Positions 1 to 64,000 are shown, numbered from the stretch's first letter. The stretch: DNA of 64,000 nucleotides from Coriobacteriia bacterium (GCA_016649875.1 JAENWW010000007.1:19715-83714), one strand, 5' to 3'. Notes: a model not told the origin generated them from the sequence alone. Numbers and translations are program-made.

Positions 1-1
1 C

Positions 2-316
2 ATGGTCGGGTATGGCGCTCAGTTGCCGCATACACAGATACTCGCGCAAATAGCTTCGGCATTCGATGTTATCGTCCATCAAAGCAGATTCGCGGATGGA
101 GTGCGAAGAATCACTGAAATTGCTCTTGTGAAAGGAGTTTCGGAAGACGCATGTTTGCTCGAACGAATCTGCTCCTATGTTCAAGAAGGAAAAACTCTCG
201 AAGGAAAAATCCAAGGACATTGGGACTTTTCTTGCAATGAGAAGCTTATGCAAGAGTTCATTGTCAAGGGAATTGCTTCGGATTCGGAGGTGGATCGATG
301 GGTTTCACAGTTGTAG
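2..316 (+). CDS. tadA: Tad/Flp pilus secretion ATPase TadA/CpaF, C-terminal fragment (5' end lies outside the window)
   Basis: The ORF is open at the window edge. The C-terminal sequence FDVIVHQSRFADGVRRITEI is CpaF/TadA-like. It overlaps the start of the next tad gene by 19 nt. Confidence 0.75.
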   Translation: MVGYGAQLPHTQILAQIASAFDVIVHQSRFADGVRRITEIALVKGVSEDACLLERICSYVQEGKTLEGKIQGHWDFSCNEKLMQEFIVKGIASDSEVDRWVSQL

Positions 317-1302
317 CGTGCGGTATTTTGTTCGTCATTTGCATAACTTTCGCCGGGTTTCTTTGCGGTCGGTTTTTGGCAGCTTATTTGCACAATAACG
401 AGATGAAAAAATCTTCGCTTTTACGCGCAGGGAGCACATTTTCCAACGGAGCCGATCAGGATGCTCCGACCGTAGGCGTGCGCAACATTTCTGTACTCGT
501 TTCCCTTCTCGAGCGACTTCCCGAAATATTCCCCGGCAAAAGAGTGGTTCCGGCCACGTGGGAACACTATGTAGATGGCGTTCTCTCTCGTGCCAATATC
601 GATGCTGAAGGTGGGACCTTGCTGAAGTGGTCGTTGGTGCTGATTTCTTGTGTCATGTTGTTATCGATTATTTTGCGTCATGCACTTTTTGGTCTTTTGA
701 TTTTGGTGACATTCTACGTGATTTCAGTGCTTTATTTAACGAGGCGTTCAGAAAAGACAGCGCAATTGTTGCGCACGCAATCTATAGATTTTGCCGATGA
801 CTTGTCTGATTCGCTGAGCGCAGGTCGTTCGCTTTCCCAAGCGATTCTTGCATCTTGTGAAAATGCCAAAGAGCCTATGGGCGGAATCATCAAAGAAATG
901 GTGGCTTTAGTGAATTATGGGTTTTCTGCCGATGAGGCCTTTGAAAAATGCGCTCGAGAAACCTCCCGGCCCGAACTCCATACGCTGGCGGCTGCAATCA
1001 GAATTCAATATCAATCGGGAGGAAATATTCGAAACGTACTTGCTGAGTTTTCTTCTCAGATGAGGCAGAACCTTCTTTTCGAGCAAAATTTGAAGACGCA
1101 AACGGCTCAAGGACGACTTTCGGTCCAGGTGGTCGGATTCGTTCCACCCATTCTCGTCGTTGCTATGAATTTTCTCATGCCGGGGTATTTTGCCGCGTTC
1201 TTTGCAAACCCTGTGGGCAAGGTCTTATTTTATTTCGCGGTGGGGCTTGATCTCATCGGTTTATTGGCAGTCCGAAATATTATGAAAATTTCGATTTCCT
1301 AA
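298..1302 (+). CDS. tadB: TadB-like pilus assembly inner-membrane protein (type II secretion system F domain)
   Basis: 334 aa with TM segments at both ends. The central T2SS-F-like segment reads AIRIQYQSGGNIRNVLAEFS. It sits between tadA and tadC. Confidence 0.75.
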   Translation: MGFTVVACGILFVICITFAGFLCGRFLAAYLHNNEMKKSSLLRAGSTFSNGADQDAPTVGVRNISVLVSLLERLPEIFPGKRVVPATWEHYVDGVLSRANIDAEGGTLLKWSLVLISCVMLLSIILRHALFGLLILVTFYVISVLYLTRRSEKTAQLLRTQSIDFADDLSDSLSAGRSLSQAILASCENAKEPMGGIIKEMVALVNYGFSADEAFEKCARETSRPELHTLAAAIRIQYQSGGNIRNVLAEFSSQMRQNLLFEQNLKTQTAQGRLSVQVVGFVPPILVVAMNFLMPGYFAAFFANPVGKVLFYFAVGLDLIGLLAVRNIMKISIS

Positions 1303-1307
1303 AGGAC

Positions 1308-2288
1308 GTGGCTATGCATTTTGATGTGATGACAACTGTTTTCGGAATTGCGGGCTCGCTTTTCTTTGGTTTATTCGTGCATTCGATGTATTCAAATCAT
1401 ACGGAGAAGCATCGATATCATGGCATGGCACTCGAACGAATCCATGGCGGCTTTCACGGAGAGGATCGCGAACGTGCTTGCTCCCATCGGAAGGTCATGG
1501 CGGCGCTCCAAGCCGTTTTGTGCTTTTTCGAAAATCATCCGGTTATAGGTGCTCCGGTAGAAGTTCTTGCTCGCGTGCGGGAGGGGCTGCAAACCGAGAC
1601 TCTGCAAAAGGTAAAGGAATCGCGTGTCCTGCATTCGTATATGGACCCGCTCTCCTTTCGTCAGTACAACACGCTTGTTTCTGCGAGCTCGGCAGGCTTT
1701 GGTGTGGTCATCGGAGTATGCGGGCTTGTTTTGGGATCCTTTTACTCGATTTGTTTCTGTGTCGGCGGGATGTTTCTTTTCTCTCAATTGGTTGATCGAG
1801 CCCTACTTCGGCTTGCTGATAAAAAGCGAGAAACCTATGAACGAGATCTTGCCGGAATGATGAACATGATTGTTCTCGGAGTAGAAGCCGGAGCGACATT
1901 CGATACAGCCTTCGGTTCGTATGTCGATAGTTTCGATGCCCCGCTCGCGCTTGCTTCTCGCAAGACCTATCGCTCCTACATTTCCGGTGTGCGCTCGCGA
2001 AGCGATGCGCTTGACGAGCTCGCCAAGGAAATCGATTCGGAAATATTTTTCCGGTTTATCGCAACGATAAAAAGAGCGCTGTATCTCGGTAGTCCCCTAT
2101 CGCTTGCTCTCGACGATCAGTTGAGCGATATACGTGCCTATAGAAAGGAAAAGGTTGAAGAGGAGATAGCGAAAAAGCCGGTGAAAATCCTCCTCCCACT
2201 CGGAGTATGCATTTTACCTGCAATGCTGATTTTGCTTTTGGGGCCGATTTTGATGGAGGTGATGCAAGGAATAAATATGGGTGCTTAG
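1308..2288 (+). CDS. tadC: TadC-like pilus assembly inner-membrane protein (type II secretion system F domain)
   Basis: 326 aa and a paralogous architecture to the preceding gene, with C-terminal TM helices (ILLPLGVCILPAMLILLLGPIL). The exact start is uncertain (GTG 1308 or ATG 1314). Confidence 0.7.
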   Translation: MAMHFDVMTTVFGIAGSLFFGLFVHSMYSNHTEKHRYHGMALERIHGGFHGEDRERACSHRKVMAALQAVLCFFENHPVIGAPVEVLARVREGLQTETLQKVKESRVLHSYMDPLSFRQYNTLVSASSAGFGVVIGVCGLVLGSFYSICFCVGGMFLFSQLVDRALLRLADKKRETYERDLAGMMNMIVLGVEAGATFDTAFGSYVDSFDAPLALASRKTYRSYISGVRSRSDALDELAKEIDSEIFFRFIATIKRALYLGSPLSLALDDQLSDIRAYRKEKVEEEIAKKPVKILLPLGVCILPAMLILLLGPILMEVMQGINMGA

Positions 2289-2335
2289 CAAACGGTAAGG
2301 AAGTTCATATCCATTGGAAGAGGAAGGAAAGGACC

Positions 2336-2515
2336 ATGCAACTCTATTATTATTTGAGGTCTTACTTCGGGGAAGATTCGGGGCAAGGAATATCTGAGTA
2401 TCTCATTATCCTTGCAGTTGTCGTAATCGCAGCCATCGGACTGGCGACGAAATTCAACGCAGCGCTCACCGGCTTGTGGGGGTCGATAACCAGCCAGATT
2501 TCACTAATCACCTAG
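2336..2515 (+). CDS. flp: Flp-family type IVb pilin (59 aa)
   Basis: I trimmed the track ORF 2207..2515 to ATG 2336, which follows the RBS-like GGAAGAGGAAGGAAAGG. It has a class III signal motif G/QGISEY followed by a hydrophobic helix LIILAVVVIAAIGLA. Confidence 0.8.
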   Translation: MQLYYYLRSYFGEDSGQGISEYLIILAVVVIAAIGLATKFNAALTGLWGSITSQISLIT

Positions 2516-2525
2516 TGGCGTCGAG

Positions 2526-2753
2526 ATGAAACGACTTGAGGAGTCCTCCGGGCAGGCGGTTCTCGAATACCTCATCGGATCCTTCTTGGTTGCGATTATT
2601 CTTCTTGCACTTGCCGGTGTTTGGCACGGATGGCGTGAAGAAGCGGTAAGACAGGACTCTATGCTGGGAAAAACTTTTACCTCCGCGCCCTATTCAAATT
2701 CATCATCGATGGGAGGGAGTGCACAAGGTGCAAAAGACATTCTCATGCATTAG
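2526..2753 (+). CDS. Second Flp-like pilin/pseudopilin (75 aa)
   Basis: It has the motif SSG/QAVLEY followed by the hydrophobic helix LIGSFLVAIILLALAG. It lies directly downstream of flp. Confidence 0.65.
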   Translation: MKRLEESSGQAVLEYLIGSFLVAIILLALAGVWHGWREEAVRQDSMLGKTFTSAPYSNSSSMGGSAQGAKDILMH

Positions 2754-3231
2754 GGTCTTTCGAGCAGAGGAGGGTCAAGCCATGGTCGAGACCCCGATTG
2801 TGATTTCTGTAATTTGCCTCATGATTTTCATGCTTCTCCAACCTGCGGTGATGCTGATTGGGAAAATGATGGTCGGCTATACCGTCGGGTGTGTCGCTCG
2901 CGTCGCGGCAACCGATATTTCCTACGGGGGTGCGAATCACTCGGCATTGCTTAAAGCATATGCCGCCGATAAGCTCAGCGCCTTGCCACAAACCGATTTA
3001 TTTTATGTACCGGGCTCTCTCCAAGTGAGCGTGGATGGAAATCCCCGGTCAGATTTTTTTAAAGTATCCGTCTCTATAAAACAAAAGCCTCTGCCACTTG
3101 TGGGAGCGGCTTTGAAAAAAGATGCCGCCGGATTGTTGGTGGTTTCCTCCAGTACGAAAATATGGGGCGCTCAGTTGCAGGTCGACCCCTCGTATGGGGA
3201 AGGACCGTTGATCGTCGGGGTTCGAAGGTGA
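2719..3231 (+). CDS. tadE: TadE-like pseudopilin
   Basis: The N-terminus EEG/QAMVETPIVISVICLMIFMLL matches the TadE/TadF-type prepilin-like signal. The start is uncertain because it overlaps the previous ORF by 35 nt. Confidence 0.6.
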   Translation: MHKVQKTFSCIRVFRAEEGQAMVETPIVISVICLMIFMLLQPAVMLIGKMMVGYTVGCVARVAATDISYGGANHSALLKAYAADKLSALPQTDLFYVPGSLQVSVDGNPRSDFFKVSVSIKQKPLPLVGAALKKDAAGLLVVSSSTKIWGAQLQVDPSYGEGPLIVGVRR

Positions 3232-3237
3232 TGCGAA

Positions 3238-5370
3238 ATGCTGAGATTATTTAAAAACGATGAGGGTTCGACTGCGCTGACGGTCGTCGTATCCATCGTG
3301 CTCGTCGTCGTTCTCGTTGCCTTTAGCATGCAATGGTATTGGGTCAATTCGTCATCTGCCGATGTTCAGTTCATGGCAGACATGGGAGCGGTCGGTGCGG
3401 CGGATGCCATTGCAAAAACAGTAAGTGTCATACAGGTTATCGATGCGGTGATGATGTCTTTGAACCTGTTCGGACTTGTCATACACGCGACCGTCCTCGT
3501 GGCAGGTGTGGCAAGTGTCGTCGGTGCACCCGTCGGGGGTGCTGCAATGGCGCCGTTTTTGGAGCGATCCGTCGCGTTTGATAAAGATTTCGTCGAAGCA
3601 AGGCGAAAATTTTCCGATGCGGTCTATGGAGCTGCGCAAAAGATATCCGATGCCGCGCCGTACCTCGCTTTGGGGTATGCTTCGAATCTCGTGGCTCAGA
3701 ACGCATCCGCACGAGATTCATTCAATAAATCGAGCTACCACGTAATTACGATTCCGTTCCCTGCGAAAGGAGTGGTGACGCGCAGTGATTTTTCCGAGAC
3801 GGAAGGAGAACTCGTCTCATCAATCGAGAAAACATCGAACAGTAACAAAACGGATGCCACAGATTTAAAAGTTCTTGATGAAAAACTTCAGACTGCCATC
3901 GATGAATGTTATTCCGCCGATATCTACAAGGCAATCGGTGTGCCTCGTGCACGCTGGAATCCGTCACAGTCATTGGCCGATTTCAAAGGAGAGTTCGAAA
4001 AGGTCGCTGCGCAGGTGCAAGGAGTCGGTTACTCCGCAAACCCCATCGATGAGTCATCACAAAGCGCTCGGTTGAGTTTGGAAGAGATATACAATCGCGA
4101 TCTCAAGTCTGTGACGGATTCGGTTCGTTCTCGGGTGCAGGATGCCATCGGGGAGGAACCGGTGGCGGATGGACCGATGACATCGGTTCAAGTGGACATC
4201 GATGAGCTCTACCGTGTTTGGAGCGAACAACAAGTGTATTTGCTCGAACATGAGACGGGCCGGCGTAAAGCGTACCATTGCGACCAAGAATGCAGCGGTC
4301 TTGCAAACGCGAGTGAGGTACTGCAAACAGTGGATATTTCTGCGGTATATGGGGATGCGGATCATCCTCCGTGCTCCGTGTGCCGTCCTTTTTCTTGGGC
4401 TGCGGTTCAGTCGTGGCGTCAGAATTCATCGAGCTTTCTGGAAGCGTGGAACTCTGAAGCTTCGGCGATTCGATCCTATGAAGAAATTCGCGCTCTCATC
4501 AAAGAAAAGTCGCAAGGAATGCAGGAGCGGACCCGAAATGGATTCGACGAGTTGCTCAAAGCGGCCGAGAAGTATTTAAAAGGTGGCAGACTCACGTATG
4601 AACCTGCTGGTTCTCGAGGTATTCTATGCATCGCATATGCAAGCGGTGGGCGCGCGATGCCGGGGTTTACCCTTTCTGAGATCACCAACACAGAGAACGT
4701 GGAACTCGGTCCGCAGGTTGCTCTGGCGGCGTCTAAAATAATGCCGGCAAAGGGGCTATACGATATTAAGGCAGGGGTCAGTACGACGAATAATTATTTG
4801 AGCTCAGATTCCGGTCGGCTCGGCGGACTCATCTACAATTCGATCGACGGGGATGACTCGATGTTCGGTGCGCTTTCATCGATATGGGTAAAATGCACGC
4901 AAGTGTTTACGAATTCGGACAAAAGTCTGTCGCGTATGTTTTCTTCTCTTCCCTGGGGAATCGGAGCGATAGCTGATTCTTTCATGTCGAAACTCATCGC
5001 CCTTGCGGGCGTGGAGCCACCCGATATGCGCTCCTATAAACCGTTTTTGGTCAATACGGCGACAATCGGAGATCCGAGCCGCCCTGATGCCGAAGGCAGG
5101 TTTTTCACTGCGCTGCGGGCTTCAAAAAAGGCTTTGGAACAATCGGGCGGACTGAATGCGACGGGTTTGAAAGAAGTAATCAGCGAATCGGTGTCGGGCT
5201 ATGAAACCGATGCGGGGAGTAGGATACGCAATGTTTTGCCCGTAGCCGCTTCTGGAAATGCGATAAATCTTCCCTTCCATATCAATTATTCTCAGGTAGT
5301 CCAAACATCGGTCATGTGGCTGAAAAGTAATGTATTGCTGGTACTTTCAGCAATACCTGATGGGTCGTGA
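3238..5370 (+). CDS. Large TadG-like membrane-anchored pilus-associated protein (710 aa)
   Basis: The N-terminus NDEGSTALTVVVSIVLVVVLVAF resembles the TadE/G-like N-terminal helix. The rest has no domain I can recognise by eye. It contains a CxxxC...CxxC cluster encoded at 4279..4383. Confidence 0.5.
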   Translation: MLRLFKNDEGSTALTVVVSIVLVVVLVAFSMQWYWVNSSSADVQFMADMGAVGAADAIAKTVSVIQVIDAVMMSLNLFGLVIHATVLVAGVASVVGAPVGGAAMAPFLERSVAFDKDFVEARRKFSDAVYGAAQKISDAAPYLALGYASNLVAQNASARDSFNKSSYHVITIPFPAKGVVTRSDFSETEGELVSSIEKTSNSNKTDATDLKVLDEKLQTAIDECYSADIYKAIGVPRARWNPSQSLADFKGEFEKVAAQVQGVGYSANPIDESSQSARLSLEEIYNRDLKSVTDSVRSRVQDAIGEEPVADGPMTSVQVDIDELYRVWSEQQVYLLEHETGRRKAYHCDQECSGLANASEVLQTVDISAVYGDADHPPCSVCRPFSWAAVQSWRQNSSSFLEAWNSEASAIRSYEEIRALIKEKSQGMQERTRNGFDELLKAAEKYLKGGRLTYEPAGSRGILCIAYASGGRAMPGFTLSEITNTENVELGPQVALAASKIMPAKGLYDIKAGVSTTNNYLSSDSGRLGGLIYNSIDGDDSMFGALSSIWVKCTQVFTNSDKSLSRMFSSLPWGIGAIADSFMSKLIALAGVEPPDMRSYKPFLVNTATIGDPSRPDAEGRFFTALRASKKALEQSGGLNATGLKEVISESVSGYETDAGSRIRNVLPVAASGNAINLPFHINYSQVVQTSVMWLKSNVLLVLSAIPDGS

Positions 5371-5828
5371 AGCATATGAAACCAAGCGCGACGAGCGTAT
5401 CCGATACGTATCATGGCGATTCCGGACAAATGGTCGCGGAGCTTTTCACGGTCATTCCGGCGTTTCTGCTTGTTTTGATAGTCGCTTGCAATCTCTTTAT
5501 GTTCGTCAGCATAGCGGCCAAAAGCGATCGGATGGGAAATGAGATCGTGCGTGAATTGTACCAGTCGAATACCAATTCTTATGTTTCCACCCAAGGTATC
5601 AAGAAAAATGCTTTGGACTATCCCTGGCCTTCGAAAGTGCAGGTTGTTTGTTCGGTGTTCGGGTCTCCCTCAACCCTTGTTCCTTCGGGAAGGGAGGTGC
5701 AGACGGGAATCATTTTTTATCCGTTCAAGATGAGATATACCCAAGGAAAATTGCCCCAGACGGTGCTGAGTATAAAGAGAATCAAGCATTCATATATTCC
5801 GGCCTGGTTCGCCGGAGTGCTGCCATGA
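5367..5828 (+). CDS. TadE/TadF-like pseudopilin
   Basis: It has the motif DSG/QMVAEL followed by a hydrophobic helix FTVIPAFLLVLIVACNLFMFV. Its start overlaps the previous stop (ATGA-type coupling). Confidence 0.55.
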   Translation: MKHMKPSATSVSDTYHGDSGQMVAELFTVIPAFLLVLIVACNLFMFVSIAAKSDRMGNEIVRELYQSNTNSYVSTQGIKKNALDYPWPSKVQVVCSVFGSPSTLVPSGREVQTGIIFYPFKMRYTQGKLPQTVLSIKRIKHSYIPAWFAGVLP

Positions 5829-6157
5829 CGGTAACGTTGCGGGTTCGTCAAGCGACGACATTCATATCACGGCTCAAAGGACTGCTGGGTATGAAGGAGT
5901 TTCCGCTTGGGGTAGATGCATTACTTCTCTCTCCGTGCAATGCGATACATACCGTCGGAATGGGCTTTGCGATAGATCTTGTATTTTTGGATTCACACAA
6001 TAAAGTGATTCGAGTTGTAAAGAATATTTTCCCGGGCAAACTTTATGTCTCCGAACCTGGAGCAAGATCGGTATTGGAAATGGCTGCCGGACACAGCAGC
6101 TACATAAATCTTTGTGACACGATCATAACGAATACTTTTCAGGAGGATGCATCATGA
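5825..6157 (+). CDS. DUF192 domain protein
   Basis: I trimmed the track ORF 5648..6157 to ATG 5825, which overlaps the upstream stop. The sequence RLKGLLGM...NAIHTVGMGFAIDLVFLD is typical of DUF192. Confidence 0.65.
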   Translation: MTVTLRVRQATTFISRLKGLLGMKEFPLGVDALLLSPCNAIHTVGMGFAIDLVFLDSHNKVIRVVKNIFPGKLYVSEPGARSVLEMAAGHSSYINLCDTIITNTFQEDAS

Positions 6158-6624
6158 AAACATGTCCGATTTGCGGAGCGCGTGCGGTTGAAAACGCAAC
6201 TACCTGTTTCGAATGTCTCTATAGCTTCATCGAGATGTCGATCAGCCCGGTTGAAAAAGAGGAAGAGCGAGAAGAAATCGCCGAGGTCCCATCCAAAAAA
6301 TCATTTGAGAATGCACTTTCCGGTGAGCATGCGGGCGATATTTTTCTCGAACTGTGGAAAAAGGGCAGACTGCAAAAGAAATTTATTTCCCACAACGGAT
6401 CCCTCTACATCGGATCGGCGGGTTTCAACGATGTTTTTCTTAAATCGAGTCGCGTGGCTAAGCGGCAGTTGCATCTTTACAGGCAGGACGGAGACATGTA
6501 CCTCGATATCTTGGATTTTTCGTATCCTGTATTTCTCAACGGACAAGAACTCGATGGGGCAGTCCCCGTGAAAGCCGATGATGCCATTTCCTTGGAAGAC
6601 GTTCGTCTGGTCGTGTCTTCATAG
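6154..6624 (+). CDS. Zinc-ribbon plus FHA-like domain protein
   Basis: The N-terminus has CPICG...CFEC (4 Cys). The C-terminus is FHA-like (LYIGSAGFNDVFLKSSRVAKRQLHL...VFLNGQEL). Its start overlaps the DUF192 stop. Confidence 0.5.
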   Translation: MKTCPICGARAVENATTCFECLYSFIEMSISPVEKEEEREEIAEVPSKKSFENALSGEHAGDIFLELWKKGRLQKKFISHNGSLYIGSAGFNDVFLKSSRVAKRQLHLYRQDGDMYLDILDFSYPVFLNGQELDGAVPVKADDAISLEDVRLVVSS

Positions 6625-6652
6625 ACCGGACACTCTGTAAGTCTTCTGACCG

Positions 6653-6661
6653 TGTTATACT
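6653..6661 (+). promoter_or_regulatory. Extended -10 promoter element (TGtTATACT) upstream of veg
   Basis: TG at 6653-6654 and TATACT at 6656-6661. It lies about 30 nt upstream of ATG 6691, with the RBS ATAGGAGG in between. The -35 is weak. Confidence 0.4.
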
Positions 6662-6690
6662 GGTTCCTTGTCATATAGGAGGTTTTCAGT

Positions 6691-6981
6691 ATGGAATTGA
6701 ATCGTCTTGCCGAAGCAGAAGGCGACATTCGCACGGTCCTCGAAGACATGACCGGCTCAATCGTGTGTATTCGCGCGAACATGGGTCGTTCGAAAGTAAT
6801 GGAGTGCCAAGGTATGATTTTGCAGACTCATCCATCGGTGTTTTTGGTGGAAGTCCGCAAGAAAAGAAATCGTCGTGCACGCGCTTCATACAAATATGTC
6901 GATGTATTGACCGGTTCGGTGGAGCTATCGCATCCCGAAAGTGGAGAACCGGTATTTCCTTGGATTGAGTGCTCGAATTAA
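6691..6981 (+). CDS. veg: Veg-family small protein
   Basis: The sequence SVFLVEV...SYKYVDVLTGSVEL matches my recollection of Bacillus Veg (SVFVIQL...SYSYADILTETVEL). It lies immediately upstream of ispE, as in Bacillus. Confidence 0.7.
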   Translation: MELNRLAEAEGDIRTVLEDMTGSIVCIRANMGRSKVMECQGMILQTHPSVFLVEVRKKRNRRARASYKYVDVLTGSVELSHPESGEPVFPWIECSN

Positions 6982-6993
6982 ATCGCAACGAAT

Positions 6994-7022
6994 AAGCGCA
7001 AGGTGTCTTGCGCTTTCCTTTG
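6994..7022 (+). terminator. Rho-independent terminator-like hairpin after veg
   Basis: AAGCGCAAG-gtgt-CTTGCGCTT followed by a T-rich tract (tcctttgtctc). Confidence 0.5.
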
Positions 7023-7053
7023 TCTCAAAATTAAACGGTAGAACTGAGGAAGT

Positions 7054-8019
7054 ATGAAGGTATTTTCCCCAGCAAAAATAAACTTGGCGCTCAATGTCGG
7101 CGCAAAAATGAGAGATGGCTACCACCGGGTGGATTCGGTGTTTCATACACTCGCTTTCGGCGATGTCGTTGCAGTGGAGCCGTCTGAAAAGCTGAATCTC
7201 ACGTGCTCGGTGAATCTCGGAATTGCACCTGAAAATAACCTTGCTTACAAAGCGGCGGTTTTGTTCGCGCGTGAAACAGGTACATCGAGCAACTATTCGA
7301 TACATATCGATAAGCGCCTGCCGCACGGAGCCGGTCTCGGCGGTGGTTCTTCGAACGCAGCTGCAGTTATATATGCTCTTGCAGTGGCGGATGGCATCAA
7401 CCCGGTCGGAACTCTCTGTATGCGAATCGCCGCTTCTTTAGGGTCCGATGTCCCTGTCTTTCTCGCTCCGACGGGAGCGAGTGTCATGACGGAGCGAGGT
7501 GAAGTTCTCGAGGAGTCTTTGCCTCCGGCAACAGGCGTTCCCGTCGTGTTGGCAATGCCTCGCAATCTCACCGTTTCGACGGCTCGGGTGTACAAGGCTT
7601 TCGATGAAAGCCCTCTACCGATACGGAGTATGGAGTTGCTTATCGGTATCCTTCATGATTTCGTCGAAGTGGATGCTCAACGCGACTTGCTGATGACGAG
7701 CCATGCGGGTATGGCGCGGCTGTTGGCGGGAGAGGTCTATAATAACTTGGCGGCTGCATCCGTTGCAGTCGAACCGAGTATCGGAGATGCGCTGTTGTTT
7801 TTAAAAACCCAGCGCGAAAGTCTTTGTGCAGAGGTCTCGGGTTCCGGTTCGTGCGTGTTCGCGCTCTGCGCGACGCCCGAACAGGCGGAAGCACTGCAAA
7901 AAAAGTGTGTGGAGTACGGGTTTTTTTCAGTAGCGACATCGTTGCGCTCTCAGGGTGTGACGAAAATAAACGAAGTGAGTACTATCGGTGGAAAGCCCGG
8001 CGTGAAACTTCCACAATAG
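7054..8019 (+). CDS. ispE: 4-diphosphocytidyl-2-C-methyl-D-erythritol kinase
   Basis: The N-terminus SPAKINLALNV and the GHMP-kinase motif PHGAGLGGGSSNAAAV. Confidence 0.9.
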   Translation: MKVFSPAKINLALNVGAKMRDGYHRVDSVFHTLAFGDVVAVEPSEKLNLTCSVNLGIAPENNLAYKAAVLFARETGTSSNYSIHIDKRLPHGAGLGGGSSNAAAVIYALAVADGINPVGTLCMRIAASLGSDVPVFLAPTGASVMTERGEVLEESLPPATGVPVVLAMPRNLTVSTARVYKAFDESPLPIRSMELLIGILHDFVEVDAQRDLLMTSHAGMARLLAGEVYNNLAAASVAVEPSIGDALLFLKTQRESLCAEVSGSGSCVFALCATPEQAEALQKKCVEYGFFSVATSLRSQGVTKINEVSTIGGKPGVKLPQ

Positions 8020-8068
8020 ATTGGGATTTGAATAGGGGCCTCATCGGTTTGCAGAAAGCGAATATATT

Positions 8069-8869
8069 GTGACGAAATATACACTTACACCCGAACATGA
8101 AAATACCGTCGATGTGATTGTTCTCGGCGGCGGCGACGGCGAGCCGGTCGATTCGATTACTCCGGTCAAAGGACTTGTCAAAGTACTCGACAAGTCGATG
8201 ATCGAGTGGGTCGTCGATGCACTGCGCGAAGCAAAATCCGTGAGGGAAATTGCAATCGTCATTCCTGATGCGAAGTATATCGGCGATGAACTGAAGACGA
8301 AAGTCAACCATATAGTCGAGTGTGATAAGTCGTTTACCGATAATGCGCTGGCCGGAGCGGATGTTTTGAAAAACGATCTTCATATTCTTGGTGTCACCGC
8401 CGATATTCCGGCGCTCACTCCCGAGGCGGTCGATGATTTCGTCGAGCAGACACTCCGAGCGAATGTCGATTTCGCGTATCCGCTTATTCGTAAAGAACAC
8501 CTGGAAGAACAGTTTCCGGGTTCTGTTCGTACCTATATAAAAATCAAAGGCGGTCCCGTCACGGGTGGGAACTTCTTTTTGGGTTCGCCTGAGTTCAAAC
8601 TGCGTATCAAAGATACGCTCCAGCAGCTTTTCGAAACGCGCAAGAATCCTTTGAAGATGGTCCGCACGGTGGGGCCTCGTTTTGTGTTCAATTTAGCGAG
8701 CGGAAAACTCGATGTCACTGAAGTCGAAAAGAAAATGGGCGAGTTGCTCGGGGGACCCTGCGCAGCGATTTATACCGAATATGCGGCAATCGGAGCCGAT
8801 GTCGATAAGCCCGTCGACCTCGAGGTGATTGAAGCGGCGATTCTTGCCACACACCGCTCTATCGTGTAA
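8069..8869 (+). CDS. Nucleotidyltransferase-family protein (MobA-like NTP transferase fold)
   Basis: N-terminal VDVIVLGGGDGEP...PVKGL glycine-rich NTP-transferase motif. The substrate cannot be inferred. Confidence 0.5.
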   Translation: MTKYTLTPEHENTVDVIVLGGGDGEPVDSITPVKGLVKVLDKSMIEWVVDALREAKSVREIAIVIPDAKYIGDELKTKVNHIVECDKSFTDNALAGADVLKNDLHILGVTADIPALTPEAVDDFVEQTLRANVDFAYPLIRKEHLEEQFPGSVRTYIKIKGGPVTGGNFFLGSPEFKLRIKDTLQQLFETRKNPLKMVRTVGPRFVFNLASGKLDVTEVEKKMGELLGGPCAAIYTEYAAIGADVDKPVDLEVIEAAILATHRSIV

Positions 8870-8887
8870 AGTATTATTTTGTCACTT

Positions 8888-8961
8888 TGGGATATCGTCT
8901 AATGGCAGGACTCTGGCTTTTGGTGCCAGCTATCTAGGTTCGAATCCTGGTATCCCAGCCA
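8888..8961 (+). tRNA. tRNA-Gln (anticodon UUG), with encoded CCA
   Basis: Hand-folded cloverleaf. The acceptor is TGGGATA/TATCCCA, the D stem GTCT/GGAC and the anticodon stem CTGGC/GCCAG. The anticodon loop is TTTTGGT (anticodon TTG) and the T arm is CTAGG-TTCGAAT-CCTGG. Confidence 0.85.
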
Positions 8962-8971
8962 TTGAAATGCG

Positions 8972-9007
8972 ATAGCACCGACCATTTCGGTCGGTGCTAT
9001 TTTATTG
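8972..9007 (+). terminator. Rho-independent terminator after tRNA-Gln
   Basis: ATAGCACCGACC-attt-cGGTCGGTGCTAT followed by TTTATTGTT. Confidence 0.7.
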
Positions 9008-9087
9008 TTGGATAATTGTGCACGTTTTTCTCAAGATATGTATGCGACGTCCAAAAAGCGTTTCGCGAAATGCGGCGCGTTTTCTTT

Positions 9088-9096
9088 TGCTAGAAT
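9088..9096 (+). promoter_or_regulatory. Possible extended -10 element (TGcTAGAAT) upstream of glmU
   Basis: TGCTAGAAT lies 72 nt upstream of ATG 9169. I see no convincing -35. Confidence 0.3.
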
Positions 9097-9168
9097 GGTA
9101 GGGCACGCAACAGTTCGGTTGCATTAATTTATTTCGCAAAGGCGTGTACGCGATAGGAGATTTTCCAT

Positions 9169-10602
9169 ATGCCAACGATTGCACTCATCCTCGCCGCCGG
9201 CCAGGGTACTCGCATGAAGTCGAAAACGCCGAAAGTGATTCATAAAATCCTCGGTATCCCTCTGGTTGAGTTCGTCATCGATGCCGCGCAAGAGGCCCAG
9301 TGCGAGGATATAGTGGTCATCACCGGGCATCAAGCCGAGGAAGTCGAGGCGGTGCTCCCTGCGAGAGTTCATGCTGTTCGCCAGGCGCAACGTATAGGGA
9401 CGGCGAATGCCGTCGGTGTCTCGAAAAAAATAGTCGAAAAACTTGCCGGGCGCTCATTGATGGCCGATTCAACCGACCCCGATAACGGGATTCTCGTCGT
9501 TTTGTCGGGGGATGTTCCTCTTCTCAACGCTCAGACCATCGAGGAGTTAATCAAGCACTGCAAAAAAACCCACTCCGCAATGACCGTTCTGACGGCCATT
9601 TTGCCTGATTCAAACGGCTACGGGCGTATCGTGCGAAACGAAGCCGGCGACGTCGAACGTATCGTCGAGGACAAAGATGCCTCCGAAAAGGAACGTTCCA
9701 TAAAGGAAATCAACACGGGAATCTATTGCTTCGCACTCGATAATTTATACGATCGTCTCGATCGCATCGACAATGACAATGCTCAAGGGGAGTATTACCT
9801 GACCGACATCCTCGCTCTGCTTCTCGCAGACGGTGAGCGTGTCACGGCGTTGCCTGTCAAGGAGCCGGCTGAAGTCGGCGGCGTGAATACTCGCGTTCAG
9901 CTTGCGCAAGCGACCGCACTCATGCAAGAGCGTATCAACACGCGGCTTATGACTGCCGGCGTCACGATGGTCTCTCCGGCGACTACGTGGATTTCTCCGC
10001 GGGCCGTCATAGCGGCGGATACGGAAATTCTGCCGAACACGCACATTCTCGGCGCTTCGTCTATCGGCGAGGATTGCATCATCGGTCCCGACACCCGTAT
10101 CATCGACTCCACCGTCGAGAAGGGGGCCCGCATCGACTCATCGATAATTCTGGCATCGACGGTCGGTGAGGCGGCCAACATCGGTCCGCGCGCTTACCTG
10201 CGGCCGGGGTGCGTTCTCGAAGCCGATACGAAGGTGGGAACCAGCGTCGAGCTCAAAGCGACTCATCTCGGTCGCGGCAGTAAAATTCCTCACCTGAGCT
10301 ATGTCGGCGACGCCGACATCGGTGAGAACTGCAATCTCGGCGCCGGCACGATAACGTGCAATTACGACGGATACACGAAGTCCAAGACGATCATCGGCGA
10401 CAATGTGTTTATCGGTTCTGATACAATGCTTATTGCGCCCGTCACCATCGGAGACGGTGCCACCATCGGTGCATCGAGTGCCATCACGAAAGATGTGCCC
10501 GAAAATGCGCTCGCGCTCGAACGCAATGAGCAAAAAATCATAAAAGACTGGGCTGCCAGAAGGCGCTTGAAGAAAAATATGAGAGAGGAAGCGAAACAAT
10601 AA
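9169..10602 (+). CDS. glmU: Bifunctional UDP-N-acetylglucosamine pyrophosphorylase / glucosamine-1-phosphate N-acetyltransferase
   Basis: The N-terminus LAAGQGTRMKS is followed by C-terminal hexapeptide (left-handed beta-helix) repeats. 477 aa. Confidence 0.92.
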   Translation: MPTIALILAAGQGTRMKSKTPKVIHKILGIPLVEFVIDAAQEAQCEDIVVITGHQAEEVEAVLPARVHAVRQAQRIGTANAVGVSKKIVEKLAGRSLMADSTDPDNGILVVLSGDVPLLNAQTIEELIKHCKKTHSAMTVLTAILPDSNGYGRIVRNEAGDVERIVEDKDASEKERSIKEINTGIYCFALDNLYDRLDRIDNDNAQGEYYLTDILALLLADGERVTALPVKEPAEVGGVNTRVQLAQATALMQERINTRLMTAGVTMVSPATTWISPRAVIAADTEILPNTHILGASSIGEDCIIGPDTRIIDSTVEKGARIDSSIILASTVGEAANIGPRAYLRPGCVLEADTKVGTSVELKATHLGRGSKIPHLSYVGDADIGENCNLGAGTITCNYDGYTKSKTIIGDNVFIGSDTMLIAPVTIGDGATIGASSAITKDVPENALALERNEQKIIKDWAARRRLKKNMREEAKQ

Positions 10603-11555
10603 TGGATAGGCGCATGTTGCTCTTTTCCGGAACCGCCAATCACCCGATTGCCGAGGAAATCGCTCAGCAGTTGGGGACGGAATTGGGGAATATTAAAATT
10701 CGCCATTTCGCAAACGGTGAGATTTATGTTCGCTTTCTCGAGTCGGTGCGTGGCGCCGACGTCTTTTTGATTCAATCCATCTCAGCACCGGTCAACGAAT
10801 CTCTCATGGAGCTCCTCATCATGATTGATGCGGCGAAGCGCGCGAGTGCCGGACGCATCATCGTGGTCATGCCTCATTACGGTTATGCGCGTCAAGATAA
10901 GAAGAGCGCGGCGCGAGAGCCTATCACGGCAAAACTCGTCGCCGATCTCGTTTCGACCGCAGGTGCCACCAGCATCATCACCATGGATTTACACCAAGGC
11001 CAAATTCAGGGATTCTTCGATATTCCGGTCAATCACCTGACGGCGATCGGGATTCTCGCCGATTATTTCGAGAGTCTCAAGCTTGAGGATATGGTCGTCG
11101 TGAGCCCCGATGTCGGACGCGCGAAGGCATGTAAAAAACTCTCCGATATGCTCGGCTGCGGTTTGGCCATCATGCATAAGGGCCGCCCCGACCATAATCT
11201 CGCCGAAATCAATCACGTCATCGGTGACGTCGAGGGCAAGACATGTATCATGACAGATGATATGGTCGATACCGCCGGCTCGATTACCGAGGGAGTTCGC
11301 GTGCTCAACGCGAAGGGCGCCAAAGCGATTTATGTCGGCGCGACTCACGGCATTTTCTCTCCTCCCGCCTTCGAGCGCATCGAGAGTGCTCCCATCGAGC
11401 AGCTTGTGGTCACCAACACGATTCCCGTACCCGAAGAGCGCCTCACCGGGAAAATCAAAGTGCTCTCGGTCGCGCCCATGTTTGCTCGCGCAATTTCCGC
11501 AGTCTATAACTACGGCAGCGTTTCGGATTTGTTCGACCCCGACTTTCAGCTTTAG
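10602..11555 (+). CDS. prs: Ribose-phosphate pyrophosphokinase
   Basis: Contains HYGYARQDKK and the PRPP-binding loop MTDDMVDTAGS. Its start overlaps the glmU stop. Confidence 0.92.
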   Translation: MDRRMLLFSGTANHPIAEEIAQQLGTELGNIKIRHFANGEIYVRFLESVRGADVFLIQSISAPVNESLMELLIMIDAAKRASAGRIIVVMPHYGYARQDKKSAAREPITAKLVADLVSTAGATSIITMDLHQGQIQGFFDIPVNHLTAIGILADYFESLKLEDMVVVSPDVGRAKACKKLSDMLGCGLAIMHKGRPDHNLAEINHVIGDVEGKTCIMTDDMVDTAGSITEGVRVLNAKGAKAIYVGATHGIFSPPAFERIESAPIEQLVVTNTIPVPEERLTGKIKVLSVAPMFARAISAVYNYGSVSDLFDPDFQL

Positions 11556-11580
11556 AAGAAAAGCAGAGGCGATACGTCAC

Positions 11581-12150
11581 ATGACCTATTTGATTGCAGG
11601 TCTCGGCAATCCCGGCGAGGAGTACGCGCTCACGCGTCATAACGCCGGTTTCATGGTCGTCGATGAATTGGCACGTCGTCATAATGCCCGTTACTGGAAG
11701 AGCGAGGGGGGTGCTTTGACGAGCGAAGTGAGCTTCGGAGAGCACGACATCATTCTCGTAAAGCCTCAAACGTTCATGAATCTTTCGGGATCGGCGCTCG
11801 CCAATGTGGCGAAAACCCACGGGGTCGAGTCGGACGCCGTAATCGTCGTTCACGACGAACTCGACATCGATGCCGGGACCGTGCGGCTCAAGTTCGACGG
11901 GGGACACGCAGGGCATAACGGCTTGCGCTCGATTCACGAGAAGCTGCAAACATCCGCCTATGCGCGTGTGCGCGTCGGCATAGGACGACCGCCGGGACGC
12001 ATGAAAGCGGCGGATTATGTTCTCGCGGCGCTGCGTAAAGAGGCGGCCGAGGATTTGGCAGTGGCAGTGCAAACCGCCGCCGATGCCTGCGAGGAAATCG
12101 TGTGCACTTCGTTTGCCGCGGCGATGAATCGCTACAACACGACAAACTGA
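11581..12150 (+). CDS. pth: Peptidyl-tRNA hydrolase
   Basis: I trimmed the track ORF 11257..12150 to ATG 11581. The N-terminus MTYLIAGLGNPGEEYALTRHNAGF is canonical for Pth. Confidence 0.9.
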   Translation: MTYLIAGLGNPGEEYALTRHNAGFMVVDELARRHNARYWKSEGGALTSEVSFGEHDIILVKPQTFMNLSGSALANVAKTHGVESDAVIVVHDELDIDAGTVRLKFDGGHAGHNGLRSIHEKLQTSAYARVRVGIGRPPGRMKAADYVLAALRKEAAEDLAVAVQTAADACEEIVCTSFAAAMNRYNTTN

Positions 12151-12158
12151 CCGAACGA

Positions 12159-12176
12159 CATCGCTGCGCAGCGATG
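12159..12176. terminator. Perfect 18-nt palindrome between convergent pth and the M23 peptidase gene (possible bidirectional terminator)
   Basis: CATCGCTGCGCAGCGATG. The flanking T/A tracts are weak. Confidence 0.35.
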
Positions 12177-12197
12177 CATACATTTAATTCGATAGCA

Positions 12198-13460
12198 CTA
12201 ATAAGACAGTGGGTTTTTCGGAGTTCCGTTGACGCGGACTTCCCAGTGACAGTGCGGACCGGTGGAGTTTCCGGTGCTGCCCACGGTACCGATGCGCTGT
12301 CCGGCTCTCACTTTTTGTCCGACGGAAACTTTGATGCCTCCGGATCGTTGATGGGCATAAAGCGTCGTGACACCGTTACCGTGATCGATGATGACGGTGT
12401 TGCCGTAGCCCCCGCGGTATCCGGCCGAGATGACCGTCCCGCTTGCTGCGGCCAAGATTGTCGAACCGGATGGGGCTCCGATATCGACTCCCGTGTGAAG
12501 CTCGCGCCCGTGATAGGGGCAAATTCGAGGACCGAAGTTCGACGTGACCCGGTGCGATGCGGGGATCGGCCAAGTCATGCTGCCGTGGAAAACTCCGCTT
12601 CCGTTCCCTTTGAGTTGCGAGGCGAGCCTTGCCGCCGTCGCCTCTTCTTCTTCGGCGAGTGCGCGCAATTTCGTGGCGTCGCCTTGCGCATTTTGCATCA
12701 AAGTCGTCTTTTGATCTTGGGCTTGTTGCGCGCCGAGTGCCGAGTTTTGCCGACTTGCTTTCAATTGCTTGAGATCGGTTGCGGTTCTGACCGCCTCATC
12801 GGTTTTGTTTTGTGCCGACTCGACTATTTTGTCGAGCTGTATTTTATTGTTGTCCAACTTGCGCTTCGACAATGCCAAACCGGCGGCTGTCTCGCTGTTC
12901 GAGGTGAGAATCCGGTTGGCGAATTCCGCGCGTGTGATGAAATCGCCCATGTCAGAAGACCCGAACAAGAGATCGAGAAAATAGTCGCTCCCCTGTTTAT
13001 AGGACTGTACGACACGAGAAGAGAGTTGTTTTTGCTGGGTCCGGTACTCCGCCGTCGTGCTGGCGATTTGGCTGGTGAGCTCCACTTTTTGAGTTTTGAG
13101 CGCGCTTAACTCTGCAGTGAGTCGTCCGGCATTTCGAGATGCTTTAGCGATTGCAGAGTCGTAGCCGGCGGCCTGCTTCGCGTAGTTTTCCGCCTCCGCA
13201 TCGAGCTGAGCAACCTCTTTTTTCAAAGCGGCGGCTTCGTTGTCTTTGGCTGCGGCCTGCATGCGTGCAGCGGCGGCTTTCGATTTGAGGGAGCTCACGC
13301 TGCCCCACGCGAAATCCCGTGGAGGGATATATGTCGAAAACAGTGAGGCACATATCAAAATCGCGAGCCCAGAGCGTCGCATCTGCGGCGTGAGGAAGCG
13401 AGCATATTTTTTTACGAGGGCAAACGTCATGAAAACAATCCTTTTGCGGTAAATTATCAA
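12198..13460 (-). CDS. Coiled-coil M23-family peptidoglycan metalloendopeptidase
   Basis: The C-terminus has HTGVDIGAPSGSTI...GNTVIIDHGNG...GSTGNSTGPHCHWEV (HxxxD and HxH motifs). It follows a long Ala/Gln/Lys-rich coiled-coil. The start is uncertain. Confidence 0.85.
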   Translation of the reverse strand: MIIYRKRIVFMTFALVKKYARFLTPQMRRSGLAILICASLFSTYIPPRDFAWGSVSSLKSKAAAARMQAAAKDNEAAALKKEVAQLDAEAENYAKQAAGYDSAIAKASRNAGRLTAELSALKTQKVELTSQIASTTAEYRTQQKQLSSRVVQSYKQGSDYFLDLLFGSSDMGDFITRAEFANRILTSNSETAAGLALSKRKLDNNKIQLDKIVESAQNKTDEAVRTATDLKQLKASRQNSALGAQQAQDQKTTLMQNAQGDATKLRALAEEEEATAARLASQLKGNGSGVFHGSMTWPIPASHRVTSNFGPRICPYHGRELHTGVDIGAPSGSTILAAASGTVISAGYRGGYGNTVIIDHGNGVTTLYAHQRSGGIKVSVGQKVRAGQRIGTVGSTGNSTGPHCHWEVRVNGTPKNPLSY

Positions 13461-13611
13461 AAAACCGCGCTGTGCTGGGGTAGCATGAAGAGAGAATTAA
13501 TTGACTACCGTCAGTATAATGTCCGATTGGATCCATAAACTACCCCGCGCATTCTTTTGTTGTCGAAAAGTAACCAAAGGGTACTTCTGCGAGTTTTGGA
13601 GAAATATTCAC

Positions 13612-14451
13612 ATGTTCAACGTTCTTGCCAAGAGGCAACTTTCAGAAGCGGTGTTCGAAATCACCGTCGAGGCTCCCGAAATAGCCCGTAAGGTTCAAGC
13701 CGGGCAGTTTCTCATCATCCGCGCGACTGAAGACGGCGAACGTGTGCCGTTTACTTTTTCGGATTGGTCTGCTGAGGAAGGTTGGATAAAGTTCATTTTT
13801 ATGAAAGTGGGCAAAACTTCCCATCTCATTTCGCACCTCGAACGCAATGACGTTATAGCAGACGTAGCCGGTCCTCTCGGAAACCCCACGGAGATCGAGG
13901 ACAAGAGCCGCATTGCAGTCATCGGCGGTGGCGTCGGCTGCGCGGTGGCCTACCCGGTCGCGCGCGCGCTGTGCGATGCGGGAGCCGAGGTCACGGTGAT
14001 AATGGGCGCACGAAAGGGAGAATTGCTCATTCTCAAAGAAGAGTTCGAGGCGTTGCCTCTCAAGGATTTCATCATTATGACCGATGACGGCAGCGCCGGC
14101 GAAAAAGGTCTCGTCACAGCTCCGCTCGGTGAGTTGTGCAAAAATGGTGAGCTCGACAATGCTTTCGCGGTCGGTCCGGCCATCATGATGAAGTTTTGCG
14201 CGGCCACGACCGGTGAATACGGAGTTCCGACCGCTGTTTCGCTCAACCCGATTATGGTTGACGGAACCGGCATGTGCGGGGCTTGTCGCGTCACCGTTTT
14301 CGGGGAAACGAAATTCGGCTGTGTCGACGGACCCGATTTCGATGCGGCGGGTGTCAACTGGAATGAGTTGATGACACGACAAAGGTTATATCAAGAAGAA
14401 GAACGCGTTGCCGACGCCGAGTATGCAGGGAGCTGTTCATGCCATATATAG
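13612..14451 (+). CDS. Ferredoxin-NADP+ reductase / sulfide dehydrogenase-type FAD/[2Fe-2S] subunit (NfnA-like)
   Basis: I trimmed the track ORF to ATG 13612 (MFNVLAKRQL...). It has an FAD-binding barrel, and a C-terminal Cys cluster GTGMCGACRV...CVDGP. It is paired with a GltD-like subunit. Confidence 0.75.
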   Translation: MFNVLAKRQLSEAVFEITVEAPEIARKVQAGQFLIIRATEDGERVPFTFSDWSAEEGWIKFIFMKVGKTSHLISHLERNDVIADVAGPLGNPTEIEDKSRIAVIGGGVGCAVAYPVARALCDAGAEVTVIMGARKGELLILKEEFEALPLKDFIIMTDDGSAGEKGLVTAPLGELCKNGELDNAFAVGPAIMMKFCAATTGEYGVPTAVSLNPIMVDGTGMCGACRVTVFGETKFGCVDGPDFDAAGVNWNELMTRQRLYQEEERVADAEYAGSCSCHI

Positions 14452-15872
14452 ACGGGAAACGCAGGCCTTCTCGTGAGCCGCGTCAGGTGATGGGAATGCA
14501 AGACCCGAAAGTTCGCCATCGGAATTTCGATGAGGTCGCGCTCGGCTTCACCGAAGAACAAGCGCGCGCCGAGGCGGACCGCTGCCTCCAGTGTAAAAAC
14601 CCCACGTGCGAACAAGGCTGCCCGGTCAATGTGAGAATCCGTGATTTCATCGGTGGAATTTTGGACGATGATTTCTGTGGCGGTGTCGCAGCGCTTCGAG
14701 AGAGAAACGCGCTCCCTGCGGTTTGCGGTCGCGTGTGTACGCAAGAGACGCAGTGCGAGGCTGCCTGTGTGCTTTCGAAGAAAGGGACACCGGTTGCAAT
14801 CGGCGGTCTCGAGCGGTTCTTGGCCGATTGGGATAGAAGCCGTGAGCCGGGAATGCGCTGCAAGACGGTTGCGGCTCCCCGCAACGGTAAGCGCGTTGCG
14901 GTTATCGGGTCGGGTCCTTCAGGTTTGGCTTGTGCCGGTGAACTGTCGCTTCTCGGCTACGGAGTCACGGTGTATGAGTCCTTGCATACTGCAGGAGGAG
15001 TTTTGGCCTACGGTATCCCGGAGTTTCGTCTGCCCAAGTCCATCTTGCAAGACGAGGTCGAGGCGCTGCGCACGGCGCGCGTCGAGTTCAAATTCGACCA
15101 GGTCGTCGGGCGAATCACAAACGCGCAAGAGCTTTTGGACGAGCAGGGTTTCAGTGCGATATTTCTCGGCACGGGGGCCGGGCTGCCGATTTTCCTGGGG
15201 ATTCCCGGAGAAAACCAAAACGGTGTTTTCAGCGCAAACGAGTATCTCACGCGCGTGAACTTGATGCGCGCTTATGATTTTCCCAAGACGGACACTCCCG
15301 TGTGGCGGGGAAACCGCGTGGTGGTCATCGGAGGCGGTAATGTCGCCATGGATTCTGCCCGAACGGCGCTTCGTCTCGGCGCCGCCGAAGTTTATTTGGT
15401 CTATCGGCGCACCGAAGAAGAAATGCCGGCCCGTATCGAGGAGAGAAATCATGCCAAAGAAGAAGGCGTGATTTTCAAGGAACTTTATGCACCGCTCGAA
15501 GTCGTCGGCGACCAAGGCTGGTGCACTGGCTTGCGTGTCCAAAGAATGCGTCTCGGACAGCCCGACGCAAGCGGCAGACGCAGCCCCATGCCGATTGAAG
15601 GTGAGGAGTCCGTCATCGAATGCGATACCGTGATTTCAGCGGTTGGGACGCGTGCGCATCATTTAGCCGGTAAGATCAGCGATGTCAAAATGACGGATCG
15701 CGGCTACGTCGAAGCCGATGACGACGGGCGCACGAGCAATCCTCGGATTTTTGCCGGGGGAGATATCGTCACGGGAGCTGCAACGGTTATTTTGGCAATG
15801 GGTGCCGGTAAAAAAGCGGCGCACGCAATCGATGAGTATGTGAAGAACCGACCCACGGGTGCAAAGGTTTAG
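14439..15872 (+). CDS. GltD-like NADPH-dependent oxidoreductase subunit (NfnB / homotetrameric-type glutamate synthase family)
   Basis: Contains CLQCKNPTCEQGCPV and CGRVCTQETQCEAAC Fe-S motifs plus the dinucleotide folds VIGSGPSGLA and VIGGGNVAMD. Confidence 0.8.
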   Translation: MPYIDGKRRPSREPRQVMGMQDPKVRHRNFDEVALGFTEEQARAEADRCLQCKNPTCEQGCPVNVRIRDFIGGILDDDFCGGVAALRERNALPAVCGRVCTQETQCEAACVLSKKGTPVAIGGLERFLADWDRSREPGMRCKTVAAPRNGKRVAVIGSGPSGLACAGELSLLGYGVTVYESLHTAGGVLAYGIPEFRLPKSILQDEVEALRTARVEFKFDQVVGRITNAQELLDEQGFSAIFLGTGAGLPIFLGIPGENQNGVFSANEYLTRVNLMRAYDFPKTDTPVWRGNRVVVIGGGNVAMDSARTALRLGAAEVYLVYRRTEEEMPARIEERNHAKEEGVIFKELYAPLEVVGDQGWCTGLRVQRMRLGQPDASGRRSPMPIEGEESVIECDTVISAVGTRAHHLAGKISDVKMTDRGYVEADDDGRTSNPRIFAGGDIVTGAATVILAMGAGKKAAHAIDEYVKNRPTGAKV

Positions 15873-15929
15873 CATATGACGCAAGAGTCCGTGGTGAAAA
15901 TCGCCGTGGTGGATATTTAGAAAGAATCG

Positions 15930-17294
15930 TCAGTTTTTGAGCGCTTGTAACGGAGCCGGTATCCGCCCGCCTCGGTGCGCGAAAATACTTCCCGCATAAG
16001 CGTTGACCGGCATGACCGGCGCATATCCGAGCAACCCTCCGAAATTTACGTAATCTCCGACATTTTTCCCGATGGCGGGAATCAGACGCACGGCGGTGGT
16101 CTTGGAGTTCACCATGCCGATTGCGCACTCATCGGCTATGATGCCGGCTATCGTTTCAGTCGAAGTGTCTCCGGGAATGGCTATCATGTCGAGCCCGACA
16201 GAGCAGACTGCCGTCATGGCTTCGAGCTTCTCGATGGTCAAAGCGCCGCGCTCGGCCGCCCGAATCATATTCGCATCTTCGGAGACGGGGATGAAAGCAC
16301 CGGAAAGACCGCCGGCGCTTGATGTTCCCATGGCGCCGCCCTTTTTCACCGCATCGTTGAGGAGCGCGAGTGCGGCCGTGGTCCCGGGCCCGCCACAGGT
16401 GCCCACGCCGATGGCCTCTATGATTGCCGCGACCGAGTCGCCTTCAGCCGGTGTCGGGGCGAGAGATAGGTCGACTATTCCCATATTGGCGTTCATCCGT
16501 TTTGCGGTTTCCCGTGCGATGAGCTCGCCTACGCGCGTGATTTTGAAAGCCGTCGATTTCACCGCTTCCGCCACGGTGGTGAGGTCGGCGTCTTGGGGGA
16601 GGTTGGCGAGCACGGCACGTACGACGCCCGGTCCGGAAATGCCCACATTGATGGAGGCGTCTCCTTCTCCGGCATTATGTACCGCTCCCGCCATGAAAGG
16701 ATTGTCATCGACCATGTTTGCAAACACGACGAGTTTGGTACAAGCGATGGAATCTCGGTCGGCGGTTGCCTCCGCACACAATTTAATGGTTTCGGCCATG
16801 GTGAGCACGGCGTCCATGTTGATGCCGGCACGCGTGGAGGCGACGTTGACCGAAGCGCACACGCGATCGGTTGTAGAGAGTGCCTCCGGCAGTGAGGCGA
16901 TGAGTTTAGCGCTGCCGGCACCGATGTTTTTGTGGACGAGTGCGGAAAATCCGCCGATGAAGTCGACACCGACCTCATGCGCCGCACGGTTGAGCGCAAG
17001 CGCGAAAGGCGTCGCATCGTTCGTGTCGCACGTTGCCATAAGCTGGGCGATGGGAGTGACGGAGATGCGTTTGTTCACAATCGGGACGCCGTACTCGCGT
17101 TCGAGTTGTTCGGCGACCGATACGAGATTCTTCGCCGATGCGACGACGTGTTCATATACGCGCTGTGCGGCGACATTGATGTCACGGTCGGCGCAGGTCC
17201 GCAGCGACAAACCGAGCGTTATCGTGCGCACATCGAGGTTCTGCTTTTGCACCATTGTCAGAGTTTCGATGATTTCATCCTGGGTGATATACAT
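15930..17294 (-). CDS. UPF0210 / PFL-like (DUF711) family protein
   Basis: 454 aa starting [31 protein letters not shown]. It is paired with an upstream small ACT protein, as is usual for this family. Confidence 0.75.
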
Positions 17295-17366
17295 GGGAGT
17301 CCTTGCGTGAGAGGGAGCGGGCTTATCGAGTGAGGCGGGGCCGGTGATTTCGTTCGGCCGAGCGGA

Positions 17367-17642
17367 TCAAATACGATGCATATAACGGAACACATCGCTT
17401 TTTTGCAGATTGATTTGTACGCTGAGCTTTTCTCCGCAGGCATTGAGCTCTTCTTGGAGATCGGCGAACGGTTTGATATCTTCGTGCAGAGTGACGATGA
17501 GTGTCATGGTGAACATGTTCGTCAATATGGATTGGTGTATGTCCTCTATGTTCGCACCGCCTTCGGATAAAACGCTTGCAACGGAGGCGACGATGCCTTT
17601 TTGGTCGATTCCCAATACGGTGACGATTGCCGTGTCATTCAT
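17367..17642 (-). CDS. ACT-domain protein (UPF0237 family)
   Basis: 91 aa starting AIVTVLGIDQKGIVASVASVL. It lies upstream of the UPF0210 gene. Confidence 0.75.
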   Translation of the reverse strand: MNDTAIVTVLGIDQKGIVASVASVLSEGGANIEDIHQSILTNMFTMTLIVTLHEDIKPFADLQEELNACGEKLSVQINLQKSDVFRYMHRI

Positions 17643-17678
17643 GCGGTCTCCTCGGTACGCTTCGTTTATACTTCTTGT

Positions 17679-17879
17679 ATGGAATATGATACAACAGTGC
17701 CCGCTTCGGACTTAAACATCGGCGACACCGTCGTCTTGAAAAAAGCGCACCCTTGCGGAGGACGCGCCTGGAAAATCACGCGCATCGGCGCGGACGTCAG
17801 TTTGCAATGTGAACAATGCAGGCACGTCGTCATGCTCTCGCGCTCGGAACTCGACCGCCGTATGGTGCGGCGGAACTGA
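17679..17879 (+). CDS. DUF951-family small protein
   Basis: I trimmed the ORF to ATG 17679. The sequence GDTVVLKKAHPCGGRAWKITRIGADVSLQCEQC is typical of DUF951. Confidence 0.6.
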   Translation: MEYDTTVPASDLNIGDTVVLKKAHPCGGRAWKITRIGADVSLQCEQCRHVVMLSRSELDRRMVRRN

Positions 17880-17964
17880 ATTTCTGCGGCACAATCGAAG
17901 CTAACCCCTGTAGGTTTAAAGCCACTCTCAATGAGAACCCGTCTCATCGACTCCTTGTGTGGTC

Positions 17965-19131
17965 TCAGTTGCCTTTGACTGCATGGCGTCGCTTGTATTC
18001 GGCGGTTGTCGTGTCGTTGAGTTGGATATGGGCGTGGTTGCCTCCATCGGGCGCATACGTACCGAGCTGATTGCGCACATAGGCCGACATTTTTCTGACG
18101 CGCGCAAGGGGGGTGACTCCTCCGACTACGGTCTCGCCCCTTTTTACGTAGGGGGATTTCACATGGATGAGAACGATTTCAAGGCTCGGGTACCCGACGG
18201 GTCGTATGTGGATTTCATAATCTTCGACTTTGTTCTCGTAGTTATACGTGCAAACTTTTGTGACGGTGCCTGTGACAGGCGCGAAAACAAGACTGCTCGA
18301 CGCAGCCCCGCAATCGATGGCGGTCATTGCCGAACCGCTCCTTCCCGTGCGCCAAAATTTGAGGGCGGAGCCGCACAGGAGCGCATTATTCCCCGTTTGT
18401 TGAACGGTTTTGTCGCGCTTGCTCCCCGTATCCTTTTCCGCCTTGCTCAAATCTTCAAACGGCATATGCGTGCTCAGCGGCAATGCATAAGAATAGCTTG
18501 CTTGATGGAATGCGACCTCGGTGAGATTTTCCACGCTTACGGGAAGGTGAATTATAACGCCTTTGTAAGTTGCGAGTTGCGGCGTCGGATTTGCGCTCGT
18601 CACCCCGAGCGCGACCGCTTCTTGCGCGATGCTTTGAAGCCTCGCATCCGCGGTGGAGCCCACCGATGCGACGGCGGAAGTGTCTGTCGACGATGTATCC
18701 CCTGCGTAGAGGGAATTCGTGCTCGCATACGCCGCCGGGACCTTATTTTGTGAAACGCTCGACTCCACTCCCGACCGGTTCGCAATTTTTCGACCGATTG
18801 CGTCGGTGTGTTTCATCCAGAGTATTCCCGAGAGGAAGAGAAGCACCAAACATATGCCCCCGATAGTCATGAGGCGATTGACGGTCTTGCGCTTTTCGGC
18901 TTGACGTATTTCGTGCCTGGATTGGAGTCTGATGCCGGCATCCCGTGTCGGGCGCAGACCGGCGCTCTTTCCGAATGCGTTGTCCCATGCCGGCTTGTTG
19001 CTCTTGATGACCTGCGGTTGCTCGTTGTCGCGTCTTTGTGCATTCGTCCGAACGGTGCGCTTTTTAGGCCGGACATGTTCACGGCGCGTCGAAAATTCAG
19101 AGGAATGTCTTGAGTGTTTCGATTTGTACAT
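17965..19131 (-). CDS. Membrane-anchored protein with a degenerate M23/LytM-like C-terminal domain
   Basis: It has a basic N-terminal tail and one TM segment (LMTIGGICLVLLFLSGILW). The C-terminus AMTAIDCGAASSSLVFAPVTGTV...GGNHAHIQL aligns by eye to LHTGVDIGAPSGSTILAAASGTV...GPHCHWEV of the M23 protein at 12198..13460, with the first His replaced by Met. Confidence 0.5.
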   Translation of the reverse strand: MYKSKHSRHSSEFSTRREHVRPKKRTVRTNAQRRDNEQPQVIKSNKPAWDNAFGKSAGLRPTRDAGIRLQSRHEIRQAEKRKTVNRLMTIGGICLVLLFLSGILWMKHTDAIGRKIANRSGVESSVSQNKVPAAYASTNSLYAGDTSSTDTSAVASVGSTADARLQSIAQEAVALGVTSANPTPQLATYKGVIIHLPVSVENLTEVAFHQASYSYALPLSTHMPFEDLSKAEKDTGSKRDKTVQQTGNNALLCGSALKFWRTGRSGSAMTAIDCGAASSSLVFAPVTGTVTKVCTYNYENKVEDYEIHIRPVGYPSLEIVLIHVKSPYVKRGETVVGGVTPLARVRKMSAYVRNQLGTYAPDGGNHAHIQLNDTTTAEYKRRHAVKGN

Positions 19132-19215
19132 ATTATAAGTATAACTTACGCAGTCACATCATGGCTTGTCGGCTATAATCAATTCATCGTCCTACCTATT
19201 TTCGTTGGAGCAATT

Positions 19216-19524
19216 GTGAAAAAAGGATTAAAGATAAAGGCAGCGGAAGAATTCGGGCAGACGCTGGTTGAGGATGCACGGGCTCAGGCACAAGAGACGG
19301 TGGATGAGGCGCTTGTAAAAGCAGTATCGATTGTCTTCGAAATGCGCGAAAAGGCCCTCAAAGAAGTACGGACATACGGTTCGAAGTATGTACTTGAAGC
19401 TCAAAACGATGCCGAACAGATGCTTATCGACGCTAAAAAGAAATCTGAAAAACTGACGATCCTCGCCGAGAAGAATGCCGATGACGCCATCGGGAAAGCC
19501 CTCGCCTTGATAACGCGACGGTAG
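19216..19524 (+). CDS. Small coiled-coil protein resembling V/A-type ATPase stalk subunit G/H (hypothetical)
   Basis: I chose GTG 19216, which follows GGAG, over track start 19114, which overlaps the divergent gene. The sequence is Ala/Glu/Lys-rich with a heptad-like pattern. Confidence 0.35.
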   Translation: MKKGLKIKAAEEFGQTLVEDARAQAQETVDEALVKAVSIVFEMREKALKEVRTYGSKYVLEAQNDAEQMLIDAKKKSEKLTILAEKNADDAIGKALALITRR

Positions 19525-19547
19525 GGAAGGAAGAACGTTATAACGGT

Positions 19548-19916
19548 ATGGCATTTTCGGATAAAGTTGAAATCATACAGGCAAATGCTCAGCGTGAAGC
19601 GCGTTCCATCATCGATGGAGCGCAACTGATTGCTGAAAATAATATCAAACAGGCGCTTCAAGAAGCTGACATCGAGCATGCGCGAATGTTGAAAGAAGCT
19701 GAATTTCAGGCGAAACAGGAAGCTCAGAAGATTTCGTTTGACGGCCGCACGGCCGCACGAGAGCATATACTTTCGGTTCGGGCAGCCCTCGTAGAAAACG
19801 CCGTGAGTAGGTTCGCGCAGATGCTGAAGGATAGAGAGCCCGAGGAACTCGTGTCGGCGCATCGGCAAGAGCTCGAGACACTTTTCGGTAGGGAACTGTT
19901 TCGTGAAAAGAAATAA
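19548..19916 (+). CDS. Small coiled-coil protein resembling the N-terminal half of V/A-type ATPase subunit E (hypothetical)
   Basis: 122 aa containing IIQANAQREARSIIDGAQLIAENNIKQALQEADIEHARMLKEAEFQAKQEAQK. The resemblance is by pattern only. Confidence 0.35.
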   Translation: MAFSDKVEIIQANAQREARSIIDGAQLIAENNIKQALQEADIEHARMLKEAEFQAKQEAQKISFDGRTAAREHILSVRAALVENAVSRFAQMLKDREPEELVSAHRQELETLFGRELFREKK

Positions 19917-20032
19917 TCGGAGTCCCTCATTTCCGCCGCTTGACGTATCTATCATTCGCGGTTATCGTCGGTATTGGAATCGATTATGAATTCAGGACTG
20001 TGCCGTCTCGGTATTGACTGAGGAGATACAAG

Positions 20033-20593
20033 ATGTTGGATGTAATAAAAAACAGGAGAAGCGTCAGAAGCTATCTGGATAAAGAGGTTTCCGAAGAGGA
20101 TATAACCGCGCTTGTCGAAAGCGCGCGACTCGCACCCTCGGCCAACAATATGCAACCGACGCGTTTCATCATAGTGCGCTCGCTTGAAACGAAGGCGGCT
20201 CTCGTCGCCGTGGACCACAACCAGCAATGGATGTTGCAAGCACCGGTCATCATCGTGGCGGTCGCCGATCCGTCCGGTTGGAACGATCGTCCGCTGGGAC
20301 AGTATGAAGAAGGCACTCCTTCAGATGAACAGACTCCCGGGCTCTATCTGAAATATATAATACGGGATGCGGCGATTGCCATTGAAAACCTCATTCTCGA
20401 AGCCGAGGGCAGGGGTCTCTCGTCCTGCTGGACGGGTTGGTTTTCCCAGGCCGACGTTCGTCCCCTGCTCGCCATTCCCGCCGACAAATATGTGTGCGGA
20501 ATCATCACGGTGGGGTACAGCGACAGTCGCTCGCAACCTCGTCCCCGTAAAGATCTCGCCGAAATCCTCATGTACGAAAAATGGTCCGAATGA
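20033..20593 (+). CDS. Nitroreductase-family protein
   Basis: The N-terminus IKNRRSVRSYLDKEVSEEDI...APSANNMQPTRFIIV. Confidence 0.85.
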   Translation: MLDVIKNRRSVRSYLDKEVSEEDITALVESARLAPSANNMQPTRFIIVRSLETKAALVAVDHNQQWMLQAPVIIVAVADPSGWNDRPLGQYEEGTPSDEQTPGLYLKYIIRDAAIAIENLILEAEGRGLSSCWTGWFSQADVRPLLAIPADKYVCGIITVGYSDSRSQPRPRKDLAEILMYEKWSE

Positions 20594-20659
20594 CAGTGGT
20601 TTTTCGGCATTCTGTTTCAGGTTCGGGTTCGCAAGTGGATACGCCCGGTGCCGTGGTGT

Positions 20660-20688
20660 TTGACAAGCCTGCAAAAAACTAGTATCGT
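20660..20688 (+). promoter_or_regulatory. Sigma-70-type promoter for the str/ribosomal-protein operon
   Basis: TTGACA (20660-20665), a 17-nt spacer and TATCGT (20683-20688). It lies about 100 nt upstream of the rpsL start. Confidence 0.55.
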
Positions 20689-20792
20689 TTTACGTTGCGA
20701 CTTTCTCTGGGGTCTTTGTGTTATGCTGCGCATCGAGGTGCCCCGGTTAAAAGTTAGAAAAAATTGTATTGTATCGACGAAGGGAACTTAAG

Positions 20793-21170
20793 TTGCCTAC
20801 CATTAACCAGCTGGTCCGCAAGGGCCGCCGTAAAGTGGAAGAGAAGAGTAAGACCCCAGCGCTCAAGGGTAATCCTCAGCGCCGTGGTGTTTGCACTCGT
20901 GTCTACACAACCACACCGAAAAAGCCGAACTCGGCACTGCGCAAAGTATGCCGTGTTCGCCTGACCAACCAGATGGAAGTTACTGCTTACATTCCCGGTA
21001 TCGGTCATAACCTGCAAGAGCACTCAATCGTACTCGTACGAGGCGGTCGTGTTAAAGACCTTCCTGGTGTGCGCTACAAGGTTATCCGCGGTGCACTCGA
21101 CGCCGCATCCGTAAGCGACCGTGCTCAAGCACGCTCACGCTACGGTGCCAAGAAGCCAAAGAGCAAGTAG
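20793..21170 (+). CDS. rpsL: 30S ribosomal protein S12
   Basis: A TTG start gives the canonical N-terminus (M)[11 protein letters not shown]. The track start at 20769 adds 8 non-conserved residues. Confidence 0.93.
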
Positions 21171-21224
21171 TAATTAACCGTTCATGAGCCCGAAAGGCTC
21201 TTACCATCTGGAAGGATTGCCCCT

Positions 21225-21695
21225 ATGCCAAGGCGCGCACCAGCTGTTCGTCGCGAAGTTACGCCGGACGCCAAGTATAACAACCGTCTTGTCACCCAGC
21301 TCACCAACAAAGTGCTTTGGGATGGCAAAAAATCAGTGGCCGAATCGATCGTTTACGGTTCGTTCGACATCATTGAAGAGAAGACCGGCAGCGATCCGTT
21401 GTCAGTTTTCAAGACAGCAATGGATAATGTCCGCCCTACGCTCGAGGTTCGTCCCAAGCGTGTCGGTGGATCCACCTACCAAGTGCCTGTTGAGGTGAAC
21501 GCTCGTCGTTCGACCACACTCGCAATTCGCTGGATTGTCGAATATTCGCGTAAGCGTCGCGAGAACACGATGGCCGAGCGCCTCGCCGCAGAAATCATGG
21601 ATGCTGCAAATGGCATCGGTTCCTCGGTTAAAAAGCGTGAAGACCTATACAAGATGGCTGAAGCGAACCGTGCGTTCTCGCACTATCGCTGGTAG
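21225..21695 (+). CDS. rpsG: 30S ribosomal protein S7
   Basis: The N-terminus [12 protein letters not shown]...YNNRLV, and its conserved position after rpsL. Confidence 0.95.
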
Positions 21696-21721
21696 TTTGA
21701 ATAGATAAGGCAAATGAGAAA

Positions 21722-23812
21722 ATGGTAAAAACTTATCCACTAGATAAGACTCGTAACATCGGAATCATGGCGCACATCGATGCTGGTAAAACAACCACCA
21801 CCGAGCGCATTTTGTTCTACACCGGAAAAACTCACAAAATCGGTGAGGTTCACGAAGGTGCGGCTGTCATGGACTGGATGGAGCAAGAGCAGGAGCGCGG
21901 TATCACCATTACCTCGGCTGCGACGACTTGTTTCTGGAAAGACCATCGCATTCAAATCATCGACACCCCCGGTCACGTCGACTTCACCGTTGAAGTGGAG
22001 CGCTCGCTGCGCGTACTCGACGGCGCGGTCGCGGTGTTTTGTGCGGTAGCCGGTGTCCAGCCTCAGTCTGAGACCGTATGGCGCCAAGCGCATAAATATG
22101 GTGTTCCCCGTATGGCCTACGTCAACAAGATGGACCGCACCGGAGCAAACTTCGATAACGTCATCGCAATGATGGACGATCGTCTCGATGCCCATCCCGT
22201 CGCCATCCAGCTTCCGATCGGTGCCGAGGAACAGTTCGCAGGTCTCATCGATCTCGTCGAGATGAAAGCCATCTTCTTCGCAGAGGATGACAACAATTCA
22301 CATCCGATCGAGGGAGATATCCCCGCGGACTATCTCGAGGCGGCCGAAGAGGCACGCCAAGCGATGATCGAGGCTGCCGCCGATTCCGACGAGGGCCTCA
22401 TGGTGAAAGTTCTCGAAGAGGAAGAAATCACCGTTGCCGACATCAAGACTGCAATCCGTAAGGGCTGCATCGCCTCAGAACTCACGCCGGTCATTTGCGG
22501 CTCTTCTTTCAAGAATAAAGGCGTTCAGCAAATGCTCGATGCGGTTCTCGACTATCTGCCGAGTCCGCTCGATATTCCCGCAATTCACGGTATCGATCTG
22601 GAAACCGACGAGGACACGACGCGCCCGCCCGATATAAAAGCACCGTTTGCCGCTCTCGCATTCAAGGTCATGACAGACCCGTTCGTCGGGAAGCTTACGT
22701 ATTTCCGTGTGTATTCCGGTCAGCTCGAGTCAGGTTCTTATGCGCTCAACAGCACAAAGGACAACAGAGAGCGCATCGGCCGTCTTTTGCAGATGCACGC
22801 CAACACCCGTCAAGATATCACCGTTGCGCAAGCCGGTGACATCGTTGCGGCCGTCGGATTGAAGAACACCACCACGGGCGACACGCTTTGTGATGAAAAT
22901 CATCCCGTGCTGCTCGAGTCGATGGTGTTCCCCGATCCTGTCATCGACATCGCCATCGAGCCTGCGACCAAAATCGAGCAAGAAAAGCTCGCCACCGGTC
23001 TTTCTCGTCTCGCCGAAGAAGATCCGACCTTCCGTGTGCGCACCGATACCGAGACGGGTCAAACCATCATCGCCGGTATGGGCGAGCTTCACCTCGAAGT
23101 CATCGTCGACCGCCTGTTGCGTGAATTCAAAGTCGAGGCAAACGTCGGTAAGCCGCAAGTCGCTTATCGCGAGACCGCCGGTCAGCGTGTCGATCGTCAG
23201 GACACCAAGTTCGCCCGTCAGTCGGGTGGACACGGTCAGTATGGCCACGTTGTCATAAACTTGATTCCGCAAGAGCATGGTGGCGGTTATGAATTCGATA
23301 ACAAAATCGTCGGAGGTTCCATTCCGAAAGAATTCATTCCTTCGGTCGATAAGGGCATCCGAGAGGCTTTGACATCGGGTATACTGTCGGGATTTCCGAC
23401 CGTGGACGTTAAAGTCGAGCTGATCGACGGTTCATATCACGAAGTCGACTCTTCGGAAATGGCCTTCAAAATTGCCGGTTCGATGGCAATCAAAGAAGCG
23501 ATGCGCAAATCGCACCCGGTTTTGCTCGAGCCGGTCATGGAAGTCGAAGTCACCACTCCTGAAAATTACATGGGCGATGTCATGGGCGACTTGAGTTCAC
23601 GTCGCGGACGTATCGAAGGCATGGAGCCTCAGGGCAATGCTCAACTCGTACGTGCTAAAGTGCCTCTTTCCGAGATGTTCGGTTACTCGACCGATCTTCG
23701 TTCGAAGACGCAAGGACGTGCCGTTTACTCGATGACGTTTAAGGCGTACGAACCGGTGCCCAAGTCGATCGTTGAGGAAATCGCCGCTAAAAACGGTGGA
23801 TATTCAGACTAG
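21722..23812 (+). CDS. fusA: Elongation factor G
   Basis: Contains the GTPase motifs [20 protein letters not shown] and DTPGHVDF. 696 aa. Confidence 0.95.
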
Positions 23813-23878
23813 TTGTTAACCCCGGGAGGGCTCGGCAATCATGCTCGGGTTCACTGGATTAAACGAAAGGTAAGTATA

Positions 23879-24187
23879 GTGTCGAACCAGAAAATAAGGA
23901 TTCGCCTCAAAGGTTACGATCACGAGATTGTAGACCAGTCGACTAAGAAGATTGTGGATACCGCGATCAGTACCGGCGCAAAGGTAATCGGACCCATTCC
24001 GTTGCCGACTTCTCGTAACCTTTATTGTGTGATCCGCTCACCGCACGTAAACAAGGATTCACGCGAGCATTTCGAGTTGCGCACACATAAGCGCCTCATC
24101 GAAATCATCGATGCAAAGCCCAAGACCGCCGATGCTCTGAGTCGTTTGGATCTTCCTGCGGGTGTCGAGATTGAGATTAAAGCGTAA
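23879..24187 (+). CDS. rpsJ: 30S ribosomal protein S10
   Basis: I trimmed the ORF to GTG 23879. The N-terminus (M)[14 protein letters not shown] is canonical for S10. Confidence 0.92.
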
Positions 24188-24328
24188 GCTTTCTTTGTGG
24201 TATCATATGCACTTGCGTGTTTTGGGGTAGTGAGGACATGCGTGTATCTGTTATAGAGGTGACCCGCTGAGAGCAGCACCATGGGGGTGCTGGAGTGTCT
24301 CACGATCACACGAGCAAAAGGATGTGTT

Positions 24329-24949
24329 ATGAGCAAGACTATTCTCGGCCGAAAGCTGGGAATGACCCAAGTCTGGACTGAAGAGGGAAATCTTCTTCCG
24401 GTCACGGTCATCCAAGCAGGCCCCTGTGTCGTTACACAGGTAAAGACCATCGTTACGGATGGCTACAACGCCATTCAAATCGGCTTCGGCGAAATCGCCG
24501 AAAATAAAGTGAATAAGCCTCGTGCCGGACACTTTGAAAAAGCCGGTGTCGATCCCGTCAAGTATCTTGCCGAGATTCGCCTCGATTCCACTCCGGAGAA
24601 TAAAGCCGGCGACAGCATCGACGTGGGAATTTTCGCAGATACCAAGAAGGTCAACATCTCGGGCGTCAGCAAAGGTAAGGGCTTCGCCGGTGTCATGAAG
24701 CGCCATAACTTCAAGGGCGGTCCCGGCGGACACGGTTCGCACTTCCACCGCGCTCCGGGTTCTGTCGGCCAGGCTTCAACTCCTTCGCGCGTTTTCAAGG
24801 GGCAGAAACTTCCCGGTCACATGGGAGTCGATAAAGTAACCGTACAAAACCTCGATGTCGTAAAAATCGATGTCGAGCAAAACTTGCTCATCATAAAGGG
24901 TGCCGTCCCTGGCGGCAAGGGTGCATTGCTCACCATCAAAATGGCGTAG
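24329..24949 (+). CDS. rplC: 50S ribosomal protein L3
   Basis: I trimmed the ORF to ATG 24329, giving [16 protein letters not shown]. Confidence 0.92.
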
Positions 24950-24980
24950 CACCTAAGTCAGAGACACAAGGAGAAACACA

Positions 24981-25607
24981 ATGGCAGTAGTAAATATTAA
25001 AGATGTAGCAGCGGACAAGACCCGCAACGAAAACATCGACGACGCAGTCTTCGGGATTGAGCCGAACGTTTTCGTTGTACATCAAGTTGTTCGCAGCCAG
25101 CAAGCAGCATTGCGTGCCGGTACCCATGAAACTAAAACTCGCGCTCGTGTAAGCGGCGGCGGCAAGAAACCATGGCGTCAGAAGGGTACCGGTCGCGCTC
25201 GTCAAGGTACCATTCGTGCCCCACAGTGGGCAGGCGGTGGCGTCGTCTTCGGTCCTCATCCTCGCAGCTATGCGTTCAAGGTTCCGAACAAAGTCGTCAA
25301 GCTCGCCATGCGTTCGGCGCTTTCCTCGAAGCTCTTCGATGAGGTTCTCTTCGTCGTTGAGAACTTCAAATTCGACAAGCCTTCCGCTAAAGATGCCTCT
25401 GCGATTTTGAAGAATCTTGGTCTCGAGGATCGCAAGATAACCATTCTCGTTGAAAACGAAAACGACAATGCGTATCTTTCTTTCCGCAACCTCGATCGTG
25501 TTCGTGTTCTCTTCGCGTATGAGGCAAACACCTACGATCTTGTTGACAATACGGCAGTTCTTTTCTCTGCTGACTCACTAAGCTGGGTTGGGGAGGTGCT
25601 CAAGTAA
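24981..25607 (+). CDS. rplD: 50S ribosomal protein L4
   Basis: Contains GGGKKPWRQKGTGRARQG. Conserved gene order. Confidence 0.93.
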   Translation: MAVVNIKDVAADKTRNENIDDAVFGIEPNVFVVHQVVRSQQAALRAGTHETKTRARVSGGGKKPWRQKGTGRARQGTIRAPQWAGGGVVFGPHPRSYAFKVPNKVVKLAMRSALSSKLFDEVLFVVENFKFDKPSAKDASAILKNLGLEDRKITILVENENDNAYLSFRNLDRVRVLFAYEANTYDLVDNTAVLFSADSLSWVGEVLK

Positions 25608-25897
25608 TGTACGATCCACGTCAGATTATCATTCGCCCCATCGTATCGGAGAAGTCTTTTGATATCATGGAGGAGCAGAACCGCTATACTTTTGAGGTAG
25701 CGAAAACGGCGACGAAACCGCAGATTGCAAACGCAATCGAAACGATTTTCGAAGTCAAGGTCCTCAAAGTCAATGTGATGAATGTTTCGGGAAAGCCCCG
25801 TCGCGTTCGTCAAGCTCTTGGAAAGACGCGTAGTTGGAAAAAGGCAATCGTCTCCTTAAAAGCCGGCGATACCATCGAAATTTTCCCCAACGCATAG
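25607..25897 (+). CDS. rplW: 50S ribosomal protein L23
   Basis: 96 aa starting IIIRPIVSEKS. Conserved gene order. Confidence 0.92.
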   Translation: MYDPRQIIIRPIVSEKSFDIMEEQNRYTFEVAKTATKPQIANAIETIFEVKVLKVNVMNVSGKPRRVRQALGKTRSWKKAIVSLKAGDTIEIFPNA

Positions 25898-26032
25898 TCA
25901 ATGTATGCCTCTTAAGTGGGGGGCATGAGGGTGCTCGCGTCCGCAACTTAATGGACACGCTCGGCACCGTGGTAGTCCGGCGTCAGACCGCAACGTCCCG
26001 TACGGTCGGGCCATCGGACGGAAGGAGTTGAA

Positions 26033-26863
26033 ATGGGACTAAAGAAGTATAAGCCGACTTCACCGGGTCGTCGCGGCATGTCAGTTTCTGACTTTGCAGA
26101 AATCACGTGTACGACCCCTGAGAAGTCCTTGCTTGAGCCACTACCTAAAAATGGTGGACGTAACAACAACGGACGTATTACCGTTCGCCACCAAGGTGGA
26201 GGACATAAGCGTCGTTATCGTGTAATCGATTTCAAGCGTCGCAAAGACGGCGTACCCGCCAATGTTGCAACCATCGAGTACGATCCGAACCGCTCGGCTC
26301 GTATCGCCTTGTTACACTATGCGGACGGTGAGAAGCGCTACATCCTGTGCCCTAAGGGACTCGAGGTAGGAGCCAAGGTCGAAAGCGGCCCGGAGGCAGA
26401 CATCAAGCCCGGCAACACGTTGCCGCTTTCAGCGATTCCCGTCGGTACCGTCGTTCACGCTGTTGAGATGCAGCCCGGTAAAGGTGCGGCTCTCGCTCGT
26501 TCGGCCGGAACTTCGATTCAGCTCATGGGTAAAGAAGATACGTACGCTATCCTTCGTATGCCCAGTTCCGAGACGCGTCGCGTGCTTTTAACTTGTCGCG
26601 CTACCATCGGTGAAGTAGGTAATGCCGATCACGCCAACATCGTCATCGGCAAAGCTGGCCGTAAGCGTCACATGGGCGTTCGTCCGACGGTTCGCGGTAC
26701 GGCCATGAACCCCGTCGATCACCCGCATGGCGGTGGTGAAGGCAAGAACAAGTCAGCCGGTCGTCACCCCGTTACGCCGTGGGGCGTTCCGACGAAGGGC
26801 CATCGTACCCGTTCGAAGAATAAGCCATCAGATCGCCTCATTATCAGGCGTCGTAAGAAATAA
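26033..26863 (+). CDS. rplB: 50S ribosomal protein L2
   Basis: The N-terminus [11 protein letters not shown] and the motif HPHGGGEGK. Confidence 0.95.
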
Positions 26864-26884
26864 CAGACGAGAGGAGTATTTAAG

Positions 26885-27157
26885 ATGAGCAGAAGCCTCA
26901 AAAAAGGACCGTTCGTCGAGGCTCGTCTATTAGGACGTATTCAGGCGATGAACGAATCCGGCGACAAGCGAGTCATCAAGACTTGGTCGCGCAGTTCGAC
27001 TATCTTTCCGGAGATGGTCGGCCACACAATCGCGGTCTATGATGGCCGCAAGCACGTACCTGTTTATGTAACCGAGTCTATGGTAGGGCACAAGCTTGGT
27101 GAGTTTTCACCATCTCGTACATTCCGTGGACATGCTAACTCGAAAAAGGAGGTTTGA
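26885..27157 (+). CDS. rpsS: 30S ribosomal protein S19
   Basis: The N-terminus [11 protein letters not shown] and the motif [12 protein letters not shown]. Confidence 0.95.
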
Positions 27158-27160
27158 CGT

Positions 27161-27499
27161 ATGCAAGCAAAAGCAATCGCACGTTTTCAGCGTATAGCAC
27201 CTCGTAAGGCTCGTATCGTCGTCGACCTCGTTCGAGGCAAGTCGGTTGAAGAGGCACGTGGAATCCTGAAGTTTTCAACGCGAGATGCATCCGAGGTTGT
27301 TGAGAAAGTCGTCAACAGCGCAACTGCAAACGCTGCGAATCTGCACGACATTAAATCAGACGAGCTTTTCATCAAGGAAATATTCGTTGATGAGGGCCCG
27401 ACCATGAAGCGCATCCAGCCTCGTGCACAGGGTCGCGCCAATCGAATCAACAAGCGCACCTGCCACATCACCGTGGTCGTTGCAACGAAGGAGGCGTAA
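27161..27499 (+). CDS. rplV: 50S ribosomal protein L22
   Basis: Contains the motif [17 protein letters not shown]. Confidence 0.93.
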
Positions 27500-27501
27500 C
27501 T

Positions 27502-28209
27502 ATGGGCCAGAAAGTATGTCCGATCGGACTGCGCCTGGGTATTACCGAGAGTCACCGATCACGTTGGTACGGCGGCAAGGATTACGCCAAGATTCTCGCG
27601 AACGATATCAAGCTCCGTAGCTTCCTCAAGACACGCCTCGAGCGTGCCGCCATTGCGAGCATCATCATCGAGCGCAAAGGCGAGAAAACCGAGATTGAAA
27701 TCTGGACCGCACGCCCGGGTATCGTCATCGGTAAAAAAGGTTCTGAAGTCGACGTGCTCCGCGCGGAACTCGAAGCTATCGCTGGCGGTATCGTTGACAT
27801 CAAGATTGTCGAAGTGACTCGTCCCGAGATCAACTCCACGCTCGTGGCACAGTCGGTTGCCGATCAGCTTATCGGTCGTGTGGCGTTCCGTCGTGCGATG
27901 CGCAAGTCTGTTTCAGCTGCCATGAAGAGCGGCGCACTCGGTATTCGTATCCAGTGCAGCGGTCGTCTCGGCGGTGCCGAAATGGGACGTCGCGAGTGGT
28001 ATCGCGAGGGTCGTGTGCCTCTTCACACGCTTCGCGCCAAAATAGATTACGGTTTTGCCGAGGCAAAAACCACCATGGGAATCATCGGCATCAAAGTTTG
28101 GATCTTCCATGGTGAGGTTCTCCCCGGGCAAAAGTCTCCAAATCCATCGATTGAGGGTACCCGCGCACCGCGCAGTCCTCGTCGCGGTGGTAATAGGAGG
28201 GATAAATAA
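27502..28209 (+). CDS. rpsC: 30S ribosomal protein S3
   Basis: The N-terminus [14 protein letters not shown], followed by a KH domain. Confidence 0.95.
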
Positions 28210-28634
28210 TGCTGAGCCCAAAACGTGTTAAGCACCGTAAGGTGCAGCGCGGTTCGATGAAGGGTAGCGCCAAAGGCGGTACCAAGGTGACATTCGGTGA
28301 ATTCGGTCTTCAGGCTCTTCAGCCGGCGTGGATCACCGACCGTCAAATCGAAGCCGCCCGTGTTGCAATGACTCGTTACATGAAGCGTGGCGGTAAGGTC
28401 TGGATTACGATTTTCCCGGACAAGCCTGTTACGAAGAAGCCTGCCGAAACCCGCATGGGTTCAGGTAAAGGTAACCCCGAGTTGTGGGTCGCCGTGGTGA
28501 AACCGGGTCGAGTAATGTTCGAGATCGGTGGCGTTGATGAGGCGACGGCTCGCGAAGCTATGCGACTCGCTGCCCATAAACTCCCGATCAAAGTGAAATT
28601 TGTTACCCGTGAAATAGCAGACGGGGAGGCATAA
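28209..28634 (+). CDS. rplP: 50S ribosomal protein L16
   Basis: The N-terminus [15 protein letters not shown]. Confidence 0.95.
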
Positions 28635-28847
28635 ATGAAACCAGTAGAAGTACGCGGGCTCGATGAAGCCGCATTGGAAACAAAATTGAAGGAAAGCCGC
28701 GGGGATTTGTTCAATCTTCGCTTCCGCCTTGCCACGGGTCAAATGGATGACACCAACAAGATCGGTCGCATCAAGAAGGACATTGCGCGCCTTCAAACTG
28801 AAATTCGTTCCCGTCAACTCGCTGCCGCAAAAAGCGCTGAGAACTAA
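28635..28847 (+). CDS. rpmC: 50S ribosomal protein L29
   Basis: 70 aa containing [13 protein letters not shown]. Confidence 0.9.
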
Positions 28848-28864
28848 GGGAAGTGAGGAACATT

Positions 28865-29125
28865 ATGACTACCGATCGTAATAGTCGCAAGGTTCGTCAG
28901 GGAGTCGTTGTATCGGCTTCCGGCGACAAAACTTGTGTTGTTGAAATCAAAGAGCGCAAGAAGCACGAAACCTACAACAAGATGATTACCCGTACCAAGA
29001 ATCTTCATGCTCATGATGAGCAGAACGAGGCCGGTATCGGTGACACCGTTTCTATCATGGAAACCCGTCCGCTTTCGAAAATGAAGCGTTGGCGTCTTGT
29101 TGAGATTATTGAGAAAGCTAAGTAA
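28865..29125 (+). CDS. rpsQ: 30S ribosomal protein S17
   Basis: I prefer ATG 28865, which follows GGAAGTGAGGAA. Contains [19 protein letters not shown]. Confidence 0.9.
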
Positions 29126-29205
29126 GCAAGTATTTGGACCATGTGAGTCGTGAATGTGTGCATCCGCACACCGCTGATGTGCTCACAGTTTTGAGAGGTT
29201 GAACG

Positions 29206-29574
29206 ATGATCCAAGCAGAGACCAGGATAAAAGTCGCCGACAACTCGGGCGCACGTAAGCTTTTGTGCATCAAAGTTCTCGGTGGTTCGAAGCGCCGCTA
29301 TGCTTATGTCGGCGATGAAATTATTTGCACGGTGAAAGAGGCGTTGCCAAACGGCGCCGTCAAAAAGAGCGAGGTAGTTCGTGCCGTGGTCGTACGTACC
29401 AAAAAAGAGGTGCGTCGCCCGGATGGTAGCTACATCAAGTTCGATGAAAATGCCGCCGTCGTAATCGATGATCAAGGTAGCCCACGCGGTACACGTATCT
29501 TCGGCCCTGTAGCTCGTGAGCTTCGCGAGAAGCGCTACATGAAGATCGTTTCGCTCGCTCCTGAGGTTCTTTAA
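29206..29574 (+). CDS. rplN: 50S ribosomal protein L14
   Basis: The N-terminus [17 protein letters not shown]. Confidence 0.95.
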
Positions 29575-29587
29575 GGAGACCTGCACA

Positions 29588-29905
29588 ATGACGAAACTAA
29601 ACATTCGCAAAGGCGATAAAGTAGCAGTTATCGCCGGCAAAGACAAAGGCAAGGAAGGTCGCGTTCTTGCAACGTTCCCTTATAAGGAGCGCATACTCGT
29701 CGAGCATGTCGCCGTTGCCAAAAAGGCTACTCGTCCGACGCAGCAAAATCCGCAAGGCGGCATCGTCGACATGGAGTTGCCCGTGCACGTGAGCAACTTG
29801 ATGATTGTTTGCCCGAAGTGTGGAATGCCCACTCGTGTTTCGATCAAGCGCGAAGATGGCGTACGCACCCGTGTTTGCAAGAAGTGCGGCAACGATATCG
29901 ACTGA
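29588..29905 (+). CDS. rplX: 50S ribosomal protein L24 (C-terminus carries CxxC...CxxC)
   Basis: Contains the KOW motif KGDKVAVIAGKDKGKEG. The C-terminal sequence is CPKCGMPTRVSIKREDGVRTRVCKKCG. Confidence 0.92.
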   Translation: MTKLNIRKGDKVAVIAGKDKGKEGRVLATFPYKERILVEHVAVAKKATRPTQQNPQGGIVDMELPVHVSNLMIVCPKCGMPTRVSIKREDGVRTRVCKKCGNDID

Positions 29906-30013
29906 CATCGACTAATGACGGTCGATTTGGTAAAATGGCTCCTTGCGTGATTGCAGGGAGGCACAGGTTCAGAAATCCTGTGCTTAAAGCCCCAGAAGAA
30001 AGGTTTTGTGAAG

Positions 30014-30562
30014 ATGGTCCCAAGGCTTAAAGAGAAATATGATAAAGAGGTTGCTTCTGCTCTGAAAGAGCAACTTGGTTTCAACAACGTGATGGAGATT
30101 CCGCATCTCGAAAAAATCGTCGTCAACATGGGCGTGGGTGCTGCGGTCACCGAATCCAAGCAGCTCGACGCCGCCATGGAGGACCTTCGTGTCATCACAG
30201 GCCAGCAACCGATGATTACTCGTGCCAAGAAGTCCATCGCGAGCTTCAAAATCCGTCAGGGAATGCCTATCGGCTGCAAAGTGACACTTCGCGGCGACCG
30301 TATGTGGGAGTTCTTCGACCGCCTTTTGGCAACCGCGATTCCTCGTATTCGCGACTTTCGCGGACTTTCTGCGAAGAGTTTCGACGGACGTGGCAACTAC
30401 TCGATGGGTATTACCGAGCAACTCATTTTCCCCGAAGTCGAATACGATAAAGTCGACCGTACTCGTGGTATGGATGTCACGTTTGTGACGACCTCGCAAA
30501 ACGATGAGGGCGCAAAGGCTCTGCTCGATGCTTTCGGTTTCCCTTTCAAGGGTGAGAAGTAA
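30014..30562 (+). CDS. rplE: 50S ribosomal protein L5
   Basis: I trimmed the ORF to ATG 30014, giving [13 protein letters not shown]. Confidence 0.92.
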
Positions 30563-30616
30563 GAACGATTCAGTAATTTTCGGCACATTAGGTGCCGTGA
30601 AATTGGAGGTTAGAAA

Positions 30617-30802
30617 GTGGCTAAGAAATCGATGATCGCTAAGGCTGCGAGAACTCCGAAGTTCTCAAGTCGCCGTCAAACTCGTTGCACTCGTTGTGGC
30701 CGTCCACGCAGCGTATATCGCCAGTTTGGACTTTGCCGCATCTGCTTGCGCGAGTTGGCAAGTCGTGGCGAGCTCCCCGGTGTACGTAAGGCAAGCTGGT
30801 AA
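30617..30802 (+). CDS. rpsZ: 30S ribosomal protein S14 type Z (zinc-binding, 61 aa)
   Basis: Contains [10 protein letters not shown]...CRIC followed by GVRKASW. GTG start. Confidence 0.92.
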
Positions 30803-30928
30803 TTCATTCAATATTTGTTACCGCGACGTACTTACGTATCCCGTAGAGATTCGTATGAGTAGCGCGTATTCCACGGGTTTACGCGAACCTCAGCACGGTA
30901 TCATCCCGAACCATAGGAGGAAAAAACA

Positions 30929-31327
30929 ATGAGCATGACAGACCCGATCGCCGATATGCTTACTCGCGTTCGTAACGCGAATAGTGCTGTCAAGGCGACC
31001 TGCTCGATGCCTTCAAGTAAAAAACTTGTCGACATTGCAAAGGTACTGAAAAAGGAAGGCTACATAATAGCTTTCCAAGTAGCCGAGGGTACTCCGGTCA
31101 ATACACTTGAGATTACCTTGAAATATGGCTTGAAGAAGGAGCGTACCATCACCGGTATCCGCCGAATCTCAAAGCCTGGTTTGCGTGTATACGCGAAAAA
31201 AGATGACCTGCCTCGCGTTCTCGGAGGTCTCGGTATTGCAATAATTTCTACCTCACAAGGCGTAATGACGGACCGTGCCGCTCGCAAAGCGGGCGCCGGC
31301 GGCGAAGTCATCGCTTACGTCTGGTAA
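30929..31327 (+). CDS. rpsH: 30S ribosomal protein S8
   Basis: The N-terminus [15 protein letters not shown]. Confidence 0.95.
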
Positions 31328-31350
31328 TCGATCCGGGAAGGAGAGCACTT

Positions 31351-31887
31351 ATGTCACGTATTGGTAAGATGCCTATTCCGGTTCCTGCCGGCGTAGAAGT
31401 AACAATCAACGGTCAAGACGTTACGGTCAAAGGTAAGCTCGGAGAGCTGTCCCGTACCTTCGTCGACGAGGTCACCATTACACGCGAAGGCGACGAGATC
31501 ATCGTTGCTCGCAAGGAGGAAACTCGCGAGGCTCGCTCATTGCACGGTCTCAGCCGTTCGCTCCTCAATAATATGGTAGTTGGCGTCACCGAAGGCTACG
31601 AACGCAACCTGGAAATCGTCGGTGTCGGTTACCGTGCCGTCCTTAAAGGCAAGGATCTCGATCTTGCGCTCGGTTACAGTCATCCTGTGATCATCACGCC
31701 TGAAGACGGCATTACATTCGAAGTCCCTGTCCCCACACAAATTAAAGTCAAGGGCATTGATAAGCAGCGTGTCGGCCAAGTTGCGGCAGACGTTCGTAAG
31801 TGGCGTAAGCCTGAGCCCTACAAAGGCAAAGGTATTCGTTATGCAGGCGAGCATGTCCGTCGTAAGTTGGGCAAGGCTGCTAAGTAG
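31351..31887 (+). CDS. rplF: 50S ribosomal protein L6
   Basis: The N-terminus MSRIGKMPIPVPAGV. Confidence 0.95.
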   Translation: MSRIGKMPIPVPAGVEVTINGQDVTVKGKLGELSRTFVDEVTITREGDEIIVARKEETREARSLHGLSRSLLNNMVVGVTEGYERNLEIVGVGYRAVLKGKDLDLALGYSHPVIITPEDGITFEVPVPTQIKVKGIDKQRVGQVAADVRKWRKPEPYKGKGIRYAGEHVRRKLGKAAK

Positions 31888-31941
31888 TAAAAGCACCCGT
31901 CCGGGGTTACAGTCCCGGTAAATGCGAGGAGAAGAGCTTAA

Positions 31942-32313
31942 ATGAACAAAATGAAGGCAAAAGTTGCTTCGTTGGCACGACGCCAGCGACGCGTGCGCGC
32001 AAAGCTGACCGGGACCGCGGAACGTCCGCGTCTCCGAGTGGTGCGTGGTAATGCACACATCTCTGCTCAACTGATTGATGATGTCGCAGGTAAGACTTTG
32101 GCTGCTGCTGCTTCCAACGAGGCAGAGCTTTCAAAGAAGCTTAAGAACAACGGTAGCAACATTGCGGCTGCAAAGCTCGTCGGTGAGACCGTCGGTAAGC
32201 GTGCGGTAGAGGCGGGTGCCACGGAAATTCTTTTCGATCGTGGCGGTCACGTCTATCATGGTAGGGTAAAAGCTCTCGCGGACGGCGCTCGTAGTGCCGG
32301 CCTTAGATTCTAG
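31942..32313 (+). CDS. rplR: 50S ribosomal protein L18
   Basis: Contains [20 protein letters not shown] and [20 protein letters not shown]. Confidence 0.93.
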
Positions 32314-32321
32314 GAGGACTC

Positions 32322-32831
32322 ATGGCGCGTAGAGAAACACAGGTTTCTGAGCTCCAGGAGAAGGTTGTCCAGATCAACCGAGTTTCAAAGGTTGTAAAAG
32401 GTGGACGACGTTTCTCTCTGAGCGCTCTTGTAGTCGTAGGAGATGGCAAGGGCAAGGTAGGCGTAGGTATGGGCAAGTCCGCCGAAGTGCCCAATGCCAT
32501 TAAAAAGGGTATCGATGATGCCAAGAAGAACATGTTCACGGTTCCTGTCGTCAACGGTACGCTTCCGCATGAAGTTATCGGCGAATTCGGCGCAGGACGC
32601 GTACTCCTCAAGCCGGCAGCACCCGGTACCGGCATCATTGCCGGTGGTCCGGTTCGAGCTATTCTCGAGCTTGCCGGTGTGACCGATGTCTTGAGCAAGT
32701 CGCTCGGTTCCGCTAACGCTCTCAACATCGTCAAGGCTGCGGCTGCCGGTTTGCAGTCTATCCAGTCTGCGCAAGATGTTGCCGATCGTCGCGGTTTGAC
32801 CGTCGAAGAAGTATACGGTCAGGAGGGTTAA
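32322..32831 (+). CDS. rpsE: 30S ribosomal protein S5
   Basis: Contains [15 protein letters not shown] and [16 protein letters not shown]. Confidence 0.95.
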
Positions 32832-33034
32832 TGATGGTTGCAAAGAAAGCTACCCAAAAGACTCTGAAGATTACTCAGGTGAAAAGCTCAATCGGCTACA
32901 AATCCGATCAAGGAGCTACGTTGAAGGCTCTCGGTCTGAAGCGAATAAGCGACTCGCGCGAACAAACCGATACGCCGGCGATTCGTGGGATGATTTTTAA
33001 AGTGAAGCACCTCGTCAAGGTGGAAGAGCTTTAA
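32831..33034 (+). CDS. rpmD: 50S ribosomal protein L30
   Basis: Contains [11 protein letters not shown]...TLKALGL...IRGMI. 67 aa. Confidence 0.88.
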
Positions 33035-33174
33035 AACGGTGTTTTTGCCAACCCGACTTAACCGTCGGGTTTTGGCGTGTTAGAAGTAATGTGTAGGTAG
33101 TTGCCAGCGGCGAGCTGCTGGTGTGGGCAAAATGGTTTGCCCTAGAGAAGCGCACACAAGGAGATTAAAAGATT

Positions 33175-33618
33175 ATGCAGATTCATGATTTATTCCCAGC
33201 CCCCGGTTCACGCAAGAGCCGTAAACGCGTAGGTCGCGGACACGGTTCAGGCCACGGTAAGACATCCGGTCGCGGTGCAAACGGACAACTTTCACGTGCA
33301 GGTGGAGGAAAAGGCCCAGGATTCGAGGGTGGACAACTTCCGTTGTATATGCGTCTTCCTAAATTAGGAGGGTTCACGAGTCGCAATCGTGTCGAATACG
33401 CCGTCGTCAATGTCGGGCGTCTCGAAGAATTGTTTGCTAACGGCGAAGTGGTAACCGCCGAGGCCCTTGCGGAGAGAGGCGCCATTCGTTCGGCGCTCAA
33501 AGCTCCCGTAAAAGTGCTCGGTGACGGTGAAATCACTAAAAAACTTACTATTAAAGTCGACAAGGTTTCAAAGTCTGCTCAGACTAAAATTGAAGCCGCA
33601 GGAGGGACGGTCGGTTAA
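33175..33618 (+). CDS. rplO: 50S ribosomal protein L15
   Basis: The N-terminus is Gly-rich ([17 protein letters not shown]). Confidence 0.93.
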
Positions 33619-33620
33619 TC

Positions 33621-34877
33621 GTGCTTTCCGCTATCGCTAATGCTTTCAAGGTTCCGGATCTTCGCAAGAAAATCCTGTTTACCTTGATAATCGTTGCGCT
33701 CTACCGGATTGGGTGTTTTATCCCCGTCCCGGGTGTGAACTTGGATGCGATTGCTTCTCAAGTCAGCGGCAGCGCAGCTCTGGGCATGCTCAGCATGTTC
33801 ACCGGTGGTGCACTTGAGAACTTTGCCGTGTTCGCAATGGGCATCATGCCCTACATCACCGCATCGATTATCATGCAGCTCCTTCAGGCGGCCGTACCGA
33901 CTCTTGAAGCACTTGCAAAAGAAGGCGAATCGGGACAGCGTAAGATTACCCAATATACCCGTTACCTCACATTGGGTATCGGTCTTTTCGAGGGAGTCGC
34001 TTATCTCGGTTTGTTCCGTGGCTCCATTGTGCAATCGGCGGCAATCCCGCCAGTTGTGACGAGCATAATGATCGTCGCTTCGTTGCTTGCCGGTACCGCC
34101 TTGATCATGTGGCTCTCGGAGCTCATCACACAGCGCGGTGTCGGAAACGGCATGTCGATCATCATATTCGTGAGTATCGTCGCTCGTTTTCCTCAGGCTT
34201 TGGCAAGTTCCTTGACTTTGAAAAGCGTGCCGGCGACCTTGTTCATTTTGTTCGTCGTTTTGTTCGTTATCGCCGCGGTCATTTTCATCGATCGCGGTCA
34301 GCGCCGGATTCCCGTTCAATACGCCAAGCGCGTGGTGGGACGTCGTGTATTCGGAGGGTCGGGAACGTATATTCCCCTGAAGGTGAACGGGGCAAACGTC
34401 GTGCCGATTATCTTTGCAATCGCGCTTTTGCAGGTTCCGGTTCAACTTGCGCAGTTTTTCCCGAAAGTCGGATGGATCACGACAGTTTCGAATGCCGTCG
34501 CCTCCGGCCCGGTCAACTGGACGATTACGTTTGCTCTCATCGTATTCTTTTCATACTTTTACACGGCGCTCATCTTCAACCCGCTCGAGCTTTCGGATAA
34601 CCTTCGCAAGCAAGGCGGATTCATTCCCGGCATTCGACCGGGGGCGCAGACAACCGCTTACATCGAGCGTGTCATGAACCGCATCGTTTTGCCGGGTGCG
34701 CTCTTCCTCGGTATCATCGCAGTCGGAACTTCGATCCTGTTTGCGACGACCGGTAACACGCTCGTTCAACAGTTCGGCGGTACCTCGATTTTGATTATGG
34801 TAAGCGTTGCACTCGAAACCATGACGCAGGTCGAAAGCCAGCTGAAGATGCGTCATTACGAAGGGTTCTTCAAATAG
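33621..34877 (+). CDS. secY: Preprotein translocase subunit SecY
   Basis: 418 aa and multi-TM. The N-terminus contains DLRKKILFTL...YRIG..IPVPG. Confidence 0.93.
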   Translation: MLSAIANAFKVPDLRKKILFTLIIVALYRIGCFIPVPGVNLDAIASQVSGSAALGMLSMFTGGALENFAVFAMGIMPYITASIIMQLLQAAVPTLEALAKEGESGQRKITQYTRYLTLGIGLFEGVAYLGLFRGSIVQSAAIPPVVTSIMIVASLLAGTALIMWLSELITQRGVGNGMSIIIFVSIVARFPQALASSLTLKSVPATLFILFVVLFVIAAVIFIDRGQRRIPVQYAKRVVGRRVFGGSGTYIPLKVNGANVVPIIFAIALLQVPVQLAQFFPKVGWITTVSNAVASGPVNWTITFALIVFFSYFYTALIFNPLELSDNLRKQGGFIPGIRPGAQTTAYIERVMNRIVLPGALFLGIIAVGTSILFATTGNTLVQQFGGTSILIMVSVALETMTQVESQLKMRHYEGFFK

Positions 34878-34903
34878 GCGAAAGAGTTCTATATACGTAA
34901 TTG

Positions 34904-34942
34904 AAAAGAACGGCCTCGGCATTGTGCGGGGGCCGTTCTTTT
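34904..34942. terminator. Bidirectional rho-independent terminator between convergent secY and the 91-aa ORF
   Basis: AAAAGAACGGCC-(15-nt loop)-GGCCGTTCTTTT, with A-tract and T-tract flanks. Confidence 0.7.
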
Positions 34943-34960
34943 CTTCCGCAAGATTACATT

Positions 34961-35236
34961 TCAAGACCATTTCTCCTCGACGAACCACGCGGGATCTTCA
35001 AAGTAGAGGTGGGAATCACGTTCTCCGATTTTGCAGAGGTAGCGGATGCCACGGCCACCGACGCGTAGCGACGCCGCTCGCCGCACGTCGAGAATTCGGG
35101 TGATTTCGAAAACGCGCCCATCATCCCATGTGATGGAAAGGGGGGTGATGCCGCCCTCTGTGTCGTACCGCGCGACGACCTCGACGTAGTGCTTGCGCCG
35201 ATTCGGTTCTGTATTATTTTGTGTCCCATCCTGCAT
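34961..35236 (-). CDS. Hypothetical 91-aa protein co-transcribed downstream of the Y-family polymerase
   Basis: An intact ORF 38 nt downstream of the polymerase stop, on the same strand and ending at the terminator. I recognise no family by eye. Confidence 0.5.
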   Translation of the reverse strand: MQDGTQNNTEPNRRKHYVEVVARYDTEGGITPLSITWDDGRVFEITRILDVRRAASLRVGGRGIRYLCKIGERDSHLYFEDPAWFVEEKWS

Positions 35237-35274
35237 TCAGTCGTTCGTTCCCGTCGTCATCGTAGTGCAGCGCG

Positions 35275-36576
35275 TTAATTATTGAAGAATCCTATCGGAT
35301 GTATGATGTTATCGCGCTTCACATCGGCCTCGTTTATGCTTGTGTTGCAAAGCGATGTCGCGCGCCTGACGATATGGTTCCCGAAGCGTCTGCGCAATTC
35401 ATCGATTGCGGTATCCAAACACTCCATGCGGCAGCGATCCGCCTCGGGTAAGAAGAGGTCGAGCTGCATCGGGGCGTCGGCATCGACGAAGTCGGAGGCG
35501 CGAATACTAATCGCACGCAACGGGTGGAAATCGTCGATGTGATGGTTTTCTTCCAAAAGCCGAAAGGCGCATGCGGCTATTTCCGCTGTGATGTTGCTCG
35601 GCGCGACCAGTTTTGCCTGTCTTGTGAAACTATGCAAATCATCGGAAGTGCGCGGGGATACGCTCACGGTCCGTGCCTTTACTTTGTGCTCGCGCATCCG
35701 ATGAGCCACTGATTCGGCCAACAGGTACACGAGAGCTTTCGCATCGCTTCGAGTGGTTATGTCGTGCGGTGTCGTGAGGCCGTTTCCGATACTCTTCATC
35801 TCATAATCGACGCCGGAGCGCAGAGGGTCGAGAACCTTGACGGGTGAACTGTCCTCTCCGCGTGCAAAGCTTTGCAAAATGTACCCCATTTTTCCCAGTC
35901 TGTTCGTCAGGCGCACCGTCGATGCTTGCGCGATTTCTCCTATGGTGAAAATCGCGCAAGCTGCAAGCTTTTTCTTCGTCGCCGGTCCCACATAAAGCAT
36001 TTCTTCGGCCGGTGCGTTCCATACGATTTCACGATAGTTTTCACGGGTTATGCAGGTTATGGCATCCGGCTTTTTGTAGTCGCTGCCGAATTTGGCGAAT
36101 ACTTTGTTCCAGCTGACGCCTATGGATACCGTCACGCCCAGTTCGCTTTTCACCCTCTGGCTGATTTCTTGCGCGATAGTGAGAGGCGGGCGGCCGAGAA
36201 GTCGCATCGAACCGGTGAGATCGAGCCAAGCCTCGTCGGGGCCGAAAGGTTCGACTTGATCGGTGTAGTCGTAATAGATTTCGCGTGCCAATCGCGAGTA
36301 TTCCAAATAAAGACGATAGTTGGGAGGAACGACTACGAGTGCCGGGCATTTGCTACGGGCCGACCACAGCGTTTCGCCACTTTTAACGCCGCACTTCTTG
36401 GCGATTTCATTCTTCGCGAGCACTATACCGTGACGGCTATCTTCGTCGCCTCCGACCGCGACGGGTTTATCGCGGAGCTCCGGGTTATGAAAGCATTCGA
36501 CATTCGCATAAAAACAATTCATATCTGAATGCAAAATCACTCGATCAGCCAATGGTTCCTCCCCGTAAGCGAACAT
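35275..36576 (-). CDS. dinB: Y-family (DinB/UmuC-like) translesion DNA polymerase
   Basis: Contains ILHSDMNCFYANVE, GGDEDSRHGIVLA and the Y-family palm motifs. I placed the start at ATG 36576, inside the SOS box, rather than track TTG 36615. Confidence 0.85.
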   Translation of the reverse strand: MFAYGEEPLADRVILHSDMNCFYANVECFHNPELRDKPVAVGGDEDSRHGIVLAKNEIAKKCGVKSGETLWSARSKCPALVVVPPNYRLYLEYSRLAREIYYDYTDQVEPFGPDEAWLDLTGSMRLLGRPPLTIAQEISQRVKSELGVTVSIGVSWNKVFAKFGSDYKKPDAITCITRENYREIVWNAPAEEMLYVGPATKKKLAACAIFTIGEIAQASTVRLTNRLGKMGYILQSFARGEDSSPVKVLDPLRSGVDYEMKSIGNGLTTPHDITTRSDAKALVYLLAESVAHRMREHKVKARTVSVSPRTSDDLHSFTRQAKLVAPSNITAEIAACAFRLLEENHHIDDFHPLRAISIRASDFVDADAPMQLDLFLPEADRCRMECLDTAIDELRRRFGNHIVRRATSLCNTSINEADVKRDNIIHPIGFFNN

Positions 36577-36583
36577 CTGTTCG
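36570..36583 (-). promoter_or_regulatory. LexA (SOS/Cheo-type) box CGAACATCTGTTCG overlapping the polymerase start codon
   Basis: It is a perfect match to CGAAC-N4-GTTCG. On the minus strand it reads CGAACAGATGTTCG and contains the ATG. Confidence 0.7.
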
Positions 36584-36586
36584 TAT

Positions 36587-36615
36587 AGTATGACTCGAAA
36601 GAGAAAAGGAGTCAA
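36587..36615 (-). promoter_or_regulatory. Promoter of the polymerase operon (near-leaderless transcript predicted)
   Basis: On the minus strand: TTGACT (36615-36610), a 17-nt spacer and CATACT (36592-36587). The ATG lies about 10 nt downstream of the -10 element, and there is no SD. Confidence 0.45.
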
Positions 36616-36751
36616 TACGTTTGTGAGCTATTCATGCCTTCTCGCCATCAGAGCACCGCGTACGGGGCGAAAGTTGTTGTATCATTTACGGAGGCCATAA
36701 AGCGTGTGCTGAGGTTCGCGCTTACTCTATCGACGTTGAAAGGATTTCTAC

Positions 36752-37381
36752 ATGAACATCGTTTTACTCGGCGCGCCTGGTGCGGGAAAAGGTACTCAGG
36801 CGAAAAATATCATCGACAAGTACAAGTTGCCACATATTTCAACCGGTGACATCTTGCGCGCAGCCGTCGCAAACAAGACGGAGCTCGGATTGGAAGCCAA
36901 GAAGTTTATGGATGCCGGCGACCTCGTTCCGGATGCGGTCGTCATCGGATTGGTCAAAGACCGCCTGTCACAAAAAGATACAGGAGAAGGGTTCATCCTC
37001 GACGGTTTCCCCCGCACGACCGCGCAGGCCGTCGCGCTCGATGAAGAGCTCGCCGATTTGGGCAAATCGATTTCGGCGGCAATCGCTGTCGATGTCGATT
37101 CCGAGGTCATCATCGGTCGTCTCACTTCTCGTCGCACGTGTCGCGCATGCGGACGTATCACCTCGGAATCGGAAGGAGCCGCCTGTTCCGTTTGTGGCGG
37201 CGAGCTCTATCAGCGTGAAGATGATAATGAGAAGACGGTGCGCAATCGTCTCGATGTCTATGCGAAGTCGACGTTGCCGCTTATCGATTATTACGGTGGA
37301 AAAGGTGTGCTTCACACAATCGACGGCGATCGTCCCGTCGCAGTCGTGTGGGCAGACGTAAAAGCAGTTTTGGAGGCCTAA
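36752..37381 (+). CDS. adk: Adenylate kinase (zinc-lid type)
   Basis: The N-terminus MNIVLLGAPGAGKGTQA and a lid with CRACG...CSVCG. Confidence 0.95.
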   Translation: MNIVLLGAPGAGKGTQAKNIIDKYKLPHISTGDILRAAVANKTELGLEAKKFMDAGDLVPDAVVIGLVKDRLSQKDTGEGFILDGFPRTTAQAVALDEELADLGKSISAAIAVDVDSEVIIGRLTSRRTCRACGRITSESEGAACSVCGGELYQREDDNEKTVRNRLDVYAKSTLPLIDYYGGKGVLHTIDGDRPVAVVWADVKAVLEA

Positions 37382-37388
37382 GCTCGTT

Positions 37389-38144
37389 TTGATTATCATC
37401 AAGTCGAAAAGTGAACTTGAAGTCATGAAAGAGGCCGGGCGCATCAGCGCTCGGGCTCTTCGCATTGCGTGTGAATCCGCGAAGCCCGGCATGTCGACAG
37501 CCGAGGTCGATTCAATCGCTGAAGAGGTGATCAGAGCCGAGGGGGCAATACCGGCTTTCTTGGGGTACGGCGGTTTTCCGGCAACGATTTGCGCAAGCAT
37601 CAACGATGAGGTCGTACACGGTATTCCTTCGAAACACACGAAACTTCGTGAAGGAGATATCCTTACCGTCGACGTCGGTGCAATTTTCGAGGGCTATGTG
37701 GGCGATAACGCCAATACCGTCGGAATCGGGCACATCGATTCCGAGTCGCAGCGACTGATCGATGTGACGAGGAAAGGTTTGTATGCCGGAATAGCGCAGG
37801 CCTTCCTCGGCAATCATCTCGGTGATGTGAGCGCCGCAGTCGGTGCCGTCGCCGATGAAGCCGGCCTTGGAATCGTGCGTGAATATGTCGGCCACGGCAT
37901 CGGCAGAGATATGCATGAGGATCCGAATATTCCCAACTATTACGATCCGTCAATCGGGTCGGGGCCGCTTTTGAGAGTCGGGATGTGCTTGGCAATCGAG
38001 CCCATGTTCAACCTAGGCGAGGACGCTGTCAAAACACTTCGCGATGGGTGGACCGTCGTTACGCGCGATCATAAATATTCGGCTCAAATCGAGCACACCA
38101 TCGCCATTACCGAAGATGGACCCGTTATCTTGACGCAAGAGTGA
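37389..38144 (+). CDS. map: Methionine aminopeptidase type I
   Basis: Contains IKSKSELEVMKEAGRI, the metal ligands in DVGA..GYVGD, and HGIG. Confidence 0.93.
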   Translation: MIIIKSKSELEVMKEAGRISARALRIACESAKPGMSTAEVDSIAEEVIRAEGAIPAFLGYGGFPATICASINDEVVHGIPSKHTKLREGDILTVDVGAIFEGYVGDNANTVGIGHIDSESQRLIDVTRKGLYAGIAQAFLGNHLGDVSAAVGAVADEAGLGIVREYVGHGIGRDMHEDPNIPNYYDPSIGSGPLLRVGMCLAIEPMFNLGEDAVKTLRDGWTVVTRDHKYSAQIEHTIAITEDGPVILTQE

Positions 38145-38202
38145 TGATGGTGGTACTATTAACCTTCGCGTGTCCCTGTATGTTTTAATTTAAGGAATGT
38201 TT

Positions 38203-38424
38203 GTGGCAAAAAAAGAAGAGGCAATCGAACTGGAAGGCACCGTCGTCGAGGCCCTGCCTAATGCAACGTTTAGGGTGGAACTTGAAAACGGGCACAAAGT
38301 TCTCGGGCATATTTCGGGTAAAATGCGTATGCACTACATTCGCATACTTCCCGGTGATAAGGTGACAGTCGAACTTTCTCCTTATGACTTGGCACGTGGG
38401 CGTATTACTTATCGTTATAAGTAA
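38203..38424 (+). CDS. infA: Translation initiation factor IF-1
   Basis: Contains [31 protein letters not shown] prefer GTG 38203 (6 nt after AAGGA) to ATG 38197, which has no spacing from the RBS. Confidence 0.9.
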
Positions 38425-38570
38425 TTTTTCCACGGTGCGATAGTTCGACGTACTCCTGCGATTTTTGGCGGGAATGCGGTGTGCACACTCGTATGATAGG
38501 ACAATAATCGTCTGCGGTTGGACGAGGAGATAGATTTCTTTAGTTAAGGAACCGAAAGGAAGTTAAAAAA

Positions 38571-38684
38571 ATGAAGGTACGTCCTTCGGTCAAGAAAATG
38601 TGTGACAAATGTAAAATTATCCGGCGCCATGGTCGCGTGTTCGTCATTTGTGAGAACCCGCGCCATAAACAGCGTCAGGGCTAG
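38571..38684 (+). CDS. rpmJ: 50S ribosomal protein L36 (37 aa, zinc form); not on the supplied ORF track
   Basis: My translation is [37 protein letters not shown], ending at TAG 38682-38684. The RBS is GAAAGGAAG. Confidence 0.9.
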
Positions 38685-38696
38685 GAGGAAGCACAC

Positions 38697-39071
38697 GTGG
38701 CTCGTATTATCGGTGTCGACCTCCCGCGCGACAAGCGTGTTGAGATCGGCCTAACTTACATCTATGGTGTCGGTTTGACCACTAGCCAAAAGATTTTGGC
38801 AGAGACTGGAATAAATCCAGATACCCGTGTTCATGACCTCACCGAAGAAGAGGTCACAGCTCTCCGTGAATACATTGACAAGCACTTTACCGTCGAGGGC
38901 GACCTCCGGCGCGAAGTGAAGCAAAACATCAAGAGACTCATGGAGATTGGTTGCTATCGTGGCCTTCGCCACCGCAAGGGACTCCCGGTCCGCGGTCAAC
39001 GCACCCACACGAACGCTCGTACTCGCAAGGGTCCGAAGCGCCAAATCGGTGCTAAGAAGAAGGGCAACTAA
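38697..39071 (+). CDS. rpsM: 30S ribosomal protein S13
   Basis: The N-terminus (M)[23 protein letters not shown]. Confidence 0.95.
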
Positions 39072-39073
39072 CA

Positions 39074-39472
39074 ATGGCAACGAAGAAAAATGCACGTACT
39101 CGAGTAAAGCGCAGCGAGCGTAAGAACATCGCCGTTGGACAAGCTCACGTCAAGAGTACTTTTAACAACACGATTGTGACTATCACCGATCCGCTGGGCA
39201 ATGTCATTGCATGGCAATCCGGTGGTACCTCAAACTACAAGGGTTCACGCAAGTCAACCCCGTTCGCAGCCCAGCTCGCTGCAGAGGCGGCCGCAAAGAC
39301 CGCCCAAGAGCACGGTATGCGTAAAGTTGCAGTATTCGCCAAGGGCCCCGGCTCCGGTCGCGAGACTGCCATCCGTTCACTGCAGGCCGCTGGACTTGAA
39401 ATTGCAAGTATCCAGGACTGCACGCCCGTTCCGCACAATGGATGTCGCCCGCGCAAGCGTCGCCGCGTCTAA
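39074..39472 (+). CDS. rpsK: 30S ribosomal protein S11
   Basis: Contains [15 protein letters not shown] and [15 protein letters not shown]. Confidence 0.95.
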
Positions 39473-39496
39473 TATAGTCGAGAGGAGTGCCTAGTT

Positions 39497-40123
39497 ATGG
39501 CACGTTACACAGGGGCGGACTGCCGTCTGTGCCGCCGCGAGGGAGAAAAACTCTTCCTTAAAGGCGACCGTTGCTTTGGCGATAAATGCGCCATTGAGCG
39601 TCGTCCTTACCCGCCTGGACAGGCCGGTAAGAAGCGTCCGCGCGACAGTGAATACCGCATTCAGCTTCGTGAGAAGCAAAAAACTAAGCGTATGTACGGC
39701 ATGCTCGAGAAGCAATTCCGCGGTTACTACGTATTGGCGAGCCGTCAAGACGGCATTACAGGTGAAAACCTGCTTCGTCTTCTTGAGATTCGTCTCGACA
39801 ACGTCGTCTACCGTCTCGGTTTTGCCCGTTCTCGCGATGAGGCACGCCAGATTGTCAGTCACGGTCACATCACCATCAACGGCAAGCGCGTGAACATCCC
39901 GTCATACCGCGTTCGTCCGGGCGATTTGGTTGCGATTGCTACGAAGTCAAAGGACCTCCTTATCGTTAAGGCATCCATCGTTGCGTCAGAGCGTTCTAGT
40001 GTTCCGGGATGGCTTGAAGTTGACATTGAGAAACTCCAGGGAAGCGTTATCGCGCTTCCGAACCGTGATCAGATCGATATCACGGTCAAAGAGCACCTCA
40101 TCGTCGAACTTTATTCCAAGTAA
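39497..40123 (+). CDS. rpsD: 30S ribosomal protein S4 (Cys-containing form)
   Basis: The N-terminus [26 protein letters not shown], followed by an S4 RNA-binding domain. Confidence 0.95.
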
Positions 40124-40156
40124 TTATGAATCGTAAGTAAGTTCAGGAGGCTTAAT

Positions 40157-41095
40157 ATGACAGAGTTCATGAGGCCCGCTGTCACGGCAGATAAGTTGGC
40201 AGACAATGTAGCTCGCTATGTTGTCGAACCGCTTGATCGGGGCTTTGGCTATACTCTAGGCAATGGTATGCGTCGCGTACTGTTGTCATCACTTGAGGGT
40301 GCCGCTGCTACTTCGATTCGTATCGATGGTGTTCAGCATGAGTTTTCGACCATTAAAGGCGTTCGCGAAGATGTCACCGACATCGTTCTCAACGTCAAAG
40401 GTTTGATTTTTGCTGACACCGGTATCGGTGAAGAAGCAGTCACGGCAAGCCTTCGTGCAGAAGGTCCCGGTGTCGTAACCGGCGCCGACTTGGCTGTTCC
40501 TTCAGAGTTTGAGTTGGTTAACCCAGAGCACGTTATTGCAACGCTCAACGACAAGGCCGCGCTGTCCATGCAAATGCGCATCGGCACCGGTCGCGGTTAT
40601 GTGACCGCCGATCGCAACAAGAGCGCCACCGACGAAATCGGCGTTATTCCGGTTGACTCTTTGTTCTCGCCGGTCATCCGTTGTACCTATACGGTTGAAA
40701 ACACTCGCGTCGGTCAGCGTACCGACTACGAGAAGCTTACTCTTGAAGTTGAGACAAACGGCTCGATTGAACCGGACGATGCGATTGCACGTGCCGGTCG
40801 AATCATCAACGAGCATATGCAGTTGTTCGTTGCGCAGACAATCGCACCCATCGATGAGGATTCGATTTTCGTCGAGATCGATGAGACCGACAACGGTCGA
40901 CTCGATACTCCCATCGAAGACTTGGATCTCTCGGTTCGTGCGTATAACTGTTTGAAGCGTCAGGGCGTCAATACCATCGGCCAACTGGTCGAGTGCAGTG
41001 AGAACGACCTTCTCAACGTACGAAACTTTGGCGCTAAGTCAATTGAAGAGGTCAAAGACAAGCTCGTCGATATGGGCTTGGGTCTTAAGGCTTAA
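40157..41095 (+). CDS. rpoA: DNA-directed RNA polymerase alpha subunit
   Basis: Contains GYTLGNGMRRVLLSS and the C-terminal domain LSVRAYNCLKRQGVNTIGQL. Confidence 0.95.
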   Translation: MTEFMRPAVTADKLADNVARYVVEPLDRGFGYTLGNGMRRVLLSSLEGAAATSIRIDGVQHEFSTIKGVREDVTDIVLNVKGLIFADTGIGEEAVTASLRAEGPGVVTGADLAVPSEFELVNPEHVIATLNDKAALSMQMRIGTGRGYVTADRNKSATDEIGVIPVDSLFSPVIRCTYTVENTRVGQRTDYEKLTLEVETNGSIEPDDAIARAGRIINEHMQLFVAQTIAPIDEDSIFVEIDETDNGRLDTPIEDLDLSVRAYNCLKRQGVNTIGQLVECSENDLLNVRNFGAKSIEEVKDKLVDMGLGLKA

Positions 41096-41108
41096 AGGAG
41101 AATTGTAA

Positions 41109-41459
41109 ATGAGGCACCTTAAAAGAGGTCGCAAACTCGGAACTGACTCAGCGCATACCAAGGCTATGCTTAAAGGCCTTGCCGTTGCAGTTTTGACACA
41201 CGACCGCATTAAGACTACCGAGACCCGCGCTAAAGAGGTTCGTTCGCTGGTAGATAAGGTTATTACTCTCGCAAAGAAAGGCGATGTCTATTCACGTCGT
41301 CTCGCCATCACCGCCATCGGTGACAAAGAGATCGTAGCCAAAATCTTTACCGCTGCCGAGCGCTTCGCGGGTCGCGAGGGTGGATACACTCGCATCCTTA
41401 AGCTCGGACCTCGCAAGGGCGATGCAGCTCCCATGGTCATCATGGAACTCGTCGACTAG
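41109..41459 (+). CDS. rplQ: 50S ribosomal protein L17
   Basis: The N-terminus MRHLKRGRKLG, and GGYTRILKLGPRKGD. Confidence 0.95.
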   Translation: MRHLKRGRKLGTDSAHTKAMLKGLAVAVLTHDRIKTTETRAKEVRSLVDKVITLAKKGDVYSRRLAITAIGDKEIVAKIFTAAERFAGREGGYTRILKLGPRKGDAAPMVIMELVD

Positions 41460-41493
41460 GCGAAGTACCTATGCTTATAGGCTGGTGAAATCT

Positions 41494-41522
41494 AAGTGGG
41501 CCCCATTCAGGGGTCCACTTTT
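41494..41522 (+). terminator. Rho-independent terminator closing the alpha operon
   Basis: AAGTGGGCCCC-attca-GGGGTCCACTT followed by TT. Confidence 0.65.
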
Positions 41523-41566
41523 CCATTCATTCTGCATGTGAGACGCTATACCGATATACTTGAATC

Positions 41567-42973
41567 ATGGAAAATCTTATAGCAAAAATCAAACAGACAA
41601 TAGAGCGCGAATCCCTGTTCGCTCCGGGTGACACGGCGCTGGTTATGCTCTCGGGCGGTGGCGATTCGGTGGCGCTGTTACGCGTGTTGACAATACTTGC
41701 CGGCGAACTCGAAATCGACGTTCATGCGTTGCATGTCAATCACCTCATTCGTAAAGAAACGGCGAGCGCCGATGAGGCATTCGCCGTTGCGCTCTGCGAG
41801 GAACTCGGCGTGTCTTGTACGGTGCAGCGTGTCGATGTGGTGGCTTTCGCGCAAAAGGACGGATTAAACCTCGAGGATGCCGGCCGCAGGGTCCGTTATG
41901 CCGCGGCCGAAAAGCTCGTCGAACAGCTCTGCGAGGATAAGAATGCACGTCGTTCGCAAGGTAAAATCGTGACCGGTCACTCCCGCGATGACCGCGTCGA
42001 AACATTTTTCTCGCGAGCGCTTTTCGGTGCCGGTACCGGGGGACTCGGCTCCACGCATGCCAAGCGGGGTGCAATCGTGCGTCCGCTCATCGGATGCGAC
42101 CGCAGGGAGTTGCGTGAGTGGCTCGAATCGCTTGGATTTTCTTGGTGCGAAGACGAGTCGAACGAGGATGTCACCCGTACGCGCGCGTTCATCCGTACAA
42201 ACATCATTCCCGCATGTGAAGAGCTCAACCCGTCATTTCGCAGTGCCTTGGAACGCACCATGAATCTTCTTTCTGACGATGATACGTTGCTTTCCACTAT
42301 GGCGAATCAATTCGCTCGGGATTTTTCCGATGACCGCGTGGTCGGTGAACATATCGTATTCAACATAAACTTCATGCGCACACTCGAACAGACCATGGCT
42401 CGTCGCACGCTCCGCAGCGGGATTTTGCAAATGTTTCCCGAGGCTTCTCGGATAGACGCGTCTCACATTCAAAATCTCGTCGACCATTTCGACTGTGATA
42501 GTTATGTGCAGGATTTGCCCGACAACCTGCGCGCCGAGGTAAGGTACGGTACACTGAAAGTCAGCAAAAAACGTCCCATCGAGACGTGGGAGGATACCAT
42601 TCTCAATGTCGATGGTGAAACCGACCTCGGAGCGGCAGGGAAGTTGTACCTCGAAGAGGTGGGAGTCGACGAAATTTACGTCGACCTCTTTTCGGCGACG
42701 GTGGATGCTGATGTGTTCTTGGGTTCGCTTTCCGCGGGCCCCGCTCGCATCGGAGAAAGAATGCACCCCTTGGGGATGGAGGGAAGCAAGTTGCTTTCCG
42801 ACGTTTTCATCGATGCGAAAGTTCCCAAGGAACAAAGGGCTCTCGTGCCGATTGTGCGTGATGCTTCGCAAGTAGTTTGGGCTGCCGGGCAAACACTCGA
42901 TGACCGTTATAAGATTACGCAAGAGACGAAGCGCGCCTGGCGAATCGAGTGGGTGACAAGAGAAGAGTTATGA
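41567..42973 (+). CDS. tilS: tRNA(Ile)-lysidine synthase
   Basis: Contains the PP-loop LVMLSGGGDSVALL. 468 aa. It lies upstream of hpt and ftsH. Confidence 0.9.
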   Translation: MENLIAKIKQTIERESLFAPGDTALVMLSGGGDSVALLRVLTILAGELEIDVHALHVNHLIRKETASADEAFAVALCEELGVSCTVQRVDVVAFAQKDGLNLEDAGRRVRYAAAEKLVEQLCEDKNARRSQGKIVTGHSRDDRVETFFSRALFGAGTGGLGSTHAKRGAIVRPLIGCDRRELREWLESLGFSWCEDESNEDVTRTRAFIRTNIIPACEELNPSFRSALERTMNLLSDDDTLLSTMANQFARDFSDDRVVGEHIVFNINFMRTLEQTMARRTLRSGILQMFPEASRIDASHIQNLVDHFDCDSYVQDLPDNLRAEVRYGTLKVSKKRPIETWEDTILNVDGETDLGAAGKLYLEEVGVDEIYVDLFSATVDADVFLGSLSAGPARIGERMHPLGMEGSKLLSDVFIDAKVPKEQRALVPIVRDASQVVWAAGQTLDDRYKITQETKRAWRIEWVTREEL

Positions 42974-43046
42974 ACGCGGCCAATGCAAGAGCACTGACCA
43001 TATCTTAAAGGCAGTTTATTTTTGATGGGGAGAGGACCGACTTTAC

Positions 43047-43601
43047 ATGCATGAGATACACCCCGATATCGCAAAGGTGTTCATCACCGCCGAGGAACTT
43101 GCGGCTCGCACGAAAGCGATGGGTGCTGAAATAACGCAAGATTATCGCGATAAAGACGTAATTCTCGTTGCGGTTTTGAAAGGTGCGGTGTATTTCCTTG
43201 CCGACCTTTCGCGCGAACTGGACTGTGATTTCGAGATGGACTTCATGGCCGTCTCCAGCTATGGAAATCAGCGTGATTCCTCGGGGGTTGTCCGTATCCT
43301 CAAGGACCTCGATGTGGAACTCGCCGACCGTCATGTTTTGATTGTCGAAGACATACTCGATACCGGCCTCACGCTGAAGTACCTCATGCGAAATTTCGAA
43401 GCACGCGGTGCTGCATCGGTCGAAGTCGCGGCGTGTCTTTTGAAGGACCGCGACCGTAGCGGTGAGAACGAAATTGAGGTAAAGTATGTTGGTTTCACCA
43501 TTCCTAACGAATTTGTAGTCGGCTACGGACTCGATTATGCGGAGCGCTACCGAGGGCTTTCCTATATCGGTGTGCTCAAGCCTGAAGTTTACTCTGATTA
43601 A
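43047..43601 (+). CDS. hpt: Hypoxanthine(-guanine) phosphoribosyltransferase
   Basis: Contains [12 protein letters not shown] and the PRPP motif [13 protein letters not shown]. Confidence 0.92.
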
Positions 43602-43615
43602 GGAGATTACCCGAT

Positions 43616-45691
43616 TTGAACAGCAAGAATTTTAAAACAGTCGTTATATACTTGGTGATTCTTGCCGCTTTCGCGTGGCTTGTCGCCAGTCAGCTCGACG
43701 GGTCGGTTACCGCCAATAAAACACCTATCAAACTCGAAACCGGCACGTTTGTGTCCATGGCTCATGACGGGCTCATTCAGTCGGCGACGTATGTGACCGA
43801 AGACGGCACACTCACGGGAACGTATTGGGAATCCGACGCGGCAAAAAGCAAAGCAATCGCACACGGATGGACGGGGGATTCGGTATCTCCGACCGCTACG
43901 GTGCAAACGACCGGCAGTAAAACTTCGGATACCGGCCTACTGTCGTTGTTCTCCGGCGGCACGCCGACCGCCCCGACGACCCCGGCGGGTCTGGGGAAAT
44001 TCAAATCCTCTTGGGCGGGACCGGATTCGTTTACCGAGTTCGCGCAAAAAGATCTTCTCGGTAAATTCACCATCGATAACTCCGGCCCGAGTATCTGGGT
44101 GACGATTCTGACTTCTGTACTGCCCTTCATTCTCTTGGCGGGAATCATGGTGTTTTTCCTCAGCCAGATGAACGGCGGAAACGGTAAGGTAATGAGCTTC
44201 GGCAAGGCGAAGGCGAAGCGCAACAATAAGGAAAGCAAGCGCGTCACCTTCAAAGATGTCGCCGGAGAAGTCGAGGCGATTCAGGAACTCGAAGAAATCA
44301 AAGAGTTCTTGGCCAACCCGGCACGATTCCAAAAACTCGGAGCGAAAATTCCGAAGGGAGTCTTGCTGGTGGGCCCTCCAGGCACCGGCAAGACGTTACT
44401 GGCTCGTGCAGTCGCCGGCGAAGCCGACGTGCCGTTCTTTACGATTTCGGGCTCCGATTTCGTCGAGATGTTCGTCGGAGTCGGCGCAAGTCGTGTCCGT
44501 GACTTGTTCGAACAGGCGAAAGCCGAGAGTCCTTCGATAATCTTCGTCGACGAAATCGATGCAGTCGGACGCCGTCGCGGCGCCGGACTCGGTGGTGGGA
44601 ACGACGAGCGTGAGCAAACGCTTAACGCGATGCTCGTCGAAATGGATGGTTTCGAAGTCACCGACAATGTCATTCTCATCGCTGCGACGAACCGCCCCGA
44701 CATTCTCGATCCGGCGCTTTTGCGCCCCGGTCGTTTCGACCGCCAAATCGTCGTCGATCGTCCCGATCTCAAAGGGCGTGAGCAGATTTTGGAAATTCAC
44801 GTCAAGGATAAGCCGATTGCAAAGGATCTCAAGCTTTCCGTGCTCGCCCGACGCACGCCTGGTTTCACCGGCGCCGACTTGGCCAACCTCGTCAACGAGG
44901 CGGCCCTGCTTGCGGCACGTCATAATAAGGTGGAAATCGACATGGAGGAGCTCGAAGAAGGAATCGACCGCGTGATGGCCGGTCCCGAGCGCAAAAGCCG
45001 TTTGATTTCTGAAAAAGAGAAGAGAATCATCGCTTATCACGAGTCCGGACATGCGATAGTCGGGCATGTCTTGCCGGATGCGGACCCCGTTCACAAGGTG
45101 AGCATCATTCCACGAGGCCGTGCGCTCGGTTTGACATGGCAATTACCGGGCGAGGATCGTTTCCTCGAGTCGAAGCGTGAGTTGACCGACAATATTGCGG
45201 TTCTTCTCTCCGGTCGCGCGGCAGAAGATATCGCCATCGGAGATGTCACGAGCGGTGCTTCAAACGATATCGAGCGTGCGACGAAAGTAGCAAAGCAAAT
45301 GGTCACTCGCTTCGGAATGAGCGAAAAGCTCGGACCGCAAGCATACGGTGAGGCCGAGCACGAAGTGTTCCTCGGCCGCGACTTCTCCGCCAACGCCGAT
45401 TACAGTGATGCAACGGCGGCCATCATCGATAACGAGGTTTCTCGTTTAGTGACGGACGGTTTCGCCCAGTCGCATGCACTTTTGCTCGAGCGCAAAGAAC
45501 AGCTCGATCTCATGGCCTCCTTGTTGATCGAGCGTGAAACGCTCGAAGGCGATGCGCTCAAGGCGATTCTCGACAATAAGTGGGATGAATATCTTGAGTC
45601 GCACACGGGAGAAGAAGTTCCCGTCGAAGCCGCCGAGGGACCCGGAATCATCTTCGCGCCCCAAGACAGTGAAGTAAACGATGAGGCATAA
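43616..45691 (+). CDS. ftsH: ATP-dependent zinc metalloprotease FtsH
   Basis: Contains Walker [12 protein letters not shown], the SRH region and the HESGHA zinc site. TTG start. Confidence 0.95.
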
Positions 45692-45730
45692 ATCGTAATT
45701 TGTAACACCTACCGATGTGAGAGTGCGCGT

Positions 45731-46297
45731 ATGGATAAGGCAAAAATCGAAGAGGGCGTAAGACTCATTCTCGAGGGGATCGGGGAGGATACCGCTCGCG
45801 AGGGGCTTTTGGACACTCCGAAACGTGTCGCGAACATGTATGAGGAAATCTGTGCCGGGCTCGAGCAAGATCCGGCGGAGTATTTCAATGTGCTCTTCAA
45901 CGAGGACCATCAGGATATGGTTCTCGTGAGAGACATTCCGCTCTATTCGATGTGCGAGCACCATCTCGCTCCTTTCTTCGGGGTGGCGCACATCGCCTAC
46001 ATTCCGGGCCCGTCCGGGGAAATCTGTGGGCTCTCCAAGCTTGCGCGCGTCGTGGATGCTTACGCGCGTCGGCCTCAGATACAGGAGCGACTCACTTCTC
46101 AAATCGCGGAGTGCATCGTGGAAAACCTCCATCCGTTGGGGATGCTCGTGGTCATAGAGGCCGAGCATCTCTGCATGTCGATGCGCGGTGTGAGAAAGCC
46201 CGGGACGAAAACGGTGACGTCGGCGGTTCGCGGATCGTTTCAAACGGATTCGCGAACGCGCGCAGAGGCCATGGCTCTCATAGGCTCGAGAAAATAA
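45731..46297 (+). CDS. folE: GTP cyclohydrolase I
   Basis: Contains LLDTPKRVA and [12 protein letters not shown]. Confidence 0.93.
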
Positions 46298-46320
46298 TCG
46301 AACGTAAGAAGTCAATACAT

Positions 46321-47670
46321 ATGAGTTCAATCTGGAAATGCGCCGAGTATGAGATCGACACGGGCACACCCCAAATTATGGGGATTGTCAATGTCACCAC
46401 GGACTCGTTCTCAGACGGTGGCGCCTACATCGATACACAGACAGCTATAACGCATGCCGGCGAACTCATCGCCCAAGGAGCCACGATCCTCGATATCGGA
46501 GGTGAGTCGACTCGTCCGGGCTCGAGTGCTGTCAGTCCCGAGGTTGAGACGGCTCGCGTCGTGCCGGTCGTCGAAGGTCTAGCAGGTTGTGGTGTGCCGA
46601 TTTCGGTGGATACGCGCAACGCTGAAACAGCGCGTGCCGTCATCGCCGCCGGAGCACACATCATAAACGATATATCCGGTTTCACCGACCCTGAAATGAT
46701 TGATGCCGTCGCGGGCAGCAAAGTCGGCCTCGTCGTCATGCACATGAAAGGGGAGCCCAAATCGATGCAGACCGATCCGGTCTATGATGACGTCATCCGC
46801 GAGGTTTGCACCTTCCTTGAGCAACGCAGCACCGAATTGCAGCGTCACGGCATAGATCGCGGTCGCATTTGTTTTGATCCCGGGTTCGGTTTCGGCAAAA
46901 ACTATGAGCATAATCTCCTTTTGCTGGGGGATATGGACCGCATCGTGAATCTCGGCTATCCGGTGCTCGTCGGAGTTTCCCGCAAAAAGTTCATCGCACG
47001 TCTTTCCGGTATCGCCGAGCCTGCATTGCGCGACATTCCTTCTGCGCAAATCGCGCTTGACCTCATATATCACGGAGCGTCAATCGTTCGGGTTCACAAC
47101 GTCGAGGAAACGAAAACCGCAATCGAACGGGAAAGCAAGCCGGTGTCGGCCTATATCGCTCTGGGCACCAACATCGGTGACAGACTGAAGAATTTACGGA
47201 ACGCAGTCGGTCATTTACGGCGGATTCCGCACGCGAATATTACGAATGCCTCGCAGGCGCTCGAGTCGGAGCCGGCATATAAAACAGACCAACAAAGTTT
47301 CGGCAATGCCGTTGTGAAACTGGAAACCTCACTCGGGATGTTCGCTCTTTTTGCAGAAATTCAATATATCGAGCAAAAAATGAGCCGTGTCAAATTGGAG
47401 GAGAACGGTCCGCGCATCATCGATTTGGATCTTTTGCTTTATGGAGACACGATATATAAAACTCCCGAGCTCGAGGTCCCCCATGCGGGTATCGCAGAGA
47501 GGGCGTTTGTGACAGAGCCCCTCCTTGAAATCGAGCCAAACCTCATTTTGCCGGATGGAAGGGTGGTGGCACGCGCAAAGGCCGAGAGGGGGCGCGTGCG
47601 AGGCGTTATCGGTGAAATCACACCGAAAATGGGCGCTGCAAGCACAGAACAAGGAATGTCGTTGATGTAA
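46321..47670 (+). CDS. folP-folK: Fused dihydropteroate synthase / 6-hydroxymethyl-dihydropterin pyrophosphokinase
   Basis: I trimmed the track ORF 45952.. to ATG 46321. The N-terminal part is DHPS (IMGIVNVTTDSFSDGG, DIGGESTRPG). The C-terminal part is HPPK (AYIALGTNIGDR, GPRIIDLDLLLYGD). Confidence 0.85.
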   Translation: MSSIWKCAEYEIDTGTPQIMGIVNVTTDSFSDGGAYIDTQTAITHAGELIAQGATILDIGGESTRPGSSAVSPEVETARVVPVVEGLAGCGVPISVDTRNAETARAVIAAGAHIINDISGFTDPEMIDAVAGSKVGLVVMHMKGEPKSMQTDPVYDDVIREVCTFLEQRSTELQRHGIDRGRICFDPGFGFGKNYEHNLLLLGDMDRIVNLGYPVLVGVSRKKFIARLSGIAEPALRDIPSAQIALDLIYHGASIVRVHNVEETKTAIERESKPVSAYIALGTNIGDRLKNLRNAVGHLRRIPHANITNASQALESEPAYKTDQQSFGNAVVKLETSLGMFALFAEIQYIEQKMSRVKLEENGPRIIDLDLLLYGDTIYKTPELEVPHAGIAERAFVTEPLLEIEPNLILPDGRVVARAKAERGRVRGVIGEITPKMGAASTEQGMSLM

Positions 47671-47803
47671 ATGGTGTGCAAGCTCTGAAGGTTTTGTTAA
47701 ACCTGCAATAATAGAAGAAGGTAAGAATAATTTCCGAACAGGAGGACCGCGCAGACCCGAACAACGGCTGCGACGGCGTACCGGACAGGAGCTCGAAATA
47801 ATC

Positions 47804-48664
47804 ATGGACACGATAAACGTCGATCACCGCATAACCGTAAAAGATTTAACACGAATGAAAGCCCGGCGTGAGCCGATCGTCATGTGTACGGCGTACGATT
47901 TTCACTCAGCACGTCTCGTCGACGAAGCCGGCATCGATTCGATTCTCATCGGTGACTCTATGGGTATGACCATGATGGGATATGATTCGACGGTTCCCGT
48001 CACTCTCGACGACATACTCTTTTCCACCAAAATCGTTTCGCGCACTTCTCATCACGCCTTTGTGATCGCGGATATGCCTTTCATGAGTTTTCAGGTGTCC
48101 TATGAAGAGGGCATGCGCAATGCCTCCAGATTGGTCAAAGAGGGTGGCGCGCAGGCAGTGAAGCTCGAAGGAGCGACCGATCTTACGCTCAAGCTCACCG
48201 GCGGACTGAGCCGGGCCGGTATTCCCGTCATCGCGCATCTCGGGCTCACTCCTCAATCCATCAACACTCTCGGCGGGTATTTTTCGCAGGGTCGCGCAAA
48301 AGAACCGGCGCTGCTCCTGGTACAAGAAGCGCACAAAGTCGAAGAGGCGGGCGCTTCTGCCGTGGTTTTGGAGTGCATTCCGACAGAGCTGGCTGCACAC
48401 ATCACCGCATCGCTCTCCATTCCCACAATCGGTATCGGAGCCGGAATCGGTTGTGACGGTCAGGTCCAGGTATTTCATGACTTGATGGGTTTGGGCACCT
48501 TTCAGCCCAAACACGCAAAGCGATATGCCCATGTGGAGGAGATTGCCGCTGACGCTCTTGGGCGGTTCTTGTCTGAGACGAAGGCCGGGGAGTTTCCCGG
48601 CGAAGAACAATCGACGCATTTGGCATCCGACGTGGCACAAAGCATCGAAGAGCTGAGGAAATGA
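47804..48664 (+). CDS. panB: 3-methyl-2-oxobutanoate hydroxymethyltransferase
   Basis: Contains MCTAYDFHSARLVDEAGIDSILIGDSMGM. Confidence 0.92.
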   Translation: MDTINVDHRITVKDLTRMKARREPIVMCTAYDFHSARLVDEAGIDSILIGDSMGMTMMGYDSTVPVTLDDILFSTKIVSRTSHHAFVIADMPFMSFQVSYEEGMRNASRLVKEGGAQAVKLEGATDLTLKLTGGLSRAGIPVIAHLGLTPQSINTLGGYFSQGRAKEPALLLVQEAHKVEEAGASAVVLECIPTELAAHITASLSIPTIGIGAGIGCDGQVQVFHDLMGLGTFQPKHAKRYAHVEEIAADALGRFLSETKAGEFPGEEQSTHLASDVAQSIEELRK

Positions 48665-48667
48665 AGA

Positions 48668-49552
48668 ATGCATATATTTAAGACCAAGTCGGCGGTTCAC
48701 GGTTTCAGTGAGAACGCACATAGTGCGGGAAAGACCGTCGGATTCGTGGCGACCATGGGCGCCCTTCATGAGGGGCATTTGACATTGGTCCGTTACGCGC
48801 TCATGCAAAATGACATCGTCATAGTATCGATATTCGTGAATCCCACGCAATTCGGACATGATGAGGATTATTCGCAATACCCGCGCACTCTCGAGGAGGA
48901 CTGTGTGCTCCTCGAAGAACTTGGGGTGCACGGCGTCTTCGCCCCGACGGCGGGCGAGATGTATGACTCCACCATCGAGCAGATGAACGCCAACGACGGG
49001 GGATTGACGAGAACGCAAATTAACCCCGGCGAACTGGCGACTCTGTGGGAGGGTGAATTGCGCCCGGCGCACTTCGCCGGTGTATGCCTCGTGGTGGGAA
49101 AGCTTTTGAACATCGTGAGGCCTAATCGTGCGTATTTCGGCGAGAAAGATTATCAGCAACTCGCAATCATTCGGCAGCTCGCCGCCGATCTCGACCTTTT
49201 CGTCGAAGTGATCGGAGTGTCCATCGAGCGCGCCGACGACGGTCTTGCCCTTTCGAGTCGCAATCGTTATCTCAACGTCGAGCAACGCAAGGGGGCATGT
49301 TCGTTGTACGAATCGATTGTGCTCGCGCAATCTTTGTGTGCCAAAGGTGAGGTGATGTGTGCCGAGATCGTGCGCGACGTTACCAATTATTTGACGCTTC
49401 GATGTGATGGCATGCTTTCCATCGGGTATGTTGCCATTGTGGACCCGATGACGCTGAAACCGCTCGAGTCGGTTATCGACGAGGGGCGTCTTTTGATTTC
49501 GGTTCAGCTCGACGGCATACATCTCATAGATAATGCGCTTATCTGCGCGTGA
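48668..49552 (+). CDS. panC: Pantoate--beta-alanine ligase
   Basis: Contains GFVATMGALHEGHLTLV and FGEKDYQQL. The stop TGA at 49550-49552 lies inside the left direct repeat. Confidence 0.93.
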   Translation: MHIFKTKSAVHGFSENAHSAGKTVGFVATMGALHEGHLTLVRYALMQNDIVIVSIFVNPTQFGHDEDYSQYPRTLEEDCVLLEELGVHGVFAPTAGEMYDSTIEQMNANDGGLTRTQINPGELATLWEGELRPAHFAGVCLVVGKLLNIVRPNRAYFGEKDYQQLAIIRQLAADLDLFVEVIGVSIERADDGLALSSRNRYLNVEQRKGACSLYESIVLAQSLCAKGEVMCAEIVRDVTNYLTLRCDGMLSIGYVAIVDPMTLKPLESVIDEGRLLISVQLDGIHLIDNALICA

Positions 49553-49584
49553 AGCGATTTGAGCTCAAAGAAAGCAGGTGACGG
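49533..49584 (+). repeat. Left copy of a 52-bp direct repeat (panC 3' end plus intergenic leader)
   Basis: ATGCGCTTATCTGCGCGTGAAGCGATTTGAGCTCAAAGAAAGCAGGTGACGG is 51/52 identical to 50911..50962. The only mismatch is C49566 versus A50944. Decayed similarity continues for about 23 nt (16/23) to 49607. Confidence 0.95.
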
Positions 49585-49610
49585 CAGGGGGAGCCATCTG
49601 ATTAAATTTA

Positions 49611-50684
49611 TTATAAAGCCGCCTCTGCCTCAGATACCAGCTCTTCCATAAGCTCTTTCACGGGCACTATTTTATCAACTCTGTAAGCATTTGTACCAAC
49701 GAAGATAAGTCCTTCGTCAACATTTCCTTTTACTGCTTCTATTAATGCTTTTGTAATACAATAGGGGGTATTTTTAGGGTTACAAGTTTTAATGCAGTTA
49801 AAGCATCTCTTAACTTGAATGTCTCCCCTGGAAACTTCATCCAAAAATTTATTTCCAACAGCTCTTCCCGGCATCCCCACAGGGCTTTTTATTATCCCAA
49901 TATCTTCTTCTTTAGCATGTATATAAGCCATTTTAAATTTAATATCCGCATCGCATTCATCAGTTGCTGCGAATCTGGTAGCCATCTGTACTCCAGCTGC
50001 TCCTGCCTTTAAACATTTTGCAATATCTTGTCCGGTATAAATTCCCCCAGCTGCAATCACCGGTATTTTCTTGTTATATTTCTCTTCATAGGGCTTTAAA
50101 ACTTCAATAACTTCTTTAACAATCCCCGTTAATTCATAGTTTTCTATTTCATCAAGCTGTTCTAATTTAAAACCTAAATGTCCTCCGGCTTTTGGGCCTT
50201 CTACGACTACTGCATCAGGTACATATGAGTATTTCTTATCCCATACCTTTGAAATAAGTGCCGCTGCCCTTCCTGAAGAAACAATAGGAGCAGCCTTTGT
50301 AGCTGAGCCTTTCACCATTTCAGGCAAATCCATGGGAAGTCCAGCTCCTGAAATTATCAGGTCGATTTTTTCTTCAACGGCGGTGATTACCATTTCTCTG
50401 TAATTATTCATGGCAACCATTATGTTAACGCCTATTATTCCATTAGGGCTAAGCGTTCTCGCTTTTCTAATCTGACTTATCAGGCCTCTTATATTTGCTT
50501 CTTTATTATTAGTTTCAAAATCCTCTTCCATATACCCTATCTGAGCTGCGGATATTATTCCGATTCCGCCCTCGTTTGCAACTGCTGATGCGAGAGATGA
50601 CAGGGATACTCCAATACCCATTCCTCCCTGAATTATAGGAACTACAACTGTTAAATTGCCAATTTTAAGTGAAGGTAATTTCAT
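49611..50684 (-). CDS. FMN-dependent nitronate monooxygenase / enoyl-ACP reductase II (FabK)-like oxidoreductase
   Basis: 357 aa with PIIQGGMGIGVS, IGVNIMV, VVVEGPKAGGHLG and PVIAAGGI (TIM-barrel NMO/FabK family). The C-terminus has a 4-Cys cluster, CFNCIKTCNPKNTPYC. It ends in a double stop TAATAA. Confidence 0.75.
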   Translation of the reverse strand: MKLPSLKIGNLTVVVPIIQGGMGIGVSLSSLASAVANEGGIGIISAAQIGYMEEDFETNNKEANIRGLISQIRKARTLSPNGIIGVNIMVAMNNYREMVITAVEEKIDLIISGAGLPMDLPEMVKGSATKAAPIVSSGRAAALISKVWDKKYSYVPDAVVVEGPKAGGHLGFKLEQLDEIENYELTGIVKEVIEVLKPYEEKYNKKIPVIAAGGIYTGQDIAKCLKAGAAGVQMATRFAATDECDADIKFKMAYIHAKEEDIGIIKSPVGMPGRAVGNKFLDEVSRGDIQVKRCFNCIKTCNPKNTPYCITKALIEAVKGNVDEGLIFVGTNAYRVDKIVPVKELMEELVSEAEAAL

Positions 50685-50709
50685 TGCAGCAACTCCTGGT
50701 TTATTGTAT

Positions 50710-50739
50710 TTTATAAGATAAAATTACTTTGATATTCAA
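50710..50739 (-). promoter_or_regulatory. Sigma-70/SigA-type promoter of the islet gene
   Basis: On the minus strand: TTGAAT (50739-50734), an 18-nt spacer and TATAAA (50715-50710). Downstream there is AGGAG, then 8 nt, then the ATG. Confidence 0.55.
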
Positions 50740-50743
50740 AGTA
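50725..50743. promoter_or_regulatory. Perfect 19-bp palindrome (putative operator) overlapping the -35 region
   Basis: TACTTTGA-TAT-TCAAAGTA, with 8-bp arms and no mismatch. Confidence 0.5.
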
Positions 50744-50910
50744 TATATGAGGACAGAAGGCATGTCTAGTAAAATTTAAACCGATCTGAATATTCTCCTG
50801 CACTATTTGTGCGGATATAGTCATCTTCTTTACATTCCTTTTTATATTCAGCATTTATCTTTATATTTAGAAGAGGAGATTCTAAAGGGTAATTTGTTTT
50901 AAGACAGATG

Positions 50911-50962
50911 ATGCGCTTATCTGCGCGTGAAGCGATTTGAGCTAAAAGAAAGCAGGTGACGG
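50911..50962 (+). repeat. Right copy of the 52-bp direct repeat (functional leader/RBS of the dedA-birA gene)
   Basis: 51/52 identical to 49533..49584. It ends 1 nt before ATG 50964 and contains the RBS-like AGGTGA. Confidence 0.95.
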
Positions 50963-50963
50963 T

Positions 50964-52469
50964 ATGGGAAGCCAGCTGATGCAATCCGTTCTGCCTCTTT
51001 ATAATTGGCTGGCCGGAATAATGGTGCCTTGGGGTCTCATGGTTCTTTTTGCGCTTTCTTTTCTCGAGAGTCTTTATATCATCGGATTATTCACCCCGGG
51101 CGAAGTGACGGTCGTTGCCGCCGCTCTTGTGGCGGCGGGGAGCAAAACTCCCCTTTGGGCGGTTCTTGCCGTGGCGGTGCTCGGTAATATTTCGGGTGTC
51201 GCGTTCGGATATTACGTCGGTCATAAGTTCGGGCTTACGAGGATGCGAATTTTGATGGAGAAGTTCGCCGTCACGCGCATCGGGCGCTGGACTAAAACCG
51301 ATCCGGGATTGATCGATGACATCGCCGAATATTTTGAGAAACACGGTCAGATGACGGCATTCGGGGCGAGGTTCGCGTATGGGGCGAAGAGCTTCATTCC
51401 TCCGATTGCCGGTGCGACGCACATGGGTTTCTCGTCGTTTATCTTAAGCTCTTTTCTGGGCGGTCTGATTTATAATGTGGGGCTGGTCGCCGTCGGATGG
51501 GCACTTCGGGTTAACGCGCCGCTCGCTGCCACGATTATGAAATCAATCGGGTGGTTTGCCGCGATGATGGTCGTCATTTTGGGCGTTTTCGGGTTCGCGA
51601 TGATCAGGCGTTACGCAAAAGCGCGCAAGATGAGGTTTTTGGAGAAACATGATATTCCCCATGAGATACCGCAATCGGTGGCTCGTCGTTTTTGGAGAGA
51701 GATACAATTCATCGAGGAGGTATCCTCCACCAACGACTACGCGTATGAATCCGCGATGAGGGGACAGGCTCCTCCGGCAGCTTACATCGCCGCCCGCCAG
51801 ACAGCCGGACGTGGCCGATTGGGCCGCACATGGGAATCTCCGAGAGGCAATGTGTATTTGTCCATGCTTCTCGAAAAAACGCCACCGCAGCAGGGGAACG
51901 AAGGCGAGATAGGGTCGTTGTCGCTCTTGACGGCGATAGCCGTCGGACGTGCTTTCCGGAAAATATTTTTTGAAAAGGGCAAGCCCGAACTCGTCGATTC
52001 GCTTAAAATAAAGTGGCCGAACGACATCTATATCGGCAAACTCAAAGCGTGCGGCATTTTGCTCGAGGCTCGTTCCGGATTCATCATCGTCGGAGTGGGA
52101 GTCAACAATATCCGTGAATCGGCGGGTTCTGTTGCATTTTTGAGTGATTTCGGTATCGATATCACCAACAAACAGCTTGCGTATGATATTCTTGATAGCT
52201 TCGAGGACATGTATTCGGGTTGGTTGGAAAGCGGTTTCATACCGTATCTCGAAGAGTATACGAACTTCGAAAAGAATGTATCACGGTACGTAGAGGTGTT
52301 CGATACTGCCGGCAATCTTCTCGACGCGGGATATTGCGTCGGGTTCACTCCATCGGGGCATATGATTCTGGCCGATGGGATTGAGAGCGATTCGCCGTCG
52401 GGACACAGCAATGAACGAGAAATATCTTCCGGTGATGTCACGTTGAAAAAGGGGACTGCACATGAATGA
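50964..52469 (+). CDS. birA: Fusion protein with an N-terminal DedA-family membrane domain and a C-terminal biotin--[acetyl-CoA-carboxylase] ligase domain
   Basis: The first roughly 200 aa are DedA-like (FLESLYIIGLFTPGE, FGARFAYGAKSFIPPIAG). From about residue 250 it is BPL (QTAGRGRLGRTWESPRGN, KIKWPNDIYIGKLKACGILLE). There is no N-terminal HTH. Confidence 0.8.
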   Translation: MGSQLMQSVLPLYNWLAGIMVPWGLMVLFALSFLESLYIIGLFTPGEVTVVAAALVAAGSKTPLWAVLAVAVLGNISGVAFGYYVGHKFGLTRMRILMEKFAVTRIGRWTKTDPGLIDDIAEYFEKHGQMTAFGARFAYGAKSFIPPIAGATHMGFSSFILSSFLGGLIYNVGLVAVGWALRVNAPLAATIMKSIGWFAAMMVVILGVFGFAMIRRYAKARKMRFLEKHDIPHEIPQSVARRFWREIQFIEEVSSTNDYAYESAMRGQAPPAAYIAARQTAGRGRLGRTWESPRGNVYLSMLLEKTPPQQGNEGEIGSLSLLTAIAVGRAFRKIFFEKGKPELVDSLKIKWPNDIYIGKLKACGILLEARSGFIIVGVGVNNIRESAGSVAFLSDFGIDITNKQLAYDILDSFEDMYSGWLESGFIPYLEEYTNFEKNVSRYVEVFDTAGNLLDAGYCVGFTPSGHMILADGIESDSPSGHSNEREISSGDVTLKKGTAHE

Positions 52470-53049
52470 AATTGCAAAAGAAAGTACCGTCAGAATCAAT
52501 GCGCGTTTGCAGTCGTTGACGCTTATCGCCCTTTTCGCCGCGCTGATTGCAGCGTCTTCGCTTTTTGCGGCGTTTGTGTATCCGATTCCTTTTACGCTTC
52601 AAACGCTCTTCGTCATTCTTGCCGCGCTGCTGTTGACACCGGCTCAGGCGACGGGCGCGATGGCGCTCTACGTCGGTATCGGGGCCATCGGACTGCCGGT
52701 ATTTTCGGGCGGCCGCGGTGGGCTCAGTGTGATTGTAGGACCCACCGGCGGGTACCTCTTCGGATTCATCGTCGCCGCTTGCGTCGGCTCATACCTGATG
52801 GGGCGCCTGCGTAAGACGCAGGTGAATGCGTTCATCACTCGTGGGATCGTGGCACTTCTCGTGATTGCGCTCGTCGATACATTCGGCGTCGCCTGGATGA
52901 TGGCTTCTGCGGGTATGTCTTTTAACGCCGCCGTCGTTGCGGGAGTCGTTCCCTTCATCGTTCCCGATGTGCTCAAAGGTATCGTCGCCGTCGTTTTGGC
53001 GAGTGCGCTTTGTCGCTATATGCCTATGTCGGGGGGAACCGGCAAGTAG
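52462..53049 (+). CDS. bioY: Biotin transporter BioY
   Basis: 195 aa and multi-TM, containing PFTLQTLFVILAALLL and GPTGGYLFGF. It overlaps the birA stop by 8 nt. Confidence 0.88.
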   Translation: MNEIAKESTVRINARLQSLTLIALFAALIAASSLFAAFVYPIPFTLQTLFVILAALLLTPAQATGAMALYVGIGAIGLPVFSGGRGGLSVIVGPTGGYLFGFIVAACVGSYLMGRLRKTQVNAFITRGIVALLVIALVDTFGVAWMMASAGMSFNAAVVAGVVPFIVPDVLKGIVAVVLASALCRYMPMSGGTGK

Positions 53050-54119
53050 ATGGTGAACTGAGTCCCTCCGCCGACGCGATTTTCGACTTCGATCGTACCG
53101 CCGTGGACATCGATGATGGCTTTCACGATTGAAAGCCCGAGCCCGGCACCTCCGCGATTGCGGGCGCGGCTCAAGTCGGTTCTGAAAAAGCGGTCGAACA
53201 GGTGGGGGATGTTTTCCGCCGGAATTCCGGGACCGTTATCACAAATCGCCATGATGGCGAACCTGTCGACATCCACAAAACTCTTCGCAGGTATCTGCGA
53301 TCCGAGCTCATTGCGATAAGCGCTCGAAAACTCCACCCATACACGGCCGTTGTCGCTTACCATGCGAGTTGCATTGTCGATCAGGTTTGCCACGACTTGT
53401 TGGATTCGATCGATGTCGCCCAAGATGTCGGGGCTCGTTCCCTGGATGGAAAAGTTCACACCGCGTGCATCGAAAAGGGGATCGAGCATGCGCGCTGCGC
53501 GCATGACGGCTTCACGCGGATTGAATTTCCGTAAGGGCAATTCCGTCGAGGACCCTTCGATACGTTGTAGGGTGAGCAAATCGTTTGCGAGGCGCGAGAG
53601 CCGTTCGGATTCGGCGGCGATGGTGGAAAGAAAGCGAACCTGATCGTTGGGGGGCACGTTGCCATCGAGAAGTGTTTCGGCGGCGCCCCGGATTGCGGTC
53701 AAGGGTGTGCGCAGTTCATGGGAAACATCGGATACGAATTGCATCTGACGTTTCTCTTCGGTATTCAGCGCCGAAATGGCCTGCTCCGCCTCGGCGGCCA
53801 TTTTATTGAAACCGTCGACGAGTGCGCGAGCCTCTTTGGTGCTTGCGCCACGTGCGCGAACGGAATGGATACCGCTGTTAAACGAGTTGATTGCGCTGAC
53901 GAGGTTGTCGAGATTGGATACGTTCTTCCGGGCAGTATCATCTGCACTTATCCAGCTGAGCACTCCCATTCCGATGGCTACGACGAGCACGAGAATCCAG
54001 CCCCATTTGAAACGAGCCGCCAAAAGGGCGACAAACACCATGGCTCCGATTGAGAGTAGCGCATACGTGCGCAGAGCATTTCTGAAACGCTCACGCATAC
54101 TGTTTCTGCTCGGGCTCAA
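53016..54119 (-). CDS. Sensor histidine kinase
   Basis: Two N-terminal TM segments, an H-box FVSDVSHELRTPLTAIRG, and N/G boxes (DNGPGIP, GGAGLGLSIV). Confidence 0.9.
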   Translation of the reverse strand: MSPSRNSMRERFRNALRTYALLSIGAMVFVALLAARFKWGWILVLVVAIGMGVLSWISADDTARKNVSNLDNLVSAINSFNSGIHSVRARGASTKEARALVDGFNKMAAEAEQAISALNTEEKRQMQFVSDVSHELRTPLTAIRGAAETLLDGNVPPNDQVRFLSTIAAESERLSRLANDLLTLQRIEGSSTELPLRKFNPREAVMRAARMLDPLFDARGVNFSIQGTSPDILGDIDRIQQVVANLIDNATRMVSDNGRVWVEFSSAYRNELGSQIPAKSFVDVDRFAIMAICDNGPGIPAENIPHLFDRFFRTDLSRARNRGGAGLGLSIVKAIIDVHGGTIEVENRVGGGTQFTIYLPVPPDIGI

Positions 54120-54146
54120 AAGACCTTCCGACTTTCTGTGTTCGGT

Positions 54147-54854
54147 TTACTCGGTGCGAAAACGATAGCCATAGCCCCTGACGGTTTCCACGAGGGAAGA
54201 ATCGACTTTAGCGGCCTCGAGTTTATCTCTGAGGCGCTTGACATGCGTGTCGACCGTTTTCGTCTCGACCAGATATTCCCAGCCCCACGCATCACGAAGC
54301 AGTTGCTCGCGCGAGAGCACGCGTCCGGCATTGTGCATGAGGCAACTGAGGAGCTCGAATTCACGAGGAGTCAAGTCGATGGGTCCGGCTTCGCTCGTCG
54401 CGTGATGTGCGGCCTCATCCAAGATGATGCCTCCGACCTCGATGCTTATCGGAGCGGAGCCGTTGACGCCTTTGGTCTCAGTGTGGGCGCGACGAAGGAG
54501 TGCTTTGACGCGTGCGGAAAGTTCGCGGATGCCGAAAGGTTTTGCGAGGTAATCGTCTCCTCCGATTTCGAGACCGACGACTTTATCGAGTTCGGTATCG
54601 CGTGCGGAAAGGAAAAGAACGGGGACCGAAGAAGTGGCGCGGATGCGCTTGCATACTTCATAGCCATTCATTCCGGGAAGCATGACATCGAGTACCACTA
54701 AGTCGAAAGGCGTTGCGGTGACCATTTCGAGCGCCGTATCCCCGTCATTTGCAACGCCGACTTCGTAACCCTCTTTTTTGAGGTTGTAGCTCACGAACTC
54801 GGTGATGGAAAGTTCGTCATCGACGATGAGAATTTTGAGTGGCTGATCAGACAT
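54147..54854 (-). CDS. OmpR-family response regulator
   Basis: A receiver domain (ILIVDDE...DLVVLDVMLPGMNG) plus a winged-helix domain (LTPREFELL...VDTHVKRLRDKL). Confidence 0.92.
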   Translation of the reverse strand: MSDQPLKILIVDDELSITEFVSYNLKKEGYEVGVANDGDTALEMVTATPFDLVVLDVMLPGMNGYEVCKRIRATSSVPVLFLSARDTELDKVVGLEIGGDDYLAKPFGIRELSARVKALLRRAHTETKGVNGSAPISIEVGGIILDEAAHHATSEAGPIDLTPREFELLSCLMHNAGRVLSREQLLRDAWGWEYLVETKTVDTHVKRLRDKLEAAKVDSSLVETVRGYGYRFRTE

Positions 54855-55051
54855 TACGCTATCCCTTCGAAGATTTTTTATGCACCATATGACATCTGCG
54901 AATGCGGGTAAAAATCAATGCAACCTTTGAGCGGTGGTACTATATGTATACGAAGCCGTATACAACGGCGCAAAAACGAACGACGGCAGCAATCGAAAAT
55001 GCGTTCCTTTTTCGCTGCCTATTACTAAAGAATGATACCACAGGCAGCCTT

Positions 55052-55834
55052 ATGACAGGAAGAACAGTGCTCTTAGCCATCGATGTCGGAAACACTCAAA
55101 CAGTAGTCGGTTTACACACGGACGGCCGTTGGATTTCGTCATGGAGACTCGCCACCGATCCTGCTTGCACTCCCGATGAGCTCGAAGTGAAAATGAACGA
55201 TTTTTTCACTTTTCACAAGATCGATGTCGCGATAATCGATACGGTGATCATCGCCAGCGTCGTTCCACCGCTCACGTCAGCATGGGCCGACTTGGCCCGC
55301 ATGATTTCGAACGCTCGCATTCTCACCGTCGGTCCCGGCATTAAAACCGGTTTGACCGTCGGCATTCTGCATCCGCACGAACTCGGGGCCGATCGAATCG
55401 CCAATGCGGTCGGTGCGGCTGAACTCTACGGAGCACCCGTCATCGTCGTCGATTTCGGCACGGCGACCAATCTCGATGTCGTTACCGCCGATGGAATCTA
55501 TAAGGGCGGTGTCATATCTCCCGGCATTGCGACGAGCGCCGACGCTTTGTTCCGCCATGCGGCCCGCTTGAGCGCCGTGGATTTGGAGGCACCCGCCCAC
55601 GCGCTCGGCACCAGTACGTCGACCGCGGTGCAGTCGGGGCTCATTTTCGGCGAGGCGGCAAAAGTCGACGGACTCGTGAACCGTATCTGGAGCGAGCTCG
55701 GCTATAAAACGAAAGTAATCGCCACGGGAGGTCTGATGGGTCTGGTGGCTCGCTACTGCGAATGTATCGACGAGTCCAACGAGATGCTCACCCTCGAGGG
55801 CTTGCGCGTGATTGCGCAAAGGAACGTGAAATGA
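55052..55834 (+). CDS. coaX: Type III pantothenate kinase
   Basis: I trimmed the ORF to ATG 55052. Contains LLAIDVGNTQTVVGL, GADRIANAV and VVDFGTATNLD. Confidence 0.88.
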   Translation: MTGRTVLLAIDVGNTQTVVGLHTDGRWISSWRLATDPACTPDELEVKMNDFFTFHKIDVAIIDTVIIASVVPPLTSAWADLARMISNARILTVGPGIKTGLTVGILHPHELGADRIANAVGAAELYGAPVIVVDFGTATNLDVVTADGIYKGGVISPGIATSADALFRHAARLSAVDLEAPAHALGTSTSTAVQSGLIFGEAAKVDGLVNRIWSELGYKTKVIATGGLMGLVARYCECIDESNEMLTLEGLRVIAQRNVK

Positions 55835-56457
55835 TGGATCTTTTTCGTATAGGCGACAAAGTAATCAGCAAACGTAAAATCGACGATGCTCTCAAAGATT
55901 TGCTTATGCGTCGCGCAAACGGGGCGACACAAAAGGAAGCCGCTGCAGCTGTACGCGTTCCTCGCACGTTCGTATCAAATGTCGAGACGCTGGGGACCAT
56001 TCGTACCGGCAAGAAAATCGCGTTCATCGCATTTCCCCTTTCGAACGCCGCCGAGGCGACCGCTCTGGCAGAGCACTACGGTATCGATTTGACGCTGGTT
56101 TTTTCTCAAACCGAGCGAAAGCACGTCGAAGAAGAACCGGCTTCGGATATTTTCAATCGAATGATCGATACGATCGCCGCGCTCAAAAGTTTCGATGCAG
56201 CGGTCATAGCGGCGAGTGACTACCGAATCGAAACGTTTAGAAACGTGCTCGATTTAGAGGTGATCGGACTTCCCCTCGGAAAGTCGCCGTTGTTAAAAGA
56301 TCAGGAACTCGATCTCGGTGAGCTCGAAGAGCTTTTCATCGCTCTCACGACGAAAACCGATGAATCATCGCGTAAGACGACAGCTGCATATGCGGCGACC
56401 GGCGAAGGCCCGACCGGCTTTCAGATTGCAAAGAGGTGGCTCTCATCAAAGAAATAG
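55831..56457 (+). CDS. Hypothetical protein with an N-terminal HTH-like segment
   Basis: I trimmed the ORF to ATG 55831, which overlaps the coaX stop (ATGA). Contains the HTH-like GATQKEAAAAVRVPRTFVSNVE. The remainder is unassigned. Confidence 0.45.
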   Translation: MMDLFRIGDKVISKRKIDDALKDLLMRRANGATQKEAAAAVRVPRTFVSNVETLGTIRTGKKIAFIAFPLSNAAEATALAEHYGIDLTLVFSQTERKHVEEEPASDIFNRMIDTIAALKSFDAAVIAASDYRIETFRNVLDLEVIGLPLGKSPLLKDQELDLGELEELFIALTTKTDESSRKTTAAYAATGEGPTGFQIAKRWLSSKK

Positions 56458-57362
56458 TCAGCGTATCGCTCGGTTCGAGCAGTCGCGACCACGAGGTCGT
56501 CGTATCCGTTCTCGGACAAGAGATATCGATGAAACGCGTCGGTATGGACGGCGATCTCACCGCCATGCGAGACAAACTGATCGAATGTGACGAAAATCGC
56601 AACATCGACGCCATCGGCATCGGGGGATGCGACATTTTTCTCAATGCCGCCGGGAGACGCTACTATTTCCGTGAAATCAAGAAAATGGTTTCTTGCATCG
56701 CGAACACTCCGGTGGTCGACGGGTCGGGGCTCAAAGGCGCCGTCGAGGCCGATACCGTTCGTTTCATGCAAGAGGAGCTTGGAATTTCGTTTCAGGGAAA
56801 GAACATACTGGTGACTTCTGCAATCGATAGGTGGGGAATCGCGATGGCATGCGCTGATGCCGATACCCGAGGTGTCGTTTCGTATGGAGACCTTTTGTAT
56901 GCGCTCGACATTCCGGTAATGATACACAGTAAAAAAGTGCTCACCACGGCGACGCGCATTCTTGCACCCTTGGCGGCCCAGCTTCCTTTCAAATGGCTTT
57001 ATCCGAGCGAGTCGGATTCCTCGACCGAGATCAAACGAGGTGCGAAAACCGACAAACTGTATTACGATGCCGACATCATCGTGGGCGACTATAAGTATGT
57101 GGTTCAATACATGCCCGACGACATGAAAGAGACAATCGTGGTGACCAATACGACGACGGAAAGCGACCTGGAGTTGTTGCACTCATGCGGCGTGAAAACG
57201 GTTGTGACGACCACGCCTCGACTGGACGGTCGATCGTTCGGGACGAACGTGATGGAGGCCATGCTCGTCGCTTTGGCCGAGTCGGATAAGGCGCTTACGA
57301 CGGAACAATATCTCGCATATCTCAAGCAGGCGAACTTCAAACCGAGCGTCAGCACAAGGTAA
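56436..57362 (+). CDS. Conserved-looking hypothetical protein (308 aa)
   Basis: An intact ORF overlapping the previous gene by 22 nt. Contains VSLGSSSRDHE...IGIGGCD. I cannot assign a family confidently. Confidence 0.45.
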   Translation: MALIKEIVSVSLGSSSRDHEVVVSVLGQEISMKRVGMDGDLTAMRDKLIECDENRNIDAIGIGGCDIFLNAAGRRYYFREIKKMVSCIANTPVVDGSGLKGAVEADTVRFMQEELGISFQGKNILVTSAIDRWGIAMACADADTRGVVSYGDLLYALDIPVMIHSKKVLTTATRILAPLAAQLPFKWLYPSESDSSTEIKRGAKTDKLYYDADIIVGDYKYVVQYMPDDMKETIVVTNTTTESDLELLHSCGVKTVVTTTPRLDGRSFGTNVMEAMLVALAESDKALTTEQYLAYLKQANFKPSVSTR

Positions 57363-57526
57363 AGTATCAGCACATCTTTCAAACACACATTGCGCAACCG
57401 TACATGATATTATCTATACCGTTCAGGCAACACCCCAGATAAAACATTCCGTTTATGACAAGGGGCACACATTGCACTGTCGTGTGCTGCTTTGTATGAC
57501 GACCGCCGAGCCGAAGAGAGGCACAA

Positions 57527-58213
57527 ATGAACAAACGCGCGCGCAACAGGCTTATCGGCATTACCGCAATCATACTCATCGCCATCGTGGCGATTATCGC
57601 GACGGTGGGACTGCGTGGAGGCACCGCCTCGAACGTGACGGTTAAAGAAGCGACATCCGATAAGAAGAACATCGGGAAACGCATCAAGGTCGGCGGCGTC
57701 GTCATCACCGGCTCATGGGATAAAAAGACCAATCCCATGACGTTTAAGATTCGTGATGAAAAAGATACAGCCGGAACCGGGACTCAAATCACCGTCATTT
57801 ATTCGGGCACGGCTCCTTCGACGTTCGGCGACGGTGTCACGGCGATCGTCACCGGTGAGTTGGATGCGAGCAATACCATCAAAGCCGGTGAAATGATTAC
57901 CAAGTGTCCTTCGAAATACGAATCTGCTACGGGCGCTTATACGGTTAAAGACTTGAAAGCTCGCGCCGATACGATGAAGAATATCCCCGTGAAGATTTCG
58001 GGTAAAGTCAAAGCGGGAACAATCGTAGCTCCGGGCGGAGCCGTGCGCTTCACCGTTCTTGATGCCACCGGAGGAACCGACGAAATCAATGTCGCGTACG
58101 ACGGGGCACTTCCCAACGGTATGAAAGACGGCTCGACCGTCGTGTTGACCGGCGAACTCAACGATGCCGGAGCATTCGCGGCTACAAACGTCGCCCTCGA
58201 GGGTGCCAAGTAA
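57527..58213 (+). CDS. ccmE: Cytochrome c maturation haem chaperone CcmE, CxxxY variant with an extra C-terminal OB-like domain
   Basis: An N-terminal TM anchor and an OB-fold ending in KCPSKY (Cys codon 57905-57907, Tyr 57917-57919). A second domain is similar to the first. It lies first in the ccm operon. Confidence 0.75.
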   Translation: MNKRARNRLIGITAIILIAIVAIIATVGLRGGTASNVTVKEATSDKKNIGKRIKVGGVVITGSWDKKTNPMTFKIRDEKDTAGTGTQITVIYSGTAPSTFGDGVTAIVTGELDASNTIKAGEMITKCPSKYESATGAYTVKDLKARADTMKNIPVKISGKVKAGTIVAPGGAVRFTVLDATGGTDEINVAYDGALPNGMKDGSTVVLTGELNDAGAFAATNVALEGAK

Positions 58214-58232
58214 CCAAAGAGAGGTACTGGAT

Positions 58233-60323
58233 ATGTTGACATTGGGTCAGATAGGATTGGGGCTTGCACTCGTTGCGACCGTGCTCGCGGCAGTGTTCTT
58301 CTTGTTCGGACACCTGCAAAAAGGGGCCGATAAAAGTCTTTCGCGTATCGGCTACTACCTTACGTTCGCCGGCGTCGCCGGCCTCACGATTTCGGTGGTG
58401 ATCATCACCGTCTCGTTTTTCACCAAAGACTACAGCATCTCTTACGTCGCCACGCAACATACGACGGACGCGTCATCCCTCGCGTGGCTTTACAAGCTTG
58501 CGGGCTTGTGGGCCGGCCGGGAAGGCTCGCTGCTGTTTTGGACATGGCTCATGTCGCTTTTTGCGGGTTACGTAGCGTGGAAGAGCGTAGCAACCGAGGA
58601 TGAACTCGGCAACATGGCATTGATGATTATCAACACCATCATCGCTCTTTTCACGGTGGCGATGATTTTCTCCACACCGAACAATCCGTTCGTGGCGACG
58701 CCTGCCCAGTATTTGAGTAATGGAATGCTTGTCGGAGCGGCTGCTCAATGGGGGATGAGCCCGCTGCTGCAGCACTGGGCTATGATTTTGCACCCGCCGG
58801 CGCTCTTCATCGGCTATGCCGGTTTGACGGTTCCGTTCGCTTTCGCCATGTCGACGCTTATCATCAACGATTCATCCGATCGCTGGATAAGGTGGTCGGA
58901 CCGCATCACGATTTTTTCATGGCTGTTCCTCGGCATAGGAATCGGTTTGGGCGCCATTTGGGCCTACGTCGTGCTCGGATGGGGCGGTTATTGGGGGTGG
59001 GATCCTGTCGAGAACGCCTCGATTCTGCCGTGGTTCATCGGTGTCGCGATGATTCACAGCTTCACCATGTACCGTCGCAAGGGCGGATTCAAACGTTGGG
59101 CGATTATGAGCACGGCGATCACATTCGCCATGGTCGTTCTGGGCACGTTCATCACCCGCTCCGGAATCGTTCAGTCGGTGCACGCCTTTGCACCGGATAA
59201 CTTGTCGTTGTGGCTGTTCCTCTTCATCATCGTGGGTTCCATCGCGGCCGGGGTCATCGGTCTCGCCGTTCGTTGGAAAGAATTCGCCGGAGCCGACGAT
59301 TTCGATTCGTTGACCGGGCGCGAGGCGGCTTATTATTTCAATAACGTTTTGATGCTCGTCGCATCGGTTGTCATCGCCTACATGACGGTTGCTTCGGCGT
59401 TGCCGAAATGGCTGCCGTTCGGGGGGCAATCCTTGGGAGCGGTCGCCTATGACCTCATCGCCCGACCGGTCGGTATTCTCTATCTGGTCCTTATGGCGCT
59501 CTGTCCCGCTCTTTCATGGGCGCTTACCGACGGCGCGACATTTTGGAAGCGCATCAAGTGGCCGTTGGTCGCCACTCTCGTGATGTTCGGATTGTTGGTC
59601 ACCGAATGGCTGGTCAACCTTCGCCCCGTGTATGCCGATATGGTTGCACTCGGTGGAGATACGGCGAAAGGCTTCACGTCGTTCGGGCCACAAATCGTTT
59701 ACGATATTTTGACGCTTCTCGGATTCTTTTTCGCCTCGTTCGTCATTTGCAACACCGTTGCCCTTTTCGTTCGCGGCGTGAAAGCTCGCATGGGCGGGCG
59801 CGGTGAGGGAGTCGGTACGGCGCTTGGCGCGGTATTCTTCAAAGCGCGCAGCCAATCAGGTGGTTATTTGGCGCACATCGCCATCGGTATCATCGTCATC
59901 GGTCTCATCGGTTCGTCGATGTATGTCAGAGATGTTAACTCGACCATCCAAGCAAAGGTCGGTGAGACGGTTCAGGTCAGCAACTATGCGTTCACCTATA
60001 CCGGGAGCAAAGAGGTCACCAAGAGCAACGGCGATGTCGACAAGAAGGTCTATCTCACCGTTAAAAAAGACGGTAAACAAATCGGCGTAGTCACTCCTTC
60101 GTTGACCATGTTTGCGGCACAAGGCCAATCTCGCCTCAACGCGGTGGTGCTCACCGGACCGCTTCGCGATATCTTCGTCGTCTTTCAAGGGGATGTGAAC
60201 GGCACGCTTTCACTCGATGTCAAAATCAACCCGTTGATTTGGTTCGTGTGGATCGGCTTTATACTCCTGCTCATCGGAGCGGGACTTGCGGCGTGGCCGA
60301 AAAGGAAAGCAATTACTGCTTAA
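58233..60323 (+). CDS. ccmF: Cytochrome c-type biogenesis protein CcmF (haem lyase component)
   Basis: I trimmed the ORF to ATG 58233. It is multi-TM and contains the WWD-type motif WGGYWGWDPVENAS. Confidence 0.88.
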   Translation: MLTLGQIGLGLALVATVLAAVFFLFGHLQKGADKSLSRIGYYLTFAGVAGLTISVVIITVSFFTKDYSISYVATQHTTDASSLAWLYKLAGLWAGREGSLLFWTWLMSLFAGYVAWKSVATEDELGNMALMIINTIIALFTVAMIFSTPNNPFVATPAQYLSNGMLVGAAAQWGMSPLLQHWAMILHPPALFIGYAGLTVPFAFAMSTLIINDSSDRWIRWSDRITIFSWLFLGIGIGLGAIWAYVVLGWGGYWGWDPVENASILPWFIGVAMIHSFTMYRRKGGFKRWAIMSTAITFAMVVLGTFITRSGIVQSVHAFAPDNLSLWLFLFIIVGSIAAGVIGLAVRWKEFAGADDFDSLTGREAAYYFNNVLMLVASVVIAYMTVASALPKWLPFGGQSLGAVAYDLIARPVGILYLVLMALCPALSWALTDGATFWKRIKWPLVATLVMFGLLVTEWLVNLRPVYADMVALGGDTAKGFTSFGPQIVYDILTLLGFFFASFVICNTVALFVRGVKARMGGRGEGVGTALGAVFFKARSQSGGYLAHIAIGIIVIGLIGSSMYVRDVNSTIQAKVGETVQVSNYAFTYTGSKEVTKSNGDVDKKVYLTVKKDGKQIGVVTPSLTMFAAQGQSRLNAVVLTGPLRDIFVVFQGDVNGTLSLDVKINPLIWFVWIGFILLLIGAGLAAWPKRKAITA

Positions 60324-60346
60324 GGAATACAGGGGAGGCACGTTGA

Positions 60347-61081
60347 GTGTCTGACATCAATGAAATAGAATTCGCGCTGGAGGTTCGGGATGTGTCCCGA
60401 ACCTTCGGGGCGCGTAAAGCACTGAATAAGGTGAGTTTCGATTTGCCGAAAGGTGCTTTTCTCTCTATCTTCGGACCCAACGGCGCAGGTAAAACGACGC
60501 TGCTTCGCACGCTTTCGACACTGACTCAGCCTTCGCGCGGAAGTTCTGCGAAAGTGCTCGGTCTCGATGTCGTTAAAGATGCCGTCGAACTTCGGGAGCG
60601 TATCGGTATCATCAGCCACAATCCGCTTCTCTATCCGGATTTGACGGCGCAAGAAAATCTCGAGTTTTTCGCCGAACTCTACTGCATCGAACATGAGCAA
60701 GAGCGAATCGACGAGCTTCTTTCGGCGGTGGGACTTAAGCATCGCAGTCTCGATCTCGTACGCACATTCTCGCGTGGAATGACGCAGCGCCTCTCGATTG
60801 CGCGCGCTTTGCTCGCCGATCCGGAGATCATTTTTCTCGATGAACCCTATTCGGGGCTCGACCCCCACGCCATGGATATTCTCGATCAGCTCATCGCTCA
60901 AATTCGCGATAAGCATACGTTTGTCATGGTGAGCCATGATTTGGAAAAAGGACTCGAGCTTTGCAGCCATGCGCTCATTTTAGCCAAAGGCCAAGTCGTG
61001 CTTTTCGAAGAGCGTAAAGATATCGACAAAGAACAATTCAGCAAGACTTATCGTGAGACCGTCGGATTGGGGGTCTCCTAA
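60347..61081 (+). CDS. ccmA: Haem exporter ABC ATPase CcmA
   Basis: Contains Walker A GPNGAGKTTLL, the signature FSRGMTQR and Walker B IIFLDEP. Confidence 0.85.
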   Translation: MSDINEIEFALEVRDVSRTFGARKALNKVSFDLPKGAFLSIFGPNGAGKTTLLRTLSTLTQPSRGSSAKVLGLDVVKDAVELRERIGIISHNPLLYPDLTAQENLEFFAELYCIEHEQERIDELLSAVGLKHRSLDLVRTFSRGMTQRLSIARALLADPEIIFLDEPYSGLDPHAMDILDQLIAQIRDKHTFVMVSHDLEKGLELCSHALILAKGQVVLFEERKDIDKEQFSKTYRETVGLGVS

Positions 61082-61857
61082 TGGCGCGTGAACTCGATTA
61101 CGTGATGATGAAAAAGCCGAAAAGCGAACCTGAAAAGAGGAGCGGTTCCCTCAATATCTCAGGTTGGCGTCAGTTTAAGGCGATTTTGCGCAAAGACATC
61201 GTCATCGAACTTCGTACCAAAGAAATGATAACTTCGATGGGCCTGTATGCTTTGCTCGTCTTGGTTATTTATTACATAGCGCTTTCCAACGCCGGTTCGA
61301 GCTTCGAAACACAACGGATTGCCGCCGGACTTTTGTTCTTAGCGATAGTGTTCACTTCGATGCTCGGATTGAACCGCTCGCTCGTGCATGAAGTCGACCA
61401 GGGGTGCCTTGAGGCGCTTTTACTTTCGCCGATCGATCGGCCGATCATCTTTTTCGGCAAAGCGGTCGGTAACCTGATATTTCTGCTGATTGTCGAAGTG
61501 TTCGTGACACCGCTGTTTTATTTCATATTCCTCAGCTCCGCGAAAATGCAAAATAGCGGGCCGGTGTGGATGGTGGCCCTCGCGCTGGTCGTCGGATCCA
61601 TCGGCATTGCCGGTGTGGGAACATTGCTTGCCACCATGTCGGTGAACACCAAAGGCAAAGACTTCATGCTTTCGGTCATGTTCATACCGATTATGTTTCC
61701 TTTGCTGCTCGCAGTCGTCGCGGCGGCTTCTCAGGCGATTATGGGCGATCCCGGCTACGTGAAGGTGTTCTGGCAAATGATTGCAGCTGCCATCGCTTAC
61801 GATGCCCTCATGATCGGCGCATCGTTTGCGCTCTATGAATTCATTTTGGAAGCCTAA
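61081..61857 (+). CDS. ccmB: Haem exporter membrane protein CcmB
   Basis: 258 aa and about 6 TM segments. Its start overlaps the ccmA stop. It sits between ccmA and ccmC. Confidence 0.8.
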   Translation: MARELDYVMMKKPKSEPEKRSGSLNISGWRQFKAILRKDIVIELRTKEMITSMGLYALLVLVIYYIALSNAGSSFETQRIAAGLLFLAIVFTSMLGLNRSLVHEVDQGCLEALLLSPIDRPIIFFGKAVGNLIFLLIVEVFVTPLFYFIFLSSAKMQNSGPVWMVALALVVGSIGIAGVGTLLATMSVNTKGKDFMLSVMFIPIMFPLLLAVVAAASQAIMGDPGYVKVFWQMIAAAIAYDALMIGASFALYEFILEA

Positions 61858-61927
61858 AGGCGGCGTTGTTTCGTCTGCCTTTGCGTTAAGATAGATACAA
61901 CTTGTTGTGATTGTGAAAGGAGAGCGC

Positions 61928-62704
61928 GTGAAAAAGCAAATAAAAACCGCCGTCATTCTCATGCTCGTCGGCGGTTTGCTCACCGCAGCTGCGTTTCTCA
62001 TGGCGTTCTACACAGCCGAAGTACAGACCTTCGGCACCGTGAACCTCACCAAGGCTCAAGCGGCGGCTTCGAATACGGTTTTCGAGGTGGCGCCGGCGAA
62101 CTTGCAGCCGATCGACGGTACGATAAACTACCTCAGACCGTGGCTCAGCCAAAAGATTTTCTACTTCCATGTACCGTTAGCCGAGGCATCGTTCTTGATA
62201 TTTACCGTGGCGGCATTTTTCGCAATTATGTTCTTGTCCAAACGGCGCAAAAGTTTCGACACCAAATCGCGTATCGCGATGGAGGTTGCTTTTCTTTTTG
62301 TGATAGCCACGATGATAACCGGCGATCTTTGGACGAGGGCGTCGTGGGGAATGTGGTGGGATTGGGATCCTCGGCTCACCACGTATCTCATCATGATGCT
62401 TTTGATGCTCGTATATTTCGTGTTGCGCAATTCAATCGAAGACGAGGAGCGCCGAGCGATGTATGCTTCGGTCTTTTGCATCATCGCTTGGATCGATGCA
62501 CCGATTTCATTCTTCATCACGAGAATCATTCCTTCACAGCATCCCGTCGTGTTCAATTCGGGAATGGCATCTTCGAATTTGGTGCCGTTCATCGTCGCGC
62601 AAGTGGGGATGATTATGATAGGTTATGCGATATATACGCTTCGCGTTGGTGAGGAACAAAGTCGCGAGCGCCTCGAAATCATCAAAGAAGCGATTGAGAA
62701 CTAG
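61928..62704 (+). CDS. ccmC: Haem exporter / haem-handling protein CcmC
   Basis: Contains the WWD motif WGMWWDWDPRLTT. I prefer GTG 61928, which follows AAAGGAGAG, to track start 61907. Confidence 0.85.
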   Translation: MKKQIKTAVILMLVGGLLTAAAFLMAFYTAEVQTFGTVNLTKAQAAASNTVFEVAPANLQPIDGTINYLRPWLSQKIFYFHVPLAEASFLIFTVAAFFAIMFLSKRRKSFDTKSRIAMEVAFLFVIATMITGDLWTRASWGMWWDWDPRLTTYLIMMLLMLVYFVLRNSIEDEERRAMYASVFCIIAWIDAPISFFITRIIPSQHPVVFNSGMASSNLVPFIVAQVGMIMIGYAIYTLRVGEEQSRERLEIIKEAIEN

Positions 62705-62712
62705 GAGAGACC

Positions 62713-62910
62713 ATGTTTGAAACTGCAACGAACTCAGAACTCTATAAGCTTGTCTTGCAAGATGCCCCTTATGTCATTTGGGCGTATGCCATTTTGTGGA
62801 TTGCCCTGTGTGGATATGTAACTTTCATCTTGCGCCGCATGCTTAAAATCGAGAAAGAAATCGACGTGCTCAGCGATACCGTGGGCATTGTAAAAGAAGA
62901 AAGCAACTAG
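62713..62910 (+). CDS. ccmD: CcmD-like small membrane protein
   Basis: 65 aa with a single TM segment (VIWAYAILWIALCGYVTFIL) followed by basic residues. It lies directly after ccmC. Confidence 0.55.
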   Translation: MFETATNSELYKLVLQDAPYVIWAYAILWIALCGYVTFILRRMLKIEKEIDVLSDTVGIVKEESN

Positions 62911-62950
62911 TATTTTTCGCAAGCAAGCATCACGGAGGTGAAGAAGTAAC

Positions 62951-63799
62951 ATGGATAAAGTCTCGGTAGCTCTCTTTTGGGTGGCATTCGCCGGTCTGGC
63001 GGGATCATCTGTGCTTTTCAGCTATGAGCTCATACAGCGTCGGGCGGGTACCGTTCCGGCGAAAATGGTCGCGGCGATATCCCTTCTCATACTGACCGTT
63101 TCCATCGGATTGAACTCCATGGCCAACAAAGGGACTCCTCTGACCGGCGGAAACGAATTGATTTTGGCCGCTTGGGCTTTGCTCGTCCTCTTCTTCCTCA
63201 TCGAATACGTGCTGAAATTTAAAAAATATGGCATCGCTTTGGTTCCGGTTGCCGTCATTCTCATGGCTGTTGCGCAACTGGTCGGACGTGCGGAAGGCGA
63301 TATTGCCCCGGTTTCCGCCCTTCTCGGAGAGCAGATGCAAGGGCTCGGTGTCGGGTTTCATGTACTGCTCATCGTATTTGCGAACATGCTATTCCTCGTC
63401 GCCGCCATTGCGAGTGCCCTCTATCTCTACCAAGACAAACAACTCAAGACTCATTCGACGAGTTTGCTTTCACGCCGCTTGCCGGCGCTCGCCAATCTGG
63501 AAAAGCTCGCTTCACGTTCGGTGACCATCGCGCTCCCCGTGTATCTCGCCGGACAGTTGCTCGGTGTGATTCGTGCGATAAACGTCGATGCCGCCGGATG
63601 GTGGTCCGATCCGCGCGTCATGATGTCGGCCGCTGTTCTCATCGTGTTCGTCGTGTTCTCGGTTCTCACCATGCGTAACAAGATGAGCGGTCGCACCACC
63701 TCATGGATTGCCGTCGTCGGCGGTATCCTCGTGATCGTCTTGATGATCATCGCGCGTACGCTTCCTGTCGGGTTCCATGTTTTCGGAAACATTATCTAG
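62951..63799 (+). CDS. Cytochrome c assembly family membrane protein (CcsA/ResC/HemX-like)
   Basis: 282 aa and multi-TM, with a Trp-rich segment DAAGWWSDPRVMMS. Confidence 0.6.
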   Translation: MDKVSVALFWVAFAGLAGSSVLFSYELIQRRAGTVPAKMVAAISLLILTVSIGLNSMANKGTPLTGGNELILAAWALLVLFFLIEYVLKFKKYGIALVPVAVILMAVAQLVGRAEGDIAPVSALLGEQMQGLGVGFHVLLIVFANMLFLVAAIASALYLYQDKQLKTHSTSLLSRRLPALANLEKLASRSVTIALPVYLAGQLLGVIRAINVDAAGWWSDPRVMMSAAVLIVFVVFSVLTMRNKMSGRTTSWIAVVGGILVIVLMIIARTLPVGFHVFGNII

Positions 63800-63826
63800 C
63801 TTATTTCTCACACCAAGGAACACCTT

Positions 63827-64000
63827 ATGAAAATTTTCATCACCGGGGGCAGTAGTGGAATCGGACTCGCCACGGCTGTGCTTTATGCGAAACGGGGTGC
63901 GACGGTGACTATCGCCGCACGCAGCCTCGATCGACTTGAAAAAGCAAGCGCCGGTCGCTTTGAAACGGTCGTGCTTGACGTTACCGATGAGGAATCGGTT
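63827..64000 (+). CDS. Short-chain dehydrogenase/reductase, N-terminal fragment (3' end lies outside the window)
   Basis: Starts MKIFITGGSSGIGLATA (TGxxxGxG Rossmann motif). The ORF is open at the window end. Confidence 0.8.
   Translation, partial: MKIFITGGSSGIGLATAVLYAKRGATVTIAARSLDRLEKASAGRFETVVLDVTDEESV

Follow-up and report, generated by a model that had tools for sequence, protein, structure and literature searches.

Introduction

Integrase-driven genomic islands, and non-autonomous elements derived from them (e.g., CIMEs and cargo-only tycheposon-like elements), are flanked by direct repeats of tens of nucleotides, and the 3' end of the target gene is reconstituted by these repeats. 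In Campbell integration, one crossover leaves a copy of the homologous segment at either side of the insert, and homology-facilitated illegitimate recombination in transformation normally deletes recipient DNA, with no duplication of 80 nt. For genes acquired horizontally, an amelioration model has reportedly been put forward by Lawrence and Ochman.

Regarding the enzyme families discussed below, the [4Fe-4S] cysteines and the catalytic histidine of FabX have been identified, its [4Fe-4S] sub-domain takes the place of the motif with which FabK binds NAD(P)H, and 50% identity was the homolog threshold used by its authors (PMC8626469).

In this study we analyzed a 64-kb window (i.e., the whole stretch of DNA under analysis) in which an AT-rich islet separates panC from a dedA-birA fusion. 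We consider it probable that a clostridial fragment was captured once in the distant past, was vertically inherited, and has been made fresh-looking by AT bias and gene conversion.

Results

Both genes that flank the insert are intact, and the second overlaps bioY:

48668..49552 (+), panC, pantoate-beta-alanine ligase (Pfam PF02569, 304 bits; TIGR00018, 278 bits against a cut-off of 213 bits)
50964..52469 (+), dedA-birA fusion (Pfam PF09335 and PF03099; TIGR00121, 137 bits)
52462-53049, bioY, overlapping the end of dedA-birA (Pfam BioY, PF02632)

PanC and its counterpart in sister lineage L082 share 93% identity, and the dedA-birA product, in which a VTT/DedA membrane domain is joined to a biotin-protein ligase, has a two-domain architecture present in 14 database proteins. 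For a one-off event, the position of the insert between pantothenate and biotin genes would most simply be a coincidence.

The panC/dedA-birA junction is present twice, as follows:

49528..49607 (+), left junction copy, segments a, b' and c'
49528-49552 (+), segment a, functional panC tail (last 8 codons and stop)
49553-49584 (+), segment b', copied spacer and RBS
49585-49607 (+), segment c', pseudo-copy of the first dedA-birA codons, ATG changed to AGG
49575..49598 (-), hairpin, candidate terminator of the inserted gene, with stem GAUGGC/GCCGUC, C-rich loop and U-rich tail
50906..50985 (+), right junction copy, segments a', b and c
50906-50930 (+), segment a', duplicate of the panC tail with its stop, non-functional
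50931-50962 (+), segment b, functional leader and RBS
50963-50985 (+), segment c, true dedA-birA start, ATG at 50964

The 52-nt repeat described in the first-pass annotation was recovered on recount with 51/52 identical positions (49533-49584 versus 50911-50962), and the repeat search extended it to one 80-nt direct repeat (49528-49607 and 50906-50985; 90% identity, spacing 1378), in which the longest exact run is 33 nt. These 80 nt cover the panC/dedA-birA junction. The reading as a duplicated junction, and not a short transposon target duplication, was supported. The decayed dedA-birA copy adjoining the core on the left is also present, although 17 of 23 positions match (49585-49607 versus 50963-50985), and not the 16 counted earlier. 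Identity thus falls abruptly, from 55/57 in segments a and b to 17/23 in c', where TATGGGA has become CAGGGGG through T>C, T>G and A>G changes. Core 16-mers had zero further occurrences across the 64-kb window, in which the core is therefore not a dispersed repeat. The candidate hairpin, formed by c' together with the last part of b', folded at -12.7 kcal/mol (z -2.7), and L083 and L254 fold equivalent hairpins with one A-U to G-C exchange; its role as terminator of the inserted gene is suggestive only.

Both junctions were recovered in independent unitigs and in contigs of sister lineages. In favor of a chimera or repeat-collapse artefact of metagenome assembly it may be said that the exact core common to both copies, with just 33 nt, is below typical read length. 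However, three Logan unitigs of SRR23193557 (L172, L081 and L167) reproduce both copies, with both inner junctions, the outer flanks and the two distinguishing mismatches, L167 beginning inside the right copy and carrying the diagnostic A. Moreover, three further assemblies have the gene at the same site, with a single contig spanning both junctions in L083 (Logan) and L254 (JGI) and the panC-side junction in L082 (ENA), so that an artefact has a negligible probability.

Between the two copies, the following features were delimited:

49608..50905 (-), inserted DNA of foreign composition, ~1.3 kb, G+C 0.373
49611..50684 (-), 357-aa FMN oxidoreductase of the NMO family, FabX-like (Pfam NMO, 184 bits)
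50693..50768 (-), predicted native expression signals (promoter scan) that came in together with the gene, a block conserved in clostridial contigs L084, L085 and L170
50693-50697 (-), RBS AGGAG, upstream of the 357-aa ORF
50726-50742 (-), perfect palindrome ACTTTGAATATCAAAGT, read from the sequence
50740-50745 (-), -10 TATACT (promoter scan)
50763-50768 (-), -35 TAGACA (promoter scan), 17-nt spacing to the -10
50781..50905, AT-rich stretch from the promoter block to the right repeat copy, common to L083 and L254 only

The foreign composition previously proposed was confirmed. The insert, with 37% G+C, lies within a core-chromosome window of 53% G+C and is the only strongly AT-rich stretch in the whole window; by 200-nt windows, G+C was 0.27-0.435 inside versus 0.51-0.62 in the flanks, and GC3 was 0.288 for the inserted gene versus 0.60-0.65 for panB, panC, dedA-birA and bioY. 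In blastn searches, AT-rich clostridial-type contigs covered 49607-50780 with 81-84% identity. Furthermore, the nearest relatives of the inserted gene (83-87% amino-acid identity) are on contigs of 32-36% G+C, the named homologs belong to Clostridium, Tepidibacter and Serpentinicella, and clostridial GC3 values were 0.24-0.27. By these comparisons the insert is shown to be foreign DNA, of clostridial type, as had been suggested from the style of its gene.

The tight left edge that had been noticed near the double stop held as well: clostridial homology ends at 49607-49611, exactly at the stop codons, the second in-frame stop being at 49608-49610. The promoter, the AGGAG RBS and the palindromic operator attributed to the gene were all located (50693..50768, minus strand), and the palindrome has 1-2 mismatches in L081, L083 and L254. 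The stretch at 50781..50905 aligned to L083 with z = 31, and no significant similarity was found between it and clostridial upstream regions (z at most 1.6) or host flanks.

The inserted gene is intact and belongs to the NMO family, as first annotated, but its FabK affinity did not stand. With TIGR03151, the NCBIfam FabK equivalog model, the protein scored 135 bits versus a cut-off of 453 bits, and the FabK or enoyl-ACP reductase label was rejected. FabK structures gave weak matches (60-100 bits), and the closest solved relative was the decanoyl-ACP dehydrogenase/isomerase FabX of H. pylori (PDB 7e1q and others), with 250 bits and 43.5% identity over 340 aa, covering residues 3-350. The predicted protein has four cysteines (C294, C297, C301 and C309) and His169, which align with the [4Fe-4S] cysteines C300, C304, C308 and C320 and the catalytic His182 of FabX. 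In this context, the protein is, from its predicted sequence, closest to the FabX dehydrogenase/isomerase fold class, and its function may be acyl-ACP dehydrogenase/isomerase-like.

For comparison, three lineages with the insert and two with an empty site were available. The gene is present at this site, with identical boundaries, in two sister lineages as well, L082/L083 and L254, and the three pseudo-dedA start substitutions are common to all three carriers. The empty site anticipated in relatives was found in the more distant L168 and L169, where panC stands directly before dedA-birA with a gap of 11-13 nt, but the two sister lineages are occupied. The window lineage and L083 share 45 nucleotide synapomorphies, spread along the whole gene and with a GC excess of 31 to 14, and an NJ gene tree placed the window lineage and P0002 as sisters. 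Host genes and the inserted gene gave the same tree, (window,(L083,L254)), in 500/500 bootstraps and in all codon-position partitions, with gene dS/host dS of ~1.5-1.9 in all three pairs. The dN/dS of the inserted gene was 0.04-0.09, and the gene appears to be under purifying selection. The shared site, boundaries and pseudo-dedA substitutions, together with the agreement of gene and host trees, point to a single old insertion that preceded the separation of at least three related species and was followed by vertical descent.

These carriers bear directly on the recent landing and the att-like mobile cassette that had been envisaged. With the gene at the same site in two related lineages, its GC3 near that of the host and its repeats decayed, neither was upheld, and L082/L083 and L254 largely present the picture of relatives having the same gene, host-like composition and no repeat. 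A non-autonomous att-flanked cassette (CIME or cargo-only type), in which a ~57-nt core would be the recombination site and mobility would persist or have ceased recently, with the recombinase encoded elsewhere, is quite improbable. The sharp step from 55/57 to 17/23 does match a core-with-arms pattern, the target gene regains its 3' end from the repeat, as it does from integrase att sites, and the de Bruijn graph of SRR23193557 (L172, L081, L167) fits the integrated form or an empty site plus a circle equally. Against it, neither integrase nor transposase was found in the Pfam scan of 35 window ORFs, the islet included, nor terminal inverted repeats around the insert in the repeat search, as the first-pass annotation had held. 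The window has no second core copy, and plasmid, phage and viral-contig collections offered no reservoir, their matches being ordinary chromosomal NMO genes only. In addition, gene and host have diverged together in three lineages, two of these show plain decay of the repeats, which is unexpected for a recombinase-maintained site, and reading of the core sequences revealed no recombinase-type inverted-repeat architecture conserved across lineages.

In the sister lineages the gene has GC3 of 0.58 and 0.56, and the repeats are strongly decayed. Polarised third-position changes in the host, estimated from four host genes with one distant AT-richer outgroup, were 68 GC>AT versus 34 AT>GC on the window branch and 31 GC>AT versus 84 AT>GC on the L082 branch, showing that composition drifts in opposite directions on these branches, whose host lengths are equal. 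The AT>GC gain of the inserted gene was 8.0% on the window branch versus 45.6% on the L083 branch, and host gains per AT site (~0.105 for the window lineage and ~0.26 on the L083 side) went in the same direction. The gene has barely ameliorated in the window lineage, probably because substitution bias there is toward AT or neutral.

The window branch of the gene is shorter than the host predicts, with 10 AT>GC third-position changes versus ~28 expected. This shortfall is ~2- to 3-fold, becomes smaller after parallel changes hidden by amelioration in L083 are considered, and is not fully explained.

A recent independent acquisition or re-acquisition in the window lineage alone, from an AT-rich donor or an unsampled relative and by homologous recombination in the flanking panC and dedA-birA sequences, the sister insertions being older, would account for a GC3 of 0.288 near the clostridial values, for the short window-specific branch (24 changes versus 125 on the L083 branch), for a nearly perfect repeat, and for a G+C content lower than in L083 over the whole islet, the 125-nt stretch included. 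Nevertheless, we regard it as unlikely. With the same boundaries and the same c' substitutions in all carriers, the donor would already need the host-clade junction; the GC excess among the synapomorphies is what early residence in a GC-rich ancestor would produce; the gene tree equals the host tree; no mosaic break was seen along the gene; and lineage-specific substitution bias explains most of the asymmetry.

The repeat itself was informative. Paralog-shared differences in segments a and b were 4 versus 0 ortholog-shared, and the two copies differ there at 2 positions in the window lineage and at 26 in L083. Segment c had the reversed pattern (1 paralog-shared versus 3 ortholog-shared). The repeat thus shows what looks like concerted evolution, and from the 4 informative sites we infer gene conversion of its panC-tail and spacer part. 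The functional-type panC tail is in the right copy and the functional-type RBS in the left one; no single event gives the direction of conversion.

Discussion

According to the single ancient capture that we favor, a ~1.3-kb clostridial-type fragment would have been inserted once between panC and dedA-birA in an ancestor of three or more related species, which belong to an uncultured Coriobacteriia-like lineage of actinobacteria. The cargo would be the gene of a FabX-like FMN/[4Fe-4S] oxidoreductase, accompanied by a sigma-70-type promoter and an operator of its own. The duplicated target would have measured around 80 nt, from the final 8 codons of panC with their stop, through a 32-nt spacer containing the RBS, to ~7 codons at the start of dedA-birA, and both flanking genes are intact because of this duplication. 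Subsequently, the gene would have been inherited vertically under purifying selection, with little amelioration in the AT-ward or neutral window lineage and a GC3 of ~0.57 in the GC-ward sister lineages. Gene conversion or unequal crossing-over may have preserved or created the identity of the panC tail and spacer, with the pseudo-dedA start left at neutral divergence.

As mechanism we favor a one-off illegitimate capture, in which a staggered break would have been filled in and repaired by end-joining or template switching, solely because no evidence of an enzyme-driven route was found. A Campbell-type origin, in which a small circle with a junction copy beside the clostridial gene entered by a single homologous crossover, would yield exactly the observed geometry, with both flanking genes intact. 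It seems a rather remote prospect, since an earlier illegitimate joining of the host junction to clostridial DNA would still be required, a stretch of 80 nt offers homologous recombination a short substrate, the repeats enclose nothing but the gene, its promoter and 125 nt, with no replicon or vector remnant, and no related plasmid was found.

Regarding known enzymes, the inserted protein resembles FabX in its NMO-type TIM barrel with a C-terminal sub-domain. It differs in that its identity of 43.5% is below the 50% homolog threshold of the FabX authors and in that, by our reading of the alignment, the ACP-contact residues T130 and R164 align with Met118 and Lys151. Its nearest clostridial relatives stand beside a divergent ArsR/HTH_5 regulator and an HMA metal ATPase, with no fab cluster. 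With FabK it shares the Pfam family (NMO, PF03060) and FMN binding; unlike FabK, it conserves the four cysteines of the FabX [4Fe-4S] sub-domain.

As for genetic elements, the islet recalls integrase islands, CIMEs and tycheposon-like elements, being flanked by repeats that rebuild the target gene 3' end and having metabolic cargo with no internal recombinase. Unlike integrase islands, it has no integrase within it or elsewhere in the window ORFs scanned, gives no sign of repeated or independent insertion, shows no presence/absence variation among carriers, and has repeats that decay freely in two lineages and span two gene ends plus a spacer instead of a tRNA or a single gene end. In common with Campbell-type and homology-facilitated events, foreign DNA is flanked by host-derived sequence, with no transposase; yet the former would leave a vector or replicon remnant that the islet does not have, and the latter contrasts with the ~80 nt of recipient DNA that were duplicated here, not deleted. 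Finally, like single-gene islets, this one is compositionally foreign, has its own promoter, lies between conserved core genes, is present in a sub-clade with the site empty in outgroups, and comes close to the host in composition in two of its three carriers. It departs from them in its amelioration, which is strongly lineage-dependent and almost nil in the window lineage, whose host genes drift AT-ward, and in the unusual length, ~80 nt, of the duplicated target junction on its two sides.

Results

Organization and Genomic Setting of the Islet

The islet interrupts the junction between panC and dedA-birA, in a core-chromosome setting formed by EF-G, ribosomal-protein operons, secY, adk, map, rpoA, tilS, hpt and ftsH (the last assigned by synteny with the distant relative L168), followed by folE, folPK, panB and panC. 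Its components in the window are the following:

48668-49552 (+), panC
49528-49607, left copy of the direct repeat (segments a, b' and c')
49608-50905, insert
49611-50684 (-), inserted gene
50906-50985, right copy of the direct repeat (segments a', b and c)
50964-52469 (+), dedA-birA

The direct repeat is 80 nt long, with 90% identity between copies and a spacing of 1378 nt, and comprises segment a (25 nt, the final eight panC codons and stop), segment b (32 nt, the spacer including the dedA-birA RBS) and segment c (23 nt, the initial ~7 dedA-birA codons). Copies are identical at 55/57 positions over a+b and at 17/23 over c, and the longest exact run is 33 nt. The 52-nt core described in the first-pass annotation was confirmed on recount (51/52 identity), and within the window it is no dispersed repeat, as its 16-mers were found nowhere else in the 64 kb. 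Both genes flanking the insert are intact, the repeat, with its attL/attR-like geometry, reconstituting the target.

The 1298 nt between the copies have 37% G+C and are the sole strongly AT-rich stretch in the window, the rest of which ranges from 45 to 61% G+C. They carry a single intact ORF of the nitronate monooxygenase (NMO) family, encoding 357 aa on the minus strand and ending in a double stop, with an AGGAG RBS, a TAGACA-17-TATACT promoter and a 17-nt perfect palindrome overlapping the -10 box.

Identity of the Inserted Gene

The predicted protein belongs to the NMO Pfam family PF03060, with 184.2 bits against a cut-off of 28 bits and residues 7-351 aligned to positions 4-330 of the 331 in the profile. 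It had initially been labelled FabK-like, a name that we abandoned, since the score to the FabK equivalog model TIGR03151 (135.2 bits) was far under the cut-off of 453.1. The nearest solved structure was that of Helicobacter pylori FabX, a decanoyl-ACP dehydrogenase/isomerase (7e1q; PMC8626469), with a score of 250 bits and 43.5% identity across 340 aligned positions. In FabX, the [4Fe-4S] cluster is held by C300, C304, C308 and C320, and His182 is catalytic (PMC8626469); these residues align with C294, C297, C301, C309 and H169 of the inserted protein, which are invariant in an 18-sequence alignment of close homologs. Regarding the FabX contacts with ACP, R164 is replaced conservatively by Lys151, and T130, aligned with Met118, is not conserved. 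The FabX authors call homologs at >50% identity to the H. pylori enzyme (PMC8626469), above the value of the inserted protein. Because of this lower identity, the non-conserved residue at one of the two ACP contacts, and a clostridial context where the gene adjoins an ArsR-type regulator and a metal ATPase and no fab genes, we call the predicted FMN- and [4Fe-4S]-binding protein only FabX-like. If its activity were indeed like that of FabX, it would provide these anaerobes with a route to unsaturated fatty acids.

Donor and Host

The closest proteins beyond the host clade (83-87% identity) are encoded on contigs of 32-36% G+C, and named homologs at ~70% identity belong to Clostridium, Tepidibacter and Serpentinicella. 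DNA homology to these clostridial contigs covers 49607-50780, i.e., the ORF together with 96 nt that hold the promoter and operator, and stops at the stop codon. The remaining ~125 nt (50781-50905; a stretch of 125-129 nt) match sister lineages only, and this AT-rich DNA resembles neither the clostridial upstream regions nor the host flanks to a significant degree. The host is a Coriobacteriia-like uncultured Actinomycetota; among the matches listed for GTDB species representatives, the best identities were 47% for PanC, 38% for DedA-BirA and 67% for SecY, with no close genome, and named PanC matches at ~50% came from Coriobacteriia or Anaerosomatales MAGs. In this context, the islet documents the transfer of a FabX-like gene from Clostridia to Coriobacteriia-like Actinomycetota, three species of which have retained it under strong purifying selection.

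Carrier Relatives and Integrity of the Assembly

A relative represented in ENA (L082) and in Logan (L083), whose PanC is 93% identical, has the gene inserted at the same site, with 88% identity to the window copy. A third carrier, L254 (JGI metagenome), was recovered with a DNA-pattern scan built from the upstream stretch, the only other match being a chance hit (L253); a search for exact matches to 39 conserved nt from the 3' end of the gene gave nothing in the genome or metagenome collections. The comparison of the panC-birA junction suggested by the first-pass annotation also recovered empty sites, since in two distant relatives (L168 and L169; DedA-BirA ~54% identical) synteny is kept and panC and dedA-birA lie 11-13 nt apart. 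In L083, a 6-nt tandem duplication (GCGTGA GCGTGA, the last panC codon and stop) was further observed just past the panC stop, at 2186-2197 in reverse-complement orientation.

The islet is not an assembly artefact. In the read set SRR23193557, from a slightly different strain (12 substitutions in 1405 nt against the window, all transitions), the Logan unitigs L172, L081 and L167 break at the common core and reproduce all four flanks with their copy-specific mismatches; moreover, both junctions are crossed by single contigs in L083 and in L254.

Evidence for a Single Ancient Insertion

Islet boundaries are identical in all three carriers, and the duplicated dedA start shows the same three substitutions in each (TATGGGA to CAGGGGG). 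The inserted genes of the window and L083 have 45 derived nucleotides in common, spread along the whole gene. The tree (window,(L083,L254)) was obtained from host genes and inserted gene alike, in 500/500 bootstraps and in every codon-position partition. Furthermore, dS of the gene is ~1.5-1.9 times that of the host in the three pairs, and its dN/dS is 0.04-0.09. Taken together, the shared boundaries and substitutions, the tree, the dS ratios and the low dN/dS indicate one insertion predating the species split, followed by vertical descent under purifying selection. The sequence-only first look was accurate in describing the feature, and its mobile, att-like implication is left without support by an old islet, vertically inherited in three carrier lineages.

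A mosaic origin, in which a fresh clostridial allele replaced the gene within an old ameliorated islet, was considered because of a 47-nt stretch at the 3' end of the gene identical in the window and L083. This stretch is already conserved among clostridial sequences, and the evenly spread synapomorphies, with no breakpoint, ruled the mosaic out.

Why the Islet Looks Young in the Window

Carriers differ in the composition of the inserted gene and in the state of the repeat.

Table. Third-position composition of the inserted gene and mismatches between repeat copies in the three carriers.
Carrier; gene GC3; a+b repeat mismatches
Window; 0.288; 2
L083; 0.58; 26
L254; 0.56; repeat decayed

A slow-evolving host lineage in the window was ruled out by equal host branches in the relative-rate test. 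Polarised third positions of four host genes (window 45731-49552, compared with L082 and L168) included 68 GC>AT and 34 AT>GC changes on the window branch (implied equilibrium GC3 ~0.53), and 31 GC>AT and 84 AT>GC changes on the L082 branch (~0.86); for panC, GC3 values are 0.65 (window), 0.74 (L082) and 0.48 (L168, the outgroup). At third positions of the inserted gene where each of the four clostridial relatives has A or T, G or C was gained at 7.6% of sites along the common stem, at 8.0% along the window branch and at 45.6% along that of L083. Host gains per AT site (~0.105 and ~0.26, both lower bounds from resolved sites only) have the same direction as in the gene and a similar size. Given these opposite host drifts, the missing amelioration in the window need not mean that the gene arrived recently. 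Changes of the gene on the window branch show a residual 2- to 3-fold shortfall, which we count against this best explanation.

Regarding the repeat, differences in a+b are shared by paralogous over orthologous copies at 4:0, and in segment c by orthologous over paralogous copies at 3:1; the window has two mismatches in a+b versus ~15/57 nt expected at the decay rate of c'. This pattern suggests that gene conversion or unequal crossing-over homogenised the a+b copies in the window lineage, and that copies in the sister lineages escaped homogenisation and decayed. The right limit of conversion would be set by selection, because c' copied onto the true start would destroy the ATG.

Promoter, Operator and Terminator

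Of the 12 transitions between the window and the other strain, six lie in the 17 nt that separate the -35 and -10 boxes (window 50746-50762, L081:242-258); the others comprise one in the palindrome, one beside the RBS and four in the 1074-nt ORF. Polarised with L083 and the clostridial contigs, most spacer changes are derived in the window strain and mainly AT>GC; they could stem from a patch of conversion or from selection acting on the strength of the promoter.

The palindrome ACTTTGAATATCAAAGT is perfect in the window (50726-50742), clostridial contigs have the perfect variant ACTTTGATTATCAAAGT, and mismatches number one in L081, two in L083 and two in L254. On the clostridial contigs, an ArsR/HTH_5 regulator and an HMA P-type ATPase are encoded divergently from the gene, and neither was transferred with it; because the regulator stayed behind, the operator may be orphaned and decaying. 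A FabT-type operator reading was dropped, the divergent ArsR-family neighbour in the donors being a simpler candidate regulator.

Searches of the repeat and islet for Rfam families and structured RNAs gave no match at E up to 1, and fold z-scores of the repeat copies ranged from -0.05 to -2.0. Directly after the stop of the inserted gene, c' and b' can form a hairpin with a C-rich loop and a U-rich tail (window 49575-49598 (-), L083:2122-2143, L254:1794-1815), present in the three carrier lineages with one A-U to G-C exchange. This hairpin may have been exapted as terminator of the inserted gene, a role that might account for the retention of c'.

Other Genes in the Window

Biotin-protein ligases usually have an N-terminal HTH domain; the one encoded at 50964-52469 is devoid of it and has a fused DedA/VTT membrane domain in its place, and the end of the gene overlaps bioY (52462-53049). 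The PF09335 plus PF03099 architecture was present in 14 database proteins, 12 of them only from Logan or ENA metagenome sources, and the product may be a ligase that is tethered to the membrane and coupled to the uptake of biotin. The genes secY (33621-34877) and adk (36752-37381) normally adjoin in the spc operon region; here, they are separated by an opposite-strand gene for a DinB/Pol IV-type translesion polymerase (IMS and IMS_C domains; 35275-36615 (-)). At the left end, a tandem pair of genes with T2SSF domains, of the type in tad/pilus assembly platforms (298-2288), precedes a 710-aa ORF (3238-5370). The latter, as well as the ORFs 17965-19131 (-) (388 aa), 19401-19955 (-) (184 aa), 29011-29652 (-) (213 aa) and 31537-32070 (-) (177 aa), matched no Pfam family at an E-value of up to 1e-5; the last two, antisense within the ribosomal-protein region, may be spurious, and an antisense ORF across panB and panC (47906-49522) certainly is.

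Discussion

Although donor-like in composition, flanked by a long and near-perfect repeat and tightly fitted to its cargo gene, the islet is old, with vertical descent over a dS of 0.5-0.9. The main use of this case is as a caution on the dating of transfers and on the limits of inference from sequence only: amelioration is no clock, depending here on the direction of the substitution bias of each lineage, and gene conversion can rejuvenate flanking repeats.

Regarding the route of entry, a Pfam scan of 35 window ORFs found no recombinase or transposase, the islet itself being a single ORF, and no terminal inverted repeats were found at the insert ends. Plasmid collections contained only ordinary NMO genes at 69-72% identity, phage collections had no match to the islet, and IMG/VR viral contigs contained no relative of it. 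No enzyme-specific insertion route is visible. We favor a single illegitimate capture, at the repair of a staggered break or through a template switch, in which fill-in would have duplicated the junction. Two alternatives are less probable, an att cassette mobilised in trans and the Campbell-type integration of a circular DNA in which the junction was already present. The tight fit between gene and boundary, highlighted early on, is real insofar as homology ends at the stop codon, and is probably explained by survivorship, by which only events that left the incoming gene and its neighbors (panC and the leader of dedA-birA) undamaged would persist.

The step from 55/57 to 17/23 identity would also be compatible with a ~57-nt core acting as a working recombination site, through which a minimal 1.3-kb recombinase-less cassette leaves and re-enters via host recombination functions in the window lineage or, equivalently, with a hitherto undescribed route for capturing a promoter-plus-gene fragment that spares both neighbors; moreover, SRR23193557 has a 2-in/2-out graph, with which an integrated form and the combination of empty site and circle agree equally well. 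We regard this reading as very improbable, and no evidence supports a new mobility mechanism.

Compared with known systems, the islet is unlike an integron cassette, whose ORF is promoterless, as it kept its own promoter from the donors, and neither an attC-type repeat after the gene nor IntI was found in the scans. It differs from transposons and insertion sequences by having no transposase ORF and no inverted repeats at its ends, and by a duplication of 80 nt versus the 2-14 bp expected; indeed, a target duplication of ~80 nt far exceeds the range of transposases. With integrative elements and genomic islands it shares the flanking direct repeats, with no recombinase domain in it or among the window ORFs scanned, and in place of signs of mobility it is carried by the three related lineages and co-diverges with the host. 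In brief, the islet is of an ordinary kind, a single gene gained horizontally long ago and passed on vertically since, and the 80-nt junction duplication is its unusual footprint, a single event that defines no mechanism.
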